DNA of 64,000 bases from a virus (taxonomy: Duplodnaviria > Caudoviricetes). Below the pieces are notes generated by a model. It ran no database searches, had not been told where the DNA came from, and saw only the letters and a program-made list of their open reading frames with translations. The stretch's first letter is position 1; every line of letters begins with the position of its first letter. The stretch lies in the IMG/VR virus record IMGVR_UViG_643692013_000008, positions 32,001 to 96,000 of that record, one strand, 5' to 3'. The position numbers and the translations under genes were made by a program. Of this stretch, positions 1 to 64,000 are shown piece after piece.

Positions 1-50
1 TTGGCCAGCGCCCTTTTCAGGGAAAGCGCTCGTGTGTGCATCGATTCACC

Positions 51-350
51 TCAATCTTGGCTTCGCTCCTCCTCGAGCTTGGCCTGCGTCATGCCGGTGA
101 TGGAGACGATACGGCCGCCGGGCACGGCGCGATTCGCGGCCACGTCGGCCGCCAGGACGTCGCGAGCCCACGCCAGCGCCTTGCAGGCGTGCTGCCGGCA
201 GCTGGACGCGTTCTTGAACTCGAAGCCGTCGACCGTGATCTCGACGCCGTCCTTCCCCATCTCGATCGTCACCCGGCCGACCGCAGTCAGGTCCGAGTAG
301 TCGAGATCCCGGCCTTGTAGGGCGAAGCCGTGCGGCACGGGATCAGCCAC
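51..350 (-). CDS. Hypothetical phage protein (late operon of A)
   Basis: GTG start overlapping the stop of the upstream gene; GC3-rich codons. Confidence 0.6.
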   Translation of the reverse strand: MADPVPHGFALQGRDLDYSDLTAVGRVTIEMGKDGVEITVDGFEFKNASSCRQHACKALAWARDVLAADVAANRAVPGGRIVSITGMTQAKLEEERSQD

Positions 351-612
351 GGCGGCGACGGCGGCCGGTGGCCACCAGCAGGCTGACGATCGACAGCGCG
401 GCCAGGCCACCGGCGACGAACTTCATCACCTTCAGCTCGGCGGCCTGGTCGTCCAGACGCTGGGCGGCGTCGCCGAAGTTCTGGTTCAGTTGCTGGGCGG
501 TCAGCACCTGGCCGCTCTTGAACTGGACCATTTCGGCGCGAGCGGCGCCGGCGCCGAGCGACGCGGCGGCCACCACGACGGCGGCCGCGATCATGCGGTA
601 GCGAGCATTCAT
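343..612 (-). CDS. Small membrane/exported protein, first gene after the late promoter
   Basis: AAGGA RBS; signal-peptide-like N-terminus, C-terminal hydrophobic helix plus poly-Arg. Confidence 0.7.
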   Translation of the reverse strand: MNARYRMIAAAVVVAAASLGAGAARAEMVQFKSGQVLTAQQLNQNFGDAAQRLDDQAAELKVMKFVAGGLAALSIVSLLVATGRRRRRG

Positions 613-664
613 CAGACGTTCCTTGGGACGGTTCGGAGGGTTCGGCCCGCGCCGTCCCGGAAAC

Positions 665-700
665 GAAAAAGCCCCGCTCGACATAGTCGGCGGGGCTTTG
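665..700 (-). terminator. tR'-like intrinsic terminator
   Basis: AAAGCCCCGC...GCGGGGCTTT hairpin with U-tract on the minus strand just downstream of the promoter. Confidence 0.8.
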
Positions 701-726
701 GACACAACGCGTGCAGAATGACAACA

Positions 727-755
727 AGTATACGTCTCTGTAACAGCGCGGTCAA
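727..755 (-). promoter_or_regulatory. pR'-like sigma70 late promoter
   Basis: TTGACC-17 bp-TATACT on the minus strand, downstream of the Q-like gene. Confidence 0.8.
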
Positions 756-759
756 ACCA

Positions 760-1224
760 TTACAGCGTGACGGTGAATTCGTCTGCTTTCCTGCGGCGCC
801 ATTGGTCGGCAGAGCTTTTCAGTTCGTCAATCACTGCTTGAACAGTCGCATGGTCGCCAGGGGTGGTTTTGCCATCCCAAAACCTATTCAGGCCGAGCGA
901 GAGGAAAAGCCCGCTACCCGTTGCTCTTGCGTGAATCGGAATATCCACTCGCACCTTGCCCAAAACAATTTGAACATTGCATTTGATAGAGGGACCCTCC
1001 CTAACCGGCATGCTCGAAGCTTCGGAATCAGATGCGTTCCCGTAAACTGCGAGATCATCCTCTCCCCACAAAATGACCATTCCGCCGGCGTTAAGCTTAA
1101 GCTCAATTCCAGCTTTTAGTTGGTCAATAATCTTGCGAAGCTCTTCGACCTCAATATCGTATCTACCCTGCGCCACATCGAATTTGTGGAGCAGCTCTGC
1201 ATGGGAAACTTGCTCTTGGGCCAT
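760..1224 (-). CDS. Low-GC hypothetical protein (moron-like) between the Q-like gene and pR'
   Basis: GAGGAG RBS, 154-aa ORF, visibly AT-richer than its flanks. Confidence 0.7.
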   Translation of the reverse strand: MAQEQVSHAELLHKFDVAQGRYDIEVEELRKIIDQLKAGIELKLNAGGMVILWGEDDLAVYGNASDSEASSMPVREGPSIKCNVQIVLGKVRVDIPIHARATGSGLFLSLGLNRFWDGKTTPGDHATVQAVIDELKSSADQWRRRKADEFTVTL

Positions 1225-1265
1225 CTGCGCGATTCTCCTCAAAAAAATAATCCGCCGCAGCAGGA

Positions 1266-1919
1266 TTATGCATGAGACTGTTGCTGCCCGATAAGCCCCG
1301 TAGCTTCGAAATATGGTGTGAGAATACCAGCGGCCCGATTCTCCACTTCTCGAATTCGAGCTTCAATCTTGTCGAACGCTCGCTTGTAAGTCATGTGGTT
1401 CGCACCGAATGACTTCGCGAGATCACGAAAACTGATTTCAACTCGCGCGTGGTTGGCATACCGGCGCGCAAGCATGCAGTCGAGCGCGAGCGTCGAAATC
1501 CCATCGAACGACGGCGCCAGCCATCCAGACAAACTCCGGATCGCCTCCGCCCGCTCCCGCAGGAAGAAGAACCTCTTCGTGCCCTCAGGCGTACGCTCGT
1601 CGCCCAGTTGCCCATAGCGTGCCAGCACGGCCCAGCGCTCGATGTCCGGCAGCTTCGTGCGCACTGCGCTTACGACAACTGCGCACTGCGCGCGGACGTC
1701 GTCCATCCCAAGGCCGGCGAAGTTCACTGTCGATTCGACGACATCGCCGATGAGTTGGTTGAGCCAGATGCGCTGGCGCGCGGTAAGTGTCGGCTGCATC
1801 TCCATGATCTGGATCAGGGCCAGGCGGAAGGTGTTCTTCTCCCGGACCGGCTGCGCCATCACGAGGAAGGAGACGTGCAGTGCTTGCGAGGTCGATTGGA
1901 AGACGGCGTCCATGGTCAT
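1266..1919 (-). CDS. Putative late-gene antiterminator (Q-like)
   Basis: Last gene of the pR operon before a pR'/tR'-like pair; C-terminal HTH-like segment (SFRDLAKSFG). Confidence 0.6.
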   Translation of the reverse strand: MTMDAVFQSTSQALHVSFLVMAQPVREKNTFRLALIQIMEMQPTLTARQRIWLNQLIGDVVESTVNFAGLGMDDVRAQCAVVVSAVRTKLPDIERWAVLARYGQLGDERTPEGTKRFFFLRERAEAIRSLSGWLAPSFDGISTLALDCMLARRYANHARVEISFRDLAKSFGANHMTYKRAFDKIEARIREVENRAAGILTPYFEATGLIGQQQSHA

Positions 1920-2182
1920 TGCGATCCAGTTTCAGTTACGGGGGGGTCTTTCTGCAGGTGATACAGGGCGCACCGGCGGCTGTCGGCCACCGACTTCGCC
2001 GGCCGGCGGACGCGGACGTCGCAGGCGACCTCAGGACCGCCAAGCGGCGAGCCGATCAGGTGCTTGCAGCCGGCGCACGTCCGCGTCGCGGCCCGACGGT
2101 CCGCCTCCTGCCGGCGCGCGCAGACTTCGGCCGGGTCCCGGAACGTCCAGCGCTCGCCCTCGTCCTTCCGACGTGTCTTCAA
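1916..2182 (-). CDS. Small Cys-rich phage protein
   Basis: CxxC motif, translationally coupled to neighbours; TTG start. Confidence 0.6.
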   Translation of the reverse strand: MKTRRKDEGERWTFRDPAEVCARRQEADRRAATRTCAGCKHLIGSPLGGPEVACDVRVRRPAKSVADSRRCALYHLQKDPPVTETGSQ

Positions 2183-2598
2183 TCCCACTCGACACCTCGC
2201 TGGGCGGCCCACGCTTGCGCGCGCGTGATGAGGTCCGAGTACTCGCCGATCGTGATCTTCCCGCGGGCGGTCGACCGGCGCTGGCGGCGGATCTTGCCGC
2301 TCTCGCTCGCGGTCTCGGTCATGCCGAGGAACTCGAGCACCAGGTACTCGTGCCAGTAGGTGACATCGCGCAGGCAGCCGTCCTCGTCGGCTATGTGCTC
2401 GGCGATCTGCGGGAGCACCACGCTGTGCCAGTACGCGCGCTGGCTGTCCAGCGCGTCGTGCTCGGGGCTGGTGATGATCACCACCAGCGGCGTGCCGCGA
2501 TCGATGTACGCCTTGGCGTGCGCGCGAACCACCTCCACGATCGCTTCCCAGACCATCGGCGTCCGCAGGGAGAACGCCCGAAACACTCGCTCGCTCAT
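2179..2598 (-). CDS. NinB-like recombination protein
   Basis: QRAYWHSVVLPQIAEHI and C-terminal QAWAAQRGVEW resemble NinB/YbcN; nin-region position. Confidence 0.65.
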   Translation of the reverse strand: MSERVFRAFSLRTPMVWEAIVEVVRAHAKAYIDRGTPLVVIITSPEHDALDSQRAYWHSVVLPQIAEHIADEDGCLRDVTYWHEYLVLEFLGMTETASESGKIRRQRRSTARGKITIGEYSDLITRAQAWAAQRGVEWD

Positions 2599-2930
2599 TG
2601 CTTGCCCACCTCCAGGAGGCCGCGCTCCATCAGCGCGATGTAGGTCAGTGCCACCATCTCGATCTCGAATAGCCGCCGTTCGGATTTCGTCATCACGCCG
2701 CCCTGGTCGAGCATCGCGTGGCAACCGCGGATGCCCGGACGGTCGCAGCACAAGGCTGCGATCGCCGCGTCGCTCGCCTTCAGCGCGCCGCCCTTGCCAA
2801 GGTTCATGTGCGCGGCCTGCGTGTACCGCTCGACGCCGCAGTTCATGCAGGGGAGCGTCACCACCAGGCGCCGCAGATCCTCCGACCGGAAGGTGAGCAC
2901 TTTCGGGAATCCAATCAGGCGCGCCGTCAC
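2595..2930 (-). CDS. DUF968/DUF1364-like Zn-binding HNH-like protein
   Basis: LPCMNCG...QAAH...ALC...CH motif. Confidence 0.65.
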   Translation of the reverse strand: MTARLIGFPKVLTFRSEDLRRLVVTLPCMNCGVERYTQAAHMNLGKGGALKASDAAIAALCCDRPGIRGCHAMLDQGGVMTKSERRLFEIEMVALTYIALMERGLLEVGKQ

Positions 2931-3217
2931 GTCCCCTCCCCGCGCGCGGCCGCGCACCGTTGGCAAACAGCAAATTCGCCGCGCTCGTGCAGCGCCGCAT
3001 TCCCGACTTCGAACCGCGTGTGCCCGCAGGCGGTGGCCACCGGGGTGATGAGCTGCGGCACGCCGTCGATCGACACCGGGCGCGCCGCCTCACGGCGAAA
3101 CCAGTGCGCACGTCGGCCGAAGGCGAGGAGCACCGCATACCCCTCAGTCCAATGCGCCGGCACGGATGCGCCCGGATGGGTATCGGGCAGCGGGCCGTCG
3201 ATGAACAGTCGCTCCAT
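2927..3217 (-). CDS. Hypothetical phage protein
   Basis: Coupled ORF, C-terminal CxxC. Confidence 0.6.
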   Translation of the reverse strand: MERLFIDGPLPDTHPGASVPAHWTEGYAVLLAFGRRAHWFRREAARPVSIDGVPQLITPVATACGHTRFEVGNAALHERGEFAVCQRCAAARGEGT

Positions 3218-3585
3218 CAGGCGTCCGCGCCTCCACCCGCATCCATGTCCTGCCGATAAACACGTCCGATGACGGTCTGCAATGGAGCAACGGCGCCTGC
3301 GGCGACGGCAAACGGGCTTGACACCAGCATTCGCCAGTGCGGATCTCGCGGCGCGGCGGGAGAGAGTTCAGGGACGCCGGCGGTGTACAGGGCCCAGACC
3401 GAGGCTTGCGGCCCTTTGGTCTTTCGGCTCTGGACGACGCGCACCTCGTCGCAATGACGGGTCAGCGCGTCATGAACAGTCGTCAGCGGAATGCCGCTCG
3501 CCACGCTGATATCGCGCACGGACATGCCGTCGCTGCCCAGAAGCACCACTCGGATGCGGTTCCACGACGCGTCATGGCAGCTCAT
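3217..3585 (-). CDS. HTH DNA-binding protein
   Basis: MSVRDISVASGIPLTTVHDAL HTH; C-terminus resembles 49068-49394. Confidence 0.6.
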   Translation of the reverse strand: MSCHDASWNRIRVVLLGSDGMSVRDISVASGIPLTTVHDALTRHCDEVRVVQSRKTKGPQASVWALYTAGVPELSPAAPRDPHWRMLVSSPFAVAAGAVAPLQTVIGRVYRQDMDAGGGADA

Positions 3586-4121
3586 TGGATGCCCTCCATC
3601 GACATGCCGAGGTGCATGATGGCCAGCGCGTCGGCCGTGTCGTCTTCCTCGGCCCCCACCCGGAAACCGCGCCGACGAGCCTCGTCGATCATGGCCTCCT
3701 TGCTCGCCTTGCCGTTGCCGGTCCAGGCCTTCTTCACGGTCCCGACCGACACCGCGACCAGGCGAACGCGCTGGACATCGCACCACGCCTCCAGGTGCGC
3801 GAGGAACCCGCCGTACACGTGTGCGGCGATCGTGTTCGGATGATCCTTCGTGCCGTGGGCCATGACGTGCTCGTAGTAGATCGCGTGGATCTCGCCGGCC
3901 GCGGCAAAGTGATTGCCGAGCATGGCGCGGAACTTCAGCCACCGTTGCCCGGGCCCGTCGGTCCGCTTCGCGGAGAAGTTCTTCGTCCCGTAGGTCAGGA
4001 CGCCGCCTTTCGAAAGCGCCCAGCCGCACTGCGTGCCGAGGTCGAGCGCCAGCAGGTTCAGACCGCCCAGCGCCGGCGGCGCCTCCGCGACGTCGAACTC
4101 GGTGGTGATGTCAGTCGTCAT
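3582..4121 (-). CDS. RuvC-like Holliday junction resolvase
   Basis: LALDLG...GW, YEHV, VKK..TGNGKASK, DDTADALAI motifs. Confidence 0.8.
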   Translation of the reverse strand: MTTDITTEFDVAEAPPALGGLNLLALDLGTQCGWALSKGGVLTYGTKNFSAKRTDGPGQRWLKFRAMLGNHFAAAGEIHAIYYEHVMAHGTKDHPNTIAAHVYGGFLAHLEAWCDVQRVRLVAVSVGTVKKAWTGNGKASKEAMIDEARRRGFRVGAEEDDTADALAIMHLGMSMEGIQ

Positions 4122-5505
4122 TGAAGCCTCGCGATTTAACAGGCGCCGAGCGCGGTTGCGGGTAGTAGCCCATGGCGAGGTCGCCGAACTTCGCCTGCTC
4201 ATGGATGAATGCGAGATAGGCCGTGCCGAGTGCGCCGTTGCGTTGCTTCGCGATGATTGCCTCGGCGGTACCGGCTTCTGGCGAGTCCTCGTGATAGACC
4301 TCGTCCCGGTACAGGAAGATGATCGTGTCGGCGTCCTGCTCGATTGCGCCGGAGTCGCGCAGGTCGGCCATGATCGGGCGCTTATTCGGCCGCTGCTCGA
4401 GCTGCCGGTTCAGTTGGGACAGCGCGATGACGGGCACGTCGAGCTGCTTCGCGAGCATCTTCAGGCCGCCGGAATAGCTGGCGATCCGAAGGTCGTGCCG
4501 CTCGTCCGTGCCGCCAGTCATGAGCTGCAGGTAATCCACGACGATCAACTTTAGGCCGTGCTTCCGCTTGACGGAGCGCGCGCGGCTCGCGATCTCGGCC
4601 ATCGTCAGGCCGGGCGTCTCGTCGATCATCAGTGGCAGCTCGGACAGATAGCTGACGACGTTGGTCAGCTTCGGCCAGTCGGCGTCCGTCATGTGAGAGC
4701 CGTTACGGACGCTCCGCAGTTGGATGCTTCCCTGCCGCGCGATCGCGCGCTGCGTAAGCTGCGTGCCAGGCATCTCCAATGAGAAGATCAGCGCGGTGCC
4801 CTGGGTCTGCGCAACGTATTCGGCAATGCCCTGCGCCATCGCGGTCTTACCCATCGAAGGCCGCGCAGCGACGACGATCAGATCACCACCGCGCACGCCG
4901 CCGCCCAGCTTGAAGTCGAGCTCACGGTAACCCGTCGCCGTAGCGAGCGGCGCGTTCCCGTGATGCTCCTGATCCATCTGCGTGACCACGGGGCTCAGGA
5001 AGGTGCCGATGAATTTCGGCCCGTCTGTGCGCCCTTCCGAAAGTGGCTCGAACTGCGATTGCGCAAAGGCTGTCAGCTCGTCAGCCGTCCGACCGTTCCG
5101 GTTTTGAACCTCGGCGCTCACTTTGTCTGCGGCCGCCATGATGTACCGCAGCTTCGCGCGCTCCACAACGATCTCGGCATAGCGCGCCATGTTGGCGGAG
5201 CCGGGCGTGCTCTGAACAATCGAGTTGAGGTAAGGCAGGCCGCCGGTCTTCTCGACATGGCCATGCGCTTGCAGCCATTCGTAGACCGTCACGGCGTCAG
5301 CGGAACGGCCGACGGCAATCAGCTTGGTGGCGCCCTCGAAGATGATCCGGTGCTCGTAGCGGAAGAAGTGTTCCTGTTGCAGGGCGCCAATGCGGTCGAT
5401 CGAGTCGTTGTCGATCATCAGCGCACCGAGGACCGATTGCTCGGCCTCGATGCTGTGCGGCACATCGATCGCCCCGTCGCCGAAATAGTTTTCGACAGCG
5501 TTCAT
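4111..5505 (-). CDS. dnaB: Replicative DNA helicase
   Basis: PHSIEAEQSVLG, ARPSMGKT, SLEM, DYLQL, LSQLNR, DLRDSGAIEQDAD. Confidence 0.95.
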   Translation of the reverse strand: MNAVENYFGDGAIDVPHSIEAEQSVLGALMIDNDSIDRIGALQQEHFFRYEHRIIFEGATKLIAVGRSADAVTVYEWLQAHGHVEKTGGLPYLNSIVQSTPGSANMARYAEIVVERAKLRYIMAAADKVSAEVQNRNGRTADELTAFAQSQFEPLSEGRTDGPKFIGTFLSPVVTQMDQEHHGNAPLATATGYRELDFKLGGGVRGGDLIVVAARPSMGKTAMAQGIAEYVAQTQGTALIFSLEMPGTQLTQRAIARQGSIQLRSVRNGSHMTDADWPKLTNVVSYLSELPLMIDETPGLTMAEIASRARSVKRKHGLKLIVVDYLQLMTGGTDERHDLRIASYSGGLKMLAKQLDVPVIALSQLNRQLEQRPNKRPIMADLRDSGAIEQDADTIIFLYRDEVYHEDSPEAGTAEAIIAKQRNGALGTAYLAFIHEQAKFGDLAMGYYPQPRSAPVKSRGFNDD

Positions 5506-5510
5506 GGCGG

Positions 5511-6308
5511 TCAATCCTGGCCCAGAACCCAACGCAGCGTGGCAGCGCACTCGCTGTCCGCAGGCTCCCCCGCCAGCTTCGCCTCGATCGTCGCGCGTGA
5601 GCGCATCCGGGGCGCGCCGCCGTCGATCACGGCCCGCTGCGCGGCCGCCTTGGCGCGGCCCTTGACGCCAGAACCAGCCGCGATAAGCGCCCTCACCTTC
5701 TCGCGCTGCTCGGCGGGTGACAACTTGGCCAGTGCCTTCGCGTGCGTCAGGTTGATCTGCTCGGCCTCGATGGCCTTCTGCACGTCGGCGCAGCATTCGA
5801 GCAGGCTGAGGGAGGCTCGCACGGTCTGCACGGTGCAGCCGAAGATCGTCGCCACATCATCTTCCGAGCGGTAGGCCAGCTGGCGTGCCATTTTTTCGGC
5901 GCGAGAAATCGGCGTCTCCTGCTGGCGGATCGCGTTCTCGCTGGCCGTCGCTGCCGAAAGCACCTTGTCGCGCTCCTCGCGACCAAGCCGACGCACGAAG
6001 CCTTGGATCAGCCGCGGCGGGTCGCCACGATCCCGGCGCCGGCGGTTCGCCTCACGGCAGTTTTTGACCCGCTGCCGGCCGGTCACGACCTCGATTTCCC
6101 CGGTCTCCGGGTTCTTCGTCACCTCGATGGGCTGGAGGACGCCCTGGAAGTCGATGTTGCGCACCATGGCCTCGTCGAGCGGAAGGTGCACGCGCGAGTC
6201 GTACAGCGGGTGGGCCTCGTCCACGACGAGCGTCAGGTCATCTGGATCGAAGTCGAGCAGGTTGCCCTTCCCCTTCGCGCCGTATGCATCGATCGAATTC
6301 TTTGCCAT
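5511..6308 (-). CDS. ParB/Srx-like domain protein
   Basis: GVLQPIEV...VVTGRQRV, ENAIR, downstream HTH. Confidence 0.8.
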   Translation of the reverse strand: MAKNSIDAYGAKGKGNLLDFDPDDLTLVVDEAHPLYDSRVHLPLDEAMVRNIDFQGVLQPIEVTKNPETGEIEVVTGRQRVKNCREANRRRRDRGDPPRLIQGFVRRLGREERDKVLSAATASENAIRQQETPISRAEKMARQLAYRSEDDVATIFGCTVQTVRASLSLLECCADVQKAIEAEQINLTHAKALAKLSPAEQREKVRALIAAGSGVKGRAKAAAQRAVIDGGAPRMRSRATIEAKLAGEPADSECAATLRWVLGQD

Positions 6309-6330
6309 TTACCTCTCCTTCTCAGTTGGA

Positions 6331-7305
6331 TCACTCACACAAACCGTAGGCAGACGAGCAGGCCGTGGCCGGCTCCGCGTCCGCGAGTAAGTCGTATTGC
6401 CGGCCGCCGCGCGTGGTCTTCGACCATTCGACAACCTGAAGCACCGTCGTGGCCTGCCCCATGTGCCCCGTGGTGCCCATGTGAAAGAACGAAACCGGGC
6501 TGAGAGGCCGGCATACCTCCGAAACGAGGCGCTCCCACGCTGCGACGCGCTCAACGTGCTCGGGGAAGCGGCGCGCGATCTCCCGGATCTCCGCTTTCTG
6601 CGCGTTGATGCAGGGCATGCAGCCGACGCGCGACATGCCCTCGCGATACAGCGGGTTCGGCTCGATGCCGGCGGCCGCGTGCGCCTCGAACACGTTGGCG
6701 ACGTTCCAGCGCAGGATCGGACGGAGCACGGCGTAGTGACCACCGCGCCATTCGTAGTGCGGCAGCCACCTGCGTGCCTCGCTCTCGTCGGCGCGCACGC
6801 CTTGCCACGATTCGACGAAATAGCCGTCATCGATCAACCCGATCGCGTATTCGGTGAGCGGGTTGCGCTTCAGGTACTCGGTGCAGAACTGCCGCTTGCG
6901 CGACGGGAACCCGCCGCGTACAAGGCAGAGGTCCAGGAATGGATTACCCGTCGGATGCAACAGCTCCAATGCGCGCGCAGCCGCCTCGGGCGTCCAGGCG
7001 TACATGAACTCGCGCTTGCCGTAGACCGCCGACTCGGGCTCGCCGGCGGCGAGCCGCGCCAGGTTCGCGCGCTTCGTCGCGAACTCGTCCGCAAAATCGG
7101 CCCGCACCACGTCGACGGTGATGCCGAGCGCGCCGGGCAGGTAATCAAGCGCGTAGGCGTAGGTGGCCTCGTGCTCGTTGCCGGTGTCCGCGAACACGGC
7201 GCGCACGTTCGCGCTGCCGTGCAGCTCGAGCGCGACGAGCAGCGTCGCGGTGCTGTCCTTGCCGCCCGACAGCGACACCACGTGCAGGGTCTGGCGATCG
7301 GTCAC
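6331..7305 (-). CDS. PAPS-reductase-family (PP-loop) protein
   Basis: SGGKDS, DTGNEH, GVRADES..R, RVGCMPC. Confidence 0.9.
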   Translation of the reverse strand: MTDRQTLHVVSLSGGKDSTATLLVALELHGSANVRAVFADTGNEHEATYAYALDYLPGALGITVDVVRADFADEFATKRANLARLAAGEPESAVYGKREFMYAWTPEAAARALELLHPTGNPFLDLCLVRGGFPSRKRQFCTEYLKRNPLTEYAIGLIDDGYFVESWQGVRADESEARRWLPHYEWRGGHYAVLRPILRWNVANVFEAHAAAGIEPNPLYREGMSRVGCMPCINAQKAEIREIARRFPEHVERVAAWERLVSEVCRPLSPVSFFHMGTTGHMGQATTVLQVVEWSKTTRGGRQYDLLADAEPATACSSAYGLCE

Positions 7306-7778
7306 GATGCCTCCCACAGCAGCTTCTGCCCGCGCAGGTGCGCAGCCGTATCGATACGCGGCCGTGCGGGCGTGTTCCAATTACCGCCGCCGCGGGCGCC
7401 AACGAGCCGCCAGCCGGCGCCCCGCAAACTGGCGCCGCCTTCGGCCGGCAGCGTGTACGTGATGAGGCGGCGGTAGCCAAGCGCGCGGGCCGCGCGCCAG
7501 GCCGCGCCGTAGAGCGCCGAGCATGCATTGCGCGTGCCGTCGGTGCAGCAGCGCGTCACCTCGAGCGTCAGCCCGTCGTCGTTCCCGCGCGCAACAGGGC
7601 GCCCAACGATCACCACGCCGCAGACGCAAGGCTCCTGCGCGGCAATCGAATCGAGCGACAGCGGATCGACGACGGCGATGCTGAACTTGTGGCCGATCAC
7701 CGGCCGGTGGTGTCGGTGATGGGTGGCGACGAAGGCGTTTGCCTCGTCGAACGATATCGGTGCGATGACCAGGCTCAC
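7302..7778 (-). CDS. XF1762-family / Mom-like GNAT protein
   Basis: EANAFVATHHRHH, GRPVAR, LEVTRCCTDGTRNACSALYGAA, RLITYT. Confidence 0.75.
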   Translation of the reverse strand: MSLVIAPISFDEANAFVATHHRHHRPVIGHKFSIAVVDPLSLDSIAAQEPCVCGVVIVGRPVARGNDDGLTLEVTRCCTDGTRNACSALYGAAWRAARALGYRRLITYTLPAEGGASLRGAGWRLVGARGGGNWNTPARPRIDTAAHLRGQKLLWEAS

Positions 7779-8845
7779 GAGGCCTCCCGGTGGTATTTGT
7801 CCTCGAGGCACTTCGTGAAGCCGTCGGGCGAGATCAGGAAATCGATGTCGGCGAGGAACGGCGGCTGCCCGGGCCTGGGCTTGGCTTTCCCGGTCAGGAA
7901 GTCCGAATCGGCGCAAACGCGGAAGAACCGGCACCAGGCCTGCATGCCCGCCTCGACGGTCGAGTAGCCGAACGGCTTGCAGGTGAGCGTGGCGGCCTCG
8001 CGCCAGCGCGCGGCGATCGCCCGGCGCCGCTTGGCGTTGAGCAGCCGCACCCTGGGATTCAGCGGCATCAGCTCGTGATACGCCTCGACGATCCGCTCGA
8101 CGGGGCACGGCAGTTCCGCCGGCTTGCGACGTGCCCCCTTGCCGCCAGCGTCAGCGTCGCTGTCGCCATCGCCGAGCAGATCCCTGTTGGGGCCATCAGG
8201 TTCGGCAGCACCGGCCGGTCCGGCTGGCTCGGCAGCGACCGGGGTGGCCGGCGTCGCGTCAGCGGCGCTGGGCACAGGGGCGTTAGCCCCCGTCTTTTTC
8301 TCCTGCTCCTGCTCCTGCTCCTGATTCCCGATAGCCTTCGGGGAAGGCTTTCCGGAAGGCTTAGGCGATGGCTTGTCGAAAGTCTCATGGAAAGCCTTGG
8401 CGAAAGCCTCTCCACGCCCGCAGATATTGGCTCTCAGCGATTCGTATGCCTCGCGTTTCAAGTCGCATTCGGGGATCAACTCCCACTCCGAGCCCCACGA
8501 CTTCACCACGTTCGGCGACTCGGGCAGGTTGCAGGCGATGGCCTTCGGGATCCACACGACCTTGGCTTTCCAGTCGGCTTTCGCCATGCCTTGCTGAAAG
8601 ACTTCCCGGAAGGCTTCGTCGAAGGCTTCCTGATCCCAGTCCAGCTCTTCAGCCATCGCCGCGCGGCCGCTCCGAAAAATGCCGGGGATCGGGCCGGTGT
8701 GAGGCCCGGTCAGCAGGTAGACCCAGAGGCCCGCGCCGCACGGCGGAATCGGTGTCAGCTCGCGGAATTTCTCGTCGCCCCACATGCGCACCTGGATTTT
8801 CCGGAACCGCGCCTTTTTCTCGTCGGGCTTGGTCGGTTCACTCAT
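7775..8845 (-). CDS. Phage replication initiator (O-like) with internal iterons
   Basis: Position after the cII-like gene; N-terminal W.DEKF..L domain, EQEQEQE linker, C-terminal ADIDFLI..F.K.LE.KY. Confidence 0.75.
   Translation of the reverse strand: MSEPTKPDEKKARFRKIQVRMWGDEKFRELTPIPPCGAGLWVYLLTGPHTGPIPGIFRSGRAAMAEELDWDQEAFDEAFREVFQQGMAKADWKAKVVWIPKAIACNLPESPNVVKSWGSEWELIPECDLKREAYESLRANICGRGEAFAKAFHETFDKPSPKPSGKPSPKAIGNQEQEQEQEKKTGANAPVPSAADATPATPVAAEPAGPAGAAEPDGPNRDLLGDGDSDADAGGKGARRKPAELPCPVERIVEAYHELMPLNPRVRLLNAKRRRAIAARWREAATLTCKPFGYSTVEAGMQAWCRFFRVCADSDFLTGKAKPRPGQPPFLADIDFLISPDGFTKCLEDKYHREAS
8330..8410. repeat. Putative replication-origin iterons (GAARGCYT every 12 bp)
   Basis: GAAGGCTT/GAAAGCCT units at 12-bp period inside the initiator gene; further copies at ~8596-8630. 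Confidence 0.6.
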
Positions 8846-9083
8846 GACTTTGATTCCTGACTTCCATGCTGAAGGCGCGCAGCAGCGCCAGCGCGTCGCC
8901 GGCATACCAGCGCGCGACAGGCAGCGATTCAGCGTCGCAAATTCGGTGGAGCAGCTCCGATATATCGGCGAGCTGCGGGTGGTCGATCGGATACGCGGAC
9001 CGCGTGCGCGCGAGCCGCTCGCTGCGCGCCGCGAGCTCGCGGTCGGTCGTCGACTCGGGGAGTGGTGCGGGCCGGCGTTTCAT
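8838..9083 (-). CDS. Hypothetical phage protein
   Basis: Coupled ORF in the pR operon. Confidence 0.6.
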   Translation of the reverse strand: MKRRPAPLPESTTDRELAARSERLARTRSAYPIDHPQLADISELLHRICDAESLPVARWYAGDALALLRAFSMEVRNQSHE

Positions 9084-9092
9084 GGCGACCGG

Positions 9093-9476
9093 CTACCCCT
9101 GGGGGCCTTGCATGCGGTCGAGCATCCGCAGCGCGTTCGACAGCGTCGATGTCGCTCGCTCGATGACCGTGGTGATACGGTTCACTTCCTCGGCTTTGTT
9201 CGCCGGCTTCGCCTCGAAGCCGATCTCCAGCGCGAACCATTGGAACGGGGCGAAGTAGCCCGCGTCGCGTGCCAGCCGGAAGACCATCATCGTCTGGGAC
9301 AGGTCGAGCTTTTCCGAGCGCGCGGGATTGAGGCAATCGAGCAACAGGCGTGCGGCCGTGTCGGTGGACTTGTCCGGCCAAAGCATCGGACCGATCTTCT
9401 TCGCACCGCCCAAGGCTTGTACGGCGGCCTTGAGCGCGTCTTCCGGTCCTTCGTAAAACGGGATGTCGAGCTGCAT
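9093..9476 (-). CDS. CII-like regulator
   Basis: ALGGAKKIG..LWPDK...LLDCLNP.R.EKL; position between cro and the initiator. Confidence 0.65.
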   Translation of the reverse strand: MQLDIPFYEGPEDALKAAVQALGGAKKIGPMLWPDKSTDTAARLLLDCLNPARSEKLDLSQTMMVFRLARDAGYFAPFQWFALEIGFEAKPANKAEEVNRITTVIERATSTLSNALRMLDRMQGPQG

Positions 9477-9752
9477 TTCCGAGGTTCCCCGAAAAATTCG
9501 GACGCGTTCGGAAAGACACCGTCCGGCGGAAAAAATAGAGTTCGGTCATGGACACGAACTCTCTTCTCGCCCCTCACTGCGGCCGGCCGCACAACACGCG
9601 TGCAACCGGATCAGGCGTAAAAAAGCCCAGCCCGGAGGCTGGGCGAAACCACACTGCACGGGGGTTTGCAGGTGGAGACCACTGGGTGCGAACCGCCGTC
9701 GTGCCAGAATCGAGGTATCTCACCTCCTCAACCCTTTTCCGACGGGGTTCGC

Positions 9753-10046
9753 ATGACCTTTCAATTCATCTGCGATGCGATTGCCAATCGGCACCTGCTC
9801 CGGTTTCACGATCGCTTCGGCCATACCCGCCTCGTCGAGCCTCACCTTTACGGGGCGCGCGGCGGAGACGGTGTGGTGATCTGCTATCAAATCGACGGTG
9901 GGCACCGAGCAGCGCACGAAGAACTATGGAAGTGCCTGCCAGCCACGGGATTCGGTATCCCCGCTGGGAAGCCAAGTTCCTTTCGCCCAAGATCGATCCC
10001 CGAACACTTGCGAAGCAGTATTTCCACCACCTACGCTCAAACTTGA
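9753..10046 (+). CDS. Small WYL-like domain protein (antisense moron)
   Basis: ICDAIANRHLLRF...RLVEPHLYG...CYQ resembles the WYL fold; own promoter-like module upstream. Confidence 0.6.
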   Translation: MTFQFICDAIANRHLLRFHDRFGHTRLVEPHLYGARGGDGVVICYQIDGGHRAAHEELWKCLPATGFGIPAGKPSSFRPRSIPEHLRSSISTTYAQT

Positions 10047-10272
10047 AACGGGCACTGCAGTTGCAGGGATGCGGCATATCGAAGCCCCAGATATGCCGAT
10101 GGACGTCGCACAACAGGTCATGCCCATGGCTGTCCAGCCGCAATTTGCGAAGCCTCACGCATGCTGCGCACGGACACGGCGCCTTCCCCTCGTACTCGGC
10201 GGCAAACCGCACAGACCAGTGCAGCCGCAAGTCGATGAAGTCGGCAACACGCCGCGCAAACCAATGCTTCAT
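9766..10272 (-). CDS. Cys/His-rich hypothetical protein downstream of cro (3' half overlaps the antisense gene)
   Basis: Starts immediately after the cro stop; true C-terminal extent uncertain. Confidence 0.4.
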   Translation of the reverse strand: MKHWFARRVADFIDLRLHWSVRFAAEYEGKAPCPCAACVRLRKLRLDSHGHDLLCDVHRHIWGFDMPHPCNCSARFKFERRWWKYCFASVRGSILGERNLASQRGYRIPWLAGTSIVLRALLGAHRRFDSRSPHRLRRAPRKGEARRGGYGRSDRETGAGADWQSHRR

Positions 10273-10273
10273 C

Positions 10274-10510
10274 TCATCCCCCTTCGGCCTGGGCCGGCTC
10301 GGCCAAGGGCGGATCGGAGTAGATCTGGTCCAGCGTCCAGGTCGCGCCCAGCGAGCCGGCGTACACGATCATTCGCCGCGCGGTTTCGATAACCGGATCG
10401 CAAAGCTGCCGTTCGTACTGGGACAGGGCGGATTGAGTCACGCCAATCTGCTCGGCCATTTCGGCCTGGGAGAGGCTGAGACTCTTGCGAAGGTGGCGGA
10501 TGTTGTTCAT
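10274..10510 (-). CDS. cro: Cro-like XRE HTH repressor
   Basis: LSQAEMAEQIGVTQSALSQYE; divergent from cI. Confidence 0.85.
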   Translation of the reverse strand: MNNIRHLRKSLSLSQAEMAEQIGVTQSALSQYERQLCDPVIETARRMIVYAGSLGATWTLDQIYSDPPLAEPAQAEGG

Positions 10511-10515
10511 GGCCG

Positions 10516-10596
10516 AATATTAGAACTTCTTCTTTTCATGGTCAAGAGAAGTTCTAATGCTGTCGGCCAGCGGATATTAGTAGCCCTTTTTATGAT
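10516..10596. promoter_or_regulatory. oR/pR/pRM region of A
   Basis: pR (minus): TTGACC 10540-10545, 17 bp, TAATAT 10517-10522; AGAASTTCT palindromes; TATGAT 10591-10596 before cI. Confidence 0.8.
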
Positions 10597-10602
10597 TGCC
10601 GC

Positions 10603-11034
10603 ATGGCTACCGTAAAGAAACGACCTCTCACATCCGAAGAAATCGAAGAGTGCCGCCGCTTGGCCCAGGCTTGGGAGCGGCACAAGCAAGACAATCCGGG
10701 AGCGTCACAGAACTGGTTGGGCCAAGTGACAGGACTTGGTGGTCAGAGCCTGATCTCGCAGTATTTCCGCGGCGTCATCCCGCTCAACGTCCGGGCTCTC
10801 CTGACGATCTGTAAGCACATCAACGCCGATCCTCAGGCAATCAGCCCGCGGCTCATGAGTCAGATCATGCCGGCCGGTCTGAAGGAAATCCTGGCCGACG
10901 TCCGTCCTGCAGCACGGGATGCGATTGAAGCTATTCTTCGTGCAGAACAGGCGGGCGAATCGGACGAAGTGTTTCGGCTGGTGCTTCGGCTGTTTCCGCC
11001 TCGCGATGAGGCAGGCGAACTCGAGCGATCATAG
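10603..11034 (+). CDS. cI: CI-like repressor lacking an S24 peptidase domain
   Basis: KKRPLTSEEIEECRRL...SQ..LG...QSLISQYFRG.IPLN is a lambda-CI-like N-domain; only 143 aa. Confidence 0.8.
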   Translation: MATVKKRPLTSEEIEECRRLAQAWERHKQDNPGASQNWLGQVTGLGGQSLISQYFRGVIPLNVRALLTICKHINADPQAISPRLMSQIMPAGLKEILADVRPAARDAIEAILRAEQAGESDEVFRLVLRLFPPRDEAGELERS

Positions 11035-11305
11035 CCGCGATCGCCACCTGTTTCTCCTCATCGGTAAGGGGTTCCAGCGAGGAATCCTTCGCCTTGAGGC
11101 GCCGAGTAACCACGTATCCCGGTCCTGTAGAGCGCACCGTGAAAGCGGGATCCCCCACCAGGTGGGTCATCCAGCGGCCGTCCGGCAACGCGTGGTTCAC
11201 AATCACAAGTTCCCCGACCAACAGGCGGTTCCAGGCAGAGGTAATACGAGCCAGGTCCCCCGGCTTGCAGCGCAAACTCCCACGCCCATCGCTGACCCGT
11301 CGCAT
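10931..11305 (-). CDS. LexA-box-preceded hypothetical protein (candidate antirepressor)
   Basis: AGGAGG RBS; CKPGDLA motif shared with 46524-46790; overlaps the cI 3' end. Confidence 0.65.
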   Translation of the reverse strand: MRRVSDGRGSLRCKPGDLARITSAWNRLLVGELVIVNHALPDGRWMTHLVGDPAFTVRSTGPGYVVTRRLKAKDSSLEPLTDEEKQVAIAAMIARVRLPHREAETAEAPAETLRPIRPPVLHEE

Positions 11306-11331
11306 GACACCTCCTGTTGCTCGGCAAACAA

Positions 11332-11347
11332 CTGTATATGTGAACAG
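11332..11347. promoter_or_regulatory. SOS (LexA) box
   Basis: CTGT-ATATGTGA-ACAG matches CTGT-N8-ACAG. Confidence 0.8.
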
Positions 11348-11442
11348 TAGTTTGCCGCGTTTCGAAACCCGGTTCAACCGGATTCAGCACCGCAACATCG
11401 GTAAAAGGCTTGCGTGAGCCGCTCGTCCTCCAGCCCCGTTCG

Positions 11443-11982
11443 TCAGGGCAGACGCCCTTCTTTCACCCGCACATCGAGCACGGTTTTGTTGTCGGCCGCC
11501 AGATCACACTCGTATATGACTGGGGTGTAAGCGCCGAATCCGTTCTGGAATAAGGCCTTGTCGCCCACATACGTGATCACTCCGGCGGCCTGATCGGCCC
11601 AACGGAATCGGCTGAATTTCAGCTCGAAGGTTCGGTCAGTCCACTTGACGTCGTACTTAGCAAGTTTGGTGACTGGATTTTTACAGTACACGCTGGCGCC
11701 GACTATGCCCTTGTCGCCAAGGCACTGCAGATCGGTCTTGGCGCAGTCCGAAGCGCTTTCCTTCGTGCCTGACCTCTCCGCCGCTGCCGGCGGTGCTCCG
11801 CCCTCCTGCTTCGGCGCGGTCACCGCAAGGTAAGCAGCCACGCCGCACACGACGACAACTCCAGCCGTGATCCAGGCGGCCCGCTTCGAGAGATTTTTCT
11901 TGATCGGAGCGCCGCAGCGCACGCACGCGTCCGCCTTGTCGCTTATCTCTGCTCCGCACTCCCCACATTTCACCAGCGCCAT
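11443..11982 (-). CDS. Zinc-ribbon membrane protein (possible lysogenic conversion/exclusion)
   Basis: MALVKCGECGAEISDKADACVRCG, one TM helix, extracytoplasmic domain. Confidence 0.75.
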   Translation of the reverse strand: MALVKCGECGAEISDKADACVRCGAPIKKNLSKRAAWITAGVVVVCGVAAYLAVTAPKQEGGAPPAAAERSGTKESASDCAKTDLQCLGDKGIVGASVYCKNPVTKLAKYDVKWTDRTFELKFSRFRWADQAAGVITYVGDKALFQNGFGAYTPVIYECDLAADNKTVLDVRVKEGRLP

Positions 11983-12091
11983 CCGGCCACCCCGTCGAGT
12001 TTCGTTGTCCAGGAAGCATACCGAACCGTCTATTTCAGGCCAACGCTGCGCCTTGTGCTGTCGATCGGCTGTTACAAATTTTCCTCGAAAA

Positions 12092-12135
12092 TATTAGAAG
12101 TTCTCTTGCTTTGAAAAAGAAGAACTTCTAATATT
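12092..12135 (+). promoter_or_regulatory. oL/pL of A
   Basis: TTGCTT 12106-12111, 17 bp, TAATAT 12129-12134; near-copy of the reverse complement of oR with AGAASTTCT palindromes. Confidence 0.8.
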
Positions 12136-12175
12136 CGGTCCATCGCAGCACACAACACGCTGCACGGCGGAAGCC

Positions 12176-12671
12176 GGCGATCTTTGACAACTTGGGGATT
12201 CGAGAGAGGGCGTGGCGGTGCTGGCGAGTTGCTGGCTCAGTTCGCCTGCTCTGTTAGGAGGCGCGGCCCGGCGCGAACCGGGCCGCAAATCCTAGGTCAC
12301 GACGGTCCAGACGATCAGGAACAGGTACCAGAGGCACTTGGCCAGATCGACCTTAACGTCCACCTTCACAGTTACTTTCACCATGTGTTGCGCACCGGAG
12401 AAAGCCTGTGGCCACAGGCGTTAAGCCCGTTGAGTACTTGTAGCGCGCCCTAGCTGGCGCGTGCGAGTGGCTGCCTAGGATGACCACCCGCCCGACAAGT
12501 TGCTGTCGGTCGGCTCGGCGCGGGTCGGTACACCGGATTTGATACCGGCTCCGACACTGGCGTCACCTTCGGCGTCTTGCCAGACGCCGTGCTGGCGATG
12601 CAATACGCCAGCGCGCCGAGCATAGCAGAACCGTTCGCGCCCTCCCTCAAACCCCAAGTGTCGAGATCGCC
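12176..12671. repeat. Long-range imperfect inverted repeat (12176-12212 / 12638-12671) containing a boxA-like TCTTTGACAA
   Basis: GGCGATCTTTGACAACTTGGGGATTCGAGAGAGGGCG pairs with CGCCCTCCCTCAAACCCCAAGTGTCGAGATCGCC. Confidence 0.75.
12292..12384 (-). CDS. 30-aa hydrophobic peptide MVKVTVKVDVKVDLAKCLWYLFLIVWTVVT
   Basis: Hand-translated; followed by a GC hairpin (12263-12286); extended -10 TGcTATGCT at ~12619-12627; weak RBS. Confidence 0.55.
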   Translation of the reverse strand: MVKVTVKVDVKVDLAKCLWYLFLIVWTVVT

Positions 12672-12708
12672 TGTCTTCCGATTCGCTTTAGAAATCGAGG
12701 AGTCAGAC

Positions 12709-13023
12709 GTGATCAAGAACAGCAAGCAATCGTGGGAAGCAGGCTCGACCGTGAAGGTCGGTTTCCTGTCGCTGACCGTGAAGGCGGTCGTGCCGACGCC
12801 CGGCGACCACGCGCCGGACGCCTACATCCTCGTCAACGCTGCGGGCACGCAGCTCTACAAGTTCGTTCCCCACAACGGCGTCGAGAAGGTCACGCCGCTC
12901 GAAGCGCGCGAGCTGCTCGACGCAGCGCACGTTGCTGCGGAGCGCGAAGCGGCGCGCGCGATCGCGCGCTCGAAGCAGACGGTGGCCGACATGGCCGCGA
13001 TCAACAAGCTGGTTTTCGCCTGA
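12709..13023 (+). CDS. Hypothetical protein, first gene of the pL operon
   Basis: GAGGAG RBS, GTG start. Confidence 0.7.
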   Translation: MIKNSKQSWEAGSTVKVGFLSLTVKAVVPTPGDHAPDAYILVNAAGTQLYKFVPHNGVEKVTPLEARELLDAAHVAAEREAARAIARSKQTVADMAAINKLVFA

Positions 13024-13030
13024 GCCCGTG

Positions 13031-13150
13031 ATGACCTCGGACTGGTTCATTGCCGGCTTGGTCATCGTCGGGACGATCGTCGGCTTCGTTGTACTCGGCC
13101 TGATTGGTGGCATCAAGGGCAAGCAGGACGACAACAAAGACCACAACTGA
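13031..13150 (+). CDS. Small membrane protein
   Basis: 39 aa, single TM helix. Confidence 0.5.
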   Translation: MTSDWFIAGLVIVGTIVGFVVLGLIGGIKGKQDDNKDHN

Positions 13151-13174
13151 TTCGCGTGCCGCTCGGCACGAAGG

Positions 13175-13252
13175 CTCTCAGCTCCAGGCACGGCCCTCGG
13201 AAATGGCCTGGAGTTTTTCGGCGAGGCGGCCGGTAAGGCGCCTCCCACTTTT
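13175..13252 (+). ncRNA. Conserved two-hairpin RNA element (copy 1)
   Basis: CTCCAGGC/GCCTGGAG stem with GGCCCTCGGA loop, then GAGGCGGCC..GGCGCCTC and a U-tract; homologous to 39810-39882. Confidence 0.55.
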
Positions 13253-13269
13253 CGGATCTGGGGATAGCG

Positions 13270-13533
13270 ATGCACACGGACCTCATGTCGGACCTGAAGC
13301 AAGAGTACGCCGTCGCCCGCGAGCACGGCGAGCGCAAGGCGATGGATCAACTGGCGCGCGGCATCAGCTACGCGGCGGCCGGCGAGCTCACCCTGGCGCG
13401 CGAGATCGCGCTCTACCACCGGGGCTGGCACGACGAGATGTTCGACCGGCCCGCGCCGTACGCCGAGCCGGAGCTGCATTACCTCGCGGGGCGCCTCGAC
13501 GCACGCCGTCAGCGCGCCGCCGCCACGCATTAA
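13270..13533 (+). CDS. Hypothetical phage protein
   Basis: GGGG RBS, GC3-rich ORF. Confidence 0.65.
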   Translation: MHTDLMSDLKQEYAVAREHGERKAMDQLARGISYAAAGELTLAREIALYHRGWHDEMFDRPAPYAEPELHYLAGRLDARRQRAAATH

Positions 13534-13617
13534 CCGCTGGGCGTCGCGGCGAATGCGCCGCGGGTCGAACTCCGGGCCTTCAGCAAGCCCGCTTCGAAAT
13601 CACCACGAGAGGTAGAC

Positions 13618-13920
13618 ATGCAAGCCACGGCAACCGCAGCAGTGTCCACGGCCCCCATCGCCGTGAAGGAAGTCGAATCGTCGCAGATCTTCGCGATCGG
13701 CCATGACGCCGCAACGAACACGCTGGCGATCCGCTTCCGCAGCTACAAAACGAACGGCCCGACGTCGCTCTACCACTACGCGAACGTGCCGGCCGCCTTG
13801 TTCGCCGAGTTCGCGTCGGCCGAGTCGATCGGCACGTACTTCAGCCAGAACATCAAGCCGTACGACAAGAAGTACCCGTACGTGCAGATCGAGAAGATGC
13901 CGGCGACCGCGCCGGCGTAA
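13618..13920 (+). CDS. KTSC domain protein
   Basis: VESSQIFAIGHD....LAIRF...YHYANVP......A.SIG.YF..NIK. Confidence 0.85.
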   Translation: MQATATAAVSTAPIAVKEVESSQIFAIGHDAATNTLAIRFRSYKTNGPTSLYHYANVPAALFAEFASAESIGTYFSQNIKPYDKKYPYVQIEKMPATAPA

Positions 13921-14297
13921 CGCAACCCCCGGAGGGCCGCACGCCGCAGAAGTTTGCGGCGGCCGCATCAAGCGCGAGAGCTGCGCGACATGCGGTTAGG
14001 CCCATAGCGCTGCAGGTCGGCTGAGCCTCCAGTCGGTTGGAAACACCCTGCTTCACCCCGCGGCGAGCGCGGGGCACCTGACTAGCAGTGGCGCGTCATG
14101 TGGCGCGTGGCTGGCGAGTCGCCGGACGCGAGTACCCGGCACCTTGATGGGAGCCCACTGCCGCAACAGACGACACGAGGTCTAGCTCGTGAGCGCGGTG
14201 AGCGGGCTAGACAGCGGGCTCCCATCAGGAGTCAGAACACGACGCCGGCCAGGTCATCGCAGTCGGCGCCCACACAGGCGATTCACCGAGGTGCGAC

Positions 14298-14597
14298 ATG
14301 AAAGTAACCATCAATGGCTTCATCTTCGCGCGGCCGGCGCGTGACGGTTCGTTGAATTTCGAGTTCTCGGAATACGACGTGACGAAGTACGACAACCACG
14401 CCGCCAAAGTCCGGGAGCACTCGATCGAGGTCGACGTGCCCGACGACTTCGACCCGCGCCCGGGCATCGTCGAGAACCTCGAGCGCGAGAAGACCCAGAT
14501 CCTCGCCGAGGCCAATCTCAAGGTCACCGACATCAATCGGCTGATCCAGACGCTGCTCGCGATCGACAACGCCCCGACGGACAGGACGCCGGCATGA
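14298..14597 (+). CDS. Hypothetical phage protein
   Basis: GAGG RBS; VDVPDDFDPR motif. Confidence 0.7.
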   Translation: MKVTINGFIFARPARDGSLNFEFSEYDVTKYDNHAAKVREHSIEVDVPDDFDPRPGIVENLEREKTQILAEANLKVTDINRLIQTLLAIDNAPTDRTPA

Positions 14598-14767
14598 GCC
14601 CGATGTCCCTTCGCCCCTCCCTGCGCCGCTACGGCGCGCACCTCAACCGCGAGCAGCGGCGCGCCTGGATGGTTCAGCGCCTCACGCGCTCGCCGCGCGT
14701 GCCCATCAGCTCCGGCTTTGTGCCGCGCGGGATCGCGCGCGTCTACACCTACTGCAAGGTCGCCTGA
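14594..14767 (+). CDS. Small basic hypothetical protein
   Basis: 57-aa coupled ORF. Confidence 0.45.
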   Translation: MSPMSLRPSLRRYGAHLNREQRRAWMVQRLTRSPRVPISSGFVPRGIARVYTYCKVA

Positions 14768-14768
14768 C

Positions 14769-15053
14769 ATGACCACCGACAAACGGAAAAAACGCGTCCC
14801 GATGCCGAAGATGGTCGATCGCAAATGCAACCGGTGCGGCAGGTCGTTTCAAGCGCGCGCTGCTGACGTAAAGCGCGGCTGGGGCCGCTTTTGCTCGAAG
14901 TCGTGCAAAGCGATCAAGCAAGAGCAGCGCACCGGGCAGCACCGGGCGTTCGTGGATCGCCGCGACGCCTACGAAGACGGCGAAGGCCCTACCGAGTTTT
15001 CCGACGCGCACTTGTTCAGCAACGAAGAACACGACTGCAACAAGGACCTGTGA
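14769..15053 (+). CDS. Zn-finger protein
   Basis: CNRCG.SF......KRGWGRFCSKSC. Confidence 0.7.
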   Translation: MTTDKRKKRVPMPKMVDRKCNRCGRSFQARAADVKRGWGRFCSKSCKAIKQEQRTGQHRAFVDRRDAYEDGEGPTEFSDAHLFSNEEHDCNKDL

Positions 15054-15208
15054 TGCGCTGGCTCGACCGACTCCACTCCAAGCACCCTCGCCTGACGATG
15101 GCAGCGGCGATCCTGATCGCCTTCGCCGTCCTCTACGTCGCACGCGAGATCGACCACACCAACTCCGACCTGCTGCGCTGGCAACTGGCCAGCGTGCGCC
15201 AGGTGTAA
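15053..15208 (+). CDS. Small membrane protein
   Basis: TGATG coupling; TM helix. Confidence 0.6.
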   Translation: MRWLDRLHSKHPRLTMAAAILIAFAVLYVAREIDHTNSDLLRWQLASVRQV

Positions 15209-15225
15209 CCGCCCCGGAGCATTTC

Positions 15226-16128
15226 ATGCAGACCGCCACCATGGCCGACGTCATCGACGCCGACATCACCGCCCCACGCCCCGAGCAGCCCCTGGCCAAC
15301 GTCCAGTCGTCGCCGCCCGCGCCAGTTCGCGCCGCTTCGACCATCACGGCGCGGGATCTCCTCCGCCTGTCGGTCGAACGCGGGGCGAGCCTCGAGCAGA
15401 TCGAGAAGCTGATGGATCTGCTGGATCGAAACGAAGCGCGCGACGCACGGCTCGCGTTCGTTGAGGCGATGGCCGCCTTCAAGAAGGAACCGCTCGATAT
15501 CTTCAAGCGCAAGCAGGTCGAGTTCCAGACTCGGGACGGCGAATGGACGCGCTACAAGCACGCCGAGCTGTCGGACATCACCGACGTCGTCGGGCCGGCC
15601 ATGGCGAAGTATGGCCTGTCGTTCGACTGGGACATCCACCAGAGTAACGGCCTCATTACCGTCGACTGCGTCGTGACGCACGTTCAGGGACATTTCAAGA
15701 AGGTCACGATGTCCGGCGCACCAGACGCGAGCGGCAAGAAGAACGCCATCCAGCAGGCGGCCAGCACGATCACTTATCTGCAGCGCTACACGCTGCTCGC
15801 CGCGACTGGCATGTCCACGAAGGGCGAGGACGACGACGGCGCAGGCGGCGCAGATCCCGACGGCGATCCTGGCGCCGGCCAGCAGCCGGCCGGCGAGGCC
15901 CAGCAAAACGGCGCCCGGAGCGCGCGCGCCGCAGGCCAGAACCAGCCCGCTCGCCCTGCCTTCTACGACCAGGCGAAGTTCGACGCCAACAAAGCCGAAT
16001 GGAGAAAGGTCGTCACGTCGAAGCGTAAGACCCCGGCCAAGATGATCGCCTTCATCGAATCCCGTGGCGCCCCGCTCACTGAAGCCCAGAAGAACACCAT
16101 CGACTCTTGGAGCCATGAAAATGACTGA
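15226..16128 (+). CDS. erf: ERF-family ssDNA-annealing protein
   Basis: Y.HA.L.DI, KNAIQQAASTITYLQRYTL.A..G.....DDDG. Confidence 0.85.
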   Translation: MQTATMADVIDADITAPRPEQPLANVQSSPPAPVRAASTITARDLLRLSVERGASLEQIEKLMDLLDRNEARDARLAFVEAMAAFKKEPLDIFKRKQVEFQTRDGEWTRYKHAELSDITDVVGPAMAKYGLSFDWDIHQSNGLITVDCVVTHVQGHFKKVTMSGAPDASGKKNAIQQAASTITYLQRYTLLAATGMSTKGEDDDGAGGADPDGDPGAGQQPAGEAQQNGARSARAAGQNQPARPAFYDQAKFDANKAEWRKVVTSKRKTPAKMIAFIESRGAPLTEAQKNTIDSWSHEND

Positions 16129-17755
16129 ACGCATCATCCACGACCTCATCCAAGGTACTCCCGAATGGGAGGCTTTCCGCCTCGAACACTTCGGCGCCAG
16201 CGAGGCGGCCGCCATGCTCGGCATCTCGCCGAAGGTCAAGCGCAACGAGCTGCTGCACATGAAGCACACAGGCACGCCGAAGGAATTCAGCGACTGGGTG
16301 CAGGAGCACATCCTCGATCGCGGCCACGAAGTCGAAGCGCTCGCGCGCCCATTCGCCGAGGAAGTAATCGGCGAAGACCTGTATCCCGTGACCTGCTCGT
16401 TCGGCGTGCCGTCGGCATCCTGCGACGGCCTGACGATGGACCACAGCACCGCGTGGGAACACAAGCAATGGAATGAGGATCTGGCGAAATCGCTGCGCGC
16501 CGGCGTGCTTCCCGACGAGCACCAGCCGCAGGTGCAGCAGAACATGCACGTCACCGGTGCGTCCCGCCTGCTGTTCACCTGCTCCAATGGCACCGAAGAG
16601 AAGATGGTCCACCTGTGGGTGGCACCCGATCCGGAATGGGTCGCGCGCATCAACGCCGGCTGGGAACAGTTCGCGAAGGATCTCGCCACGTACCAACCGC
16701 GCGATATCCGCGAAGCCCCGAAGGGCGAAGCGATTCTCAGCCTGCCGACGCTGGCCGTGCAGATTCGCGGCGAAGTGGTGTCGAGCAACCTGCCCCGCTT
16801 CAAGGCGGCGGCCGAATCGTTCATCGCCAACATCAAGACCGACCTCAAGACCGACGAGGACTTTGCCAACGCCGCGTCGACGGTTTCGTTCTGCGAGAAA
16901 GCCGAGAAGGAACTGGAGATGGCGAAGAACGCGGCCATCGGCCAGACGGCGAGTATCGACGAGCTGATGCGCACGCTCGACCACATCAGCGCGCAGCTGC
17001 GCGAAAAGCGCTTGGCGCTCGACAAGCTCGTGACGAAGCGCAAGGGCGAGATCAAGGACGAGATCATCCTCGGTGGCAAAAGCGCCTACGCCGCCCACAT
17101 CAAGTCGCTGAACGACGAGCTGGCCGACGTGACGCTCGTCGTCGCCGTACCGGATTTCGTCACCGCCGCGAAGAACAAGCGCACGCTGGCCAGCCTGCAC
17201 GAAGCGATCGACACCGCCGTGGCCAACGGCAAGATCGCCGCCGACGCGGCCGCGCGCGACATGCGCGCCAAGCTCGACTGGTACCGCAAGCAGGCCGCCG
17301 AGCACACCTTCCTGTTCCGCGACCTGCAGCAGCTCATCCAGAAGCCGGCTGAGGACTTCCACCTCGCCGTCGACGCCCGCATCGAGCAGCACAAGAAGCA
17401 GCAGGCCGAGGAAGCCGAACGCAAGCGCGCCGCTGAGCGGGCAGCAGCCGATGAGGCAGCGGCGGCCGCAGCAGCGAAGGCGAACGCCGCCCCCGCGGTT
17501 GACGAGCCGGCTCCCGCAGCCGCCCAGGCGACCCGGCAACCGGCACCGCAGACCACGTCGGTTCCTGCAGCAGCGTCTGCCGGCCCTCGGCGCGGCACCG
17601 GCGGCTCCATGCGTACCCAGCCGTCGCGCCCGAGCGACGACGAGATTGTCGGCGTGCTCGCCCTGCACTACCGCCAGCACGAATCGAAGATCGTCGAATG
17701 GCTCCTCGCCATGGACCTGAAAGCGGCGAGCGAGCGGCTTGCCGCTGCGTTCTAA
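16121..17755 (+). CDS. YqaJ-like viral recombinase/exonuclease with coiled-coil C-terminus
   Basis: QGTPEW..FR....GASEAAAMLG, GH..E..AR, ASCDG, WEHK. Confidence 0.85.
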   Translation: MTERIIHDLIQGTPEWEAFRLEHFGASEAAAMLGISPKVKRNELLHMKHTGTPKEFSDWVQEHILDRGHEVEALARPFAEEVIGEDLYPVTCSFGVPSASCDGLTMDHSTAWEHKQWNEDLAKSLRAGVLPDEHQPQVQQNMHVTGASRLLFTCSNGTEEKMVHLWVAPDPEWVARINAGWEQFAKDLATYQPRDIREAPKGEAILSLPTLAVQIRGEVVSSNLPRFKAAAESFIANIKTDLKTDEDFANAASTVSFCEKAEKELEMAKNAAIGQTASIDELMRTLDHISAQLREKRLALDKLVTKRKGEIKDEIILGGKSAYAAHIKSLNDELADVTLVVAVPDFVTAAKNKRTLASLHEAIDTAVANGKIAADAAARDMRAKLDWYRKQAAEHTFLFRDLQQLIQKPAEDFHLAVDARIEQHKKQQAEEAERKRAAERAAADEAAAAAAAKANAAPAVDEPAPAAAQATRQPAPQTTSVPAAASAGPRRGTGGSMRTQPSRPSDDEIVGVLALHYRQHESKIVEWLLAMDLKAASERLAAAF

Positions 17756-17791
17756 CCCCCGCTCGCCGCCATCACCGAAGGAGTCATCGAC

Positions 17792-18436
17792 ATGCCGGAA
17801 TTCCGTTTCACCAAGATCAAGATGAAGGTCACCAGCATCAACGTGCGCCAGGAGCTGCACGGCGAGGAGCACTGCCTCGCGATGGACATTCATCTGGAAT
17901 TCAACCAGTCGAACCGCGCGCTGGACAAGCTCGACGGGCGGCTGGTCGAGGCCTTCTACTGGAAGAGTCCGACGGGCAACACCGAGGCGCTCGAAGGCGT
18001 CGAGCGCGTCACCGATTTGCCGAACCTGCGCTTCGAGCACCTGGTCACGCCGCTTAAGTGGGCCGAGAAGTACGAGGAGGGTCTGTTCCGCGTCCACCAC
18101 GGAAACAAACCGTCCGACGACATCGTCATGCTGGAAGCGAAGATCAACGAGATCAAGTTCCACCCGAAGGAAGGCGGCACGACGCTCTTCAATGTGCGCG
18201 TCCAGTGCAACCCCGACGAGGCGCAAGTCGCGCGGATGTGCGCTCTCCTGCAGAGCGAGATCACCGGAACGATCGACAGCGACCCGGATGAGGACGACAC
18301 CGCGCCGCCGACCGACGCTGAGAAGCTTGAAAAGCCGGCCGCCGCGAAGACCGGTCGCAAGCCGCGCCGAGGCAAGCAGACGGACGCCTTTGCCGACGCC
18401 GCACAGCAGATCGCCGACGGCGCCAGCGCCGAGTAA
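17792..18436 (+). CDS. Hypothetical phage protein, homologous to 36481-37050
   Basis: Shared E.HG.E...A..I.L and L..LRF motifs; same position after the recombination genes. Confidence 0.75.
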   Translation: MPEFRFTKIKMKVTSINVRQELHGEEHCLAMDIHLEFNQSNRALDKLDGRLVEAFYWKSPTGNTEALEGVERVTDLPNLRFEHLVTPLKWAEKYEEGLFRVHHGNKPSDDIVMLEAKINEIKFHPKEGGTTLFNVRVQCNPDEAQVARMCALLQSEITGTIDSDPDEDDTAPPTDAEKLEKPAAAKTGRKPRRGKQTDAFADAAQQIADGASAE

Positions 18437-18529
18437 CCGAACGGGCGAAGCCGCCGGCCGACCGGAATTGGCGCCAGGCGCGGTTCTCCGACAGAGCCGG
18501 CGGCAGAGCCCCCTATCCCCTTCAGGAGC

Positions 18530-19201
18530 ATGACCATGAGGGACGAAATCGTGAAGTACTTGGGCACGGTGATGGACTCCACGGCCAAGACGATCGCCGC
18601 GCGGATCGCGCAACCCCACTTCGACGTCGCGAAGGAACTGAACAAGATGCACGCCGACGGCGTCGTCGAGCGGCAGAAGCGAACCGGCGGCGGCAACGAA
18701 TACCTGTATTGGCTCGCCGGCACCCCGCGCGCTACCGGCCCGTCGCCGGCCGAACTCGCCGCGAAGAACTCTGTCCCGTTCCCGCCTGCCGCGCCTGCCG
18801 CCGCAATTCCGATCGCCGGCGAGCAACCGCCGGCCGATCCCGTCGTCGTTCAGGAGCTGCTCGCCGAGCTCGAGGCGGAGCGCAGCACCAGCGCGCGGCT
18901 GCGGCAAGAAGCCGAGACCGCCCTCACCAGCCTCCAAGCCGCGATCGCGACCGTCGAGCGCCTCAAGCAGAACAACGCCCAGCTCGAGCGAAAGATCGAC
19001 GATCTGACGCTCGGGCCTCCCGGTTCTAAGGGCCCGGTGTTCTTTACCGTCGGCCGCAACTGCGACAGCAAGCGCCACACCTCGATCGAGAAGGCCCGCA
19101 AGCGCGCGAACGCCCTGGTGCGAAGCGAGCGCGAGACCGAGGTCCACGTCTGCGCTCCGGTGGGCCGCGTCGTCCGTGGCGTCGAATGGGTGGGCAAATG
19201 A
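18530..19201 (+). CDS. wHTH plus coiled-coil protein
   Basis: AGGAG RBS; N-terminal winged-helix-like segment. Confidence 0.65.
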   Translation: MTMRDEIVKYLGTVMDSTAKTIAARIAQPHFDVAKELNKMHADGVVERQKRTGGGNEYLYWLAGTPRATGPSPAELAAKNSVPFPPAAPAAAIPIAGEQPPADPVVVQELLAELEAERSTSARLRQEAETALTSLQAAIATVERLKQNNAQLERKIDDLTLGPPGSKGPVFFTVGRNCDSKRHTSIEKARKRANALVRSERETEVHVCAPVGRVVRGVEWVGK

Positions 19202-19665
19202 CCCAGCTCGCCGAAGCCTTCGACCGGGCCACGGGCGACAAGACCCCGTGGAACCCCTCGCGGCGCGCCGTCCGCCGCGTTCTCAACCCGCTGCCGGCGC
19301 CCACCGTCTGCCGCTTCTGCGGCGGCTCCGTGCACATCGTCCGGAACAGCGAAATCTATGGCCGCGAATACGGGGAATGGCCGTGGGCCTTCCTGTGCCG
19401 TAAATGCGGGGCCTATGTCGGCATGCATCCGCAAACCGGCATCCCGCTCGGCACGCTCGCCGACGGTCCGACGCGTGCGGCGCGCAAGCGCGCGAAGGCA
19501 GCGTTTCAGCCCCTCTGGCAAACGCGCGTCATGACCAGATCCGCTGCGTACTCGTGGCTCGCAGGGCGTCTCGGGATAGCCGTCGGCGAGTGCCACGTCG
19601 GCTGGTTCGATGTCGCCATGTGCGACCGCGTCGTCGAGATCATCAACGAGGGACGCCCGCAATGA
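19198..19665 (+). CDS. DUF3268-like zinc-finger protein
   Basis: CRFCGG, C..C.AYVGMH..T..PLGTLAD, AY.WLA..LGI...ECHVG.FD. Confidence 0.85.
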   Translation: MTQLAEAFDRATGDKTPWNPSRRAVRRVLNPLPAPTVCRFCGGSVHIVRNSEIYGREYGEWPWAFLCRKCGAYVGMHPQTGIPLGTLADGPTRAARKRAKAAFQPLWQTRVMTRSAAYSWLAGRLGIAVGECHVGWFDVAMCDRVVEIINEGRPQ

Positions 19666-19856
19666 CCGCGACCCAAGAACCCGTGTGGCGCGCCCTGCTG
19701 CGCCTTGAGCACGCCGACCTGGCCGACGCCGATCGCAACCTGCTCCGTCCCGCGTTCGCGGTGATGCACGTCAGCCACGCGATGCAACTCCCCGAGCGCG
19801 TGGTGGCCCGCATCCGGCACCTCGACGCCACGTTACCGAAGTCCAAGGAGGCTTGA
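19662..19856 (+). CDS. Hypothetical phage protein
   Basis: ATGA-coupled ORF. Confidence 0.55.
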   Translation: MTATQEPVWRALLRLEHADLADADRNLLRPAFAVMHVSHAMQLPERVVARIRHLDATLPKSKEA

Positions 19857-20269
19857 CCATGCTGCTCAACAAGATCGAAGGCGCGGACGCTGCCTATCGC
19901 GGCCACATCGAGAAAACGTACTGGGGTGGTCCTGTCGGAACCGAGCCGGACCCGACTCGGCATTACGGCTGCGACATGCTCCCGAGCGGTTGGGTCGAGA
20001 TCACCTGGGAGGAATTCGCGAAGTCGAAGTTCTTCATGTACACGCCGAAGGCCGTGGGCTGGATCCGCACGACGATCGGTGACGCCAAGCTGTTCTTCAT
20101 GCACGACCAGAACGGCTACGCCCTGATCAACGACTACTGGGCCGGCACGGTGAAGGTGTTCCGGTTCGGTTGCGAGCACCAGATGAAGTCCGAGACCGTC
20201 GGCAACTGCCTGCACCGTTACACGTGCCAGGCCTGCGGCTTCTCCGAAGTCGTGGATTCGTCCGACTGA
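19853..20269 (+). CDS. Hypothetical protein with C-terminal zinc ribbon
   Basis: CEH...GNCLHRYTCQACG...VDSSD. Confidence 0.7.
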   Translation: MTMLLNKIEGADAAYRGHIEKTYWGGPVGTEPDPTRHYGCDMLPSGWVEITWEEFAKSKFFMYTPKAVGWIRTTIGDAKLFFMHDQNGYALINDYWAGTVKVFRFGCEHQMKSETVGNCLHRYTCQACGFSEVVDSSD

Positions 20270-20284
20270 CCGCCGAGGGCCGAC

Positions 20285-22195
20285 ATGCATAGGGTCTACA
20301 ACAACTTCAGTTTCTGCGCCGGCCTCGGCGGCGGCGCCAAGGGCTTCACGAAGGCGATGTCGCGCGTCGGCGCGATGACGGCCTCGTGGCGTTGCATCGG
20401 CGGTATCGACAACGATCCCGCCGCGGCTCGCGATTTCCGGCGCTTGGTCGGTACCGACTGCACCGTGATGGACCTGTTCACGCGCGAGCAGTACACGGCG
20501 TTCCACGGCGCGCCGCCGCCGGCCGGCTGGAAGGAAGCGACGGCCGCCGACGTGCGCGCCGCTGCCGGCCACGAGCATCCGCACTGCGTGTTCATCTCGT
20601 CGCCGTGTAAGGGTGCCTCCGGGCTACTGTCGGAGACGCTCAGTCGAACGCCGAAGTACCAGGCGCTCAACGAGCTGACGCTGCGCTGCGTGTGGCTCAT
20701 GTGCGAAGCCTGGAAAGACGATCCGGTCGAGCTGATCGTGTTCGAGAACGTGCCGCGGCTCGCGACGCGCGCCGGCCACCTGCTCAGCCAGATCGACCAA
20801 CTGTTTCAGCACTACGGGTATGTCACTGCCGACACGACGCACGACTGCGGCAAGATCGCGAAGCGCGGCATGGCACAAAGCCGGAAACGCTATCTGAAAG
20901 TCGCGCGGCACGTCGCGAAGGTGCCAGCGTTCTTGTACGAGCCGGAGCAGAATCGCCTGCAGGGAGTCGGCACGCTGCTCGGCCGCATGCCGCTGCCCGG
21001 TGATCCGGCGGCCGGCCCCATGCACCGCATCCCGTCGTTGCAGTGGAAGACCTGGGTGCGCTTGGCCTTCGTCGAGGCCGGCAGCGACTGGCGCAGCCTC
21101 AATAAGCTCGCCGTCGAGAACGGCCAGCTGCGCGACTACCTGATTGTGCCGGAGCGTCGCGGTGGCCACCTCGGGGTGGTCGACTGGAGCGAGCCGGCAG
21201 GCACCGTCGCCGGCGAGTCGCTGCCGACGAACGGCTCCTTCAGCGTCGCCGATCCGAGGTTCACCCAGAGCGCGAAGTGGAACGACGGACACGCATACGG
21301 CGTGCTCCCCTGGGACGATCACAGCGGCACGATCGCCGGCCAGCAGACCCCGGGCCAAGGCTATTACAGCGTCGCTGATCCGCGCCACGCTGGCCCGGCG
21401 AAGCACAACAACGAATTCCGCATCATCCCGTGGTCCGATGCCGCTGGCGCGGTCACCAGCGCGCACGGTACCGGCCAGTGCGTGCAGGATCCCCGCGCCG
21501 CCAGCGAGTACCACGCGAACGCGTATCGCGTCACCCCGTGGGATTCCCACTCGGGCACCGTGACGGGCGATTTCAAAGCGTCTGGTGGTGGCGGTGTCGC
21601 CGATCCACGCCCAGCGCCCGGGCCGCTGTTCAGCAAATACGCGGTGACGCACTTCGACGAGCCGGCCGGCACAGTGATCGCGCGCAGCGACAGCGGCCAG
21701 GGCGCTTTCGCTGTCGCCGACCCGCGCCCGGGCATGCGCCGCGAACGCGGCGATGCCTACCTGACCGGCGGACATTACGGCGTGGTCGGTTGGAGCGAGC
21801 CCAGCGGCGCCGTTTCGGCCGCCGCCGGCCACGACAACGGCCGATGGTCCGTTGCCGATCCGAGATTGCCGGCGCAGAACGAGAAGATCGTCGCCATCAT
21901 CCGCGCGCTCGACGGCACCTGGCATCGCCCGTTCACGACTCTGGATCTCGCCGTCCTGCAGTCGCTCGTCGAGCCGGAGGAATACCTGCAGCTCGACGGC
22001 CTGTCCGACCAAGCCTGGCGCGAACGCATCGGCAACGCGGTGCCGCCGGATGCCGCCGAGGCAATCGGCGAGGTCATGGGCACAACGCTGCTGCTCGCCG
22101 AATCCGGCGAGACCTTTCGCCTGTCATCGACGCCGATCTGGGTCCGCGACATCGCGATCGCTCTGTCCGTCACGCCCCTCCCCGCCAACGTCTAG
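20285..22195 (+). CDS. C5-cytosine DNA methyltransferase with six tandem TRD-like repeats
   Basis: FCAGLGG, SSPCKG, ENV, QSRKR, RPFT..LAVLQ, IGNAVPP; repeats ending VADPR. Confidence 0.9.
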   Translation: MHRVYNNFSFCAGLGGGAKGFTKAMSRVGAMTASWRCIGGIDNDPAAARDFRRLVGTDCTVMDLFTREQYTAFHGAPPPAGWKEATAADVRAAAGHEHPHCVFISSPCKGASGLLSETLSRTPKYQALNELTLRCVWLMCEAWKDDPVELIVFENVPRLATRAGHLLSQIDQLFQHYGYVTADTTHDCGKIAKRGMAQSRKRYLKVARHVAKVPAFLYEPEQNRLQGVGTLLGRMPLPGDPAAGPMHRIPSLQWKTWVRLAFVEAGSDWRSLNKLAVENGQLRDYLIVPERRGGHLGVVDWSEPAGTVAGESLPTNGSFSVADPRFTQSAKWNDGHAYGVLPWDDHSGTIAGQQTPGQGYYSVADPRHAGPAKHNNEFRIIPWSDAAGAVTSAHGTGQCVQDPRAASEYHANAYRVTPWDSHSGTVTGDFKASGGGGVADPRPAPGPLFSKYAVTHFDEPAGTVIARSDSGQGAFAVADPRPGMRRERGDAYLTGGHYGVVGWSEPSGAVSAAAGHDNGRWSVADPRLPAQNEKIVAIIRALDGTWHRPFTTLDLAVLQSLVEPEEYLQLDGLSDQAWRERIGNAVPPDAAEAIGEVMGTTLLLAESGETFRLSSTPIWVRDIAIALSVTPLPANV

Positions 22196-22208
22196 CCAGG
22201 AGCCAACC

Positions 22209-22688
22209 ATGAGACGCGTTCTCTACGCCATCAGCAGCCGACTGCCCTGCCGGATCATCGCCGACGGCAATAAACCGTACCTCGAAAGGTACTACCTGGC
22301 GACGGTGTTCGGCGTGCGCTTCTACCTGCACCGGTTCGTCGCCAGCGACCCGGATCGAGGCCTGCACGACCATCCGTGGCCCTGGGCCTTCTCCGTGATC
22401 CTGGCCGGCTGGTATTGGGAGGTCACACGCGGAAATTGCGCGCGCGTGCGCTGGTTCAACTTCCTGATCGGCGACAGCTTCCACCGCGTCGTGCTGCCGC
22501 TCGACCGCGGCGTAGACAACGTCTGGACGCTGTTCGCTCACCGCGCCAAGCGCTCGAAGCCCTGGGGCTTCCTCCGTGACAAAGGGCAGATCGGCACGAT
22601 CTACGTCGAGCACCGACGGTCGCCCGAAGACGCGTGGTGGAAGTCGGCACCGCGCGGGCGCCACGAGCCGCGCCGCATGCCCCGCTGA
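22209..22688 (+). CDS. Cupin-like phage protein
   Basis: YLHRF..SD.DR.LHDHPW...S.IL.G.Y.E...FHRV. Confidence 0.75.
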   Translation: MRRVLYAISSRLPCRIIADGNKPYLERYYLATVFGVRFYLHRFVASDPDRGLHDHPWPWAFSVILAGWYWEVTRGNCARVRWFNFLIGDSFHRVVLPLDRGVDNVWTLFAHRAKRSKPWGFLRDKGQIGTIYVEHRRSPEDAWWKSAPRGRHEPRRMPR

Positions 22689-22699
22689 ACTACTGAACA

Positions 22700-22769
22700 G
22701 AGCCTCCCGCGTAGGTTTCCTCGACCGCGCGGTTACGTGAGGCGGCCAGCAACGGCGCCTCATCTTTTT
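22700..22769 (+). ncRNA. Conserved two-hairpin RNA element / terminator (copy 2, divergent)
   Basis: Hairpin with CCTCG loop, then GAGGCGGCC..GGCGCCTC and TTTTT. Confidence 0.45.
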
Positions 22770-22789
22770 CGGATACCTGAGACACCATC

Positions 22790-24388
22790 ATGACCGATCC
22801 CAACACCACCACGCCCGCGACTCTCCGAGCCGATGCGCTCGATCTGCTTCGCGAGATCGCCGCGCGCAAGCGATACGACCCGAACGTCCCGGCGCCTTGG
22901 GGCAACAACTCCGGTTGGAATACGATCATCTTGAAGAGCGAACTGCTCGCCCGTGTCGATGCGCTGCTCGACGCGACTGCTGCCGCCCCAGCCGTCGAGC
23001 CGATCCGGCTCGTCCACGTCGCCTTGGCCGAGGATGGTGGGAATCTTCGCTGGATGACGGGACGCAAGCCGCGGGACTGCGAGCTGTACATGATGCCTGA
23101 CGGCGGCCGGGCGCCGGCTGTCGTGTACGCCACTCGCTCCGCCCCGGTCGCCGAGGCCGAGCCGATCGATAAGCTTGAGCCGGCATTGATCCTCACCGGA
23201 GCGCAGTTGCTCGAAGCGCTGGATCTCGTCGCGCCGGATCGCACGGCTGACCAGTTCGAAAGCGAGGTGTCGTTCCAATACGGGAATGGCCATTCCGGCA
23301 AGGGCATGTACTGCTGGATCACCGACTATCCCGACGAAGGCGCGTCGCTGCTCGACGGCTCGACCGTCGCCGCTCAGGCTGTCGCCGCTGATGGGGATGC
23401 GTTGAAAGAAGCCGTGACGCGCACGATCGATACGATCAGACGGCAGCTTGAATTGATTTTTGAACGCGCCCCGGGAAACTTCCTCGACAAGGTGCCAGTC
23501 GTGCAGTCGTTGACCGCACACAAACATCGCTTGGAGAAGGCCCTCGCGATCACCGTGCCGCGCGCAGCAGTATCGCCGGCCACGGCTGAGACCTCCACGG
23601 GGATGCCCGACGAGGTGCGCGAGTCGCTGATGGACAGCCAATACCTCGCGGGCGTCAAAGCGGGCTGGAATGCTGCGAACGCAGCCGATCCGAATGCGGC
23701 GCTGGAGAAGATTCACGCCAGCCGCGCCGGCTACTTGCGGCCCCTGCGTGATTGGCAGAAAGCCGGACGCCCCGGCGTTCCCGCGACGCCGGCCACGGCC
23801 GACGAGCGGGCGGCGCTGCTCCAATGGGCCACGGAGCGATGGGATGCGGAAGTGAAGCACCGGCCGCTCATCAACGTCCATCGCCGCTCCCTTGACGATA
23901 CGTGGCGTCAGGTCATCCGGCATTGCGGCGGCGATGACGTGTCGCTGCTCGGGCCGCGACACGATGCCCTGCTCGCGGCAAATCCGATCAATACGACCGA
24001 GCGCGATCCCGCGTTCATCGATAACGACCTCGATTTCGAGCCGGATGCGCAGCACGCCGTCGCGGACATGGCGAACATCGGCTACGCGCTGATGCAGACG
24101 ATCGAGCGCATGGTGCCGGGCTACTGCTGGAACGAATCGCCGACCGAAATCGTGAGCGACCTCCTCAACGAACGCGACGAGGCCCGCGCATCGCAGGCCC
24201 CCGCACCGGCCGATACGCGCGACGTAGCGGCGTTCATCCGTGAAGTAGCTACGCAGAAGCCGGAGAAGCCAGATCACTGGAGCCCGTGTGGTCAGTGCCA
24301 GCGCAATGCAGAGCGCGCTCAGGATTTGCTCGATGCCGCCTGCGCACAGAGTATCGACCTGCCGGACAGCGAAGGGGGTGAAGCGTGA
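22790..24388 (+). CDS. Mosaic cassette protein A (Ea/Ead-like region)
   Basis: 532 aa; shares ordered linkers with 32822-34732. Confidence 0.8.
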   Translation: MTDPNTTTPATLRADALDLLREIAARKRYDPNVPAPWGNNSGWNTIILKSELLARVDALLDATAAAPAVEPIRLVHVALAEDGGNLRWMTGRKPRDCELYMMPDGGRAPAVVYATRSAPVAEAEPIDKLEPALILTGAQLLEALDLVAPDRTADQFESEVSFQYGNGHSGKGMYCWITDYPDEGASLLDGSTVAAQAVAADGDALKEAVTRTIDTIRRQLELIFERAPGNFLDKVPVVQSLTAHKHRLEKALAITVPRAAVSPATAETSTGMPDEVRESLMDSQYLAGVKAGWNAANAADPNAALEKIHASRAGYLRPLRDWQKAGRPGVPATPATADERAALLQWATERWDAEVKHRPLINVHRRSLDDTWRQVIRHCGGDDVSLLGPRHDALLAANPINTTERDPAFIDNDLDFEPDAQHAVADMANIGYALMQTIERMVPGYCWNESPTEIVSDLLNERDEARASQAPAPADTRDVAAFIREVATQKPEKPDHWSPCGQCQRNAERAQDLLDAACAQSIDLPDSEGGEA

Positions 24389-24654
24389 TCCCTCCGATGA
24401 CCGATCCGCTGGGGCGGCACTGGCGGCATCCGTCGCCCCAAGAAATCCTCGTTGACGACGAGCACGCCGTTATGTCGCGCTTGACCTACGACGAGCTGCT
24501 CGAGTACTCCACCACCATCCCCGCCGGGGTCTATCCGGGAAAGATGTGGAAGGCCGTCTACGGCGACCGCGCCTTTCTCCGCTGGTTCGGCATCGTCGAC
24601 GGCCGGACCGACGTGTGCTCGAACAACCAGCGCTTGATCCTGCTCTGCGACTAG
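24385..24654 (+). CDS. Hypothetical phage protein
   Basis: PPMTDPLG.HW..P...L.EYS.T.P.GVYPGKMWK. Confidence 0.7.
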   Translation: MIPPMTDPLGRHWRHPSPQEILVDDEHAVMSRLTYDELLEYSTTIPAGVYPGKMWKAVYGDRAFLRWFGIVDGRTDVCSNNQRLILLCD

Positions 24655-24663
24655 GAGGACCTC

Positions 24664-25056
24664 ATGAACGACCAACTCATCGAGGCGCGCAAGTTGATCG
24701 CACACGCCAGCGAGTACGCGATCTCGGCTTTGGGAAACGACTGGCACGAGCGCGCGACCGCCCTGCTCGCCCGGCCTGCGCCCGCTATCTCGGAAAGTCC
24801 CGAGGCGCACGACGAGGCAACACCAGCCTGGATGACGTGCGAATCGCGGCGCCCGTTCGTAGTCAACAGCCTGCGCTCACGTGCTGAAGACCTGCGCGCC
24901 GCCGAGAAACGCTGCCGGAACGCTTATCGCAAGGACTTCATGGGCTCCCCGGCGTGCTATCTCGCAGATGCCTACGGCGAAGCGGCCACGGCGCTGGAGG
25001 CGCGGCTCGCCGCGATCGACTCTGTCCTCGGAGGAGGTAGCCGTGCGGACCGCTGA
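24664..25056 (+). CDS. Hypothetical protein with PAPAISES linker
   Basis: GGAGG RBS; linker shared with 31810-32502. Confidence 0.7.
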   Translation: MNDQLIEARKLIAHASEYAISALGNDWHERATALLARPAPAISESPEAHDEATPAWMTCESRRPFVVNSLRSRAEDLRAAEKRCRNAYRKDFMGSPACYLADAYGEAATALEARLAAIDSVLGGGSRADR

Positions 25057-25153
25057 AGTAAATGCCGCGCTACGCGCTTCCGCTCACCCGAATGGGTGCT
25101 CCCATTCGAAGTGGCCGACGCCACCGGCGCGCGACCCGGATGCTGGTCCGACG
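25043..25153 (+). pseudogene. Frameshifted, truncated 5' remnant of a phage PD-(D/E)XK-like gene
   Basis: MRTAEVNAALR then, in the shifted frame, RFRSPEWVLPFEVADATGAR..WSD; strong GGAGG RBS; cut by an antisense gene. Confidence 0.5.
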
Positions 25154-25381
25154 TTAAAAAAGGCCTTCGTCCTGCTTCTTCTGCTCTGGCACCAAGTTGA
25201 TCGTAATCGCTGCGTCAGTCGCGTACTTCCCGACAAGCGTTTCAACTGCCGAGGTCGGCTGAATAGCCAACTGCGTTATCGCCGCCTGGTATTTGTGCCC
25301 TGTCAAATCGCTTATCGCCTTCGCCAGCGCTTGTTCAAGGTCTTCAATCGAAACCGACTTCAATGGATTCACATTGGACAT
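25154..25381 (-). CDS. Small antisense moron protein
   Basis: GGAG RBS, lower GC, opposite to the operon. Confidence 0.65.
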   Translation of the reverse strand: MSNVNPLKSVSIEDLEQALAKAISDLTGHKYQAAITQLAIQPTSAVETLVGKYATDAAITINLVPEQKKQDEGLF

Positions 25382-25416
25382 GAACTGCTCCTCCAGAAAT
25401 TTCGGGACATCCTAAC

Positions 25417-26361
25417 ATGAGCGAGAACAGCAAAATCGAGTGGTGCGACCACACATTCAACCCGTGGATCGGTTGCACGAAGATTTCACCCGGCTGCGAT
25501 AACTGCTACGCCGAGGCGATGATGGACAAGAGAATGCACAAGGTGAAGTGGGGAGCGTCAGCACTGCGCGCCCGCACGACCCCCGAGAACTGGCGGCTGC
25601 CGGTGCGGTGGAACGCGCGACACGACGAGTTCATGGCCGCTCACGGGCGCCGGCAGCGCGTCTTCTGCTCATCGCTTGCCGATGTATTCGATAACCGCGT
25701 GCCGTCCTCCTGGCGTCGCGACCTTTTCGCGCTGATCAAGGCCACCCCGAATCTCGACTGGCTCCTTCTGACGAAGAGAACCGGCAACGCGCGCGAAATG
25801 CTCATCGGCAGCCCGCTATCGCCCATCCCGGACAACGTCTGGCTCGGCGCGACGATCGTCAACCAGGAGGAAGCTGACCGCGATATCCCGAAGCTCCTCG
25901 CGGTGCCAGCGCGCGTGCGCTTCCTGTCGATCGAGCCGATGCTCGGGCCGATCGATCTCAACCAGGCGCTCCCGCCGTTTCATTGTGACACCTGCGACGC
26001 CGACTATGGCGCGCTGTCGGCCCACGCATCTGGAACGCCGATTGGCATCGACTGGGTGATCGCTGGCGGCGAAAGCGGCCACCGCGCGCGGCCCGCCCAT
26101 CCCGACTGGTTCCGGTCGCTGCGCGACCAATGCGCCGAGGCGCACGTGGCGTTCTTCTTCAAGCAGTGGGGGCAATGGGCGCCAGGTTCGAACTGGCCTG
26201 AGGACGTCCCGATCCCAAGCGGCGAGCGAGCTTACCTTGACGGGCAGGAGACGGACGACAACGAATCGGTTTGGAGCGTCGGCAAGCGCGCTGCCGGCCG
26301 GCTGCTCGACGGCCGCACGCATGACGAATTCCCCGTGATCGAGGATACGAAATGCGCTTAG
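25417..26361 (+). CDS. DUF5131 / Gp37-Gp68 family protein (radical-SAM-like)
   Basis: SKIEWCDHTFNPWIGCTKISPGCDNCYA, LLLTKR, FLSIEPMLG, WVIAGGESG, FFKQWG. Confidence 0.9.
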   Translation: MSENSKIEWCDHTFNPWIGCTKISPGCDNCYAEAMMDKRMHKVKWGASALRARTTPENWRLPVRWNARHDEFMAAHGRRQRVFCSSLADVFDNRVPSSWRRDLFALIKATPNLDWLLLTKRTGNAREMLIGSPLSPIPDNVWLGATIVNQEEADRDIPKLLAVPARVRFLSIEPMLGPIDLNQALPPFHCDTCDADYGALSAHASGTPIGIDWVIAGGESGHRARPAHPDWFRSLRDQCAEAHVAFFFKQWGQWAPGSNWPEDVPIPSGERAYLDGQETDDNESVWSVGKRAAGRLLDGRTHDEFPVIEDTKCA

Positions 26362-26933
26362 CTATTTGCGACCACCGCCGCCTCGATTTCCAGAGTTTCG
26401 CTGGCCCCAACCAATTCCCTGGCCAGCTCTTTCAGCTTATCGCCCCAGCCAACGTGAAATTCCGCACTGGGCATCGGGACAATTCCCGCGCATCCCGCGA
26501 TGGCTGTCTGGACCCTCAGCAACGCGCCCACGGTATTAGGGGTAGGCGCCTGTTCTGGCCTAATCAGGCTCACGATATTCATCGCGGCTCGCACGGCATT
26601 TACTTGGTCGGGATGCGGCCACTTCAAGCCATTGGTGGCAGGAAGCCGCTGAATCTGTTCATCCAACGTGAGCACGACGTCTCTGCACTGCGACACGAGG
26701 ACCGCCACGCATTGGACTCGCTCATGCAGTTCATCACGACGCAGCTTCCTGTCGCGATCCGCCTGTTGGGACGCGATCTTAGTCGCCGCGACGATGGCGC
26801 CGATCGAGCCCACCGCCTGAACCCATGCCGCCCAGTCCGAACTTTGCGCAGGTGGCCAGCGCAACACTGCCGTGACGAGTATCCCTGCTGCAAACGCCCC
26901 TATGAACATTGCCAGACCGGAGTAGCGACCCAT
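26358..26933 (-). CDS. Antisense moron membrane protein
   Basis: Two N-terminal TM segments, WAAWVQAVGSIGAI motif, GGGAG RBS. Confidence 0.7.
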   Translation of the reverse strand: MGRYSGLAMFIGAFAAGILVTAVLRWPPAQSSDWAAWVQAVGSIGAIVAATKIASQQADRDRKLRRDELHERVQCVAVLVSQCRDVVLTLDEQIQRLPATNGLKWPHPDQVNAVRAAMNIVSLIRPEQAPTPNTVGALLRVQTAIAGCAGIVPMPSAEFHVGWGDKLKELARELVGASETLEIEAAVVANS

Positions 26934-27570
26934 GCGTGAACTCCCGATATTGTTTTCTGCGCCGATGGTACGGGCGATATCGCAGGGTCGCAAGTCGCAG
27001 ACGCGCCGCCCGATGACCCCGCAACCGTATGACGACTACCGCCGGCTCGCCTGGATGTTCGCGAAGAACCGCGGAAGCTGGGGACCGCCCGGTGGTGCTC
27101 CCGATCCGGCATGGCTGGCTCGCTGCCCCTACGGCGGACCGGACGACCAGCTCTGGGTCCGCGAGACGTTCGTGGCATTCGGCCGCTGGGAGACGCGCTT
27201 CAGCGTGAAGAAAGGCCGGGACCAATGGCACTTCGTCGACATGACGCTCGACACCGGCCGGCAGTACCGCTACGGCGGCGACTTGCCGAACGCGCAGCGT
27301 GCGGGCGCGACGCCGACCTGGTGGCGCCGGCCGGCGATCTTCATGCCACGCGCCGCCTCGCGCACGCAGCTCGAGGTGGTCCGCACCAGGATCGAACGCG
27401 TGCAGCAGATCAGCGAGGCCGATGCGATCGCGGAAGGAATGAGCACCGGCGACATCAATCCGGTGGGCTCATACGCCGAACTCTGGGATGGCCTCAACGC
27501 GGAGCGCGGCCTAGGTTGGAAGGCGAACCCGTGGGTGTGGGTGGTGGAATTTCGGAGGATGGAAGGATGA
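26932..27570 (+). CDS. ASCH/PUA-like phage protein, homologous to 31106-31813
   Basis: PILFSAPMVRAI..GRK.QTRR, LWVRE, MPR.ASR, NPWVWVVEF. Confidence 0.85.
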   Translation: MRELPILFSAPMVRAISQGRKSQTRRPMTPQPYDDYRRLAWMFAKNRGSWGPPGGAPDPAWLARCPYGGPDDQLWVRETFVAFGRWETRFSVKKGRDQWHFVDMTLDTGRQYRYGGDLPNAQRAGATPTWWRRPAIFMPRAASRTQLEVVRTRIERVQQISEADAIAEGMSTGDINPVGSYAELWDGLNAERGLGWKANPWVWVVEFRRMEG

Positions 27571-27815
27571 GCACGGGACTGATGACGCCTGAGGACCTGG
27601 TGAAGGTCACCCACAAGAAACGATACAGCGCGCAAGCGAAGTGGTTCAAGGCGCAGTACGGCGTCGACGTGCCGCAGCGGACCGACGGCAGCATCGTGCT
27701 GACGTGGGAGACCCTCGACGCTCTCGCCGAGGCCAAGCTCGGGATTCGGGCTGTCGACCGGCGGATCGATGCGTCGCCCGATCGCCCACCGATCCACGTG
27801 CTGCGAAAAGCATGA
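27567..27815 (+). CDS. xis: Excisionase-like (DUF4224) protein
   Basis: Small HTH-like protein coupled to int; T..KR..AQ..W......R.DGS. Confidence 0.75.
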   Translation: MSTGLMTPEDLVKVTHKKRYSAQAKWFKAQYGVDVPQRTDGSIVLTWETLDALAEAKLGIRAVDRRIDASPDRPPIHVLRKA

Positions 27816-28948
27816 CGCCCCGCCGCCGAAAGAGCCCAGATGGGCTCCCGAGCCGCGTCTACATTCGCGACGGGTCGTTCTATTGGGTCCGGCCGGACAG
27901 CAACAAGTGGATCCGGCTATGCCGCGTCAGCGAGGGCGACGCGCTGATGCTCGAGCGCCTGGCCGCTGAGAAGCGCCAGTTCACGGCGGCCGCCGGTGGC
28001 GGCAACCTGCCCAGGCTGGTCGGCGAATTCATGGACACGCACAAGATGCGCTACGCCCCATCCTTCCGCGACGAGTGGGTGCGTCGCGGCGAGGCGGTAA
28101 TCGAATCGCTCTGCGAGTGGAACGTCGAGCGCGTCGACGCTGGAGCCGTCGAGGACTTCCTCATGAAGAACTGGGCGGACCGGCTGCCAATGCAGCGGGC
28201 GATGAAAGCGTGGCTGTCGACGTTCTTCAACTGGATCATCCGCCGGAAGAAACTGATGCAGGTGAACCCCTGCCGCGAGGTCATCGTCAAGAAGCCGAAG
28301 GCCCGCGACGTCTACATCCCGGACCGGGATTTCGTCGCCATTCGCGATGCGCTGATGACCTACACCTACACGAAGAACGCCGGCACGCCGAAGGAGAAGA
28401 CCTTGGTCGGTAAGGTACAGACGGGGCCGATGATGCAGTGCTTCATCGACCTCTGCTACCTGACCTGCCAGCGCTCGACGGACATCCGGCTGCTGCGGTG
28501 GGACCAGATCGACAGGGATGCCGGCGTTATCCACTTCGTGCCGACGAAGACGGAGGATTCGAGCGGCGAGGCCGTGGACTGGCCCCTGACGCCCGATATC
28601 GAGGCGGTGCTGGCGCGCGCGAAGCTGCTGGACCCGGCTTTCGGGCAGACCTACGTTATCCGGGACAGGAAAGGCAAACCGAAGACGGATCAGTCGTGCC
28701 GCGACGCGTGGGACGGGGCGATCGATCGCGTCGCCAAGCTCGACCCGAGCATCGCGGGTAAACCCTACACGATCAAGGATATTCGCGCGAAGGCGCTGAC
28801 GGACGCGAAGCGCGCCGGGTATGCAATCGAGGATCTGAGGGTGGCCGGGGCGCACACGGATACTGCGACGACCGAGACCTACCTGAAGGCGCGGGAGGTA
28901 CCCCGCTCCAAGGTCGTCCTGCACCTTCCGATGCCGAAATCGGCATAA
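27812..28948 (+). CDS. int: Tyrosine integrase of prophage A
   Basis: TCQRSTDI (R), KT, KDIRAKA (KxxR variant), GAHT, TETY. Confidence 0.92.
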   Translation: MTPRRRKSPDGLPSRVYIRDGSFYWVRPDSNKWIRLCRVSEGDALMLERLAAEKRQFTAAAGGGNLPRLVGEFMDTHKMRYAPSFRDEWVRRGEAVIESLCEWNVERVDAGAVEDFLMKNWADRLPMQRAMKAWLSTFFNWIIRRKKLMQVNPCREVIVKKPKARDVYIPDRDFVAIRDALMTYTYTKNAGTPKEKTLVGKVQTGPMMQCFIDLCYLTCQRSTDIRLLRWDQIDRDAGVIHFVPTKTEDSSGEAVDWPLTPDIEAVLARAKLLDPAFGQTYVIRDRKGKPKTDQSCRDAWDGAIDRVAKLDPSIAGKPYTIKDIRAKALTDAKRAGYAIEDLRVAGAHTDTATTETYLKAREVPRSKVVLHLPMPKSA

Positions 28949-28959
28949 CCTGGGCGGCG

Positions 28960-28992
28960 ATATTGGAGAACCTCCAATATGGTCTCCAATAT
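28960..28992. repeat. Putative integrase arm-type sites (CTCCAATAT x3)
   Basis: Inverted copy 28960-28968; direct copies 28972-28980 and 28984-28992. Confidence 0.6.
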
Positions 28993-29014
28993 GCACAAAA
29001 AATAGGCACAAACG

Positions 29015-29048
29015 AAAAACCCGCGTCAGCCTTAACTGACGCGGGTTT
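29015..29048. terminator. Intrinsic terminator 3' of the tRNA fragment
   Basis: AAACCCGCGTCAG-loop-CTGACGCGGGTTT perfect 13-bp stem. Confidence 0.85.
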
Positions 29049-29053
29049 GATAC

Positions 29054-29100
<47 letters not shown>

Positions 29101-29141
29101 TGAATTGCATCACCAGCACAATCAGATACTTAGGCCATTTT

Positions 29142-29213
29142 GTCTAACTTGATGCCTAATTCTTAATCAGCTTCTGGTGCGGCTTTGCGATGGGATTTCA
29201 CCCCAAGTTAGAC
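29142..29213. repeat. Putative arm-type sites of integrase B
   Basis: GTCTAACTTG 29142-29151 and its inverse CAAGTTAGAC 29204-29213. Confidence 0.55.
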
Positions 29214-29221
29214 GACAAAAA

Positions 29222-30328
29222 TCAACTGGTGCGACGCATCGGAACGGGTGTCACACGCTCCACTTCGCGAGCTTTGGTGTAGTGCGCGGTCATTTCCGCC
29301 GTGGTGTGTCCTGCGAGTGCCTGCGCCGCTCTCGCACCCTCGAGCCGCTGCTTGTCGGTAAGGGCTTTCGCTCTCAGGTCATGGAAATGCATACCGACGA
29401 GAAACCGAGGATCCGGCTCCGTGCCCTTCGCAGCGCACTCGCCCTCATAGGACTTGCGCGCGCGCTTAATCGCCCGTTTCCATGCTGTCTGTGCGCCGCT
29501 GTAGGTATAGCGCGCGCCGTCCTGCGTGCAGATGATCGGTCCGATTGCTTTCACCTTGCCGGCCTTCGCCGCGTCGAGCGTGGCGCGCAAGTCCGGCGTC
29601 AATTGAATCAGGAGGCGCACGCCACTGCTGTTTACCGTTTTCGAGGGATGGAAGAAGAGTCCGTCGTTGCTGACATCTTGCCAGTTCAGCGCAAGCAGAT
29701 CGCCGATGCGTTGTGCGGTCTGATAGGCCAGGTCGATAAGGCAGACGATCGTCGTTCCGGATGCGGTCGGGCGTCCGTCCAACCCAACGAGCGCGGCAGC
29801 GCGGACAGCCTCCAGCTCCATGTCCGTGATGTAGCGGTCGCGCGCCTTCTCCTCGGCGCCGGCGACCTCGCGCGCCGGATTGCGATCGCGCAGCCCCTTG
29901 CGCACGGCGTGCGCGAAGATCAGCGACAGGAGCGCCTTGTATTTGTTGCTGGTGTTCGGTTTCGTCGAGAAGTGCTTGTCGAGGAACCGGGCGATGTCGG
30001 CCGGGCGCACGTCCTCGACTGTCCACTGCGGCCCGAACTCCGATTTGACGAATGTCGCCATGCGCCGGTATTCCTCGCGCGTCTTCAGCGCATACTTCGG
30101 GAGCTTTACCAGCAGCCAGTCGTCGATGAGCGCAGGCATCGTGTCGGCAATACCTCGTTCATCCGCCTCGCGGTTGAACTTTGCGAGTTGCTCATAGAGG
30201 CGCGTGAGCCCATCGGTCGTACTGCAAAGGCGGTGCCACTTCCGGCGCATATCGACGAAGTACCACGAACCGTGCTTCTCGTAGACGCGCGCGGGCAGCG
30301 GTGACGCCTTCTTCCGTCGCCCGATCAT
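29222..30328 (-). CDS. int: Tyrosine integrase of prophage B
   Basis: TAQRIGDLL, FHDLRAKA, LAGHTT, TAHY. Confidence 0.95.
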   Translation of the reverse strand: MIGRRKKASPLPARVYEKHGSWYFVDMRRKWHRLCSTTDGLTRLYEQLAKFNREADERGIADTMPALIDDWLLVKLPKYALKTREEYRRMATFVKSEFGPQWTVEDVRPADIARFLDKHFSTKPNTSNKYKALLSLIFAHAVRKGLRDRNPAREVAGAEEKARDRYITDMELEAVRAAALVGLDGRPTASGTTIVCLIDLAYQTAQRIGDLLALNWQDVSNDGLFFHPSKTVNSSGVRLLIQLTPDLRATLDAAKAGKVKAIGPIICTQDGARYTYSGAQTAWKRAIKRARKSYEGECAAKGTEPDPRFLVGMHFHDLRAKALTDKQRLEGARAAQALAGHTTAEMTAHYTKAREVERVTPVPMRRTS

Positions 30329-30556
30329 CTACGCCGCCTTCATGTCGGAAGTGAGTTGCGGACGGCGCCGGCTTCGCTCCTGATTCTTCGGGATGCTGAT
30401 GCCTGCGATATGGTGTCGCCACACGCGCACGCTGCCGTCGGGCCGGCGATCTGCCGGGATGCCAGCGCGCATCAGGGCCTGCAATTGCCGGCACGGCTGG
30501 CGGTAGCCTGTTGCCTCGACGATCTCCTGCTCGCTGAGTGTGAGAGATTCGCTCAC
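30329..30556 (-). CDS. xis: Excisionase-like (DUF4224) protein
   Basis: LSEQEIVEATGYRQ...Q..AL...GI....RPDGS.RV, adjacent to int. Confidence 0.8.
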   Translation of the reverse strand: MSESLTLSEQEIVEATGYRQPCRQLQALMRAGIPADRRPDGSVRVWRHHIAGISIPKNQERSRRRPQLTSDMKAA

Positions 30557-30744
30557 TTCCCGTCCTCCGTATTAGTGCGCGCCCGGCGTTCATAGCTCGC
30601 CCAATACGCTATTGCTTCGTCTATCGCTGGCTCGGTGTGGCCGAGTTGCGCCGCGCGTTCCCTGCATGCCTTGAGGGTCCTGATATTTTCGTTTCGGGAC
30701 ACGTTCACCAAAGCCTTCAGCGCGTTAAATACTTCTTCGTTCAC
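30553..30744 (-). CDS. Hypothetical phage protein
   Basis: Coupled 63-aa ORF. Confidence 0.6.
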   Translation of the reverse strand: MNEEVFNALKALVNVSRNENIRTLKACRERAAQLGHTEPAIDEAIAYWASYERRARTNTEDGK

Positions 30745-31109
30745 GCTTCCCCTCCGGTATCAGTAGTGCGTGCGATCTCGGCAGCAGCGCGGGTGATGGC
30801 GCGGCGCAGTGCTTCGGCCGAGTCGCCGGGCTTTTCAACGATGAACACGCGCTCGTCAGGCTCACGATGAGCGGTGACGCTGACGTAGCCCGCGTTGATG
30901 CTGATATCGATGTCCATGCGCAGCTTCACCGCCAGCCGCAGCGCGTCGCCGTCGTCGGTGAGAGGGTTCCATCCTTCCGCAATGCCGGGCGTCTTTGAGT
31001 GCTTCGGTGAAAGAAGCATGTCACGCCAAAGCGGGTCATCCAATCGTGATCGGAGTATCTCGATCTCCGCCGCCTTCGCCGCCAGTTCCAACAGTTCTTT
31101 GTCGGTCAC
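30741..31109 (-). CDS. Hypothetical phage protein
   Basis: TDKELLELAAKAA...WNPLTDDGDALRLAV...RRAITRAAAEI. Confidence 0.75.
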   Translation of the reverse strand: MTDKELLELAAKAAEIEILRSRLDDPLWRDMLLSPKHSKTPGIAEGWNPLTDDGDALRLAVKLRMDIDISINAGYVSVTAHREPDERVFIVEKPGDSAEALRRAITRAAAEIARTTDTGGEA

Positions 31110-31813
31110 GATCTCTCTCCCTCGACGCGCTTGAACTCGACGACCCATACCCAGGGGTTGGCTTCCCAGAGCCCCGGACCCTTGAGGTTCCAGTTCTCGC
31201 CGCCGTGAAGTCGGTTGATAAAGTTGGCGAACGCATAGCGCGCGGAGCCCATACAACGGGTATGGCTGGTGGCGTCGCCCATGTGCCAGCCTTTGCGTTG
31301 AGTGCCGCGGACGACGGGATGGAAGGTCCGGCCGCCATCGACGCTGATGGAGCCTTTCGGCGGCTCGATACCGAAGTCGGTGAAAACTGCACCTTCGGCG
31401 ATCGCATCTCCCTCGCTGATGTCATGCAACCGCTCGACGCGCACGCCGGTGATTTCGAGCGTGATGCGCGAAAGGGTGCGTGGCATGTGGATCGAGGGCG
31501 TCCACCCCGCACCCCTGGCATCGCCACTCGGATCAGAATCGGCGCGATAGATCGTATGAGCTCGACGGCAAGGGATGCTGACTGATGCTGCCCAGCAATA
31601 ATCGGCCGGCTCATGAATGAACGCTTCGCGCACCCACAGGCGGTCGCCGGGCTCGCCATGCGGACATCCCTGCTGGTTCGGGAAGCGGCGCAGAATCGCG
31701 TCGAGGTTATCTTTCCCGGCGAATTCTTTCGCGACGCGCCGCGTCTGAGTCTTGCGCCCGTCGAGAATGGCGCGCACCATCGGTGCGCTGAAAATGATCG
31801 GCCGCTCTTTCAC
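31106..31813 (-). CDS. ASCH/PUA-like phage protein, homologous to 26932-27570
   Basis: ERPIIFSAPMVRAILDGRKTQTRR, LWVRE, NPWVWVVEF. Confidence 0.85.
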   Translation of the reverse strand: MKERPIIFSAPMVRAILDGRKTQTRRVAKEFAGKDNLDAILRRFPNQQGCPHGEPGDRLWVREAFIHEPADYCWAASVSIPCRRAHTIYRADSDPSGDARGAGWTPSIHMPRTLSRITLEITGVRVERLHDISEGDAIAEGAVFTDFGIEPPKGSISVDGGRTFHPVVRGTQRKGWHMGDATSHTRCMGSARYAFANFINRLHGGENWNLKGPGLWEANPWVWVVEFKRVEGERS

Positions 31814-32502
31814 GATTGATTCTCCTTGCGTGCGGCGTCGATCACCCGATCGAGAATTGCCTCGGGCGTCTCGTCCTGAACCTTGAATACCTCGACCTGC
31901 CGGTCGAACGCGATCGACATAGCGAGATCCATGCGGTCGTCATCGGGCACGTCGGATAGGATCAGCCGATACCGCGCAGCATCCCGCGCATCCTCGCTTT
32001 CCGAGATAGCCGGCGCAGCCTTGAGGGCGTCGTCGGTAGGATCAACCGGAAGCGGCATCCAGTGCGTGGGTACTTGCTCGCGTTCGAGTCGATCCATGAT
32101 TCCGGGGAGAGCAGTTCCGAACCAGTCCTTCTGGAACAGCGTTTCCTCATCGATATCATCGCATTCAGCCTCCGATGCCCATCGATCAAACGACGTATGC
32201 ATGATCAGCAGCACGCCGCAGTCCTCACGCCAGCCGAGCAACTCCGTTTCCTTCGGCGCCGTCTCGATCGGCTGCCACCGGTCGGCAGAGATAGCCGGCG
32301 CAGGCGAGACGCGGCGGTTCCATCGCTCGACTGCCGCCTCCGGGGATGCGCTGGGAATTTGTTCAATAGCGCATGTGCCTCCAAGGTTCAATGTATTGCG
32401 GCACTTCACGCCCCACCAATGCCTCTTGTCTATGGTTTGCTCCAAGACAACGGCGCCCCCGCAGAACGGGCACGGCAGCAGTTCGCTCAGCTTGTCGCTC
32501 AT
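31810..32502 (-). CDS. Lar-like zinc-finger plus DUF551-like mosaic protein
   Basis: LLPCPFCGG...AVERWNRR; WQPIETAPK...PTHWMPLP; two APAIS linkers. Confidence 0.75.
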   Translation of the reverse strand: MSDKLSELLPCPFCGGAVVLEQTIDKRHWWGVKCRNTLNLGGTCAIEQIPSASPEAAVERWNRRVSPAPAISADRWQPIETAPKETELLGWREDCGVLLIMHTSFDRWASEAECDDIDEETLFQKDWFGTALPGIMDRLEREQVPTHWMPLPVDPTDDALKAAPAISESEDARDAARYRLILSDVPDDDRMDLAMSIAFDRQVEVFKVQDETPEAILDRVIDAARKENQS

Positions 32503-32825
32503 CGGGTGTCTCCCTGAGATGTGACGATCGTTTCCGATTTGTGCTCGGTGATCGTCTGCTTGCCTTGGCGCCGCGATTCGGTCCAGTTGCGCTCGGTCGT
32601 CACGGTGCCGTCAGGGCAGCGGGTGAAGTAGTGCCAATTGCTATCGGCCCGGAACGCGTAGACCTTGCAGCCGTCGGCCTCGCGGATGACGTGGGGCTTT
32701 ACGTCGGCTTCCGCCTGCGCATGTTCGCGCTCCATGGCACGCTTTGCCCCGTCCGAGAAAACACCCCAATAGGTGCAGCCGCCGATGGCCGACAGCAGAA
32801 GGGCGAATATGAGAAGGTTCTTCAC
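32499..32825 (-). CDS. Exported/lipoprotein-like hypothetical protein
   Basis: Hydrophobic N-terminus; EADGCKVYAF...YFTRC. Confidence 0.7.
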   Translation of the reverse strand: MKNLLIFALLLSAIGGCTYWGVFSDGAKRAMEREHAQAEADVKPHVIREADGCKVYAFRADSNWHYFTRCPDGTVTTERNWTESRRQGKQTITEHKSETIVTSQGDTR

Positions 32826-34732
32826 GCTTCGCCTCCCTTCCCACCCTGCGCGCCCTGAGACTCTTTGGCCGCATGGGCGAGCGCCGGCAACGTATCGACG
32901 ATCCCCTTGTCGGAGAAGAAGCCGGATGCGAACACGGCGTTGTCATACGTGACCGGACGACGCCCGAATTCCAACGATGACAGGAAGGCCGGCGAAACTC
33001 GCATAGCCGTCGCCATGTCCATCAGCGTTGTGCCGGCAACGATCCGAAGCGCCCGCACGAGCATCCCGTAAGGCGTCAGGGGATTCTCGATGCTCGCCAC
33101 CGCCTCTCCCGCATCAGCAGGGGCGCTTCGGGGCAAATCACGGATGACTTGCTTTATCAGCGCACCTACGGCGGCCACGCTGCCGAACTCGATGTAGCCC
33201 GCTGCGTTCTCCCTGCCGCCGACGTGCTTGATGCGCTCGCCAAGGTTCATGCCGGCCGTCGGGCTCGGCTCGCGCGCCTCGGCCGGTGCGGAGGCCTGCG
33301 CGCGATAAAGCTCGACTTCCATGCGGAGCACTTCGGCGAGTCGTTTAACCAGTTCGATCTTGTTGAGCGGATCGTCGGGATGTACGGGATCGTCGCCGCG
33401 CAGAGTCACGCACACATCTGCAAGCGTTTCGCTCAGACGGCGGATCACGTAGGCATCCTCCGACTCTTCGCCCTCGTTCGCTTGAGGTGCGGCGGCCTGC
33501 GATGTGCGCGCAACGTTGAGCACAACCTCGTCTTCCACGGCGCGGGCGAACTGCCGCCAGCCCCATTGCTTCATGAAGCTGCCGAGGCCGCCCGGCATCG
33601 ATTCGGCGATCGCGTCGATGTCGGCGTCGTCAAGCCTCGCCGCCCGCTCGTCGGACGTGGCCGGCTCACTGGCAACGGGGAGCGTCCAATCGTCACTGAG
33701 ATGCGAACCAGTCAGCGGCACGCATCCGGCCTGCCGGAAGCAATCCCCTTTGCTGCCGCATTCGTGGTGGCACTTGCCGCCGTCAATGCAATAGCCTGCA
33801 TCTCGCAAGCAAGAGTGCAGCCATTTGACATGCGCTCGAACCTCGTCGGGCTCGGCCGTGGCCGGCTCGCCTTCGCCAGATTCGAGGTAGAAGCATCCCA
33901 GTTCGTTGCATGCCTGCGCCGTGCTTGATCCGCAGCGCGTGCATTTGCTCTCGGACGTGGCCGGCGATACTGCTGCGCGCTCGTCACCCATCAGCGCGGC
34001 CGTCGCGGTGACGAGGTGATAAGCGGGATCGCTGACGGCAATCTTGCCTTCAGAGCTCGCCTGATACCACGCGATCAGCAGCGACCAGATATCCGATATG
34101 AACTGGCGGGGCGTCATGCCGTCCGGGCAGCCCAACTCTTCGCACGCTTCGACGATTCCTTGCAGCTCGTCCGTGTCCGCCCCATCAGCGGCGACAGCCT
34201 GAGCGGCTATTTCCGGCACCGGCCAATCGCGAGTCGGGCAGTCTAAGGCTTGCTGGATAGTGCTGGTTGCATCTTGCCCTTCGCCCAATGGCACAGGTCC
34301 GAAATCGCGGATCGATGCCAATCTGACCGGCGCGGCGACAGTCTGAGCGTCAAATCCCCTGGCCGAAATGACCGCCTCGGATTGGCCCGATTCCTTGCTG
34401 GGATTGGGTTCCGTCCCGGCCGAAATCTCGTCGACCGGGGCGGCGGGAGAGGCGGCGAGCATGGCTGCGTAGATGCCGAGCGGCGTGCAGTTACGGAACG
34501 ACGTGCCTTTCGGAAGCCCGTCCCACAAGCACTCAAGCATGTCTCGCGTCGGTACGATCGGAACCAGCTTCCACCCCTCCGGTGCGGGCACTGCTGCTCG
34601 CGGGGAGGTGAGAAGGGCGCGAAGTGCATCGCCGTACTCGTCCATCGCGAGAGGCGTCAGCACGCTGATTGCCATGTTGATTGCTGCACGCTGCTCGTCC
34701 GTCAGCGCGGCTGCGGTGGTGTTGTTCGTCAT
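32822..34732 (-). CDS. Mosaic cassette protein B with C-terminal XRE HTH
   Basis: 636 aa; shared linkers with 22790-24388; GWKLVP module; LRIVAGTTLMDMA..MRVSPAFLSSLEFGRRP. Confidence 0.8.
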   Translation of the reverse strand: MTNNTTAAALTDEQRAAINMAISVLTPLAMDEYGDALRALLTSPRAAVPAPEGWKLVPIVPTRDMLECLWDGLPKGTSFRNCTPLGIYAAMLAASPAAPVDEISAGTEPNPSKESGQSEAVISARGFDAQTVAAPVRLASIRDFGPVPLGEGQDATSTIQQALDCPTRDWPVPEIAAQAVAADGADTDELQGIVEACEELGCPDGMTPRQFISDIWSLLIAWYQASSEGKIAVSDPAYHLVTATAALMGDERAAVSPATSESKCTRCGSSTAQACNELGCFYLESGEGEPATAEPDEVRAHVKWLHSCLRDAGYCIDGGKCHHECGSKGDCFRQAGCVPLTGSHLSDDWTLPVASEPATSDERAARLDDADIDAIAESMPGGLGSFMKQWGWRQFARAVEDEVVLNVARTSQAAAPQANEGEESEDAYVIRRLSETLADVCVTLRGDDPVHPDDPLNKIELVKRLAEVLRMEVELYRAQASAPAEAREPSPTAGMNLGERIKHVGGRENAAGYIEFGSVAAVGALIKQVIRDLPRSAPADAGEAVASIENPLTPYGMLVRALRIVAGTTLMDMATAMRVSPAFLSSLEFGRRPVTYDNAVFASGFFSDKGIVDTLPALAHAAKESQGAQGGKGGEA

Positions 34733-34739
34733 GGTGTCC

Positions 34740-35606
34740 TCAGATCAGTTCGATGCAGGTTTCAATGAATGCGGCCGCCGGGCGCGGGTCGATCGCGTTT
34801 CCGAGGGCGCGCAGCTTAGCCACTCGGGCGGGTATCCCATTTCCCAGCCAGCGAACTCGGGGTGGAGGGAGCCGCCGCCACTTTCCATCGGGGCATTCGA
34901 CGTACTGGCAACCGTCGATACTTGCGACGGCAGCGGAGAACCCCCGGCTCCGAAACTCATGTTCGGTCCACCCTTCGCCCCATCCGATGCCCGGATCGTT
35001 GACCAGAGCGCGATCACGACGTCCGAAAGATTCACTTGGTGACCGCTCGACATTCGCGCTAGAGCTTTCGATGGATCCTTGTAGTCGCCCCCGCCCTTCT
35101 GGCGGCACTGCGCCGTCGGCCACAAACCAATAACGATCTCGAAAGTGTTCCGCACCAGCGCTCGCGGCTTCGATAGGCATTGCCCCCACGGCGTATTCCA
35201 GGGCTTCCAGGTTATTTCGCACGAGACCGAGCCAGTCAGTCGCTGCCGCAACCTGCTCTCCAAAGATCGTTGCAGGTCGTCGCTGTTTGATGAGCCAGTA
35301 CCAATGAGGCCAGAGGTGTCGCGGGTCATCAAACCCAAGTCCCTTGCCTGCGACGGAGAAAGGTTGGCAAGGACAGGAACCGGTCCAAACAGGTCTGTCA
35401 TCGGGCCAGCCTGCGAGGCGGAGGGCTCTTGACCATCCGCCAAGGCCGGCGAAGAAATGGCACTGCGTGTATCCGCGCAGGTCGTCAGGTCGGACATCCT
35501 CGATACTCCGTTCGTCGACGTCGCCAGGCGCGATGTGGCCGGCGGCGATCAGGTTGCGAAGCCACTGCGCCGCATACGGGTCAATCTCGTTGTAATAGGC
35601 GCTCAT
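34740..35606 (-). CDS. C5-cytosine methyltransferase, alpha-like polypeptide
   Basis: FFAGLGGW, GSCPCQPFS, EQV, HFRDRYWFV, LRALGNAI; no evident motif IX. Confidence 0.88.
   Translation of the reverse strand: MSAYYNEIDPYAAQWLRNLIAAGHIAPGDVDERSIEDVRPDDLRGYTQCHFFAGLGGWSRALRLAGWPDDRPVWTGSCPCQPFSVAGKGLGFDDPRHLWPHWYWLIKQRRPATIFGEQVAAATDWLGLVRNNLEALEYAVGAMPIEAASAGAEHFRDRYWFVADGAVPPEGRGRLQGSIESSSANVERSPSESFGRRDRALVNDPGIGWGEGWTEHEFRSRGFSAAVASIDGCQYVECPDGKWRRLPPPRVRWLGNGIPARVAKLRALGNAIDPRPAAAFIETCIELI
34745..35497 (-). CDS. Overprinted alternative-frame ORF: beta-like polypeptide with motif IX
   Basis: 250-aa ORF nested in another frame; LWPT/LWST TRD-like units and LHPEFAGWEMGYPPEW. Confidence 0.65.
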   Translation of the reverse strand: MSDLTTCADTRSAISSPALADGQEPSASQAGPMTDLFGPVPVLANLSPSQARDLGLMTRDTSGLIGTGSSNSDDLQRSLESRLRQRLTGSVSCEITWKPWNTPWGQCLSKPRALVRNTFEIVIGLWPTAQCRQKGGGDYKDPSKALARMSSGHQVNLSDVVIALWSTIRASDGAKGGPNMSFGAGGSPLPSQVSTVASTSNAPMESGGGSLHPEFAGWEMGYPPEWLSCAPSETRSTRARRPHSLKPASN

Positions 35607-36355
35607 ATCGTTTCCAAGATCAGCGGGCTTTGCTGCAGCCGCTGCGCCTGCATATCGCGGCAATCCGGATCGAGCTCGCAGCCGATCCAGTGTCTGCCGT
35701 TTCGGATGGCGGCGAGCGCTGTACTGCCGCTGCCGAGGAAAGGGTCGAGCACGATGCCGCCAGGTGGCACGCTGTAGCGCACCATCAGCTCGATCAGATC
35801 GACGGGTTTCTGTGTAGGGTGAAGCGCATGGCCGTGCTCATTCCTCATGTCGATCACGCTCGTGCGCAGGCGCGGGCCGCCGTCCACGCTGGTGTAATGG
35901 CCGCGGTCGATGTCGCCCCAGTGAGCTGCTCGAGTCTTGCGGCGCACCTGTTTTTTGCGCGCGTCGTGCGTGACCTGCGGGCACTTGTAGACGTCGGACC
36001 AAGCGCCGCGATAGAACAGCACCGCATGCTCGTGGACGCGCCGAAAGCGATCATTGTGGAAGCCAGTGCCGTTCTGCTTGCGCCACACGATGTCCTGCGA
36101 GTACCGGAACCCGGCGCGCTCCATCAGTTCGAACGTGGGCGCGATGAACCGGAGACTGCCGAATACCCAAATCGATCCGGCTGGTTTCAGGGTTCGCGCG
36201 CATGCATCGATCCAGCCGTCGACCACGCGATCCCACTTCAGGGAAGTGTCGCCATAGGGCGGATCGGCAATGACGGCATCAGCCACGCCGGCCGGGATCA
36301 TCGGCAGCAGCTCGCGGCAGTCTCCGAAGTGGCATCGGTCAAGCCAGTCGCTCAT
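35603..36355 (-). CDS. Beta-class N6-adenine/N4-cytosine DNA methyltransferase
   Basis: DPPY, HPTQKP, VLDPFLGSGST. Confidence 0.92.
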   Translation of the reverse strand: MSDWLDRCHFGDCRELLPMIPAGVADAVIADPPYGDTSLKWDRVVDGWIDACARTLKPAGSIWVFGSLRFIAPTFELMERAGFRYSQDIVWRKQNGTGFHNDRFRRVHEHAVLFYRGAWSDVYKCPQVTHDARKKQVRRKTRAAHWGDIDRGHYTSVDGGPRLRTSVIDMRNEHGHALHPTQKPVDLIELMVRYSVPPGGIVLDPFLGSGSTALAAIRNGRHWIGCELDPDCRDMQAQRLQQSPLILETI

Positions 36356-36480
36356 GGTCAAATCCAGTAGGTCAGTTGCATCGAAGGGCGCGCGGCTCGA
36401 TGCACGCGGCTTTCGATGAAGCCGGAAAAAGACCGGCCCGTACTGGCGCCGGCTCAAAGACACGCTACGGGGGTAGCGAT

Positions 36481-37050
36481 TCAGTCCTGCTCTTGCTGCT
36501 CGAGGTCAGATCCTTCGAACGGTACGTAGTCGGGCTCCGGAGTGCCGAACAAACCCGGGTCGACGTAGTCGTCCGGCGGCGTCAGCGTGATACCGATCTC
36601 CTGCTGCAGGCGCGTGGCGACCTTGCCGTGATCGATTTCGTCCTTCGGGTGCGCGGTGATCTTGAAGTGCACGCCGACGCTACCGCCCTCCTGAGTCGTG
36701 AAGCGGATGTCCTTCAGGCCGCACTCGGACAACAGCACATCCTCGACGCCACTCGCTCCGATGTGGAAGCGCAGCAAGTACCCTTCGTATTTACGCTCCC
36801 AGGCCATCTGACGCATGAACGGGAAGCGCAGCTCGGTCAGGCCGTCGTGATCCATCGGCAATTCGCCCGGCTTCGGCAGCGGCTTGCGATAGAGCGCGTT
36901 GCGCAGCGCCGAGTCGAACATCTCGAGCACTTCGCCGCCTTGCACGACGTAGAGGCCGATCGAGATCGCGGCGACGCGCTCAGCGCCGTGCTTCTCGCTC
37001 ACGTTGGTGCACGACACGATTTTCGCGAGGGTGTTGTCGAGTGAGAACAT
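36481..37050 (-). CDS. Hypothetical phage protein, homologous to 17792-18436
   Basis: AGGAG RBS; shared motifs. Confidence 0.75.
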   Translation of the reverse strand: MFSLDNTLAKIVSCTNVSEKHGAERVAAISIGLYVVQGGEVLEMFDSALRNALYRKPLPKPGELPMDHDGLTELRFPFMRQMAWERKYEGYLLRFHIGASGVEDVLLSECGLKDIRFTTQEGGSVGVHFKITAHPKDEIDHGKVATRLQQEIGITLTPPDDYVDPGLFGTPEPDYVPFEGSDLEQQEQD

Positions 37051-37097
37051 GGTGGCTCCTGGAATATTTCCGGAATAATTTGTCGACGGTTTTGTCG

Positions 37098-38147
37098 TTA
37101 CGCGCCGAGAAGCGTTTCGCGGCGCTGGTTGTAGGCCTCGTCGATGCGCGCGCGGTCAGCGTCGGACAGACCTTCTTCGCCGCGGAAGCCATCCATCGCG
37201 AGGTCGAGCACGTCAACGTCAGTGCATTTGCCGATCTCGGCGAGAATGGCGTCGATCGTCGGCATGACCGGTTCTTTCTGCTCTTGCTTCGGCTTCGTCG
37301 CCTTGCGCGCGGCCGCGCCGGCGGCGATGTCCTTGAGGTTCGTCGTCTCGCCAGCAGATACAGGCTGCTCGCCCATGTCGAACCATTCTTCCGGGCCGCT
37401 CATGCCGTCGCGCAGGCTCGCGTAGATGCGCTTGAGGGTGACAACTTGCGCGGGCGTGATCGCGTCCAGACGGCGCTGGATACGCTTCTCGATGTGCTCC
37501 TTTGTCACACCGAATCCGTCGAACGCGGCGATGATCTTCTGCACGGCCTCGGGCGACGTGTCGGCCTTCGCGTTCAGCGTCACGGCCGCCTGCTGCATGG
37601 CCGCGTCGACGACGTCGCCGGGAATCAGCGCGAGGATGCACGCTCGCACGCGGCGCTGCGCCTGGTTGGCGATCAGCTCGTAAATGTCTCGCTCGTCTTT
37701 GATCTGGTATCCGCCTTGCCGCGTGTCGCGCCAGTGACGCACGATGAACTGCAGGCGCTTCGTCGTGCGGCTTTCCAAATCGACGCAGAACGCTTCGACT
37801 TCCGAGAACGGGACGCCCTTCGCATCGACGCCGCGCGAGCGCTCGCGGAAACCCTGTTCGATGTTCCCCCACTGCTGCGCCATCGCCTCGGCCGCGCGGA
37901 TGCTTGGGCCGCTGATGTCGCTGCCGCCGCGCGAGAACTGGTATTGCGATTGCTCGGCAAGCGTCGGGCGCGTGAACGCGTTCAGGATCTTGTCGGTATT
38001 CGCGATGACGTCGCGCGGGAACTGCTGCGCCATCAGGTACTTGACTTGCGTTTCCGCGAGCTCGCGGCTCTGGTCCTGGCGAGCCCCGGCGGTATCAGCA
38101 ACGGCCGTGCTGCGGCCACCGAAGGGGGATGCGACGAGATCGTTCAT
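37098..38147 (-). CDS. Putative ssDNA-annealing/recombination protein
   Basis: Adjacent to the RecE-like nuclease; A..FPRD, RGG..I.GPSIR.AE..AQ.WGN; function inferred from position. Confidence 0.6.
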   Translation of the reverse strand: MNDLVASPFGGRSTAVADTAGARQDQSRELAETQVKYLMAQQFPRDVIANTDKILNAFTRPTLAEQSQYQFSRGGSDISGPSIRAAEAMAQQWGNIEQGFRERSRGVDAKGVPFSEVEAFCVDLESRTTKRLQFIVRHWRDTRQGGYQIKDERDIYELIANQAQRRVRACILALIPGDVVDAAMQQAAVTLNAKADTSPEAVQKIIAAFDGFGVTKEHIEKRIQRRLDAITPAQVVTLKRIYASLRDGMSGPEEWFDMGEQPVSAGETTNLKDIAAGAAARKATKPKQEQKEPVMPTIDAILAEIGKCTDVDVLDLAMDGFRGEEGLSDADRARIDEAYNQRRETLLGA

Positions 38148-38150
38148 GGT

Positions 38151-38957
38151 TCAGTCCTGAAAGGCCCATTGGGGCAAAGAGATGAGGGAAATATCGCGCG
38201 AGTAGCCGGGCCACTCGTTAGCTGCCGAGCAGCGTGCGTAGGTGGCGAGGTTGCGTCGGTAGTCCGCGCGGCCTTGCTCGAGCGAAATCTGGTCGAGCAT
38301 CACGGCACTGGCCGCGTAGGGCCATTCCGTCTCGACTGCGACGAAAATGAACGCAGCGACGTCCAGGCCGGACGCAGCGGCATATCCGTCCGTGTAGTAC
38401 GCCGCCTGGACGTGATAGCGCTTGCGTGCGGCCTGGCGACGGAATTCGTCGGGGTCAGCGCTACTGAACGTCTTCACGTCGAGCAGCACCACGGACGTGT
38501 TGTCGAGGTCATGCGCGAAGTCGGGCCGGCAACGGCACTCGACACCCGTCTCGGGATCGGTCCAGAATGCCGACACTTCAGCGTGGCCGCGGGACAGTGC
38601 ATCGCGCACGTCAGGTAGCGCGCGAACCGAATCCGATTGACGCCATGCGACGTCGGCTTGGTCCTGCTGGATCGCAATGCGGTCCGGATGAGCTTCGACG
38701 AACTCCGTCCACACCTTCGTGTTCCGGCGCACGCTCGGGCCGATGACGTAGCGCTTGCCGAACTCGTCAGGCTCGAGGATCGCGCAATGCGCAAGCTGGC
38801 CCTCCAGTTGCCCAGACTTCGTCTCGCGCGCCGGCCGGTTGGGATCGCGGTGCCGCGCATAGAAATGGAACGGAGACACGTCGATGTCATCCAGCTGCGA
38901 CTTGCTCACCGGCGCCATGGCGTGATACGCCTCGATCGACAGGTTGTATTCGAGCAT
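38151..38957 (-). CDS. RecE/exonuclease VIII-like PD-(D/E)XK nuclease (DUF3799)
   Basis: YHA..VSKSQL, H.AILEP, AEVS.FW.D..TG..CRCRPD, DVKT, YH.QAAYY. Confidence 0.88.
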   Translation of the reverse strand: MLEYNLSIEAYHAMAPVSKSQLDDIDVSPFHFYARHRDPNRPARETKSGQLEGQLAHCAILEPDEFGKRYVIGPSVRRNTKVWTEFVEAHPDRIAIQQDQADVAWRQSDSVRALPDVRDALSRGHAEVSAFWTDPETGVECRCRPDFAHDLDNTSVVLLDVKTFSSADPDEFRRQAARKRYHVQAAYYTDGYAAASGLDVAAFIFVAVETEWPYAASAVMLDQISLEQGRADYRRNLATYARCSAANEWPGYSRDISLISLPQWAFQD

Positions 38958-39130
38958 CACGCCACCTTCGCAGACGTGGGTTGAATGGGTTGCGGCGCCG
39001 ACTCGTGCGACACACCGAGATTCGGCAGCACGAGCCAGAGGAACAGGAGCAGTGCGAGCGCAGCGGTAATGCCGAGCCAGAGCGCGACGAGCTGCGCGAC
39101 GTTGCGCGCGGTGGTGCGAAGACGGTTCAC
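38957..39130 (-). CDS. Small membrane protein
   Basis: Coupled ORF with TM helix. Confidence 0.55.
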   Translation of the reverse strand: MNRLRTTARNVAQLVALWLGITAALALLLFLWLVLPNLGVSHESAPQPIQPTSAKVA

Positions 39131-39270
39131 AGCCAGCCTCCCGCGCGAAGTTGCACGCCGAGATACCATCCGAGGCCAATCACGACGCCGTAGCCGATCG
39201 CGAACAGCCACGCGAGGCCGCGGTTCACGCGCGCGGCTGCCAGAAGGTCGTTGTCGTTGGCGATTCGCAT
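39127..39270 (-). CDS. Small membrane protein
   Basis: Hand-read 47-aa ORF MRIANDNDLL..., GGAG RBS. Confidence 0.55.
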   Translation of the reverse strand: MRIANDNDLLAAARVNRGLAWLFAIGYGVVIGLGWYLGVQLRAGGWL

Positions 39271-39271
39271 C

Positions 39272-39631
39272 TCAGGCTCCTGCCTTCTCGAGCGCGGCTT
39301 GTGTCACCTCTATCGCACTCGTCATCAACTGGCCGACGAGACTGTTTTGATCGCCGTCGTCCATGTTGATGACATAAACTTCGATAGCTTCATGCGCTTT
39401 GCGCAGAGCCTCGACCAGCTCCGGCGCGGCCGCGAATTGGCGCGCAAGCGAAATGGTTTCTTGGACCGCTGCATCAAGCGCAGGTCCTATGCGTGTGCGC
39501 ATATCAATCCAAGCCTCTCCGGGGAGCCTCGTTTCGTCTGGGCGACGCGCCCATACGGTCGCGACAAGCTCCCCGTCTTGATCCCAAACGCGCTCTTTCT
39601 CGGCGATCAACTGCTGCTTGCTCTCGCTCAT
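39272..39631 (-). CDS. Hypothetical phage protein
   Basis: AAAPELVEAL...AALEKA motif. Confidence 0.7.
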   Translation of the reverse strand: MSESKQQLIAEKERVWDQDGELVATVWARRPDETRLPGEAWIDMRTRIGPALDAAVQETISLARQFAAAPELVEALRKAHEAIEVYVINMDDGDQNSLVGQLMTSAIEVTQAALEKAGA

Positions 39632-39655
39632 AAATCCCCCGGTGGTGTCAGTTGG

Positions 39656-39793
39656 TCAGTCGTCGTTGAGCGCTTCGATCAACGTTTCGATCTCGTCGAT
39701 GAGCGAACGCAGATCATCTTTCGTTTCTTCTTGCGATCGAGTCGTGTTTGAAAAGTAGTCCCGAACGGTTTCAATCAATTCGTCGTAGCTCAT
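39656..39793 (-). CDS. Small acidic protein
   Basis: 45-aa ORF. Confidence 0.5.
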   Translation of the reverse strand: MSYDELIETVRDYFSNTTRSQEETKDDLRSLIDEIETLIEALNDD

Positions 39794-39809
39794 AGCTAAC
39801 CTGTATTCG

Positions 39810-39882
39810 AAAAAGGGAGGCGCCATACAGGCCGCCACCGAAGAACGCCGCGCAATCCGAGGGCCACGCGCGGCGCTGAGAG
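39810..39882 (-). ncRNA. Conserved two-hairpin RNA element (copy 3)
   Basis: CGCCGCGC/GCGCGGCG stem with GGCCCTCGGA loop, then GGCGGCC..GGCGCCTCCC-TTTTT. Confidence 0.55.
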
Positions 39883-39887
39883 TCGAT

Positions 39888-40019
39888 TCAGCCGCGGTGG
39901 TGTTCGTCGTTCTGAATGCGATTGATAGCTCGCATGCCGGACCAGCAGATCAGCCCGAGCACGCCAGCAATGAGCGCGAAGGCGCCAACGCACGCGAGGA
40001 ATTCGTCGAGATCTGTCAT
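39888..40019 (-). CDS. Small membrane protein
   Basis: 43-aa ORF with TM helix; same context as 13031-13150. Confidence 0.5.
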   Translation of the reverse strand: MTDLDEFLACVGAFALIAGVLGLICWSGMRAINRIQNDEHHRG

Positions 40020-40363
40020 GATTCGTCGCGAAGTCTGACACCGCGGCGCGCTCTCGCCTCACGCGTCAGCCGGTCGTTTTCGTTGTCGATTTCTCGCTGC
40101 ACGAGGACGGCGAACTGGTTCCACAGGAGCGCGCCGATCGCTTTGAGATTCGCGTCGCTATCGTCCCTCGTGAGCAGATCGAAGAGCTCGCGCTCGACGT
40201 CCGGACGCTCATCAAGCAGGTCGTACAGTTCGTGCGGCAGGATCTTCTTCGCGAGGTATTCGGCCAGCGCATCGATGTCATCGTCCATCGCATCGTTGAA
40301 CTGCGCGTGCTGGCGACCGATCACGAACTCGCCAAGGCTCTCGGTGTGAGTGAGCGGGCGCAT
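40016..40363 (-). CDS. Hypothetical phage protein
   Basis: GAGG RBS, coupled. Confidence 0.65.
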   Translation of the reverse strand: MRPLTHTESLGEFVIGRQHAQFNDAMDDDIDALAEYLAKKILPHELYDLLDERPDVERELFDLLTRDDSDANLKAIGALLWNQFAVLVQREIDNENDRLTREARARRGVRLRDES

Positions 40364-40364
40364 G

Positions 40365-40883
40365 TCAGCCTCGCGCCTCTTCAAGCGCCTCGATCGCTGC
40401 CTCGACGGCGCACTCCATCGCGATACGCTCCCCCTGCGCATACTCGGCAGGCAGACCGTGATCCCAGTTTTGTCGGTAGCTGCGCAACGCATCGATCGCA
40501 ACATCAAACGCGTCGCGCTTCGACGCGCGGATCATGTCGTCGAGCCAGTCGATGCCGCTGTTGGGCACGCGCAGCGCGATCGCGGCGTAAGCACGGACGG
40601 ACATCCCTGTCTGCGAGCAGTTGCCATTTCTTGATCCGTTGTAATCGCCCGCTGCTCGTGGAAACGCTGGGCCGCCGTCGGCCGGCTTGCTGAGGCCCTC
40701 AGGGATTTCGCCGAGGTTCTTGCGCGCGACTTCCCGGTGGAAGAAGTTCTGCGCGGTCAGCTTCATGTTGATCGCGTCTTGGTTGAACTGGTCGGCGACC
40801 GGAAACTCGGCGATTGCGCGCAGAGTCGTCACGGCATCGACCGCCGGGTCGATGTGTTTGCTGCTCTCGTTGGTGGTGGTCAT
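40365..40883 (-). CDS. Hypothetical protein, first gene of pL operon B
   Basis: DGGPAFP...GMSVR.YAAI.LRVP.SG.DWLD.MI motif. Confidence 0.7.
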   Translation of the reverse strand: MTTTNESSKHIDPAVDAVTTLRAIAEFPVADQFNQDAINMKLTAQNFFHREVARKNLGEIPEGLSKPADGGPAFPRAAGDYNGSRNGNCSQTGMSVRAYAAIALRVPNSGIDWLDDMIRASKRDAFDVAIDALRSYRQNWDHGLPAEYAQGERIAMECAVEAAIEALEEARG

Positions 40884-40902
40884 CGCTGCCTCGTGTCGGT
40901 GG

Positions 40903-40955
40903 TGTGAAGTGTCGCTACACAGGAACGAGTATAGCGATACTTCTCCACGTGTCGA
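40903..40955 (-). promoter_or_regulatory. pL/oL of B
   Basis: TCGACA-16 bp-TATACT; operator-like GTGTAG-N5-CTTCAC also present at oR. Confidence 0.65.
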
Positions 40956-41035
40956 GCCTCGCTTCTCTTTTGAGCGCGATATGCGTGCGGCGCGACGGTC
41001 GCGCATCACATGGCGATGAGGAGGGAGCGAGGAAA

Positions 41036-41060
41036 GAAAAAGCCCCGCGCGGGGCGGGGC
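41036..41060 (-). terminator. Intrinsic terminator of the cI operon of B
   Basis: GCCCCGC...GCGGGGC followed by TTTTT on the minus strand. Confidence 0.7.
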
Positions 41061-41089
41061 CTACCATTGCAAATCGTCGGAAGATCAGT

Positions 41090-41758
41090 TCAGTGGCAGC
41101 GCGGTCGAAGCCGTCGCTCTACATCTTGGGAGGAAACCTTCGTTCGATAAACCTGCTGGACTTCGCCATACCAGGCGGAATAGTCAGATGCGGCAGCATG
41201 ATTACTTTCAAGCGCTTCGCGCATTCTGTTCATCGCGACATTCTGCGGTACGCCGTTGTCGCGCCACGTGGTAGCTAAAGATACTATCCCTATCGCGAGA
41301 TTGCACTTCTGCTGCTGCTCGCTGGGAAAGGATGGGATCCCTGAAGGCGCAGCGTCAGCGGCCAAGTTTGCGGCCTCCGGGCCACCGAGATAGCCGGCGC
41401 GCATATCGTCGATCACCGCCTTCAGAAGACTCCCGTCGCGCGGCCGAAATGTCTGTGGTCTTCCTCCATTATAAATATCCACAAATTCGCAATTGGCTTC
41501 ACACTCGATGTACATTGCCGTGCCGCCAGCAACCTCTAGCAATTGATGCTTTCCATTCGACACTCCGGAATAGCGGAAAAACACAACCTGTCCTGAATCG
41601 GCGTCGGTATAGCCATACATGCCATTCTTGACAAGGTCGTAGTGATAGGCTGTATGGATTGCCGACGATTCCGATTGATCTGATTTCGCATGCGATGCAC
41701 CAGCGTAGAAAATTGCAAAAATTCCGATCAAAAGGCTACCTATCCTATTCTTTTTCAT
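41090..41758 (-). CDS. Secreted/periplasmic protein probably co-transcribed with cI
   Basis: Signal peptide ending ASHA; lower GC. Confidence 0.75.
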   Translation of the reverse strand: MKKNRIGSLLIGIFAIFYAGASHAKSDQSESSAIHTAYHYDLVKNGMYGYTDADSGQVVFFRYSGVSNGKHQLLEVAGGTAMYIECEANCEFVDIYNGGRPQTFRPRDGSLLKAVIDDMRAGYLGGPEAANLAADAAPSGIPSFPSEQQQKCNLAIGIVSLATTWRDNGVPQNVAMNRMREALESNHAAASDYSAWYGEVQQVYRTKVSSQDVERRLRPRCH

Positions 41759-41780
41759 TCTGACTACCCCCGGAATGTTG

Positions 41781-42506
41781 TTAGAAATCCTCGCTCCGCC
41801 ACACCTTCAGCACGCGGCCGAGCACCTCGAAATTCATCCGCGGCGTAATGTCCCATGTCTCGTAGCTTGCGTTCTCAGATCGAGCACGAAGCACGAGGCC
41901 GCCTTCAGTCGGGATACGTTGCAGCCGCTTTATAAATCCTTCCCCGTCGACGCGAAAGAAATAAATCGCATCATACTCGACCAATTTGATCCCAACATCA
42001 ATTATCAAAGGATCACCAGGATTAAACATTGGACGCATCGAATCGCCGAATCCGGTAACTACGCATAAGTTTTCGACCGAACTGTAATTCTTCAGATTTT
42101 TATTGATCCACTCATGGCTAACGCGGAGTGTCTCAATAATTCCCGGTTGATCTCTCAGTTCAATTCCGCTACCCATGGCGCCGCCCGTGTCGAATCTGGA
42201 AATTTGGACGATATCAGATCGCAGGGGCGGCGCATCCAAGGTGTATCCATTATCTTCAGTAACCTCGTCATCGTCTGTAGGGGAGTCAGAACCGCCGATA
42301 TCGTGGCGGCGTTCGCCACTTAACAAAAACGCGATCGACGTCTTCAAGATGCGCGCGAGGCGCGGCAACTTGTCTTGATCAGGCCGTGTGGCACCACGCT
42401 CCCAAGACGCCACTGCGCTCCTCGAGATGCCGAACATGTCGCCGACCTGTTGAAGGGTCAGTCCGTGCGCCAGGCGCTTTTCACGAATTCTCGAACCAAT
42501 ATCCAT
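41781..42506 (-). CDS. cI: CI repressor (XRE HTH plus S24 peptidase)
   Basis: LTLQQVGDMFGISRSAVASWERG; GDSMRP; FIKRL. Confidence 0.93.
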   Translation of the reverse strand: MDIGSRIREKRLAHGLTLQQVGDMFGISRSAVASWERGATRPDQDKLPRLARILKTSIAFLLSGERRHDIGGSDSPTDDDEVTEDNGYTLDAPPLRSDIVQISRFDTGGAMGSGIELRDQPGIIETLRVSHEWINKNLKNYSSVENLCVVTGFGDSMRPMFNPGDPLIIDVGIKLVEYDAIYFFRVDGEGFIKRLQRIPTEGGLVLRARSENASYETWDITPRMNFEVLGRVLKVWRSEDF

Positions 42507-42507
42507 A

Positions 42508-42575
42508 GTGCAGTAAAACTTAACACTTGCTTGTGTAGTGTTGCTTCGCCTATCATGTGTAGCAACCCTTCACAT
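42508..42575. promoter_or_regulatory. oR/pR of B
   Basis: Three GTGYAG-N5-CTT motifs; TTGCTT-18 bp-TATCAT. Confidence 0.6.
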
Positions 42576-42590
42576 ACGAGGTGAAATGCC

Positions 42591-42872
42591 ATGGACGCAG
42601 AAGTCCACAACGACGAGCGCCAAGCCGAACTCAAGGACGCCGTGAAACAGGCCGGCGGCGCGTCCGCGCTTGCCGAGCATCTCGGCCTCTCGCGCGGCGC
42701 CATCTACGACTTCATCCGTCGCGGCAACTTCAACCCCGAGCACTGCCCGGAGATCGAGAAGTTCTCGCAGGGCAAGGTGAGGTGCGAGGTGCTAAACAAC
42801 CGCGTCGACTGGGCCTTCATTCGCGCCGCCGACGCCGCCAAGGCCGACGCCGCGGCAGGGGTGGGCGTATGA
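42591..42872 (+). CDS. cro: Cro/YdaS-like regulator
   Basis: AGGASALAEHLGLSRGAIY...CPEIE....V.CE.L...VDW. Confidence 0.85.
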   Translation: MDAEVHNDERQAELKDAVKQAGGASALAEHLGLSRGAIYDFIRRGNFNPEHCPEIEKFSQGKVRCEVLNNRVDWAFIRAADAAKADAAAGVGV

Positions 42873-43093
42873 GCGGCGTCCACTTCCTGTCTCGCGAAGA
42901 AGCAGCACGGATCCATGATCGGTGCCGCCCGCCCGAATACGTTCAGGTCCGCAGCATCACTGCTTCGTGGTTGGCGGGTCGAATGCTGCGATGGGCATAC
43001 CCAGGAATTTCTCGACATCTCGAAGACGGGACGCCAGTTCTCGTAAAGCTTCCGGAGTCAGGGCAACTCCTATTGCTAATTTCTGAGCGCTAG
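42869..43093 (+). CDS. Hypothetical protein overlapping an antisense gene
   Basis: ATGA-coupled to cro. Confidence 0.45.
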   Translation: MSGVHFLSREEAARIHDRCRPPEYVQVRSITASWLAGRMLRWAYPGISRHLEDGTPVLVKLPESGQLLLLISER

Positions 43094-43229
43094 GTCCGAT
43101 CGACACGTTGCCTTCGATGACAGCGTCCTTCTCGTAGGGGTTGAAATGAATAGTTATCGGCGCATCAAGCCGGATCGCAATCGACAAGTCGCCCAGACGG
43201 GTCGACGGTTTGCTTTCGTCATCAGTCAC
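42957..43229 (-). CDS. Antisense moron protein 1
   Basis: AAGGGG RBS, GTG start, TAGAAT -10 upstream. Confidence 0.6.
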   Translation of the reverse strand: MTDDESKPSTRLGDLSIAIRLDAPITIHFNPYEKDAVIEGNVSIGPSAQKLAIGVALTPEALRELASRLRDVEKFLGMPIAAFDPPTTKQ

Positions 43230-43321
43230 GGGAATCCCCTTGGTTGTGGGTTGAAAGGTTGTGGCGACCTCGATTCTACGACTGGGCGGGATTCCCACCT
43301 CGACGCGGCGGGAGCGGCGGT

Positions 43322-43570
43322 ATGAAGCGCGCATACGCCCGACTCGTTCTGTTTCTGATTCGCCCAGCCCTGGTCGAGCTCGAGCGTGAGCGCCTCGCCG
43401 AAAGCTCCAGGTCCTTCGAGGAATGGTGCGCGCGACTTGCTGCCGAGACCGTTATCGACCGCGCATCGGATCCGCTTGGGATCCGTTCTACCGAAGCATA
43501 TCGATCAGCCTTCTCGCGTGCGGCGAGAGGCGTTCTGACCAAGTTATCGGATTCGTCATGTTCCGGCTGA
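43322..43570 (+). CDS. Hypothetical protein
   Basis: MKRAYARLVLFLIRPAL N-terminus; GGAG RBS. Confidence 0.55.
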   Translation: MKRAYARLVLFLIRPALVELERERLAESSRSFEEWCARLAAETVIDRASDPLGIRSTEAYRSAFSRAARGVLTKLSDSSCSG

Positions 43571-43733
43571 CCGATTCGCGGGACTGCACCGCTGCGTTGA
43601 AGTGTTCCCTGAACACCTTTCGCTGTTCTGGCGTCTGCTGCCGGAGCACGACAGCCAAGGCCAGTTCCAAGACATCTACCTGGGCCGATAGCGCGGCGAT
43701 CTGCAGAGATTCTGGGGATCGATCTTCGTTCAT
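43488..43733 (-). CDS. Antisense moron protein 2
   Basis: AAGGAGG RBS, CAGAAT -10 upstream. Confidence 0.6.
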   Translation of the reverse strand: MNEDRSPESLQIAALSAQVDVLELALAVVLRQQTPEQRKVFREHFNAAVQSRESVSRNMTNPITWSERLSPHARRLIDMLR

Positions 43734-43899
43734 AGGAGCCTCCTTTCATGGGCTGGATTGACGTAGGGGTACGCGATTCTGACATGGCTGGAGGCTCCTC
43801 CTTTTGACGGTCGGCCGGGCGTTTCCCGGCTTTTATTTCGCCCGCGCGCCAACTGGGTAGGCAAGTGGGTACTCAACCGGGTCACGATTGATTTTTCGT

Positions 43900-44277
43900 A
43901 TGAAACAGACCGAATTCAGGATGTTCGCGCCGTGGGTTGATCCGGCCCGGCTGCCCGAGGCCGAGATCGAGGCGATGACGTTCGAAGAATGCCTCGCGGC
44001 TGCGCTGAAGATCGGCCTGCAGCGCTTCGATCGCAAAACGCTCGCGCGCTACTGCCGCATCCACTACCCACACTTCGCAGACACGATCGCCGGCAAGCGG
44101 CCGTTCCACGCAGTGAAGCTGAACGACTTCTGCATGTTCACCGGCTGCGATTACCCGCGGCAGTGGCTCGAGATCCAGGCTCGCCGGGCCGAGGAGCGCT
44201 ACAGAAACCTGAGCCAAGCCGCGGTCGGCGACTACGTTCAGCAGCTCTTTGGCGCGCGCGCCCTGGTGGCAGCATGA
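43900..44277 (+). CDS. CII-like HTH regulator
   Basis: DRKTLARYCRIHYPHFAD..AGKR HTH; position before the replication genes. Confidence 0.65.
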   Translation: MKQTEFRMFAPWVDPARLPEAEIEAMTFEECLAAALKIGLQRFDRKTLARYCRIHYPHFADTIAGKRPFHAVKLNDFCMFTGCDYPRQWLEIQARRAEERYRNLSQAAVGDYVQQLFGARALVAA

Positions 44278-44483
44278 CGCTCACACACCTCTCGCCGCGC
44301 GACGTCGGCAAGCCCTTCGCGATCAAGCTCGGCCGGCCGATGGTCTACCAGGGCTTCGAGCGCGGTCATCACCTGTTCATCTACCGCGACCCGCCGCGCG
44401 ACCACGTCGCCTATCGTCCCGACGAGCTCTGGATGATCGAGCGCGTGCGCCCGGCGGCCGCGCCTGTTCTCCCGGAGGCATGA
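44274..44483 (+). CDS. Hypothetical phage protein
   Basis: ATGA coupling. Confidence 0.55.
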   Translation: MTLTHLSPRDVGKPFAIKLGRPMVYQGFERGHHLFIYRDPPRDHVAYRPDELWMIERVRPAAAPVLPEA

Positions 44484-44575
44484 ACCATGGACCCGAAGAT
44501 CATTGTCATCGCGGGCGCCGTCGGCGTGTTCGCAGCGCTTTGCGGCGCGCTCATGCGCGTGTTGCGGGGTCGGGC

Positions 44576-44752
44576 GTGAGCCGCTGGCAGCCGACCGAAG
44601 TGCAGATGCTGGTGCGCGAGACGCCGCGCGCGCGGTCCGCCGCGCACGTCTGCTGCCTGTTTCCCCGCCATTCCGAAGACGGCGTGCGTCGCAAGGCGTA
44701 TCGCCTCGGCTTGCCGTGGCCGCGCGCGCGCCGCGCAGGAAAGAAATCATGA
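44576..44752 (+). CDS. Small HTH-like protein
   Basis: W...E...L...RHS...VR.KA.RLGL. Confidence 0.55.
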   Translation: MSRWQPTEVQMLVRETPRARSAAHVCCLFPRHSEDGVRRKAYRLGLPWPRARRAGKKS

Positions 44753-45780
44753 ACGACCTCCCGAATCCCCTCACCCCGGCAGATTGCGACCTGCGCGATT
44801 TCCCGTTCATGCCGCTCGATGTGCAGCGGCTGTGCGACAGCGATCTCGCCGCGCTGGAATCGCCGGAAGCATGCTGGGCCGCGCTGCTGCTCTGGAGTAA
44901 ATCGTGGCACCAGGTGCCGGCTGCCAGCCTGCCGGACGACGACCGCGTGCTCGCCAAGTTCACCGGTTACCAGCGCGCACCCGCCGCATGGCAAGCGATC
45001 CGCGAAGGCGCGCTGCGCGGTTGGATCAAGTGCAGCGACGGCCGGCTCTATCACCCCGTCGTCGCCGAGAAGGCGAACGAGGGATGGTTCGCGAAGCACC
45101 GCCAGGCACACGACAAGCTCTGCGAGCGCGTGCGGAAGCGCAACAAGACGCGGGCCGAAGCCGGCCTAGTTCCGCTGGAAGTCCCTGAACTTGAACAGTG
45201 GATCGACGCCGGCTGTCCTCTGGAAAAGGCTTTGTTTCCTGAGGAATTTAGGACTGCTTCCGTCGGAAAGCCGGATGCTTCCACCGGAACGAAGAAAGAT
45301 TTCCAGCGGAACGGCGACGGAATTCCGCCGGAAAACGCTCTTAAAGGAAAGGAAGGGAAGGGACAGGGAGAAGTAAACCCCAGTGGTTCTAGCACGCGCA
45401 GTACCGACAACCTCGCGGGCGAGCGTGTGAGACCCGGCGAATTGTCGGCCGCCATGCGCCGCCACAGCATCGAAGCGCAGCCCGGCGATCCGCGTGTGAT
45501 CGCGGCTGCTGACGCTGGCGTGACGGTCGAGACGATCGAGGCTGCGTGCTTCGAGGCAAAGGCCTCGAAGCCGAATGAGCGCATCCCGGCCGCCTACGTG
45601 CTGTCGATCGCCACGCGCTGGACGGCCGACGCAACGAAGCCACCGGCTGCCCGCTCGCCGCAGCACCCTCCCCGCCAGACCCCCGAAGAGCGCCGCCGCG
45701 CGATCAGCGAGGCGAACGCAGCCGCATTCCTCGCCGGTGTCCCGACCGACGATCCCAACGTCATCGACATGGAGAGCTGA
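44749..45780 (+). CDS. Replication initiator (DUF1376/YdaU-like)
   Basis: DLRDFPFMPLDV.RL.DS, SWHQVPAASLPDDD, DGRLYHPVV; GGAA/TTCC-rich ori-like tract ~45220-45380. Confidence 0.8.
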   Translation: MNDLPNPLTPADCDLRDFPFMPLDVQRLCDSDLAALESPEACWAALLLWSKSWHQVPAASLPDDDRVLAKFTGYQRAPAAWQAIREGALRGWIKCSDGRLYHPVVAEKANEGWFAKHRQAHDKLCERVRKRNKTRAEAGLVPLEVPELEQWIDAGCPLEKALFPEEFRTASVGKPDASTGTKKDFQRNGDGIPPENALKGKEGKGQGEVNPSGSSTRSTDNLAGERVRPGELSAAMRRHSIEAQPGDPRVIAAADAGVTVETIEAACFEAKASKPNERIPAAYVLSIATRWTADATKPPAARSPQHPPRQTPEERRRAISEANAAAFLAGVPTDDPNVIDMES

Positions 45781-45783
45781 CCC

Positions 45784-46527
45784 ATGAACGACCACGACAA
45801 GCGCGAATTCATGGCCGAGCTGAACCTCGCCTTCGAAGCCGCCCGCCAGCCACTGCCGAGCCCCCAGGTGCTCCGGCTGTTCTTCGACCGCCTGATGCCC
45901 TATCCGCTGCCGATGGTCGTGAACGCGATCCACCGGCACATCGACACGTGCGAGTTCGCCCCGACCCCCGCCGGCCTGCTCAAGCACCTCCCGAAGCCAT
46001 CCGACGGCCGGCCCGGACCCGACGAAGCCTGGGCGATCGCCATCCGCAGCGCCGACGAGCGCGAGACGGTCGTGTGGACCCAGGAGATCGCCGAGGCCTG
46101 GACCATCGCGCAGCCCGTGTTCGACGGTGACGAGATCGGTGGCCGAATGGCCTTCAAGGACGCCTATACGCGCATTTGCGAGCGAAATCGGCAGCTTGGC
46201 GTGGCCCCGCAGTGGTCGGTGAGCCAGGGATTCGACGCCGAGCGACGCCTCGAAGTCGTCCAGCAAGCCGTGCAGGCCGGACGCCTCGCGCTGCCCCAGG
46301 CGCAGGCCGCTGTTCCCCTCCTGGCCGGGGAAAGCGATCCGGCACCAACTGTCGATGTCGAGGCGAATCTGGCGCGGTTGAAAGCGATGGTGGCGGGGAT
46401 TGGGAGCGCGCGCGACCGTTCCGCCGCCCAGAAAGCGGCCCTCGCACGTGAGGGCGCCGAGGACCTGGCCGACGCGAAGCGCGAGACGGCGCGGCGCGTG
46501 GCGGCTTACGAAGGAGCTCAGGCATGA
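45784..46527 (+). CDS. Replication accessory (P-like/helicase loader) protein
   Basis: FAPTPA, DGRPGPDEAWA, ARMAF-like motif; follows the initiator. Confidence 0.65.
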   Translation: MNDHDKREFMAELNLAFEAARQPLPSPQVLRLFFDRLMPYPLPMVVNAIHRHIDTCEFAPTPAGLLKHLPKPSDGRPGPDEAWAIAIRSADERETVVWTQEIAEAWTIAQPVFDGDEIGGRMAFKDAYTRICERNRQLGVAPQWSVSQGFDAERRLEVVQQAVQAGRLALPQAQAAVPLLAGESDPAPTVDVEANLARLKAMVAGIGSARDRSAAQKAALAREGAEDLADAKRETARRVAAYEGAQA

Positions 46528-46790
46528 ACTGCAAATCTGGGGATCTGGCGATTGTGGTGCATAGCCCATGGGCTCCCGAGAATATCGGGCGCGTTGTCCA
46601 AGTGGTACGTCGAAGGGTCGGAGAAAAACAAGGCCCTTCATGGCTTGTAAGGGCCGATCGAGTTTTGGTTGAGCGCTGGGAAGACGGCCGAGTCCGGATG
46701 GTGTACGAGCGTTTTTATCTCGATGCGTGTCTTCGCCCGATCGCGGGCATCCCCATGACCGACGACGTGACGGATGAGGTGACGACATGA
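46524..46790 (+). CDS. Hypothetical phage protein (CKxGDLA family)
   Basis: MNCKSGDLAIVV...D..LRPI. Confidence 0.7.
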   Translation: MNCKSGDLAIVVHSPWAPENIGRVVQVVRRRVGEKQGPSWLVRADRVLVERWEDGRVRMVYERFYLDACLRPIAGIPMTDDVTDEVTT

Positions 46791-46996
46791 AGCGCGCCGC
46801 CATCCTCTGCGCTCTGCTGGCGCTGGCCGGCTGCGACCCACTCGCGAACAACCTGACCGGCAACGTGAAGGTCAGCGTGGTGACGGCTGACAACGGCGTG
46901 CCGTGCGTACTGGCCGTCGGCGGTGGTCAGGGCGGCCTCGCCATCTCGTGCGACTGGTCCGCGTCGCACGCTCCTTCGGTAGCGGTACCGCGATGA
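46787..46996 (+). CDS. Small lipoprotein
   Basis: Lipobox LAGC. Confidence 0.65.
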   Translation: MKRAAILCALLALAGCDPLANNLTGNVKVSVVTADNGVPCVLAVGGGQGGLAISCDWSASHAPSVAVPR

Positions 46997-47328
46997 GCAC
47001 CGACGGCGTGATGGTCGACACCTGCAGCGTCTACGGCTGCCCGCTGCTTGGCTCGTTCGGCGAGTCGGGCAAGTGGGTGTGCGCGTGCCACTTCCGCGCC
47101 GCCGCAGCGCGTCACAACGCCATCACCGCCGTCTTGAACCAGCACTCCGGCCTCGCCGAGCGCGCAGTCTTCCTGTGCCGTTCCTTCGCGCCGGCAGCCG
47201 ACATCCTGAGCGCCGAAGCCGAACTGATCGAGCTGACCCGCGAAACCGGCACGCAGACGCAGATCCCCACTGCGGGCGTCACTGGACCAAGGTCGGCTGC
47301 GCCCTACTTCGCCGAGGTGGACGAGTGA
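46993..47328 (+). CDS. Cys-rich hypothetical protein
   Basis: C..YGCPL.G......W.C..H. Confidence 0.65.
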   Translation: MSTDGVMVDTCSVYGCPLLGSFGESGKWVCACHFRAAAARHNAITAVLNQHSGLAERAVFLCRSFAPAADILSAEAELIELTRETGTQTQIPTAGVTGPRSAAPYFAEVDE

Positions 47329-47570
47329 GCCCGCGCGCTTACCCGGCCGCTCTCACGCCGGCCCTGGGCCGCGTGCTCGGGATGATGGTCTGGGAAACCG
47401 GGCCAATCGCCCACGCGCTGCGCGCCGCAGGCTTCGACATCGCACCGACGGCGGCCGCTGAGCACGCCGCGGTGCTGCACTGGCTGACCGGATTCGCGCT
47501 CGACCACGGCGCGGACTGGGAGCGGCACGCTGCCGCCGAGCTGTACCGACTCACGCAACAACGGGGATGA
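47325..47570 (+). CDS. Hypothetical phage protein
   Basis: GTGA coupling. Confidence 0.6.
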   Translation: MSPRAYPAALTPALGRVLGMMVWETGPIAHALRAAGFDIAPTAAAEHAAVLHWLTGFALDHGADWERHAAAELYRLTQQRG

Positions 47571-47947
47571 CCATCATGGGACGCGGACGACCACGCATGC
47601 ACTCCGACATGCTCCTCAGCACTGACAACGTGTTCGCTCGGATGCTGCCGGGCAAGACCTACCGGGCGGACGTGATTGCCGCGAAGTTCAAGGTTCAGAC
47701 CGCAGAGATCCGGCCGTTCCTCGATCACCTCGTGGGCGCCGGCCGCATCGAGTACTCGCATGCGAAGCCGAAGGTGCTCGGTTTTCGCCGGCCGGGCGAG
47801 GCACCGAAGCCCGTCGAGCCTGCACCGGTTTACGAAACCTCGATCGCCGGCCCGGCCATCCCGCCCGACCTCACGTCGACGCTGACCGGCTACGAAGCCG
47901 CGCTGCGCCGCCAATTCGAACTCTCCAAGCTCTCGAGGACGCGATGA
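47567..47947 (+). CDS. wHTH-like hypothetical protein
   Basis: Coupled ORF. Confidence 0.6.
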   Translation: MTIMGRGRPRMHSDMLLSTDNVFARMLPGKTYRADVIAAKFKVQTAEIRPFLDHLVGAGRIEYSHAKPKVLGFRRPGEAPKPVEPAPVYETSIAGPAIPPDLTSTLTGYEAALRRQFELSKLSRTR

Positions 47948-48390
47948 TCACCGTCACCCTTCCCTATCCGATCTCGGCGAACCGCTACTGGCGCCCAGTG
48001 AAACTCGGTCCGCGCATCTCGATCGTGCCTACCAAGGAAGCGAAAGCGTACAAAGCCGACGTCGGCCAGATCCTGCGCGCCGCCGGCGTGAAGCCGATAA
48101 GCGGACGAGTGCGCGTCCACATCGACCTCTACCCTCAGCGTCCTCAGGACTGGCAAAAGCGCCAGCGCCTTCACGGCGCGCAGTGGGACAACACCGTGCG
48201 CTGCCTCGACATCGACAACGCGCGGAAAGTCGTCTACGACGCGCTGAACGACGTGGCATTCGACGACGACGGCTGGATCTGGTCGGATAGCGCCACGCGG
48301 CGAGAGCCCGACGGCGAGGCCCGCGTCGTGGTGACGATCACGCCGATCGCCGTCGCGCAGCCGCAGGTCGGCCTGTTCGCGGAGGTGTGA
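47944..48390 (+). CDS. rusA: RusA-family Holliday junction resolvase
   Basis: LPYPISANRYWR, DIDN..K...DAL....FDDD. Confidence 0.9.
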   Translation: MITVTLPYPISANRYWRPVKLGPRISIVPTKEAKAYKADVGQILRAAGVKPISGRVRVHIDLYPQRPQDWQKRQRLHGAQWDNTVRCLDIDNARKVVYDALNDVAFDDDGWIWSDSATRREPDGEARVVVTITPIAVAQPQVGLFAEV

Positions 48391-48641
48391 CGATGGACAA
48401 CGAAGATCTTCCGGTTCGAATCATCGGCCCGGCGCGCAAGTTCGATATCGAGGTCGCAACCGCGGATCCTTTCGCCGCGCTGCGCATGCTCGGCGCCCGG
48501 CCTAGATTCGATGGCGTTGACATCGACGCCGTGCACGCAAGGTTGGCCCGACTCCGCCGGGCGCGGAGACGTGAGGCGTGCGGCGCGGTTGAGATGATCT
48601 GCTGCTGCGATGAAACTGAGGAACTCGGAGGCGACGAATGA
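48387..48641 (+). CDS. Hypothetical phage protein
   Basis: Coupled ORF. Confidence 0.5.
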   Translation: MTMDNEDLPVRIIGPARKFDIEVATADPFAALRMLGARPRFDGVDIDAVHARLARLRRARRREACGAVEMICCCDETEELGGDE

Positions 48642-48817
48642 CCGACAGCTACACCATCAACGTTCACTGCCGCACGGCTTGGTGGCTGCGCCCGGTCATC
48701 GTTGCGCTCAAGGCATGGGTGTTTATCACCGGTTGCGAGCCCAGCAACGAGTCGATCGAGCGCATCGCGCGCCGAGCTGTCCGAACCTCGATCGTCACCA
48801 AGCGGAGTGGGCAATGA
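48638..48817 (+). CDS. Hypothetical phage protein
   Basis: Hand-read 59-aa ORF, ATGA-coupled at both ends. Confidence 0.5.
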   Translation: MTDSYTINVHCRTAWWLRPVIVALKAWVFITGCEPSNESIERIARRAVRTSIVTKRSGQ

Positions 48818-49071
48818 CCGATGATCCGCGCCTCTCCACGTTCCAGCTTTCCTGCTCGCTGCCGTCCGACCCGCAGTTCCGCGAGTGGGCCGGCCTGCAG
48901 TCAAGCAGTGAGCCGCTGACCGTCAAGCAGGCTGGCGATTTCGTCAAGGCGGTGTGCGGGATTGTCAGCCGCAACGACCTGAAAACGAACGTAGGCGCCG
49001 AGCAGCGTTTCCACCAGCACCTGCGCCGGCCTTTCGTGGCTTGGCGCCGGCAGCATGAGGTGAACTCATGA
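48814..49071 (+). CDS. Hypothetical phage protein
   Basis: DPQFREW...CGI.SR.DL....A...F. Confidence 0.6.
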   Translation: MTDDPRLSTFQLSCSLPSDPQFREWAGLQSSSEPLTVKQAGDFVKAVCGIVSRNDLKTNVGAEQRFHQHLRRPFVAWRRQHEVNS

Positions 49072-49394
49072 AGCCCACGACCATCAATCGGAAACCGGCC
49101 GGCGAAACGGCGAGCGAAATCCTCAACCTTCTCGAGTTCGCTCCCCTATCACAGGCCGAACTCGCTGAGATCCTTGGTTTCAGCTGCCCCACGGTCAATT
49201 ACCACGTCAAGCGCCTGCTTGACGAACAGCGCATCCGAATCTTCGAGCGCGTTCGTCTTGGAAAGGCGCCTCATCCGACGACCCGTTACGTGGCGGCCCG
49301 CCGCCAGACGGCCGTCCAGGAAAACCCATTTCTCACTGCGGCCGGACTCGTTGCCGCGCCGAGCGGCCACGGCCGCGCCAACCAGCATCACTGA
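49068..49394 (+). CDS. wHTH DNA-binding protein
   Basis: LSQAELAEILGFSCPTVNYHVKRL. Confidence 0.7.
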   Translation: MKPTTINRKPAGETASEILNLLEFAPLSQAELAEILGFSCPTVNYHVKRLLDEQRIRIFERVRLGKAPHPTTRYVAARRQTAVQENPFLTAAGLVAAPSGHGRANQHH

Positions 49395-49424
49395 TCAACC
49401 GAAGATTACGGAGAATTTACGGTC

Positions 49425-49868
49425 ATGGGAAAGGAAGCCACACAGTTCTCGAGCGAGCGCCAACCCCGCAAGCGCACGCCCCGCAGCAAGTCGCAGCGCA
49501 CGATGCTGCTCGACGCCCTCAAGGCCGAGACTGGCCTCAACGAGAAGGGCTACTACCGGAAGATGGTCAAGCTCGCGATGGGCGACGACACCACTCGCGG
49601 CGATATCGTCCTCGCGAAAGAGGTGTTCATGCGCATCGCGCCGCCGGCGAAGCCCGTCGCGCCCATGGTCGAGTTCGCGTTCCCGGAGAAGGGAACGCCG
49701 GTCGAGCAGGTCAACGCGATCGTGGCCGGCGTAGCCGCAGGCAAGGTGTCTCCTGATGTTGGCCAGCAGCTCGTCAACATGATCCGGGCCAAGCTCGACG
49801 TGCTCGAAATCAGCGAGCTCGCCGACCGCCTGGCCGCGATCGAGAAACAGCTCGCCGAGGGGCAATGA
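49425..49868 (+). CDS. Putative terminase small subunit
   Basis: Directly upstream of and coupled to terL; TQF...QP N-terminus. Confidence 0.7.
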   Translation: MGKEATQFSSERQPRKRTPRSKSQRTMLLDALKAETGLNEKGYYRKMVKLAMGDDTTRGDIVLAKEVFMRIAPPAKPVAPMVEFAFPEKGTPVEQVNAIVAGVAAGKVSPDVGQQLVNMIRAKLDVLEISELADRLAAIEKQLAEGQ

Positions 49869-51334
49869 GCCGACGCCGGATCTCGCGCGGCGCCATTGAT
49901 CGCGTCGAGCGCTACTTCAAGGGCATCGCCACGAAGGCCGAGCCGGCCGTGTTCGGCATTTGCAACATGCAGCGCGAGGTCATCAAGCGCGTCGACGTGG
50001 CCGGCCGCGAGACGGATGCAGAGCCGACGGTGCTGATCCCGCAGAAGCTCGAGAGGCTGATCTACCCGAAGCGCCTCAAGATCGTCTGGGGCGGCCGCGG
50101 CTCTGCGAAGACGCGCACTATCGTCTCGATCCTGACCGCCCAAGCGTCGACGCAGCGCGAGCGCATCCTTTGTCTGCGCGAGGTGCAGAATTCGATCGAG
50201 GAGTCGAGCCACGCCGAGCTCGCCGAGGAGATCGAGCGGCGCGACCTGGGCGGCTCATTCGTCGTCGGCCGCAAGGTCATCCGCGTGCCGGCCACCCGCA
50301 GCAGCTTTTCCTTTCGCGGCCTCTACCGCAACGTCACCGGTGTGAAAGGCTTTGCGAAAGCAACGAAGGCATGGGTGGACGAGGCCGAGAACGTGTCTCG
50401 CGAATCCTGGGACGTGCTGCTGCCGACCATCCGCGAGCCGGGCTCCGAGATCATCGTCTCGTTCAACCCGAACCGCGAGAACGACCCGACCTGGGCTGAT
50501 CTCGTTGGCCCCTACGTCGATCGCCTCGACGAGGACGGCTGCTACGAGGACGCCGACACTCTCATCATCCGCGCCAACTACACCGACAACCCCTGGTTCA
50601 CGGAGGAGCTGGAACTGGAGCGCGCCAAGATGGAGCGCACCGACCTCGACCGCTACCGGTGGATCTGGCTGGGTAAGTTCAACCGCCGCTCCGACGAGCT
50701 CATCTTCGCCGGGAAGTGGCGCGTCGAGGACATTGAGGCCCCGCCGAACACGCGGTTCTTCTTCGGTGCCGACTGGGGGTTCGCCGTCGACCCGACCACG
50801 CTCAATCGCTGCTGGGTGCGCGGCAACGACCTGATCATCGACTACGAGGCCCACGGCAAGCAGGTCGACCTTGACGAGATCTGGAAGCTGTTTGCTGGCC
50901 GAGAAGGAATGCGGCCCGAGCAGATCAAGCAGTGGAAGCCCGTTGACGAGTTCAAGTACCCCGGCATCCCTGGCGCCCGGAAGTGGAAGATCAAAGCCGA
51001 CTGCGCGCGGCCCGAGACGATCTCCCACGTCGCCAAGCAGGGCTTCAACATCGACGCGGCGAAGAAATGGGGCGGCTCCGTAGAAGATGGAATCGCATTT
51101 TTACGTGGTTTTGACGCGATTATCATCCATTCACGGTGCGTTAAAACAAAAGAGGAATTCGAGAATTATTCGTACAAAGTCGACAAAGCCACCGGAGACG
51201 TGTTGCCTATAATCGTCGACAAGTGGAATCACCATATCGACGGCATCCGTTACTCGATGGACGGCTATATCAGGGGCCGCGGAACGGGCCTGAACATCTC
51301 GCCGGATGCACTGCGCGCATTGATGACCGCTTAA
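49865..51334 (+). CDS. Terminase large subunit (PBSX family)
   Basis: GGRGSAKT, LREVQNSI, WVDEAE, SFNP, GADWGF..DP, NHHIDGIRY. Confidence 0.93.
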   Translation: MSRRRISRGAIDRVERYFKGIATKAEPAVFGICNMQREVIKRVDVAGRETDAEPTVLIPQKLERLIYPKRLKIVWGGRGSAKTRTIVSILTAQASTQRERILCLREVQNSIEESSHAELAEEIERRDLGGSFVVGRKVIRVPATRSSFSFRGLYRNVTGVKGFAKATKAWVDEAENVSRESWDVLLPTIREPGSEIIVSFNPNRENDPTWADLVGPYVDRLDEDGCYEDADTLIIRANYTDNPWFTEELELERAKMERTDLDRYRWIWLGKFNRRSDELIFAGKWRVEDIEAPPNTRFFFGADWGFAVDPTTLNRCWVRGNDLIIDYEAHGKQVDLDEIWKLFAGREGMRPEQIKQWKPVDEFKYPGIPGARKWKIKADCARPETISHVAKQGFNIDAAKKWGGSVEDGIAFLRGFDAIIIHSRCVKTKEEFENYSYKVDKATGDVLPIIVDKWNHHIDGIRYSMDGYIRGRGTGLNISPDALRALMTA

Positions 51335-51380
51335 ATCCGATTATTCACGGCTTAAAGGCCAATTTCCCGGAGTTTCAGAA

Positions 51381-51836
51381 ATGACACGGTCCATTCTGCG
51401 CGTTCTGCTCGGCGCCGCGTTCGCGCCGCTTGCCATCACCGAAGATGCACCGAGCGCCGCCGGCGCGCCCACCGACGACGCGGCGGCCGGTGCCGCGAGT
51501 GCATCGGGGGAAGCGAACGGCAGTGCATCCGATGCGGACGGCGCCCCCGCAAGCGGTACGGATTCGCCTGCCGAGGATGCGCCGCGTACTTCCGCGGCGG
51601 CCGGCGCAGGTAGCGCGGCGGCGGACCAGTTGCCCGCCGTGTCGTTCGACGTGGAGGATCACGCCGAGGCGCGCGAGCGCTTCGCCGGAGCGCTCGCCGC
51701 GCTGCACGGTATCGAGGGCGACGCGGCCGCCGCGCTGCGCGCCGAGATCGACGCGATCGGCACGCTGCTGCACCTGCACTCGTTTGCTTCCTCGCAGGCC
51801 GGCGCTACGGGCTCGTACAGCCCGGCCGATCTCTGA
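51381..51836 (+). CDS. Ala/Asp-rich hypothetical protein
   Basis: GGAG RBS; low-complexity centre. Confidence 0.6.
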   Translation: MTRSILRVLLGAAFAPLAITEDAPSAAGAPTDDAAAGAASASGEANGSASDADGAPASGTDSPAEDAPRTSAAAGAGSAAADQLPAVSFDVEDHAEARERFAGALAALHGIEGDAAAALRAEIDAIGTLLHLHSFASSQAGATGSYSPADL

Positions 51837-51838
51837 CA

Positions 51839-52024
51839 ATGGTCACCCTAGTTCCTATGCCGCCGCGGCTTTTCAGCGATGCCAAGGCAGCAGAACTCGC
51901 CGGCACGGATGTTTCGTACACCCCTGACCAAGTGCGAATGATCGCTGAAATCTGGCATCAAGATCGCGAGAAGATCCAATACCTCGAAGGCTTGATCATC
52001 CGGATGGGCCGCCATGCTGAGTAA
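51839..52024 (+). CDS. Hypothetical protein
   Basis: 61-aa ORF overlapping the portal start. Confidence 0.5.
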   Translation: MVTLVPMPPRLFSDAKAAELAGTDVSYTPDQVRMIAEIWHQDREKIQYLEGLIIRMGRHAE

Positions 52025-53636
52025 AATCCGCTCCCTCATCGGCGGCATGCCGCTTGCCCCGAACTCACCGGCCGTTGCGACGGATTCCGCGCCGCGCGCT
52101 GAGCCGCACTGGCCTGTGCTCGAAGGGCCGCGCCGCGGCCTGGAGATTTCGCCGGAGCTGATTGAGCAACTCAACAAGGCGGACCGCGCGCGCGGCGCGC
52201 AGATCGAATGGGCCGACAGGTTCAAGCCGCCCGCAGTCATGCCCGGCACGTTCTCCAAGGGCGAAGGCGCGCCGGTCGTCGCGATGGATTCGGTCTGCGA
52301 CAACCTGGCCGGCACGCTCGGAACCTGTTCCGGGTTCAACCAGATTGCTGGCGTCGACTTCATCGGCTACGCGGCGCTGTCGCTGCTCTCCCAGCACCCC
52401 CTGATTCGCGCGATGGTCGAGACGCTCGCCGACGAGATGACGCGGAAGTGGATCGAGTTCGGCGGCCAGGGCAGCGAGGAGTCGGATGGCGAGCGCGTTA
52501 AAGCTCTGCAGGCGGCCACCGAGCGCTTTCACCTGAAGGCGCACTTCAACGCGGCCATGAAGAAGACCGGCTACTTCGGCGGCTGCATGCTGTTCATGGA
52601 CTTCGGCGACGACACGAACACGGAAGCTGGCCGGCGCGAGGTCGAGACGCCGATCACGCTCGACAGCGCGAAGATCACGAAGAACTCGTTCAAGGGCTTC
52701 CGCCTCATCGAGCCGATCAACTGCTACCCGGCGCCGTACAACGCCAACAACCCGCTCGCGCCCGGCTACTACCGGCCCGATGCGTGGCTGGTGCAGGGGC
52801 GCAAGGTACACGCCTCGCGCATGCTCCACTTCGTCCAGAACGATCCGCCGGTGCTGCTTCGTCCGGCCTACAACTTCTTCGGCATCCCACTCGCACAGCA
52901 GGCGCTCGATTATGTCGACCGGTTCGACACTGTGCGCATCGCTGTCGCGAAGCTCGTGAAGCGATTCAGCACGTCGATCCTGAAGACGGACATGAGCCAG
53001 ATTCTTCAGGGCGGTGGTTACAACGATGCGTCGTCTCTGCAGGGGCGGGCACTTCTCTGGTCGCTGGCCGGATCAAACGAAGGCCTGCTCATGCTCGACA
53101 AGGAAGCCGAGGATTTCGCCCAGCAGAACACGCCTCTGTCCGGCCTGGCCGAGATTGTCTCGCAGCAGCTCGAGCTGCTCGCCGCGATCAGCCGCACGCC
53201 TGCCGTCAAGCTCCTCGGCATCGCGCCAAGCGGCTTCAACTCGACCGGCGAGTACGACGAGGCGAACTGGTACGACCATGTCGCCAGCCAGCAGTCGATC
53301 GTGTTCGGCGACAACCTCGACCGAGCGATCAAGGTGATCCAGCTCAGCGAGACTGGCGCGATCGATGAGGATCTGACGCACCGCTTCGTTCCGCTGCACG
53401 AGCAGTCGGAGGTTGAGAAGTCGGCCATCCGCAAGCAGAACGCCGACGCGTTCGCGATCTACTACGACCGCGGCGTGCTGTCGAACGAGGAGGAGCGCAC
53501 GCGCCTGGCGGCCGACCCCGATAGCGGCTACGACTCGATCGACGTCGACGATCTGCCCGAACCGCCAGGCGGCGCCGGTGGCGAAGGTGAGGAAAGCGAA
53601 GACGTCGACACGGACAGCGCCGGCAAGGTGTCCTGA
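52014..53636 (+). CDS. Portal protein (DUF1073-like)
   Basis: VHASR, P..KLLG..P.GFN.TGE.D..N.YD; position after terL. Confidence 0.85.
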   Translation: MLSKIRSLIGGMPLAPNSPAVATDSAPRAEPHWPVLEGPRRGLEISPELIEQLNKADRARGAQIEWADRFKPPAVMPGTFSKGEGAPVVAMDSVCDNLAGTLGTCSGFNQIAGVDFIGYAALSLLSQHPLIRAMVETLADEMTRKWIEFGGQGSEESDGERVKALQAATERFHLKAHFNAAMKKTGYFGGCMLFMDFGDDTNTEAGRREVETPITLDSAKITKNSFKGFRLIEPINCYPAPYNANNPLAPGYYRPDAWLVQGRKVHASRMLHFVQNDPPVLLRPAYNFFGIPLAQQALDYVDRFDTVRIAVAKLVKRFSTSILKTDMSQILQGGGYNDASSLQGRALLWSLAGSNEGLLMLDKEAEDFAQQNTPLSGLAEIVSQQLELLAAISRTPAVKLLGIAPSGFNSTGEYDEANWYDHVASQQSIVFGDNLDRAIKVIQLSETGAIDEDLTHRFVPLHEQSEVEKSAIRKQNADAFAIYYDRGVLSNEEERTRLAADPDSGYDSIDVDDLPEPPGGAGGEGEESEDVDTDSAGKVS

Positions 53637-54445
53637 TGCCGGCCCGCGCGCCGAAAGCCAAGGGCGAGATGCGCCCCACCCGGCCGAGCGCGGCGGTGCG
53701 CATCGCCTATCAGCGGTCGCTCGACAATCTGATTGCCGAGATGCACGCCTCGACGCTCTACTGGCTGCGGGCTACCTACCGCGCCAACGAGGCCGAAATC
53801 GCAATGGATGCGTCGCCCACCTCGGCCCTGGCCGCTCAGCTCGCGCGCCGGGCCGCGCAGTGGCGTAAGCGCTTTGCCGAGGAGGCGTCAACACTCGCCC
53901 GCCAGTTCATCGCGAAGGTCGATCGGCACGCCACCCAGGCGACGCGGCAGACGGCCGTCGCCATGACCGGCCTGTCTGTTTCCGTGAAGGACACGCTGAC
54001 CTCGAAGACTGTCATGCAGGCGTCGATCCAGCAGAACGTCTCCCTGATCAGGTCGATCCAGTCCGAATATGCGACAGAGGTCGAGGGCCTGGTGATGCGC
54101 AGCGTCACGGCGGGCCGCGACCTGGGCGCGCTCACCGACGAGCTTGAGAAGCGCTACGCGATCACGCGGCGCCGAGCGGCGTTCATCGCCACCGACCAGA
54201 ACAACAAGGCGACCGCTCAGATGGCGCGCGTCCGGCAACTCGATCTTGGCATCACGAAGGCGCGCTGGCTGCACGTGGGTGGAGGCAAAAAACCGCGCCA
54301 CTCGCACGTCCAGGCCAACGGCAAGGTTTTCGACTTGAAACGGGGGCTTATGATCGACGGCGAATACATTTTCCCCGGCGAGTTGCCGAAGTGCGGATGC
54401 GTGGGTGCTCCGATTATTCCGGGTGTGGATGATGAAGACGAGTAA
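53636..54445 (+). CDS. Minor head (Mu gpF/SPP1 gp7-like) protein
   Basis: RA.FIA.DQ..K, GI..A.W, R.SH...NGK.F, PG....CGC. Confidence 0.85.
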   Translation: MPARAPKAKGEMRPTRPSAAVRIAYQRSLDNLIAEMHASTLYWLRATYRANEAEIAMDASPTSALAAQLARRAAQWRKRFAEEASTLARQFIAKVDRHATQATRQTAVAMTGLSVSVKDTLTSKTVMQASIQQNVSLIRSIQSEYATEVEGLVMRSVTAGRDLGALTDELEKRYAITRRRAAFIATDQNNKATAQMARVRQLDLGITKARWLHVGGGKKPRHSHVQANGKVFDLKRGLMIDGEYIFPGELPKCGCVGAPIIPGVDDEDE

Positions 54446-55670
54446 AGACGAAATTCTGGTCGCTTTTGACAAGGCGACGGTGCGATCTTTCGATAAAGAC
54501 GGTCGCATGCGTGTGTCGATCAGCCGGATCTCAAAAGCTGGCGTGAACCCGTATTGGGGAAAGGAGATCGTCGGTGGCGAGGAGCTCGGCCTCGACCCGG
54601 AGCGCGTCTACTACGTGTTCCGGCCGCCAGAGGAGCTGGAGAAGGCCGCGCCGACGTTCAACAATCTGCCCATCCTTGCCGAGCACAAGTTCGTCAGTGC
54701 GGATTCGCCAGAAAAAGACCTAATTATCGGAACAACTGGTTCAAATGCGCGATTTGACGGTGAATATCTCACGAACGATTTAGCGTTCTGGGACGGCGAA
54801 TACATCGGAAAAATCGAGTCCGACGAGCAACGCGAACTGTCCAGTTCCTACCGATATACCGCTATTAAAAAAAGTGGAACCTATAATGGCGCGCATTACG
54901 ACATCGTGATGACGGACATTATCGGGAATCACGTTGCCACCGTTGTCGAGGGGCGCGCCGGCCCTAATGTGCTGGTCGCGGATTCCCGATTTCAACCTAC
55001 CGGAAGGGTACGAACCGTGAAGCTGAATCCGAAACAGATGGCGGCCCTCAAGGCCCGGCTGCCGAAGCTGAAGGTCGCGATGGACGAAGGGCTTGACACC
55101 GACGGCGTCGTCCAGGCGCTCGAGCAAGTCGTCGAGGAAGTGCAGGAACTGGCCGAGCCGAGCGCCGCCGCAGCAGCCCAGGACGAAGAAGGCTCGTTGC
55201 TCGCGAAGCTCAAGGCGCTGATCGACGAGGCCGGCGCCAGCAAGGCGGCGGCTGACGAGAAAGACGACGACGCGAAGAAGGCAGCGGCCGACGAGGTAGC
55301 CGCGCGCGCCGCCGAGGCGAAGAAGGCCGAGGATGCCAAGAACGCCGCCGCGATGGACGCGAAGATCAAGGCCGCCGCCGACGGCGCGCGCCAGTCGATC
55401 GAAAGCCGCTTCCGCGCGGCGGATAAGGTCGCGCCGATCACCGGCCGCGTCGACGCGATGGCGTTCGACTCGGCCGAGGCAATCTACGCCCACGCGCTGA
55501 AGGTCGGCGGCATGGACCCCGAGAAGCACGACAAGGCGGCCTACGCGGGCATCGTCGATGTGCTGATCACGACGAAGTCGCAGCCGTCGCCGCACGTTGC
55601 GCATGATGCCGCCGGCAGTGCCAAGTTGCTGGAGATGTTCCCGGCACTCGGCAAGATCAACCACGCGTAA
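54432..55670 (+). CDS. Prohead protease/scaffold (DUF2213-like)
   Basis: ELSSSY, GNHVA.V..GRAG; Ala/Asp/Lys-rich C-terminus. Confidence 0.85.
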   Translation: MKTSKDEILVAFDKATVRSFDKDGRMRVSISRISKAGVNPYWGKEIVGGEELGLDPERVYYVFRPPEELEKAAPTFNNLPILAEHKFVSADSPEKDLIIGTTGSNARFDGEYLTNDLAFWDGEYIGKIESDEQRELSSSYRYTAIKKSGTYNGAHYDIVMTDIIGNHVATVVEGRAGPNVLVADSRFQPTGRVRTVKLNPKQMAALKARLPKLKVAMDEGLDTDGVVQALEQVVEEVQELAEPSAAAAAQDEEGSLLAKLKALIDEAGASKAAADEKDDDAKKAAADEVAARAAEAKKAEDAKNAAAMDAKIKAAADGARQSIESRFRAADKVAPITGRVDAMAFDSAEAIYAHALKVGGMDPEKHDKAAYAGIVDVLITTKSQPSPHVAHDAAGSAKLLEMFPALGKINHA

Positions 55671-55684
55671 AGGAGCGCGACACC

Positions 55685-56377
55685 ATGGGCTTCCCCAACG
55701 CAGTACGTCTTCAGCCCGAGGTCGGCGTGCCGGGCACGCGTGCCTCGATGAATCCGATCTCGGTCATCTCGCGCGTCGCGCAGACGCCCGTTACCGTGGG
55801 CCGCTTCGTCTGGCCCGGTACCGACACCGACGGTCAGGTGCAGAACACCGGCGCCGGCAAGGTGCTTGGCTTCGCGATCACCGACCAGGTTGGCGTCATC
55901 CCGAACTACCTGCAGGAATACAGCATGGTCGTGCCCGCAGGCATGGCCGTGCAGGTGGCCGAACAGGGTGAGTGGTTCGCCTCGTCGGCCAACGTCGCCA
56001 CGCTCGGCCAGAAGGTCTACGCGAACTACGGCGACGGCTCGCTGTCGTTCGGCGCGACCGGCTCCGCGTCGACTAACGCCGGCATCACCGCGAACACGGC
56101 ATCCAACACGACGCTGACCGTGACGGCCAATACCGGCGCGCCGATCCAGGTCGGGCAACCGGTCAGCGGGTCCGGCATCCCGGCCGGCACGTACATCGCG
56201 GCCTTCGGAACGGGCACCGGCGGCGCCGGCACCTACACGCTCAGCCAAGCCGCCACGGCGACCGCGACGGGCGTCACCGTCACTTCGACGACGAACGTCG
56301 AAACGCAGTTCGTCGTGACGCGCGGCGGCGCGGCGAATGCGGTGATCAAGATCTCGACCTGGAGCAACCTCGCATGA
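55685..56377 (+). CDS. Capsid decoration/cement protein
   Basis: Between scaffold and capsid; VGRF.W motif; Thr/Gly-rich inserted domain. Confidence 0.7.
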   Translation: MGFPNAVRLQPEVGVPGTRASMNPISVISRVAQTPVTVGRFVWPGTDTDGQVQNTGAGKVLGFAITDQVGVIPNYLQEYSMVVPAGMAVQVAEQGEWFASSANVATLGQKVYANYGDGSLSFGATGSASTNAGITANTASNTTLTVTANTGAPIQVGQPVSGSGIPAGTYIAAFGTGTGGAGTYTLSQAATATATGVTVTSTTNVETQFVVTRGGAANAVIKISTWSNLA

Positions 56378-57390
56378 AGCTCGCCCAACTGACCGATTAC
56401 GGGATTCACCTCGCGCATGGCGCCGAGCTGCTGACTCCCGAGGTGCGCGCCCGCGTCGTCGCCGCGATGGACGCGGCCGGCCCGCTCGTCACGCAGCCGA
56501 ACAACGGCATCCCGCAGATGCTGACAAACTACTTCGACCCGCGCGTGATCGAGGTGCTGGTCGCGCCGATGAACGCCGAGTTGCTCTACCCGGTCGTGCA
56601 AAAGGGCGACTGGACGACGACGACGGCCACCTTCATGGCAGTCGAATCGACCGGTGAGACGGCCACCTATGGCGACTACAGCCAGAACGGCATGTCCGGC
56701 CACAACGTCAACTTCCCGCAGCGCCAGAACTACGGGTTCCAGACGAACACGCAGTGGGGCGACAAGCAGATGGCCGTGGCCGCCAAGGCGCGCCTGGACT
56801 ACGCCGGCCGCCAGCAGATCGCCTCGGCGCTGATCCTGCGCAAGAAGGAAAACGCCATCTTCCTGTTCGGCGTGTCGGGCCTGCAGAACTACGGCCTGAT
56901 GAACGACCCCGCGCTGGCCGCGCCGGTCGCGCCGACCACAGGCGCCACGACCAGCGCGACCACCTGGGCACTGAAGACGTCGGACGAGATCTACGCCGAC
57001 TTCGTCGCGCTCTGGACGCTGCTCATCACCGCCGGCAACGGCCTGATCAACACCAAGTCGCGCGTGAAGGTCGGCATCCCCAACATCGTCGAGCAGTATC
57101 TGACGAAGCAGAACACCTACGGCCAGGTGCTGCGCGACCGGCTGAAGCTGGCGTACCCGAACATGGAGATCGAGACGATCCCCGAGTTCGCCACGCAGAG
57201 CGGCAACCTCGTGCAGATGATCGCGCAGGACGTCGAGGGCCAGCCGACGGGCGAACTCGCCTACGCCGAGCGCATGCGCGCCCATGGCGTCGTGCGTCAC
57301 GCGTCGTCGTACTCGGAAAAGAAGTCGGGGCACGCGATGGGCGCCGTCATCTACTACCCGAACTTCATCGTCCAAATGCTGGGGGTCTGA
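56374..57390 (+). CDS. Major capsid protein (DUF2184-like)
   Basis: N.GIP..LT...DP, KGDW, YGDYS..G, FGV.GL.NYG..NDP. Confidence 0.85.
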   Translation: MKLAQLTDYGIHLAHGAELLTPEVRARVVAAMDAAGPLVTQPNNGIPQMLTNYFDPRVIEVLVAPMNAELLYPVVQKGDWTTTTATFMAVESTGETATYGDYSQNGMSGHNVNFPQRQNYGFQTNTQWGDKQMAVAAKARLDYAGRQQIASALILRKKENAIFLFGVSGLQNYGLMNDPALAAPVAPTTGATTSATTWALKTSDEIYADFVALWTLLITAGNGLINTKSRVKVGIPNIVEQYLTKQNTYGQVLRDRLKLAYPNMEIETIPEFATQSGNLVQMIAQDVEGQPTGELAYAERMRAHGVVRHASSYSEKKSGHAMGAVIYYPNFIVQMLGV

Positions 57391-57391
57391 G

Positions 57392-57799
57392 ATGGCTGAA
57401 GCGCAAGAGAAAGTTCTGAAGCCGGTCAAGGTGTACTGCAAACTGCCGCACGGCATCGCCTACCAGATGCCCGACGGCCGCACCGTCACGCTGGTGGGCT
57501 TCTATGGCGCGCGGCGCGCCGATGGCACACCGTCAGGCGTGCCGGGCACCGACACGTTCCTCGGCTTCGGCATGACCATGATCGAGGCCGAGGACTGGGC
57601 CAAGATCGTCGAGCTGCACGGCAAGTCGGCGGCCCACGTGAACGGCTTCGTTTTCGCGGAGAAGGACGACAAGTCGTCCGAGTCGAAGGCCCGCGAGATC
57701 GAGAACGAAAAGACCGGCTTCGAATCGTATGACCCGAACGCGGCCCGCGAGGACCGCACCGTCGACGGCACGAAGAACGGCGAAATTCAACGCCAGTGA
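57392..57799 (+). CDS. Hypothetical virion-associated protein
   Basis: V.CKLPHG, FG.T, TGFE..DP. Confidence 0.7.
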   Translation: MAEAQEKVLKPVKVYCKLPHGIAYQMPDGRTVTLVGFYGARRADGTPSGVPGTDTFLGFGMTMIEAEDWAKIVELHGKSAAHVNGFVFAEKDDKSSESKAREIENEKTGFESYDPNAAREDRTVDGTKNGEIQRQ

Positions 57800-58215
57800 G
57801 CACGCCGCCCGGAGTCGTCCTCTTCGATCCAGCCGCCTTCAAGGCGGCTTTTTCTGCTTTCGCGAACGTCGACGACGGAGTGCTGGCCGGCTACTTCGCG
57901 ATGGCCGAAATGTTCCTGAACAACTCGCCGGCGTCCGCAGTCCAGAACCTCGCGATGCGTGCACAGCTGCTCAACCTGATCACGGCGCACCTCGCGTTTC
58001 TCATGGGCCGGGCGGCGGCCGGCGACGGCTCCCAGGCTGCGATCGTCGGCCAGATGGTCTCGGCCGCCGAAGGTTCGGTCAACGCATCGTTCGCGCAGTC
58101 GCAATCGCAGAGCGCGGCATTCTGGGCGCAGAGCCAGTACGGCATCACGTTCTGGCAGATGGCGCTGCCCTTCCGCACCTTCCGCTACATGGCGGCCCCG
58201 TATGTGTGCCGCTAA
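57796..58215 (+). CDS. Head-tail adaptor (DUF4054-like)
   Basis: FD..AF.A.F..F, L.L.TAHLA, SA.EGSV, Q..YG..FW. Confidence 0.8.
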   Translation: MSTPPGVVLFDPAAFKAAFSAFANVDDGVLAGYFAMAEMFLNNSPASAVQNLAMRAQLLNLITAHLAFLMGRAAAGDGSQAAIVGQMVSAAEGSVNASFAQSQSQSAAFWAQSQYGITFWQMALPFRTFRYMAAPYVCR

Positions 58216-58699
58216 GGTTGCCGGCGGCGCCAAGCTCGACGCCGCGCTCGCGCGCTATCTCGACGGCTCGACGAAGACGATGCGCGCCGGCCTGCTGGAA
58301 GGTTCGACCGAGCCCGACGGCACGCCGACTGCGTTGGTCGGCTTCTGGAACGAGTACGGCACGACGCGCACCACCGACACCGGCGCCGTCGAGCACGTGC
58401 CGCCCCGCCCCTTCATGCGCACCACCTCGATCGACAAGGCCGCGCGCTGGGCGAAGATCGTCGGCGCGATGCTCCAGCGCAACGGCGGCGACTTCGATGC
58501 GGCGCTGCGCGCAGCCGGCGAGGCCGCGGTGACCGACATCCAAAAGACGATCGGCGACTGGAGCAATCCGCCGAACGCGCCCTCCACGATCGCGAAAAAG
58601 GGCTTCGACGGCCCGCTGCGCGGCTCGGCCGCCGCGCCGATGCAGCACGCGGTCGCCTACGACATCGTCGACGGACCTGTCACCGATGAATCTGCATAA
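58202..58699 (+). CDS. Neck/tail completion protein
   Basis: NEYGT, PPRPFMR, PPNAPSTI.KKG. Confidence 0.75.
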   Translation: MCAAKVAGGAKLDAALARYLDGSTKTMRAGLLEGSTEPDGTPTALVGFWNEYGTTRTTDTGAVEHVPPRPFMRTTSIDKAARWAKIVGAMLQRNGGDFDAALRAAGEAAVTDIQKTIGDWSNPPNAPSTIAKKGFDGPLRGSAAAPMQHAVAYDIVDGPVTDESA

Positions 58700-59093
58700 T
58701 CTCGTCGCCGGCGTGATCGGCGCCGTCAATCCCCACGTCCCAGTCACGCTGCAGCAGCAGAACGCTGGCTACACGACGGCGCCTGATGGCGGCCGCACGC
58801 CGCTCTACACGGCCTCGCCGCAGATCGCTCAGGTGCAGGCGCTGTCCGCGCGCGAGATCGCGCACCTTGACGGCCTGAACATCCAGGGCGTGCTGCGCAA
58901 GGCATACCTGACCGGCAACTGGCAAGGCGTCTACCGGCCCGGCAACCAAGGCGGCGACCTGCTGGTGTTCGGCAGCACGGCTGACGTGCCGGCCAACCTG
59001 CAGGGCACCACGTGGCGCGTCGTGCAGGTGCTCGAGACGTGGGCCGACTGGTGCGCGCTGGCCGTGCAACTGCAGAACGTCTCGGCGAACTGA
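58686..59093 (+). CDS. Head-closure/virion structural protein
   Basis: MNLH....I..VNP, QVQ.LS, GGDL, VLE.W.DW. Confidence 0.7.
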   Translation: MNLHNLVAGVIGAVNPHVPVTLQQQNAGYTTAPDGGRTPLYTASPQIAQVQALSAREIAHLDGLNIQGVLRKAYLTGNWQGVYRPGNQGGDLLVFGSTADVPANLQGTTWRVVQVLETWADWCALAVQLQNVSAN

Positions 59094-59095
59094 CG

Positions 59096-59653
59096 ATGGC
59101 CGTCACCATCTCCCTCACTGAATCGGACGTCTACGCGGCGCTGCGCATCTTCCTGCTCGGCGTGCTGCCCACCGGCGTCGAGGTCGTGAAGGCTCAGGAC
59201 AACGGCGTCGGCGAGCCGGTCGGCGCGGACTTCGTCACGATCAACTCGATCGCCGCGCCGCGGCTCGCGACGAACGTCGTCACCTATGACGACCCGGTGG
59301 GCGCCGGCGGCAGCGGGCCCGGCACGCGCAGCGCCATGCAGGCAATCCAGATGCGCCTGCAGCTCGACGTCCACGGCCCGAACTCGGCCGACAACGCGGC
59401 GATCATCTCGACGCTGTTTCGCGACGAATACGCATGCGTTGCAATCGGCACCGTCAATTCAAATATTCAACCGTTGTATTGCGAAAATCCCCGTCAAATG
59501 CCGTTTATTAACGGGGAAAACCAATATGAGCAGCGTTGGATAATTGAACTGGCTCTGCAATACAATCCAATCACGCAATCGCCGCAGGATTTTTTCGACG
59601 AAATCACACCAGAAATCGTCAATGTCGACGCGGCATATCCTCCCGGAGCTTAA
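59096..59653 (+). CDS. Tail terminator/neck protein
   Basis: QLDVHG, PLY...PRQ..FING..QYE.RW...LQYN. Confidence 0.7.
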   Translation: MAVTISLTESDVYAALRIFLLGVLPTGVEVVKAQDNGVGEPVGADFVTINSIAAPRLATNVVTYDDPVGAGGSGPGTRSAMQAIQMRLQLDVHGPNSADNAAIISTLFRDEYACVAIGTVNSNIQPLYCENPRQMPFINGENQYEQRWIIELALQYNPITQSPQDFFDEITPEIVNVDAAYPPGA

Positions 59654-59656
59654 GTC

Positions 59657-61153
59657 ATGTCGATCCCGGCATCCGTCATCGCGTCAGCAACCCCGAGCGT
59701 CATCAGCGCGGGCGGCACAGCGCTCGATCTCGTCGGGATTATCCTGACGACCAATACCCGAGTTCCTATCGGCTCGGTTCCGAGTTTCCCCAATCAGGCC
59801 GCCGTCGCCAATTATTTCGGTCCGACGTCAACGGAAGCCGCGCTTGCTTCGAAATATTTCGGCGGATTCGATAATTCCGACGTAAAGCCGGGCGCGCTGC
59901 GTTTCTCGCAATATCCGACAGCATCGGTCGGCGCGTATCTGCGCGGCGGTTCGCTGGCCGGCATGACGCTGCAGCAGCTTCAGGCGCTGACCGGCACGCT
60001 CACCGTGACGGTGGACGGCGTCGCGAAGACCTCGAGCACGATCAACCTGTCGGCGGCCACCAGTTTTTCGAACGCAGCGACGATCATCGCCGCGGCATTC
60101 ACGAGCGGGCCGACCGTCGCCTACGACAGCCAGTCGTCGGCGTTCATCATCGGCTCGACCACCACCGGCACCTCGTCGACGCTCGGCTTCGCGACCGGCA
60201 CGCTTGCCGCGCCGCTGCTGCTGACCTCGGCCACCGGCGCCGTCACGTCGCAGGGCGCGGCCGCGACGACACCGGCCGCCGCCATGACCGCGATCGTGGC
60301 GCTGACCACGAACTGGGTGTCGTTCATGACGGCATTCGATCCGGACAACGGGACGGGCAACGCGAACAAGCTCGCGTTCTCGCAGTGGACGTCGGCGCAG
60401 GGCAATCGTTACCTCTACGCGGCCTGGGATACCGATGCTGCGCCGGCGGCCAGCAACGCCGCAACATCGTCGCTGGGCGCGCTGGTCAAGCAAGGTTCGC
60501 TCAGCGGTGTCGTCCCGATCTGGGGACCGGCCGACAAGGCAGCGTTCCTGATGGGCGCGATCGCGTCGATCAATTTCTCGGCGACGAACGGCCGTATCAC
60601 GCTCGACCTCAAGGGCCAGTCGGGGCTGATGGCCGACGTCACCGATGCCACCACCTACGCGAACCTGATCGCCAACGGCTACAACATGTACGCCGACTTC
60701 GCGACGGCGAACGACGAGTTCAGATTCTTCACGCCTGGCAGCATCGGCGGCCAATACGACTGGATCGACTCCTACGTCAACCAGATCTGGCTGAACAACG
60801 CGTTCCAGCTCGCGATCATGAACGGCTTCACGCAGTCGAAATCGGTGCCGTACAACGCGGGCGGCGACGCGCTCATCGAAGCGTGGCTCGGCGACCCGAT
60901 CACGGCGGCCGCGAACTTCGGCGCCATCCAGTCGGGCGTCACCCTGTCCGCCGCGCAGGCCGCCGAGGTCAACCAGGCCGCCGCCCGCAAGATCGACAGC
61001 GTGCTCTCCTCCCGCGGCTGGTATCTGCAAGTGCTCGCCTCGCAGGCCACCGCGCAGACGCGCGCGGCCCGCACGTCGCCGCCGTGCTCGTTCTGGTACA
61101 TGGACGGCGGCTCGGTTCAACAGCTCAACCTCGCCTCGGTGATGGTCCAGTAA
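59657..61153 (+). CDS. Tail sheath protein (DUF3383-like)
   Basis: MSIPAS.I...PSV...GG, WID.YVNQIWL, FWY.DGGS.Q. Confidence 0.88.
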
Positions 61154-61163
61154 GGGAGCAATC

Positions 61164-61598
61164 ATGTCAGGAACGATTACCAGCGCGAACAGCGTGATCA
61201 TGCTCGGTGTGAGCACGATTTTCCCGATCGCGCAGCAGATCCAGGGCTACACGGCCGACGACATCTTCGATACCGACGACGTCGACATGGCTGAGGTCGT
61301 CATGGGCCTGGACGGCAAGCAGTCGGCCGGCTGGGTGCCGTACAACGTGAAGTGGCGCATCTCCCTGATGCCGAACTCCGACGCGATCCTCATCTTCGAC
61401 GCGGTGATCACCGCCGAGCGCGTCGCGCAGGACAAGTTCACCTGGAACGGCGTGGTGACGCTGAAGGGCCCTGGCACCAAGTACACGATGAGCAACGGTG
61501 TGCTGACGCGCGGCAAGATCATGCCCGACGCCAAGAAGACCCTGCAGCCGCAGACCTACGAAATCACCTGGGAGTCGGTGCTTCCGTCGCCGATGTGA
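61164..61598 (+). CDS. Tail tube protein
   Basis: TITSAN, MG.DGK.SAG; follows the sheath. Confidence 0.8.
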   Translation: MSGTITSANSVIMLGVSTIFPIAQQIQGYTADDIFDTDDVDMAEVVMGLDGKQSAGWVPYNVKWRISLMPNSDAILIFDAVITAERVAQDKFTWNGVVTLKGPGTKYTMSNGVLTRGKIMPDAKKTLQPQTYEITWESVLPSPM

Positions 61599-61599
61599 C

Positions 61600-62037
61600 A
61601 TGCCGAGAAAAACCGCCACCTTCATTGCTACCGACGGCCGCGACGCCGGCAAGCGCTTCCTGATCACCGAAATGTCGGCGGCCCGCTCCGAGGAGTGGGC
61701 CGCGCGCGCTTTGTTCGCCGTCATGAGCAGCGGCGTCGAGGTGCCCGAGGACGTGCTCGGCGCTGGCCTGGCCGGCGTGGCCGCGCTCGGTATCCAGTCG
61801 CTCGGCCGCGTGCCGTTCGAGATCGCGAAACCCCTGTTCGACGAAATGATGACCTGCGTGCAGTTCGCCTACGGCGATGGCGGCGGCGCGGCGCGGCAGC
61901 TGATCGACGACGACACCGAGGAAGTGGCGACGCGCCTGCGGCTGAGAAAGGTCGTGCTCGACCTTCACCTCGAGGGTTTTCTCGGCGCCGCCCAATCCGC
62001 GCAGGCCACTGGGGCGGCGCCAACACCGGGCGCCTGA
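61600..62037 (+). CDS. Tail assembly chaperone
   Basis: GRD.GK.F.ITEM; between tube and tape measure. Confidence 0.75.
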   Translation: MPRKTATFIATDGRDAGKRFLITEMSAARSEEWAARALFAVMSSGVEVPEDVLGAGLAGVAALGIQSLGRVPFEIAKPLFDEMMTCVQFAYGDGGGAARQLIDDDTEEVATRLRLRKVVLDLHLEGFLGAAQSAQATGAAPTPGA

Positions 62038-62204
62038 TCGACTATCCGAACGTGCCGCGCGCGATCGGCGCGGTCGTTTCCCGCCGGCTCGCCACCCCGG
62101 CGGAGCTGAACACCGTCTACGGCCAGGATGACCTGCATGACCTGCTCGAAATAATCGCCGTCGACAGCTACAACGAGCGCGTCGCGGCAGAACGGAGGAA
62201 CTGA
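61974..62204 (+). other. -1 programmed frameshift site GGGTTTT and the extended chaperone frame
   Basis: G GGT TTT in frame at 61974-61980; the -1 frame is open to 62204 (..LATPAELNTVY..DL.DLLEI..VD.YN). Confidence 0.7.
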
Positions 62205-62206
62205 CC

Positions 62207-64000
62207 GTGGCAACCATCGTCGACGCGCTCGTCGTCACTCTCGGCCTCGACGCGGCCGCTTTCAAGCGCAGCAAGGCCGAGGCCAGCCAGGCCACCAAGA
62301 AGCTCACCGCGGAGGAGCTGGCCGCGGCCAAGAAGATCGAGGCGAACAACAAGATCGCCGCCGAATCGTTCAAGCGCGTGCGCACCGAAGTCTTGGCGCT
62401 CGTCGGCCTGTTCACCGCCGGCCTCGGCTTGACCGCCTTCACCGTCAACACCATCAAGACCGCAGCCGCGCTCGACCGCATGTCGAACAACCTCGGCATG
62501 AGCGCGCGCGACCTCGCGTCGTGGCAGCTCGCCGCGCGCAACGCCGGCAGCAGCGCGGAGGGCATCACTGCAGCGTTGGCGGAGTCGCAGAACGAGATCG
62601 CCCGGATGCGCTTCACCGGACCATCGGAGGGCATGCAATGGTTCTTCCGTCTGGGCGGAAAAACCGAAGACCTGAAGGACGGCAACACCTACCTGCTCGC
62701 GCGCTCGCGCATCATCGCGAACATGTTCAAGGTGGACCCGGGCCGGGCGCGCTTCATCGCGCAGCAAATGGGGATCAGCGACGACGCGTTCAACCTGCTC
62801 AAGCAAGGCCCGGAGGCCGTCCAGCGCTACCGCGACCAGCAGGCCGCCCTGGCCGATGAGATGGCGCGCGCCGCGCCGCCGGCCGAAGCCCTGCGCAAGC
62901 AGTTCGACCTGCTTGAGACGAAGCTCCAGAGCGTGGGCGTCGCGGTGCTCACCGATCTCATGCCGATGTTCGAACGTCTGCTACGCCAGCTCGACAGCAT
63001 GGCTACGTGGGTATCGGATCACAAAGAGGACATCAATCAGTGGGTCGACAATGCCGTCAAGGCCGTCGGACGCTTCATCGAATGGGCGGACAGGGCAGCT
63101 GATTCGGTGGGCGGATGGAAAAACGTGCTGGCAGGGTTGCTCGCACTGAAGATTCTCTCGATCGTCGCGCCACTCCTCCAACTTGGCGCCGCATTAGCTG
63201 GTGTCGGCGCCGGACTCGGGTTGATCGGACGCGTCGGCGTAGCCGGCGTCGCGGTGATGGCGGCTCTCTGGGCCGCAAAGAAGCTGGGGCTGCCCGACGT
63301 CGACGCGCAGAAGGGCATCGACGACGTGCGCCGCGGAGACTTCCTTGCAGCCTCCACCCATTTGCCGGCCATGGACCTGATTCGAGCCTTTGCGGCGCGA
63401 ATGGGCGGCAAGTCGAACGAGGACATCGCGAAGGATCTCGAATCGAGTCTCGGTGCGTCGAAATCCGGTGACGACGGTTTCGCCCAGCAGATCGCCGCCC
63501 TGCTCTCGGGAACCGCCAACGCGGCAGAGCCTAGCGAGAACGGCATCCCCGCCGATCTCGCGCGCAAGGCTGGGCCGGCGGCCGTGGCTGCTGCGCTGCG
63601 CACTCAGCAGCTCTACGGCGTGCCCGCTGCTGTGACGCTCGCGCAGTACGGCTTGGAGAGCGGTTTCGGCTCGAAGATGCCGCCCGGCAGCAACAACCCC
63701 TTCGGCATCCACGCGCGTGCTGGTCAGGCATCAGTTATGGGCTATGACTGGGACGCCTCCGGCAACCGCGTGCCGACGAAATTCGCGAAGTACGCGTCCA
63801 TCGATGAGGCATTCGAGGCGCACGGCAAGCTTCTGGCAACCGGCTCGGCCTACGCGGCCGCCCGCCGCAACCAGGGCGACCCACTCGCCTATGCGATGGC
63901 GCTTACCGGCACATACGCTACCGATCCGCAGTACGGCCAAAAGCTCGCCGCGATGATGGGCATGGGAGGCGCCAACGCCTACCAGATCGCGCAGCAGACC
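62207..64000 (+). CDS. Tape measure protein with GH73 glucosaminidase-like domain (3' truncated by window)
   Basis: GTG start with GGAGG; ATIVDALVVTLGLD; AQYGLESGFG..NNPFGI..FAKY.S..YATDPQY. Confidence 0.85.
   Translation, partial: MATIVDALVVTLGLDAAAFKRSKAEASQATKKLTAEELAAAKKIEANNKIAAESFKRVRTEVLALVGLFTAGLGLTAFTVNTIKTAAALDRMSNNLGMSARDLASWQLAARNAGSSAEGITAALAESQNEIARMRFTGPSEGMQWFFRLGGKTEDLKDGNTYLLARSRIIANMFKVDPGRARFIAQQMGISDDAFNLLKQGPEAVQRYRDQQAALADEMARAAPPAEALRKQFDLLETKLQSVGVAVLTDLMPMFERLLRQLDSMATWVSDHKEDINQWVDNAVKAVGRFIEWADRAADSVGGWKNVLAGLLALKILSIVAPLLQLGAALAGVGAGLGLIGRVGVAGVAVMAALWAAKKLGLPDVDAQKGIDDVRRGDFLAASTHLPAMDLIRAFAARMGGKSNEDIAKDLESSLGASKSGDDGFAQQIAALLSGTANAAEPSENGIPADLARKAGPAAVAAALRTQQLYGVPAAVTLAQYGLESGFGSKMPPGSNNPFGIHARAGQASVMGYDWDASGNRVPTKFAKYASIDEAFEAHGKLLATGSAYAAARRNQGDPLAYAMALTGTYATDPQYGQKLAAMMGMGGANAYQIAQQT

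What the first reader, a model, noticed from the sequence alone, without database searches (positions are those of the whole stretch)
22790..34732. Combinatorial 'cassette' proteins: ordered, near-identical DNA linkers flanking unrelated domains in both prophages
Seen: 22790-24388 (+) and 32822-34732 (-) show no evident similarity except collinear linkers. These are APV(A/D)E (23139-23155 vs 34427-34443, 16/17 nt), AAQAVAADG (23369-23396 vs 34180-34207, 28/28), RAAVSPAT (23560-23584 vs 33956-33980, 25/25), PAT(A/S)DERAA (23788-23815 vs 33638-33665, 27/28), AR(A/T)SQA.AP and a GGEA stop. B has extra modules bounded by duplicated linker pieces (GCCGGCCACG; GCAGGCCNCCGCACC), where A has one fused linker. 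Inference: an in-frame, slot-based domain-shuffling system, probably driven by phage annealases acting on microhomology, that builds polyvalent early proteins. Novelty was not checked against the literature.
Basis: partly seen in the sequence, partly recalled or inferred. Interest (0 to 1): 0.88.

Follow-up and report, generated by a model that had tools for sequence, protein, structure and literature searches.

The report
Linker-jointed mosaic early proteins of Burkholderia prophages
Two neighbouring Burkholderia prophages each carry one long early gene built from small unrelated protein domains joined by the same ordered set of short linkers, which are almost identical in DNA, and comparison with over 100 relatives shows that phages swap domains slot by slot at these linkers.

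Summary
Genes A (22790-24388 +) and B (32822-34732 -) share no protein similarity. They do share collinear, same-frame DNA words of 28/28, 25/25 and 27/28 nt; the longest word after codon shuffling is 18.

They belong to a Burkholderia prophage family of at least 120 proteins. Up to eight in-frame Ala/Pro-rich linker types (a-h), plus conserved 5' and 3' gene junctions, occur in fixed order: 91 of 95 proteins against about 1 expected. Between the linkers lie about 340 module families (median 54 aa). Of members in families of 3 or more, 91% sit in one slot, and 108 of 110 proteins carry distinct combinations.

Linker cores are 20-29 nt and conserved as DNA. Codon identity at identical residues is 0.93, against 0.32-0.42 expected from codon usage and 0.71-0.76 in diverged homologous modules. 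Ends of shared DNA segments pile up in the linkers.

Best reading: a beads-on-a-string early accessory protein whose disordered linkers double as short-homology recombination joints. Both prophages encode recombination genes (an ERF annealase; a RecE-like nuclease). Recombination itself was not observed.

This is an elaborate intragenic variant of the linker idea of phage mosaicism. I found no paper describing it. The scan has noted simpler E. coli analogues on other DNA.

The parts
22790..24388 (+). Gene A, 532 aa mosaic early protein of prophage 1 (MTDPNTT... subfamily). Its linker order is b, c, d, e, f, then the GGEA-stop junction.
32822..34732 (-). Gene B, 636 aa mosaic early protein of prophage 2, with the full linker set a, b, c, d, e, f, g, h and the z junction. 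Its last module is an XRE-type HTH domain.
23139..23155 (+). Linker b in A (APVAE type)
23369..23396 (+). Linker c in A (AAQAVAADG), 28/28 identical to B
23560..23584 (+). Linker d in A (RAAVSPAT), 25/25 identical to B. It uses the minority codons GCA GCA GTA.
23788..23815 (+). Linker e in A (PATADERAA), 27/28 identical to B
24189..24213 (+). Linker f in A (ASQAPAP). It is a fused f/g-type linker with no module in between.
24371..24388 (+). 3' junction of A: the EGGEA-stop ending, with GTGA overlapping the start of the next gene
34586..34612 (-). Linker a in B (LTSPRAAVP)
34427..34444 (-). Linker b in B
34180..34207 (-). Linker c in B
33956..33980 (-). Linker d in B
33852..33866 (-). Extra partial d/e repeat (PATAE) in B. 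It separates two small Cys-rich modules.
33638..33665 (-). Linker e in B (PATSDERAA)
33485..33504 (-). Linker f in B (SQAAAP)
33269..33291 (-). Linker g in B (APAEARE)
33101..33121 (-). Linker h in B (PADAGEA). It contains an SD-like purine run and an in-frame GTG.
32822..32848 (-). 3' junction z of B (AQGGKGGEA-stop). It provides an SD sequence plus a GTGA overlap start for the downstream gene. The same 27 nt precede at least 7 different downstream genes in relatives.
34733..34746 (-). Conserved 5' junction of B: the stop codon of the upstream methyltransferase gene lies inside the SD sequence, followed by the ATG
15226..16128 (+). ERF-family single-strand annealing protein of prophage 1, a candidate driver of linker recombination
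38151..39179 (-). RecE-like PD-(D/E)XK exonuclease (DUF3799) of prophage 2. The adjacent unknown 349-aa gene (37098-38147) is a positional candidate for the annealase.
20285..22195 (+). C5 DNA methyltransferase gene upstream of A (shared synteny)
34740..35663 (-). C5 DNA methyltransferase gene immediately upstream of B (shared synteny)

Best explanation
A and B are two members of a large family of early-operon accessory proteins of temperate Burkholderia phages. Each protein is a string of small, independently folding domains of about 25-120 aa. The identifiable ones are XRE-type HTH, zinc ribbons, Lar-like, DUF551, ASCH/DUF3850, VRR-NUC, a dATP/dGTP pyrophosphohydrolase and AlpA; most are unknown. 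The domains are joined by disordered Ala/Pro-rich linkers.

The linkers form a fixed, ordered set of distinct sequences with 20-29 nt cores. Any two family genes that meet in one cell, for example co-resident prophages or an infecting phage and a prophage, can therefore cross over by short-homology recombination inside a linker. This exchanges everything on one side, in frame and at a domain boundary. Two crossovers swap a single module. Partial repeats shared by neighbouring linker types (d/e, f/g, c/b) allow a module to be inserted or deleted. Repeated exchange keeps the linkers homogeneous at the DNA level, while the modules diverge or are replaced.

Shown: the linker set, its order, the slot specificity of modules, reassortment, DNA-level conservation and breakpoint enrichment. 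Inferred: that the exchange is homologous recombination, mainly by phage annealases (ERF or RecET-type) rather than RecA; that the protein acts as one polypeptide; and that the modules serve host takeover or anti-defence.
For: Identity and frame of the linkers:
- Shared words between A and B are far longer than chance and lie in the same frame and order.
- The most widely shared 5-mers among 121 homologues are the linkers.
- Order is collinear in 91 of 95 proteins with 3 or more linker types, against 1.3 expected under shuffling.

Modules and reassortment:
- There are 343 module families. In the 75 families with 3 or more members, 385 of 422 members (91%) lie in their modal slot.
- Each slot holds 14-34 families, 108 of 110 proteins have distinct combinations, and four-gamete quartets occur between adjacent slots.
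- Modules of B have different closest relatives at 100%, 93%, 86%, 77% and 56% nt identity.
- Same-slot families are not homologous by hhalign in 69 of 78 pairs.

DNA-level conservation:
- A fully degenerate scan for linker d found 18 family copies. Of these, 15 were identical at all 8 synonymous sites, including the minority codons GCA GCA GTA. The 47 non-family hits all differed from the family sequence.
- Codon identity at identical residues is 0.93 in linkers. It is 0.32-0.42 as expected from codon usage and 0.71-0.76 in diverged homologous modules.
- Linker pS is 0.109 and pN 0.067 over all pairs, against pS 0.217 (0.30 for non-identical pairs) in homologous modules.
- Identity drops sharply at linker edges.

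Breakpoints and machinery:
- Of 133 ends of shared DNA segments, 53 fall in linker cores where 13.5% would be expected, p about 4e-14.
- Where a module is absent, d+e or f+g are fused through their shared repeat.
- Cores of 20-29 nt and pairwise exact runs of 18-28 nt sit at the 23-27 bp minimal pairing segment cited for Red-beta, below the 31-34 bp cited for RecA. An Erf/exonuclease pair recombined as efficiently as Red in that study (PMC3945230).
- An ERF gene and a RecE-like nuclease gene lie in the same operons.
- The AlphaFold model of B has pTM 0.30, confident helical modules and pLDDT below 50 at the linkers.
Against: - No recombination event was observed directly.
- The pairwise statistics use related, non-independent sequences, so the p-values are only indicative.
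- Linker amino acids are also conserved (pN 0.067, pN/pS 0.61), so a role for the peptides themselves is not excluded.
- Cores of 20-29 nt are at the lower limit for efficient homologous recombination.
- 35 of the 133 segment ends lie more than 60 nt from any recognised linker.
- Only about a dozen Pfam families are recognisable among the modules, so the proposed function (host takeover or anti-defence) rests on analogy and on the position in the operon.
Confidence: 0.68

Rival explanations
1. The linkers are passive relics. An ancestral backbone gene had its domains replaced by illegitimate (non-homologous) recombination. Selection kept only in-frame joints at domain boundaries, and the linkers look conserved merely because they are the unreplaced remnants of a young gene.
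For: This is the prevailing general model of phage mosaicism. 35 of 133 shared-segment ends lie far from any recognised linker. Modules also occur in quite different proteins of Pseudomonas, Acinetobacter and Rhizobium phages that are not members of this family.
Against: - Linkers are more conserved at synonymous sites than modules that are still homologous.
- The same 20-29 nt cores flank hundreds of unrelated modules.
- Modules are flanked by direct repeats of linker pieces.
- A second, parallel linker set exists in the pseudomallei/cepacia gene pool.
- Relics would decay at least as fast as the coding modules.
Confidence: 0.15
2. The linkers matter as peptides or as mRNA. They could be cleavage sites of a polyprotein that is processed into separate small early proteins. 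They could also be translational elements, such as rare-codon pauses for domain folding or internal restarts.
For: - Linker residues are conserved (pN 0.067).
- Linker h holds an SD-like run followed by an in-frame GTG, and the z junction is an SD plus a start codon.
- Linker d uses minority codons.
- Processing is known for some large phage proteins, for example P1 DdrB as discussed in PMC5512222.
Against: - The nine linkers share no common motif that one protease could read.
- No peptidase domain was found in 87 members.
- Selection on the peptide does not explain near-identity at synonymous sites, nor pN/pS of 0.61.
- Most linkers lack any SD or start signal.
Confidence: 0.09
3. Programmed switching within one cell. 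A and B lie in inverted orientation about 10 kb apart, so recombination at a shared linker would invert the int-to-int segment and swap their 3' halves. This would act as a shufflon-like variation device in this double lysogen.
For: Three linkers are 25-28 nt identical between the inverted copies, and both prophages carry recombination genes.
Against: No dedicated invertase was found next to the genes. The family is equally mosaic in single prophages.
Confidence: 0.05

Closest known systems
Conserved boundary ('linker') sequences of the modular theory of lambdoid phage evolution (Susskind and Botstein 1978; boundary sequences of Clark et al. 2001, both from my own knowledge), with the experimental work on relaxed homologous recombination by phage annealases (PMC2327257, PMC3945230)
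   Same: Short conserved DNA stretches sit between unrelated modules and recur with many different neighbours. The 5' and 3' junctions of this gene are exactly of that kind: a stop, an SD and a start. The linker cores have the length at which phage annealases can pair DNA.
   Different: Here eight of the joints lie inside one reading frame and encode disordered interdomain linkers. They form an ordered set of distinct sequences, and what is exchanged is protein domains, not genes.
Mosaic Ea22 / exo-xis region proteins of lambda and Stx phages (PMC10834534)
   Same: The position in the operon is the same: early-left, between the recombination and methylase genes and int. The proteins are mosaic, with portable C-terminal domains such as DUF551. 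DUF551, dATP/dGTP pyrophosphohydrolase, Lar and one Ead_Ea22 match occur among the modules of this family.
   Different: A and B have no Ead_Ea22 coiled-coil core. Ea22 has 2-3 blocks and a handful of variants. This family has up to about 10 slots and hundreds of module families, with a defined linker set.
T-even phage gp38 adhesins: conserved glycine-rich motifs alternating with hypervariable segments (PMC3157838)
   Same: There is a strictly ordered series of conserved motifs with variable segments drawn from a limited palette, and the segments are shuffled by recombination at the conserved motifs.
   Different: The glycine-rich motifs form the structural core of a single domain of a virion protein, and the variable segments are loops. 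Here the conserved parts are disordered spacers and the variable parts are whole unrelated domains of an early protein. There is no sequence relationship.
Polyvalent proteins of phages and conjugative elements (Iyer et al. 2017, PMC5512222)
   Same: Many unrelated conflict-type domains are strung in one polypeptide, with highly variable architectures.
   Different: Polyvalent proteins are very large and rich in enzymes (peptidase, helicase, methylase, kinase). They are delivered with the DNA and encoded with late or transfer genes. A and B are 530-640 aa, made of very small domains, and sit in the early operon. No shared linker set has been described for polyvalent proteins.

Membership tests
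Lambdoid-type boundary/linker sequences (modular theory) | Short conserved DNA stretch flanked on both sides by unrelated sequence | tested here: met
   Alignments of every linker show identity collapsing at both edges. Cores are 20-29 nt.
Lambdoid-type boundary/linker sequences (modular theory) | Recurs in many phages next to different neighbours | tested here: met
   There are 14-34 module families per slot and 108 of 110 distinct combinations. The z junction precedes at least 7 different genes.
Lambdoid-type boundary/linker sequences (modular theory) | Lies at a gene boundary (stop, ribosome site, start) | tested here: not met
   This holds for the two outer junctions. The eight inner linkers are in frame inside one ORF.
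Lambdoid-type boundary/linker sequences (modular theory) | Recombination actually occurs at the linker | not testable with these tools
   There is only indirect support: breakpoint enrichment and synonymous homogeneity.
Ea22 / Ead family (Pfam PF13935) | Ead_Ea22 coiled-coil core domain | tested here: not met
   Pfam finds nothing in A and only a sub-threshold HTH_31 match in B. One of 87 relatives has a weak Ead_Ea22 match.
Ea22 / Ead family (Pfam PF13935) | Early-left operon position between recombination genes and int | tested here: met
Polyvalent proteins (Iyer et al. 2017) | Large multidomain protein with enzymatic conflict domains and often a processing peptidase | tested here: not met
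   The Pfam census of 87 members found no peptidase, helicase or kinase. It found only small binding or nuclease-type domains.
Polyvalent proteins (Iyer et al. 2017) | Encoded with virion/late or transfer genes and delivered with the DNA | tested here: not met
   Both genes lie in early operons beside methylase, recombination and integrase genes.
Viral polyprotein | Cognate protease and a common cleavage motif at the joints | tested here: inconclusive
   No protease domain was found and the linkers share no common motif. Processing by a host enzyme cannot be excluded in silico.
XRE-type HTH domain (last module of B only) | Five-helix HTH fold with sequence match to HTH_31/HTH_3 | tested here: inconclusive
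   HTH_31 gives E 1.6e-4 but scores below Pfam's cut-off (22.4 vs 27 bits). The model's residues 550-630 have pLDDT around 90. The best Foldseek matches are ClgR, HigA and R-M controller proteins, with target-normalised TM-scores up to 0.80 but E only 4e-3.

The most novel reading that the evidence does not exclude
The linker set is not a by-product. It is a maintained, standardised recombination grammar: a natural counterpart of overlap-based DNA assembly, with lineage-specific dialects. It would let temperate Burkholderia phages assemble combinatorial arrays of small host-takeover or anti-defence domains in frame. The linker sequences would be selected for evolvability, each distinct enough to keep order and long enough for phage annealases but too short for efficient RecA pairing.
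Probability: 0.3. Interest if true: 0.85.

Novelty: new variant of a known kind. Interest (0 to 1): 0.62.

Why it matters
Whether phage mosaicism arises by homologous exchange at short conserved linkers, or by random illegitimate joining followed by selection, has been argued since 1978. Clean natural examples of linkers are few. This family offers an unusually rich one: nine ordered joints of 20-29 nt, hundreds of interchangeable domains, two linker dialects, and here two inverted copies in one cell next to phage recombinase genes. That makes the question directly testable, by recoding the linkers, deleting the recombinases and counting chimeras. It also delimits several hundred small phage early domains, most of unknown function, as ready-made units for anti-defence or host-takeover screens. 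Finally, it shows a natural design rule for in-frame domain shuffling.

Tried and rejected
The 'genome' is one 107.6-kb contig.
- Megablast of A against the phage collection found nothing. B matched only one module of phage BgManors32.
- A first, loose single-linkage clustering of modules collapsed into one giant cluster because of residual linker flanks. It was replaced by stricter criteria.
- The search for related loci with the family alignment failed because no conserved 7-10 column stretch exists.
- The single genome-contig scan, with a degenerate linker-g pattern, returned 115 loci, all chance hits in other GC-rich organisms and none a family member. It says nothing about distribution.
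- Foldseek of the whole-protein model recognised only the terminal HTH domain.
- Considered and rejected: that the modules of one slot are diverged homologues; that codon bias explains linker identity; that linkers occur elsewhere in the record.
- Eight searches of the paper library found no description of this family.


Full report
**1. The observation**

Gene A (22790-24388, +, 532 aa) and gene B (32822-34732, -, 636 aa) are intact ORFs. BLASTP finds no similarity except three or four short patches.

At the DNA level they share exact words of 28, 25 and 17+10 nt (27/28 overall), plus shorter ones. All are in the same codon phase and the same order. In 200 codon shuffles the longest shared word had median 11 and maximum 18 nt.

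**2. Context**

The window holds two prophages whose early operons converge.

- Prophage 1 (+ strand): an ERF-family annealase (15226-16128), a C5 methyltransferase (20285-22195), gene A, small genes including DUF5131, and an integrase (27641-28948).
- Prophage 2 (- strand): a CI-like repressor gene (41781-42506), a RecE-like PD-(D/E)XK nuclease (38151-39179), an unknown 349-aa gene, N6/N4 and C5 methyltransferases, gene B, a Lar-like gene, and an integrase (29222-30328).

Both genes therefore occupy the same accessory position of the early operon, comparable to the exo-xis region of lambda.

**3. A large family with an ordered linker set**

Exact and degenerate linker words recur in IMG/VR prophage contigs. 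A protein search returned 120 further proteins from B. glumae, B. gladioli, B. plantarii, the cepacia complex and the pseudomallei/thailandensis group. Shorter forms occur in Ralstonia and Paraburkholderia.

The most widely shared 5-mers in these proteins are the linkers themselves. I distinguish eight inner types:

| Type | Peptide |
|---|---|
| a | LTSPRAAVP |
| b | AAPAAPVAE |
| c | AAQAVAADG |
| d | RAAVSPAT |
| e | PATADERAA |
| f | RASQAAAP |
| g | AAPAEAREP |
| h | PADAGEA |

There is also a conserved start (MTNNTTA) and end (AQGGKGGEA-stop, called z). Among 95 proteins with at least three types, 91 have them in this order, against 1.3 expected if the order were shuffled. Types can be skipped or duplicated but are almost never permuted.

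**4. Modules**

The segments between linkers have median 54 aa (interquartile range 43-85) and fall into 343 families under strict clustering. In the 75 families with three or more members, 385 of 422 members (91%) lie in one slot; for example, one family is found 42 of 42 times between a and b.

Each slot holds 14-34 families in this sample. Of 110 proteins, 108 have different module combinations, and four-gamete quartets occur between adjacent slots.

Profile comparison of families sharing a slot gives below 50% probability for 69 of 78 pairs. The high scores come from the shared N- and C-terminal flanks. So the modules of a slot are not diverged versions of one domain.

Single modules of A and B each match different phages, namely KS10 gp24, BcepNY3 gp60, BgManors32, and Pseudomonas, Acinetobacter and Rhizobium phages, where they sit inside other proteins. 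Within B, neighbouring modules have closest relatives at 100%, 93%, 86%, 77% and 56% nt identity in different contigs.

**5. The linkers are conserved as DNA**

- A scan allowing every synonymous variant of linker d found 18 family copies. Fifteen are identical at all eight free positions, including the minority codons GCA, GCA and GTA. The 47 non-family hits all differ from the family sequence.
- Over all linkers and all pairs, codon identity at identical residues is 0.93. Codon usage alone predicts 0.32-0.42. Homologous modules below 85% amino-acid identity give 0.71-0.76.
- Linker pS is 0.109 and pN 0.067 (ratio 0.61). Homologous modules have pS 0.217, or 0.30 when identical pairs are left out, and pN 0.104.
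- Identity collapses within a few bases of each linker edge. Cores are 20-29 nt, and pairwise exact runs have medians of 18-28 nt.
- Of 133 internal ends of shared DNA segments, 53 lie in linker cores (13.5% expected) and 76 lie within 9 nt (18.8% expected). The binomial p is about 4e-14, though the pairs are not independent.

**6. Fine anatomy**

Neighbouring linker types share sub-repeats: d and e share a 14-nt piece, f and g share about 20 nt, and c/b hybrids exist. Where a slot is empty, the two linkers are fused through that piece, as in A's f linker and in contigs L007, L009 and L011. Each such module is therefore in effect flanked by short direct repeats.

The outer junctions are classic gene-boundary linkers. 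At the 5' end, the stop codon of the upstream gene lies inside the SD, followed by the ATG. At the 3' end, the last residues are encoded by an SD plus a GTGA stop/start overlap, and this same 27-nt junction precedes at least seven different downstream genes.

A second linker dialect (ASPVEQPA, APQPAQADA and others; start MNDQQQ) is used in the pseudomallei/thailandensis/cepacia pool and shares only g and h. A degenerate scan again showed one dominant DNA form, in 17 of 38 hits, with most others differing by one or two changes.

**7. The protein**

The AlphaFold model of B, built with the family alignment, has pTM 0.30. It shows confident helical blocks and pLDDT below 50 at or around every linker, which is a beads-on-a-string picture. 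Only the last block finds solved relatives: XRE-type HTH domains such as ClgR, HigA and R-M controller proteins.

A Pfam census of 87 members recognises few modules: HTH_31 (5 members), DUF551 (4), DUF3850 (2), DnaJ-type zinc finger (2), VRR-NUC (2), UPF0175 (2), and dATP/dGTP pyrophosphohydrolase, AlpA, Lar, Anti-TRAP and Ead_Ea22 (1 each). This repertoire overlaps that of small early accessory genes of lambdoid phages. The function as host takeover or anti-defence is an inference from this overlap and from the operon position.

**8. Mechanism**

The most economical reading is that crossovers occur by short-homology recombination inside the linkers.

The published minimal efficient pairing segment is 23-27 bp for Red-beta and 31-34 bp for RecA, and an Erf/exonuclease pair recombined as efficiently as Red in that study (PMC3945230; see also PMC2327257). 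RecET operons from Burkholderia prophages support recombineering in B. glumae with 80-bp arms (PMC8313284). The linker cores fit the annealase range, and both prophages carry such genes.

Exchange would homogenise the linkers, which would explain why they are more conserved than the coding modules. Distinct sequences for each slot would preserve order and frame. None of this was observed directly.

The rivals I keep are passive relics of illegitimate recombination (0.15), peptide or mRNA function including polyprotein processing (0.09), and intracellular inversion switching between the two inverted copies (0.05).

**9. Comparison and novelty**

The idea of conserved linkers at module boundaries is old, and earlier follow-ups of this scan documented simpler cases in E. 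coli lambdoid prophages on other DNA: shared gene junctions, and Ea22-type genes with one repeated linker.

What is different here:
- The joints lie inside one reading frame.
- There are eight ordered, mutually distinct types.
- Slot-specific libraries hold hundreds of unrelated domains.
- There are lineage dialects.
- DNA-level conservation clearly exceeds that of the modules.

The mosaic Ea22 proteins (PMC10834534), the T-even gp38 adhesins (PMC3157838) and polyvalent proteins (PMC5512222) are analogies, not memberships. Eight searches of the held paper library found no description of this family. That library is incomplete, so this is not proof of novelty.

I rate the finding a new variant of a known kind, with interest 0.62.

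Noticed in passing
window 28949-29221: The 273-bp spacer between the two convergent integrase genes contains, at about 29056-29090, what looks like the 3' part of a tRNA gene on the minus strand (T-arm and acceptor end). ARAGORN finds no whole tRNA in the window. It is probably an att-site remnant marking where the two prophages abut.
   Followed up: partly
window 22707-22776: Just upstream of gene A lie two hairpins, the second followed by a U tract, which looks like a terminator. The fold z-score is only -1.9. An earlier first-reader note calls this a third copy of a repeated two-hairpin element of both early operons. A's 5' junction also differs from the family consensus junction.
   Followed up: partly
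loci L064-L100 and proteins P0038, P0057, P0097-P0100: A second linker dialect and a different conserved start (MNDQQQSRADALT) and end occur in prophages of B. pseudomallei, B. thailandensis and the cepacia complex. It shares only linkers g and h with the glumae/gladioli dialect.
   Followed up: partly
window 31810-32502 (-): The second gene downstream of B (after the 108-aa ORF 32499-32825 that overlaps B's stop) has a Lar-type restriction-alleviation domain in its first 64 residues, followed by about 165 unassigned residues. Lar-like modules also occur inside family members, so the same domains exist both as separate genes and as beads.
   Followed up: no
window 37098-38147 (-): A 349-aa protein of PHROG 3657 with no Pfam match sits directly downstream of the RecE-like nuclease. 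By position it is a candidate for an unrecognised annealase.
   Followed up: no
window 20285-22195 (+): The C5 methyltransferase upstream of A is unusually long (636 aa). Its first about 240 residues match a PHROG of unknown function, phrog_32684.
   Followed up: no
L001 5375-6616 (phage BgManors32): An isolated, sequenced B. gladioli phage carries a 413-aa relative whose linkers are largely degraded, while two modules are still shared with the family. One of them is 85% nt identical to B's e-f module.
   Followed up: partly
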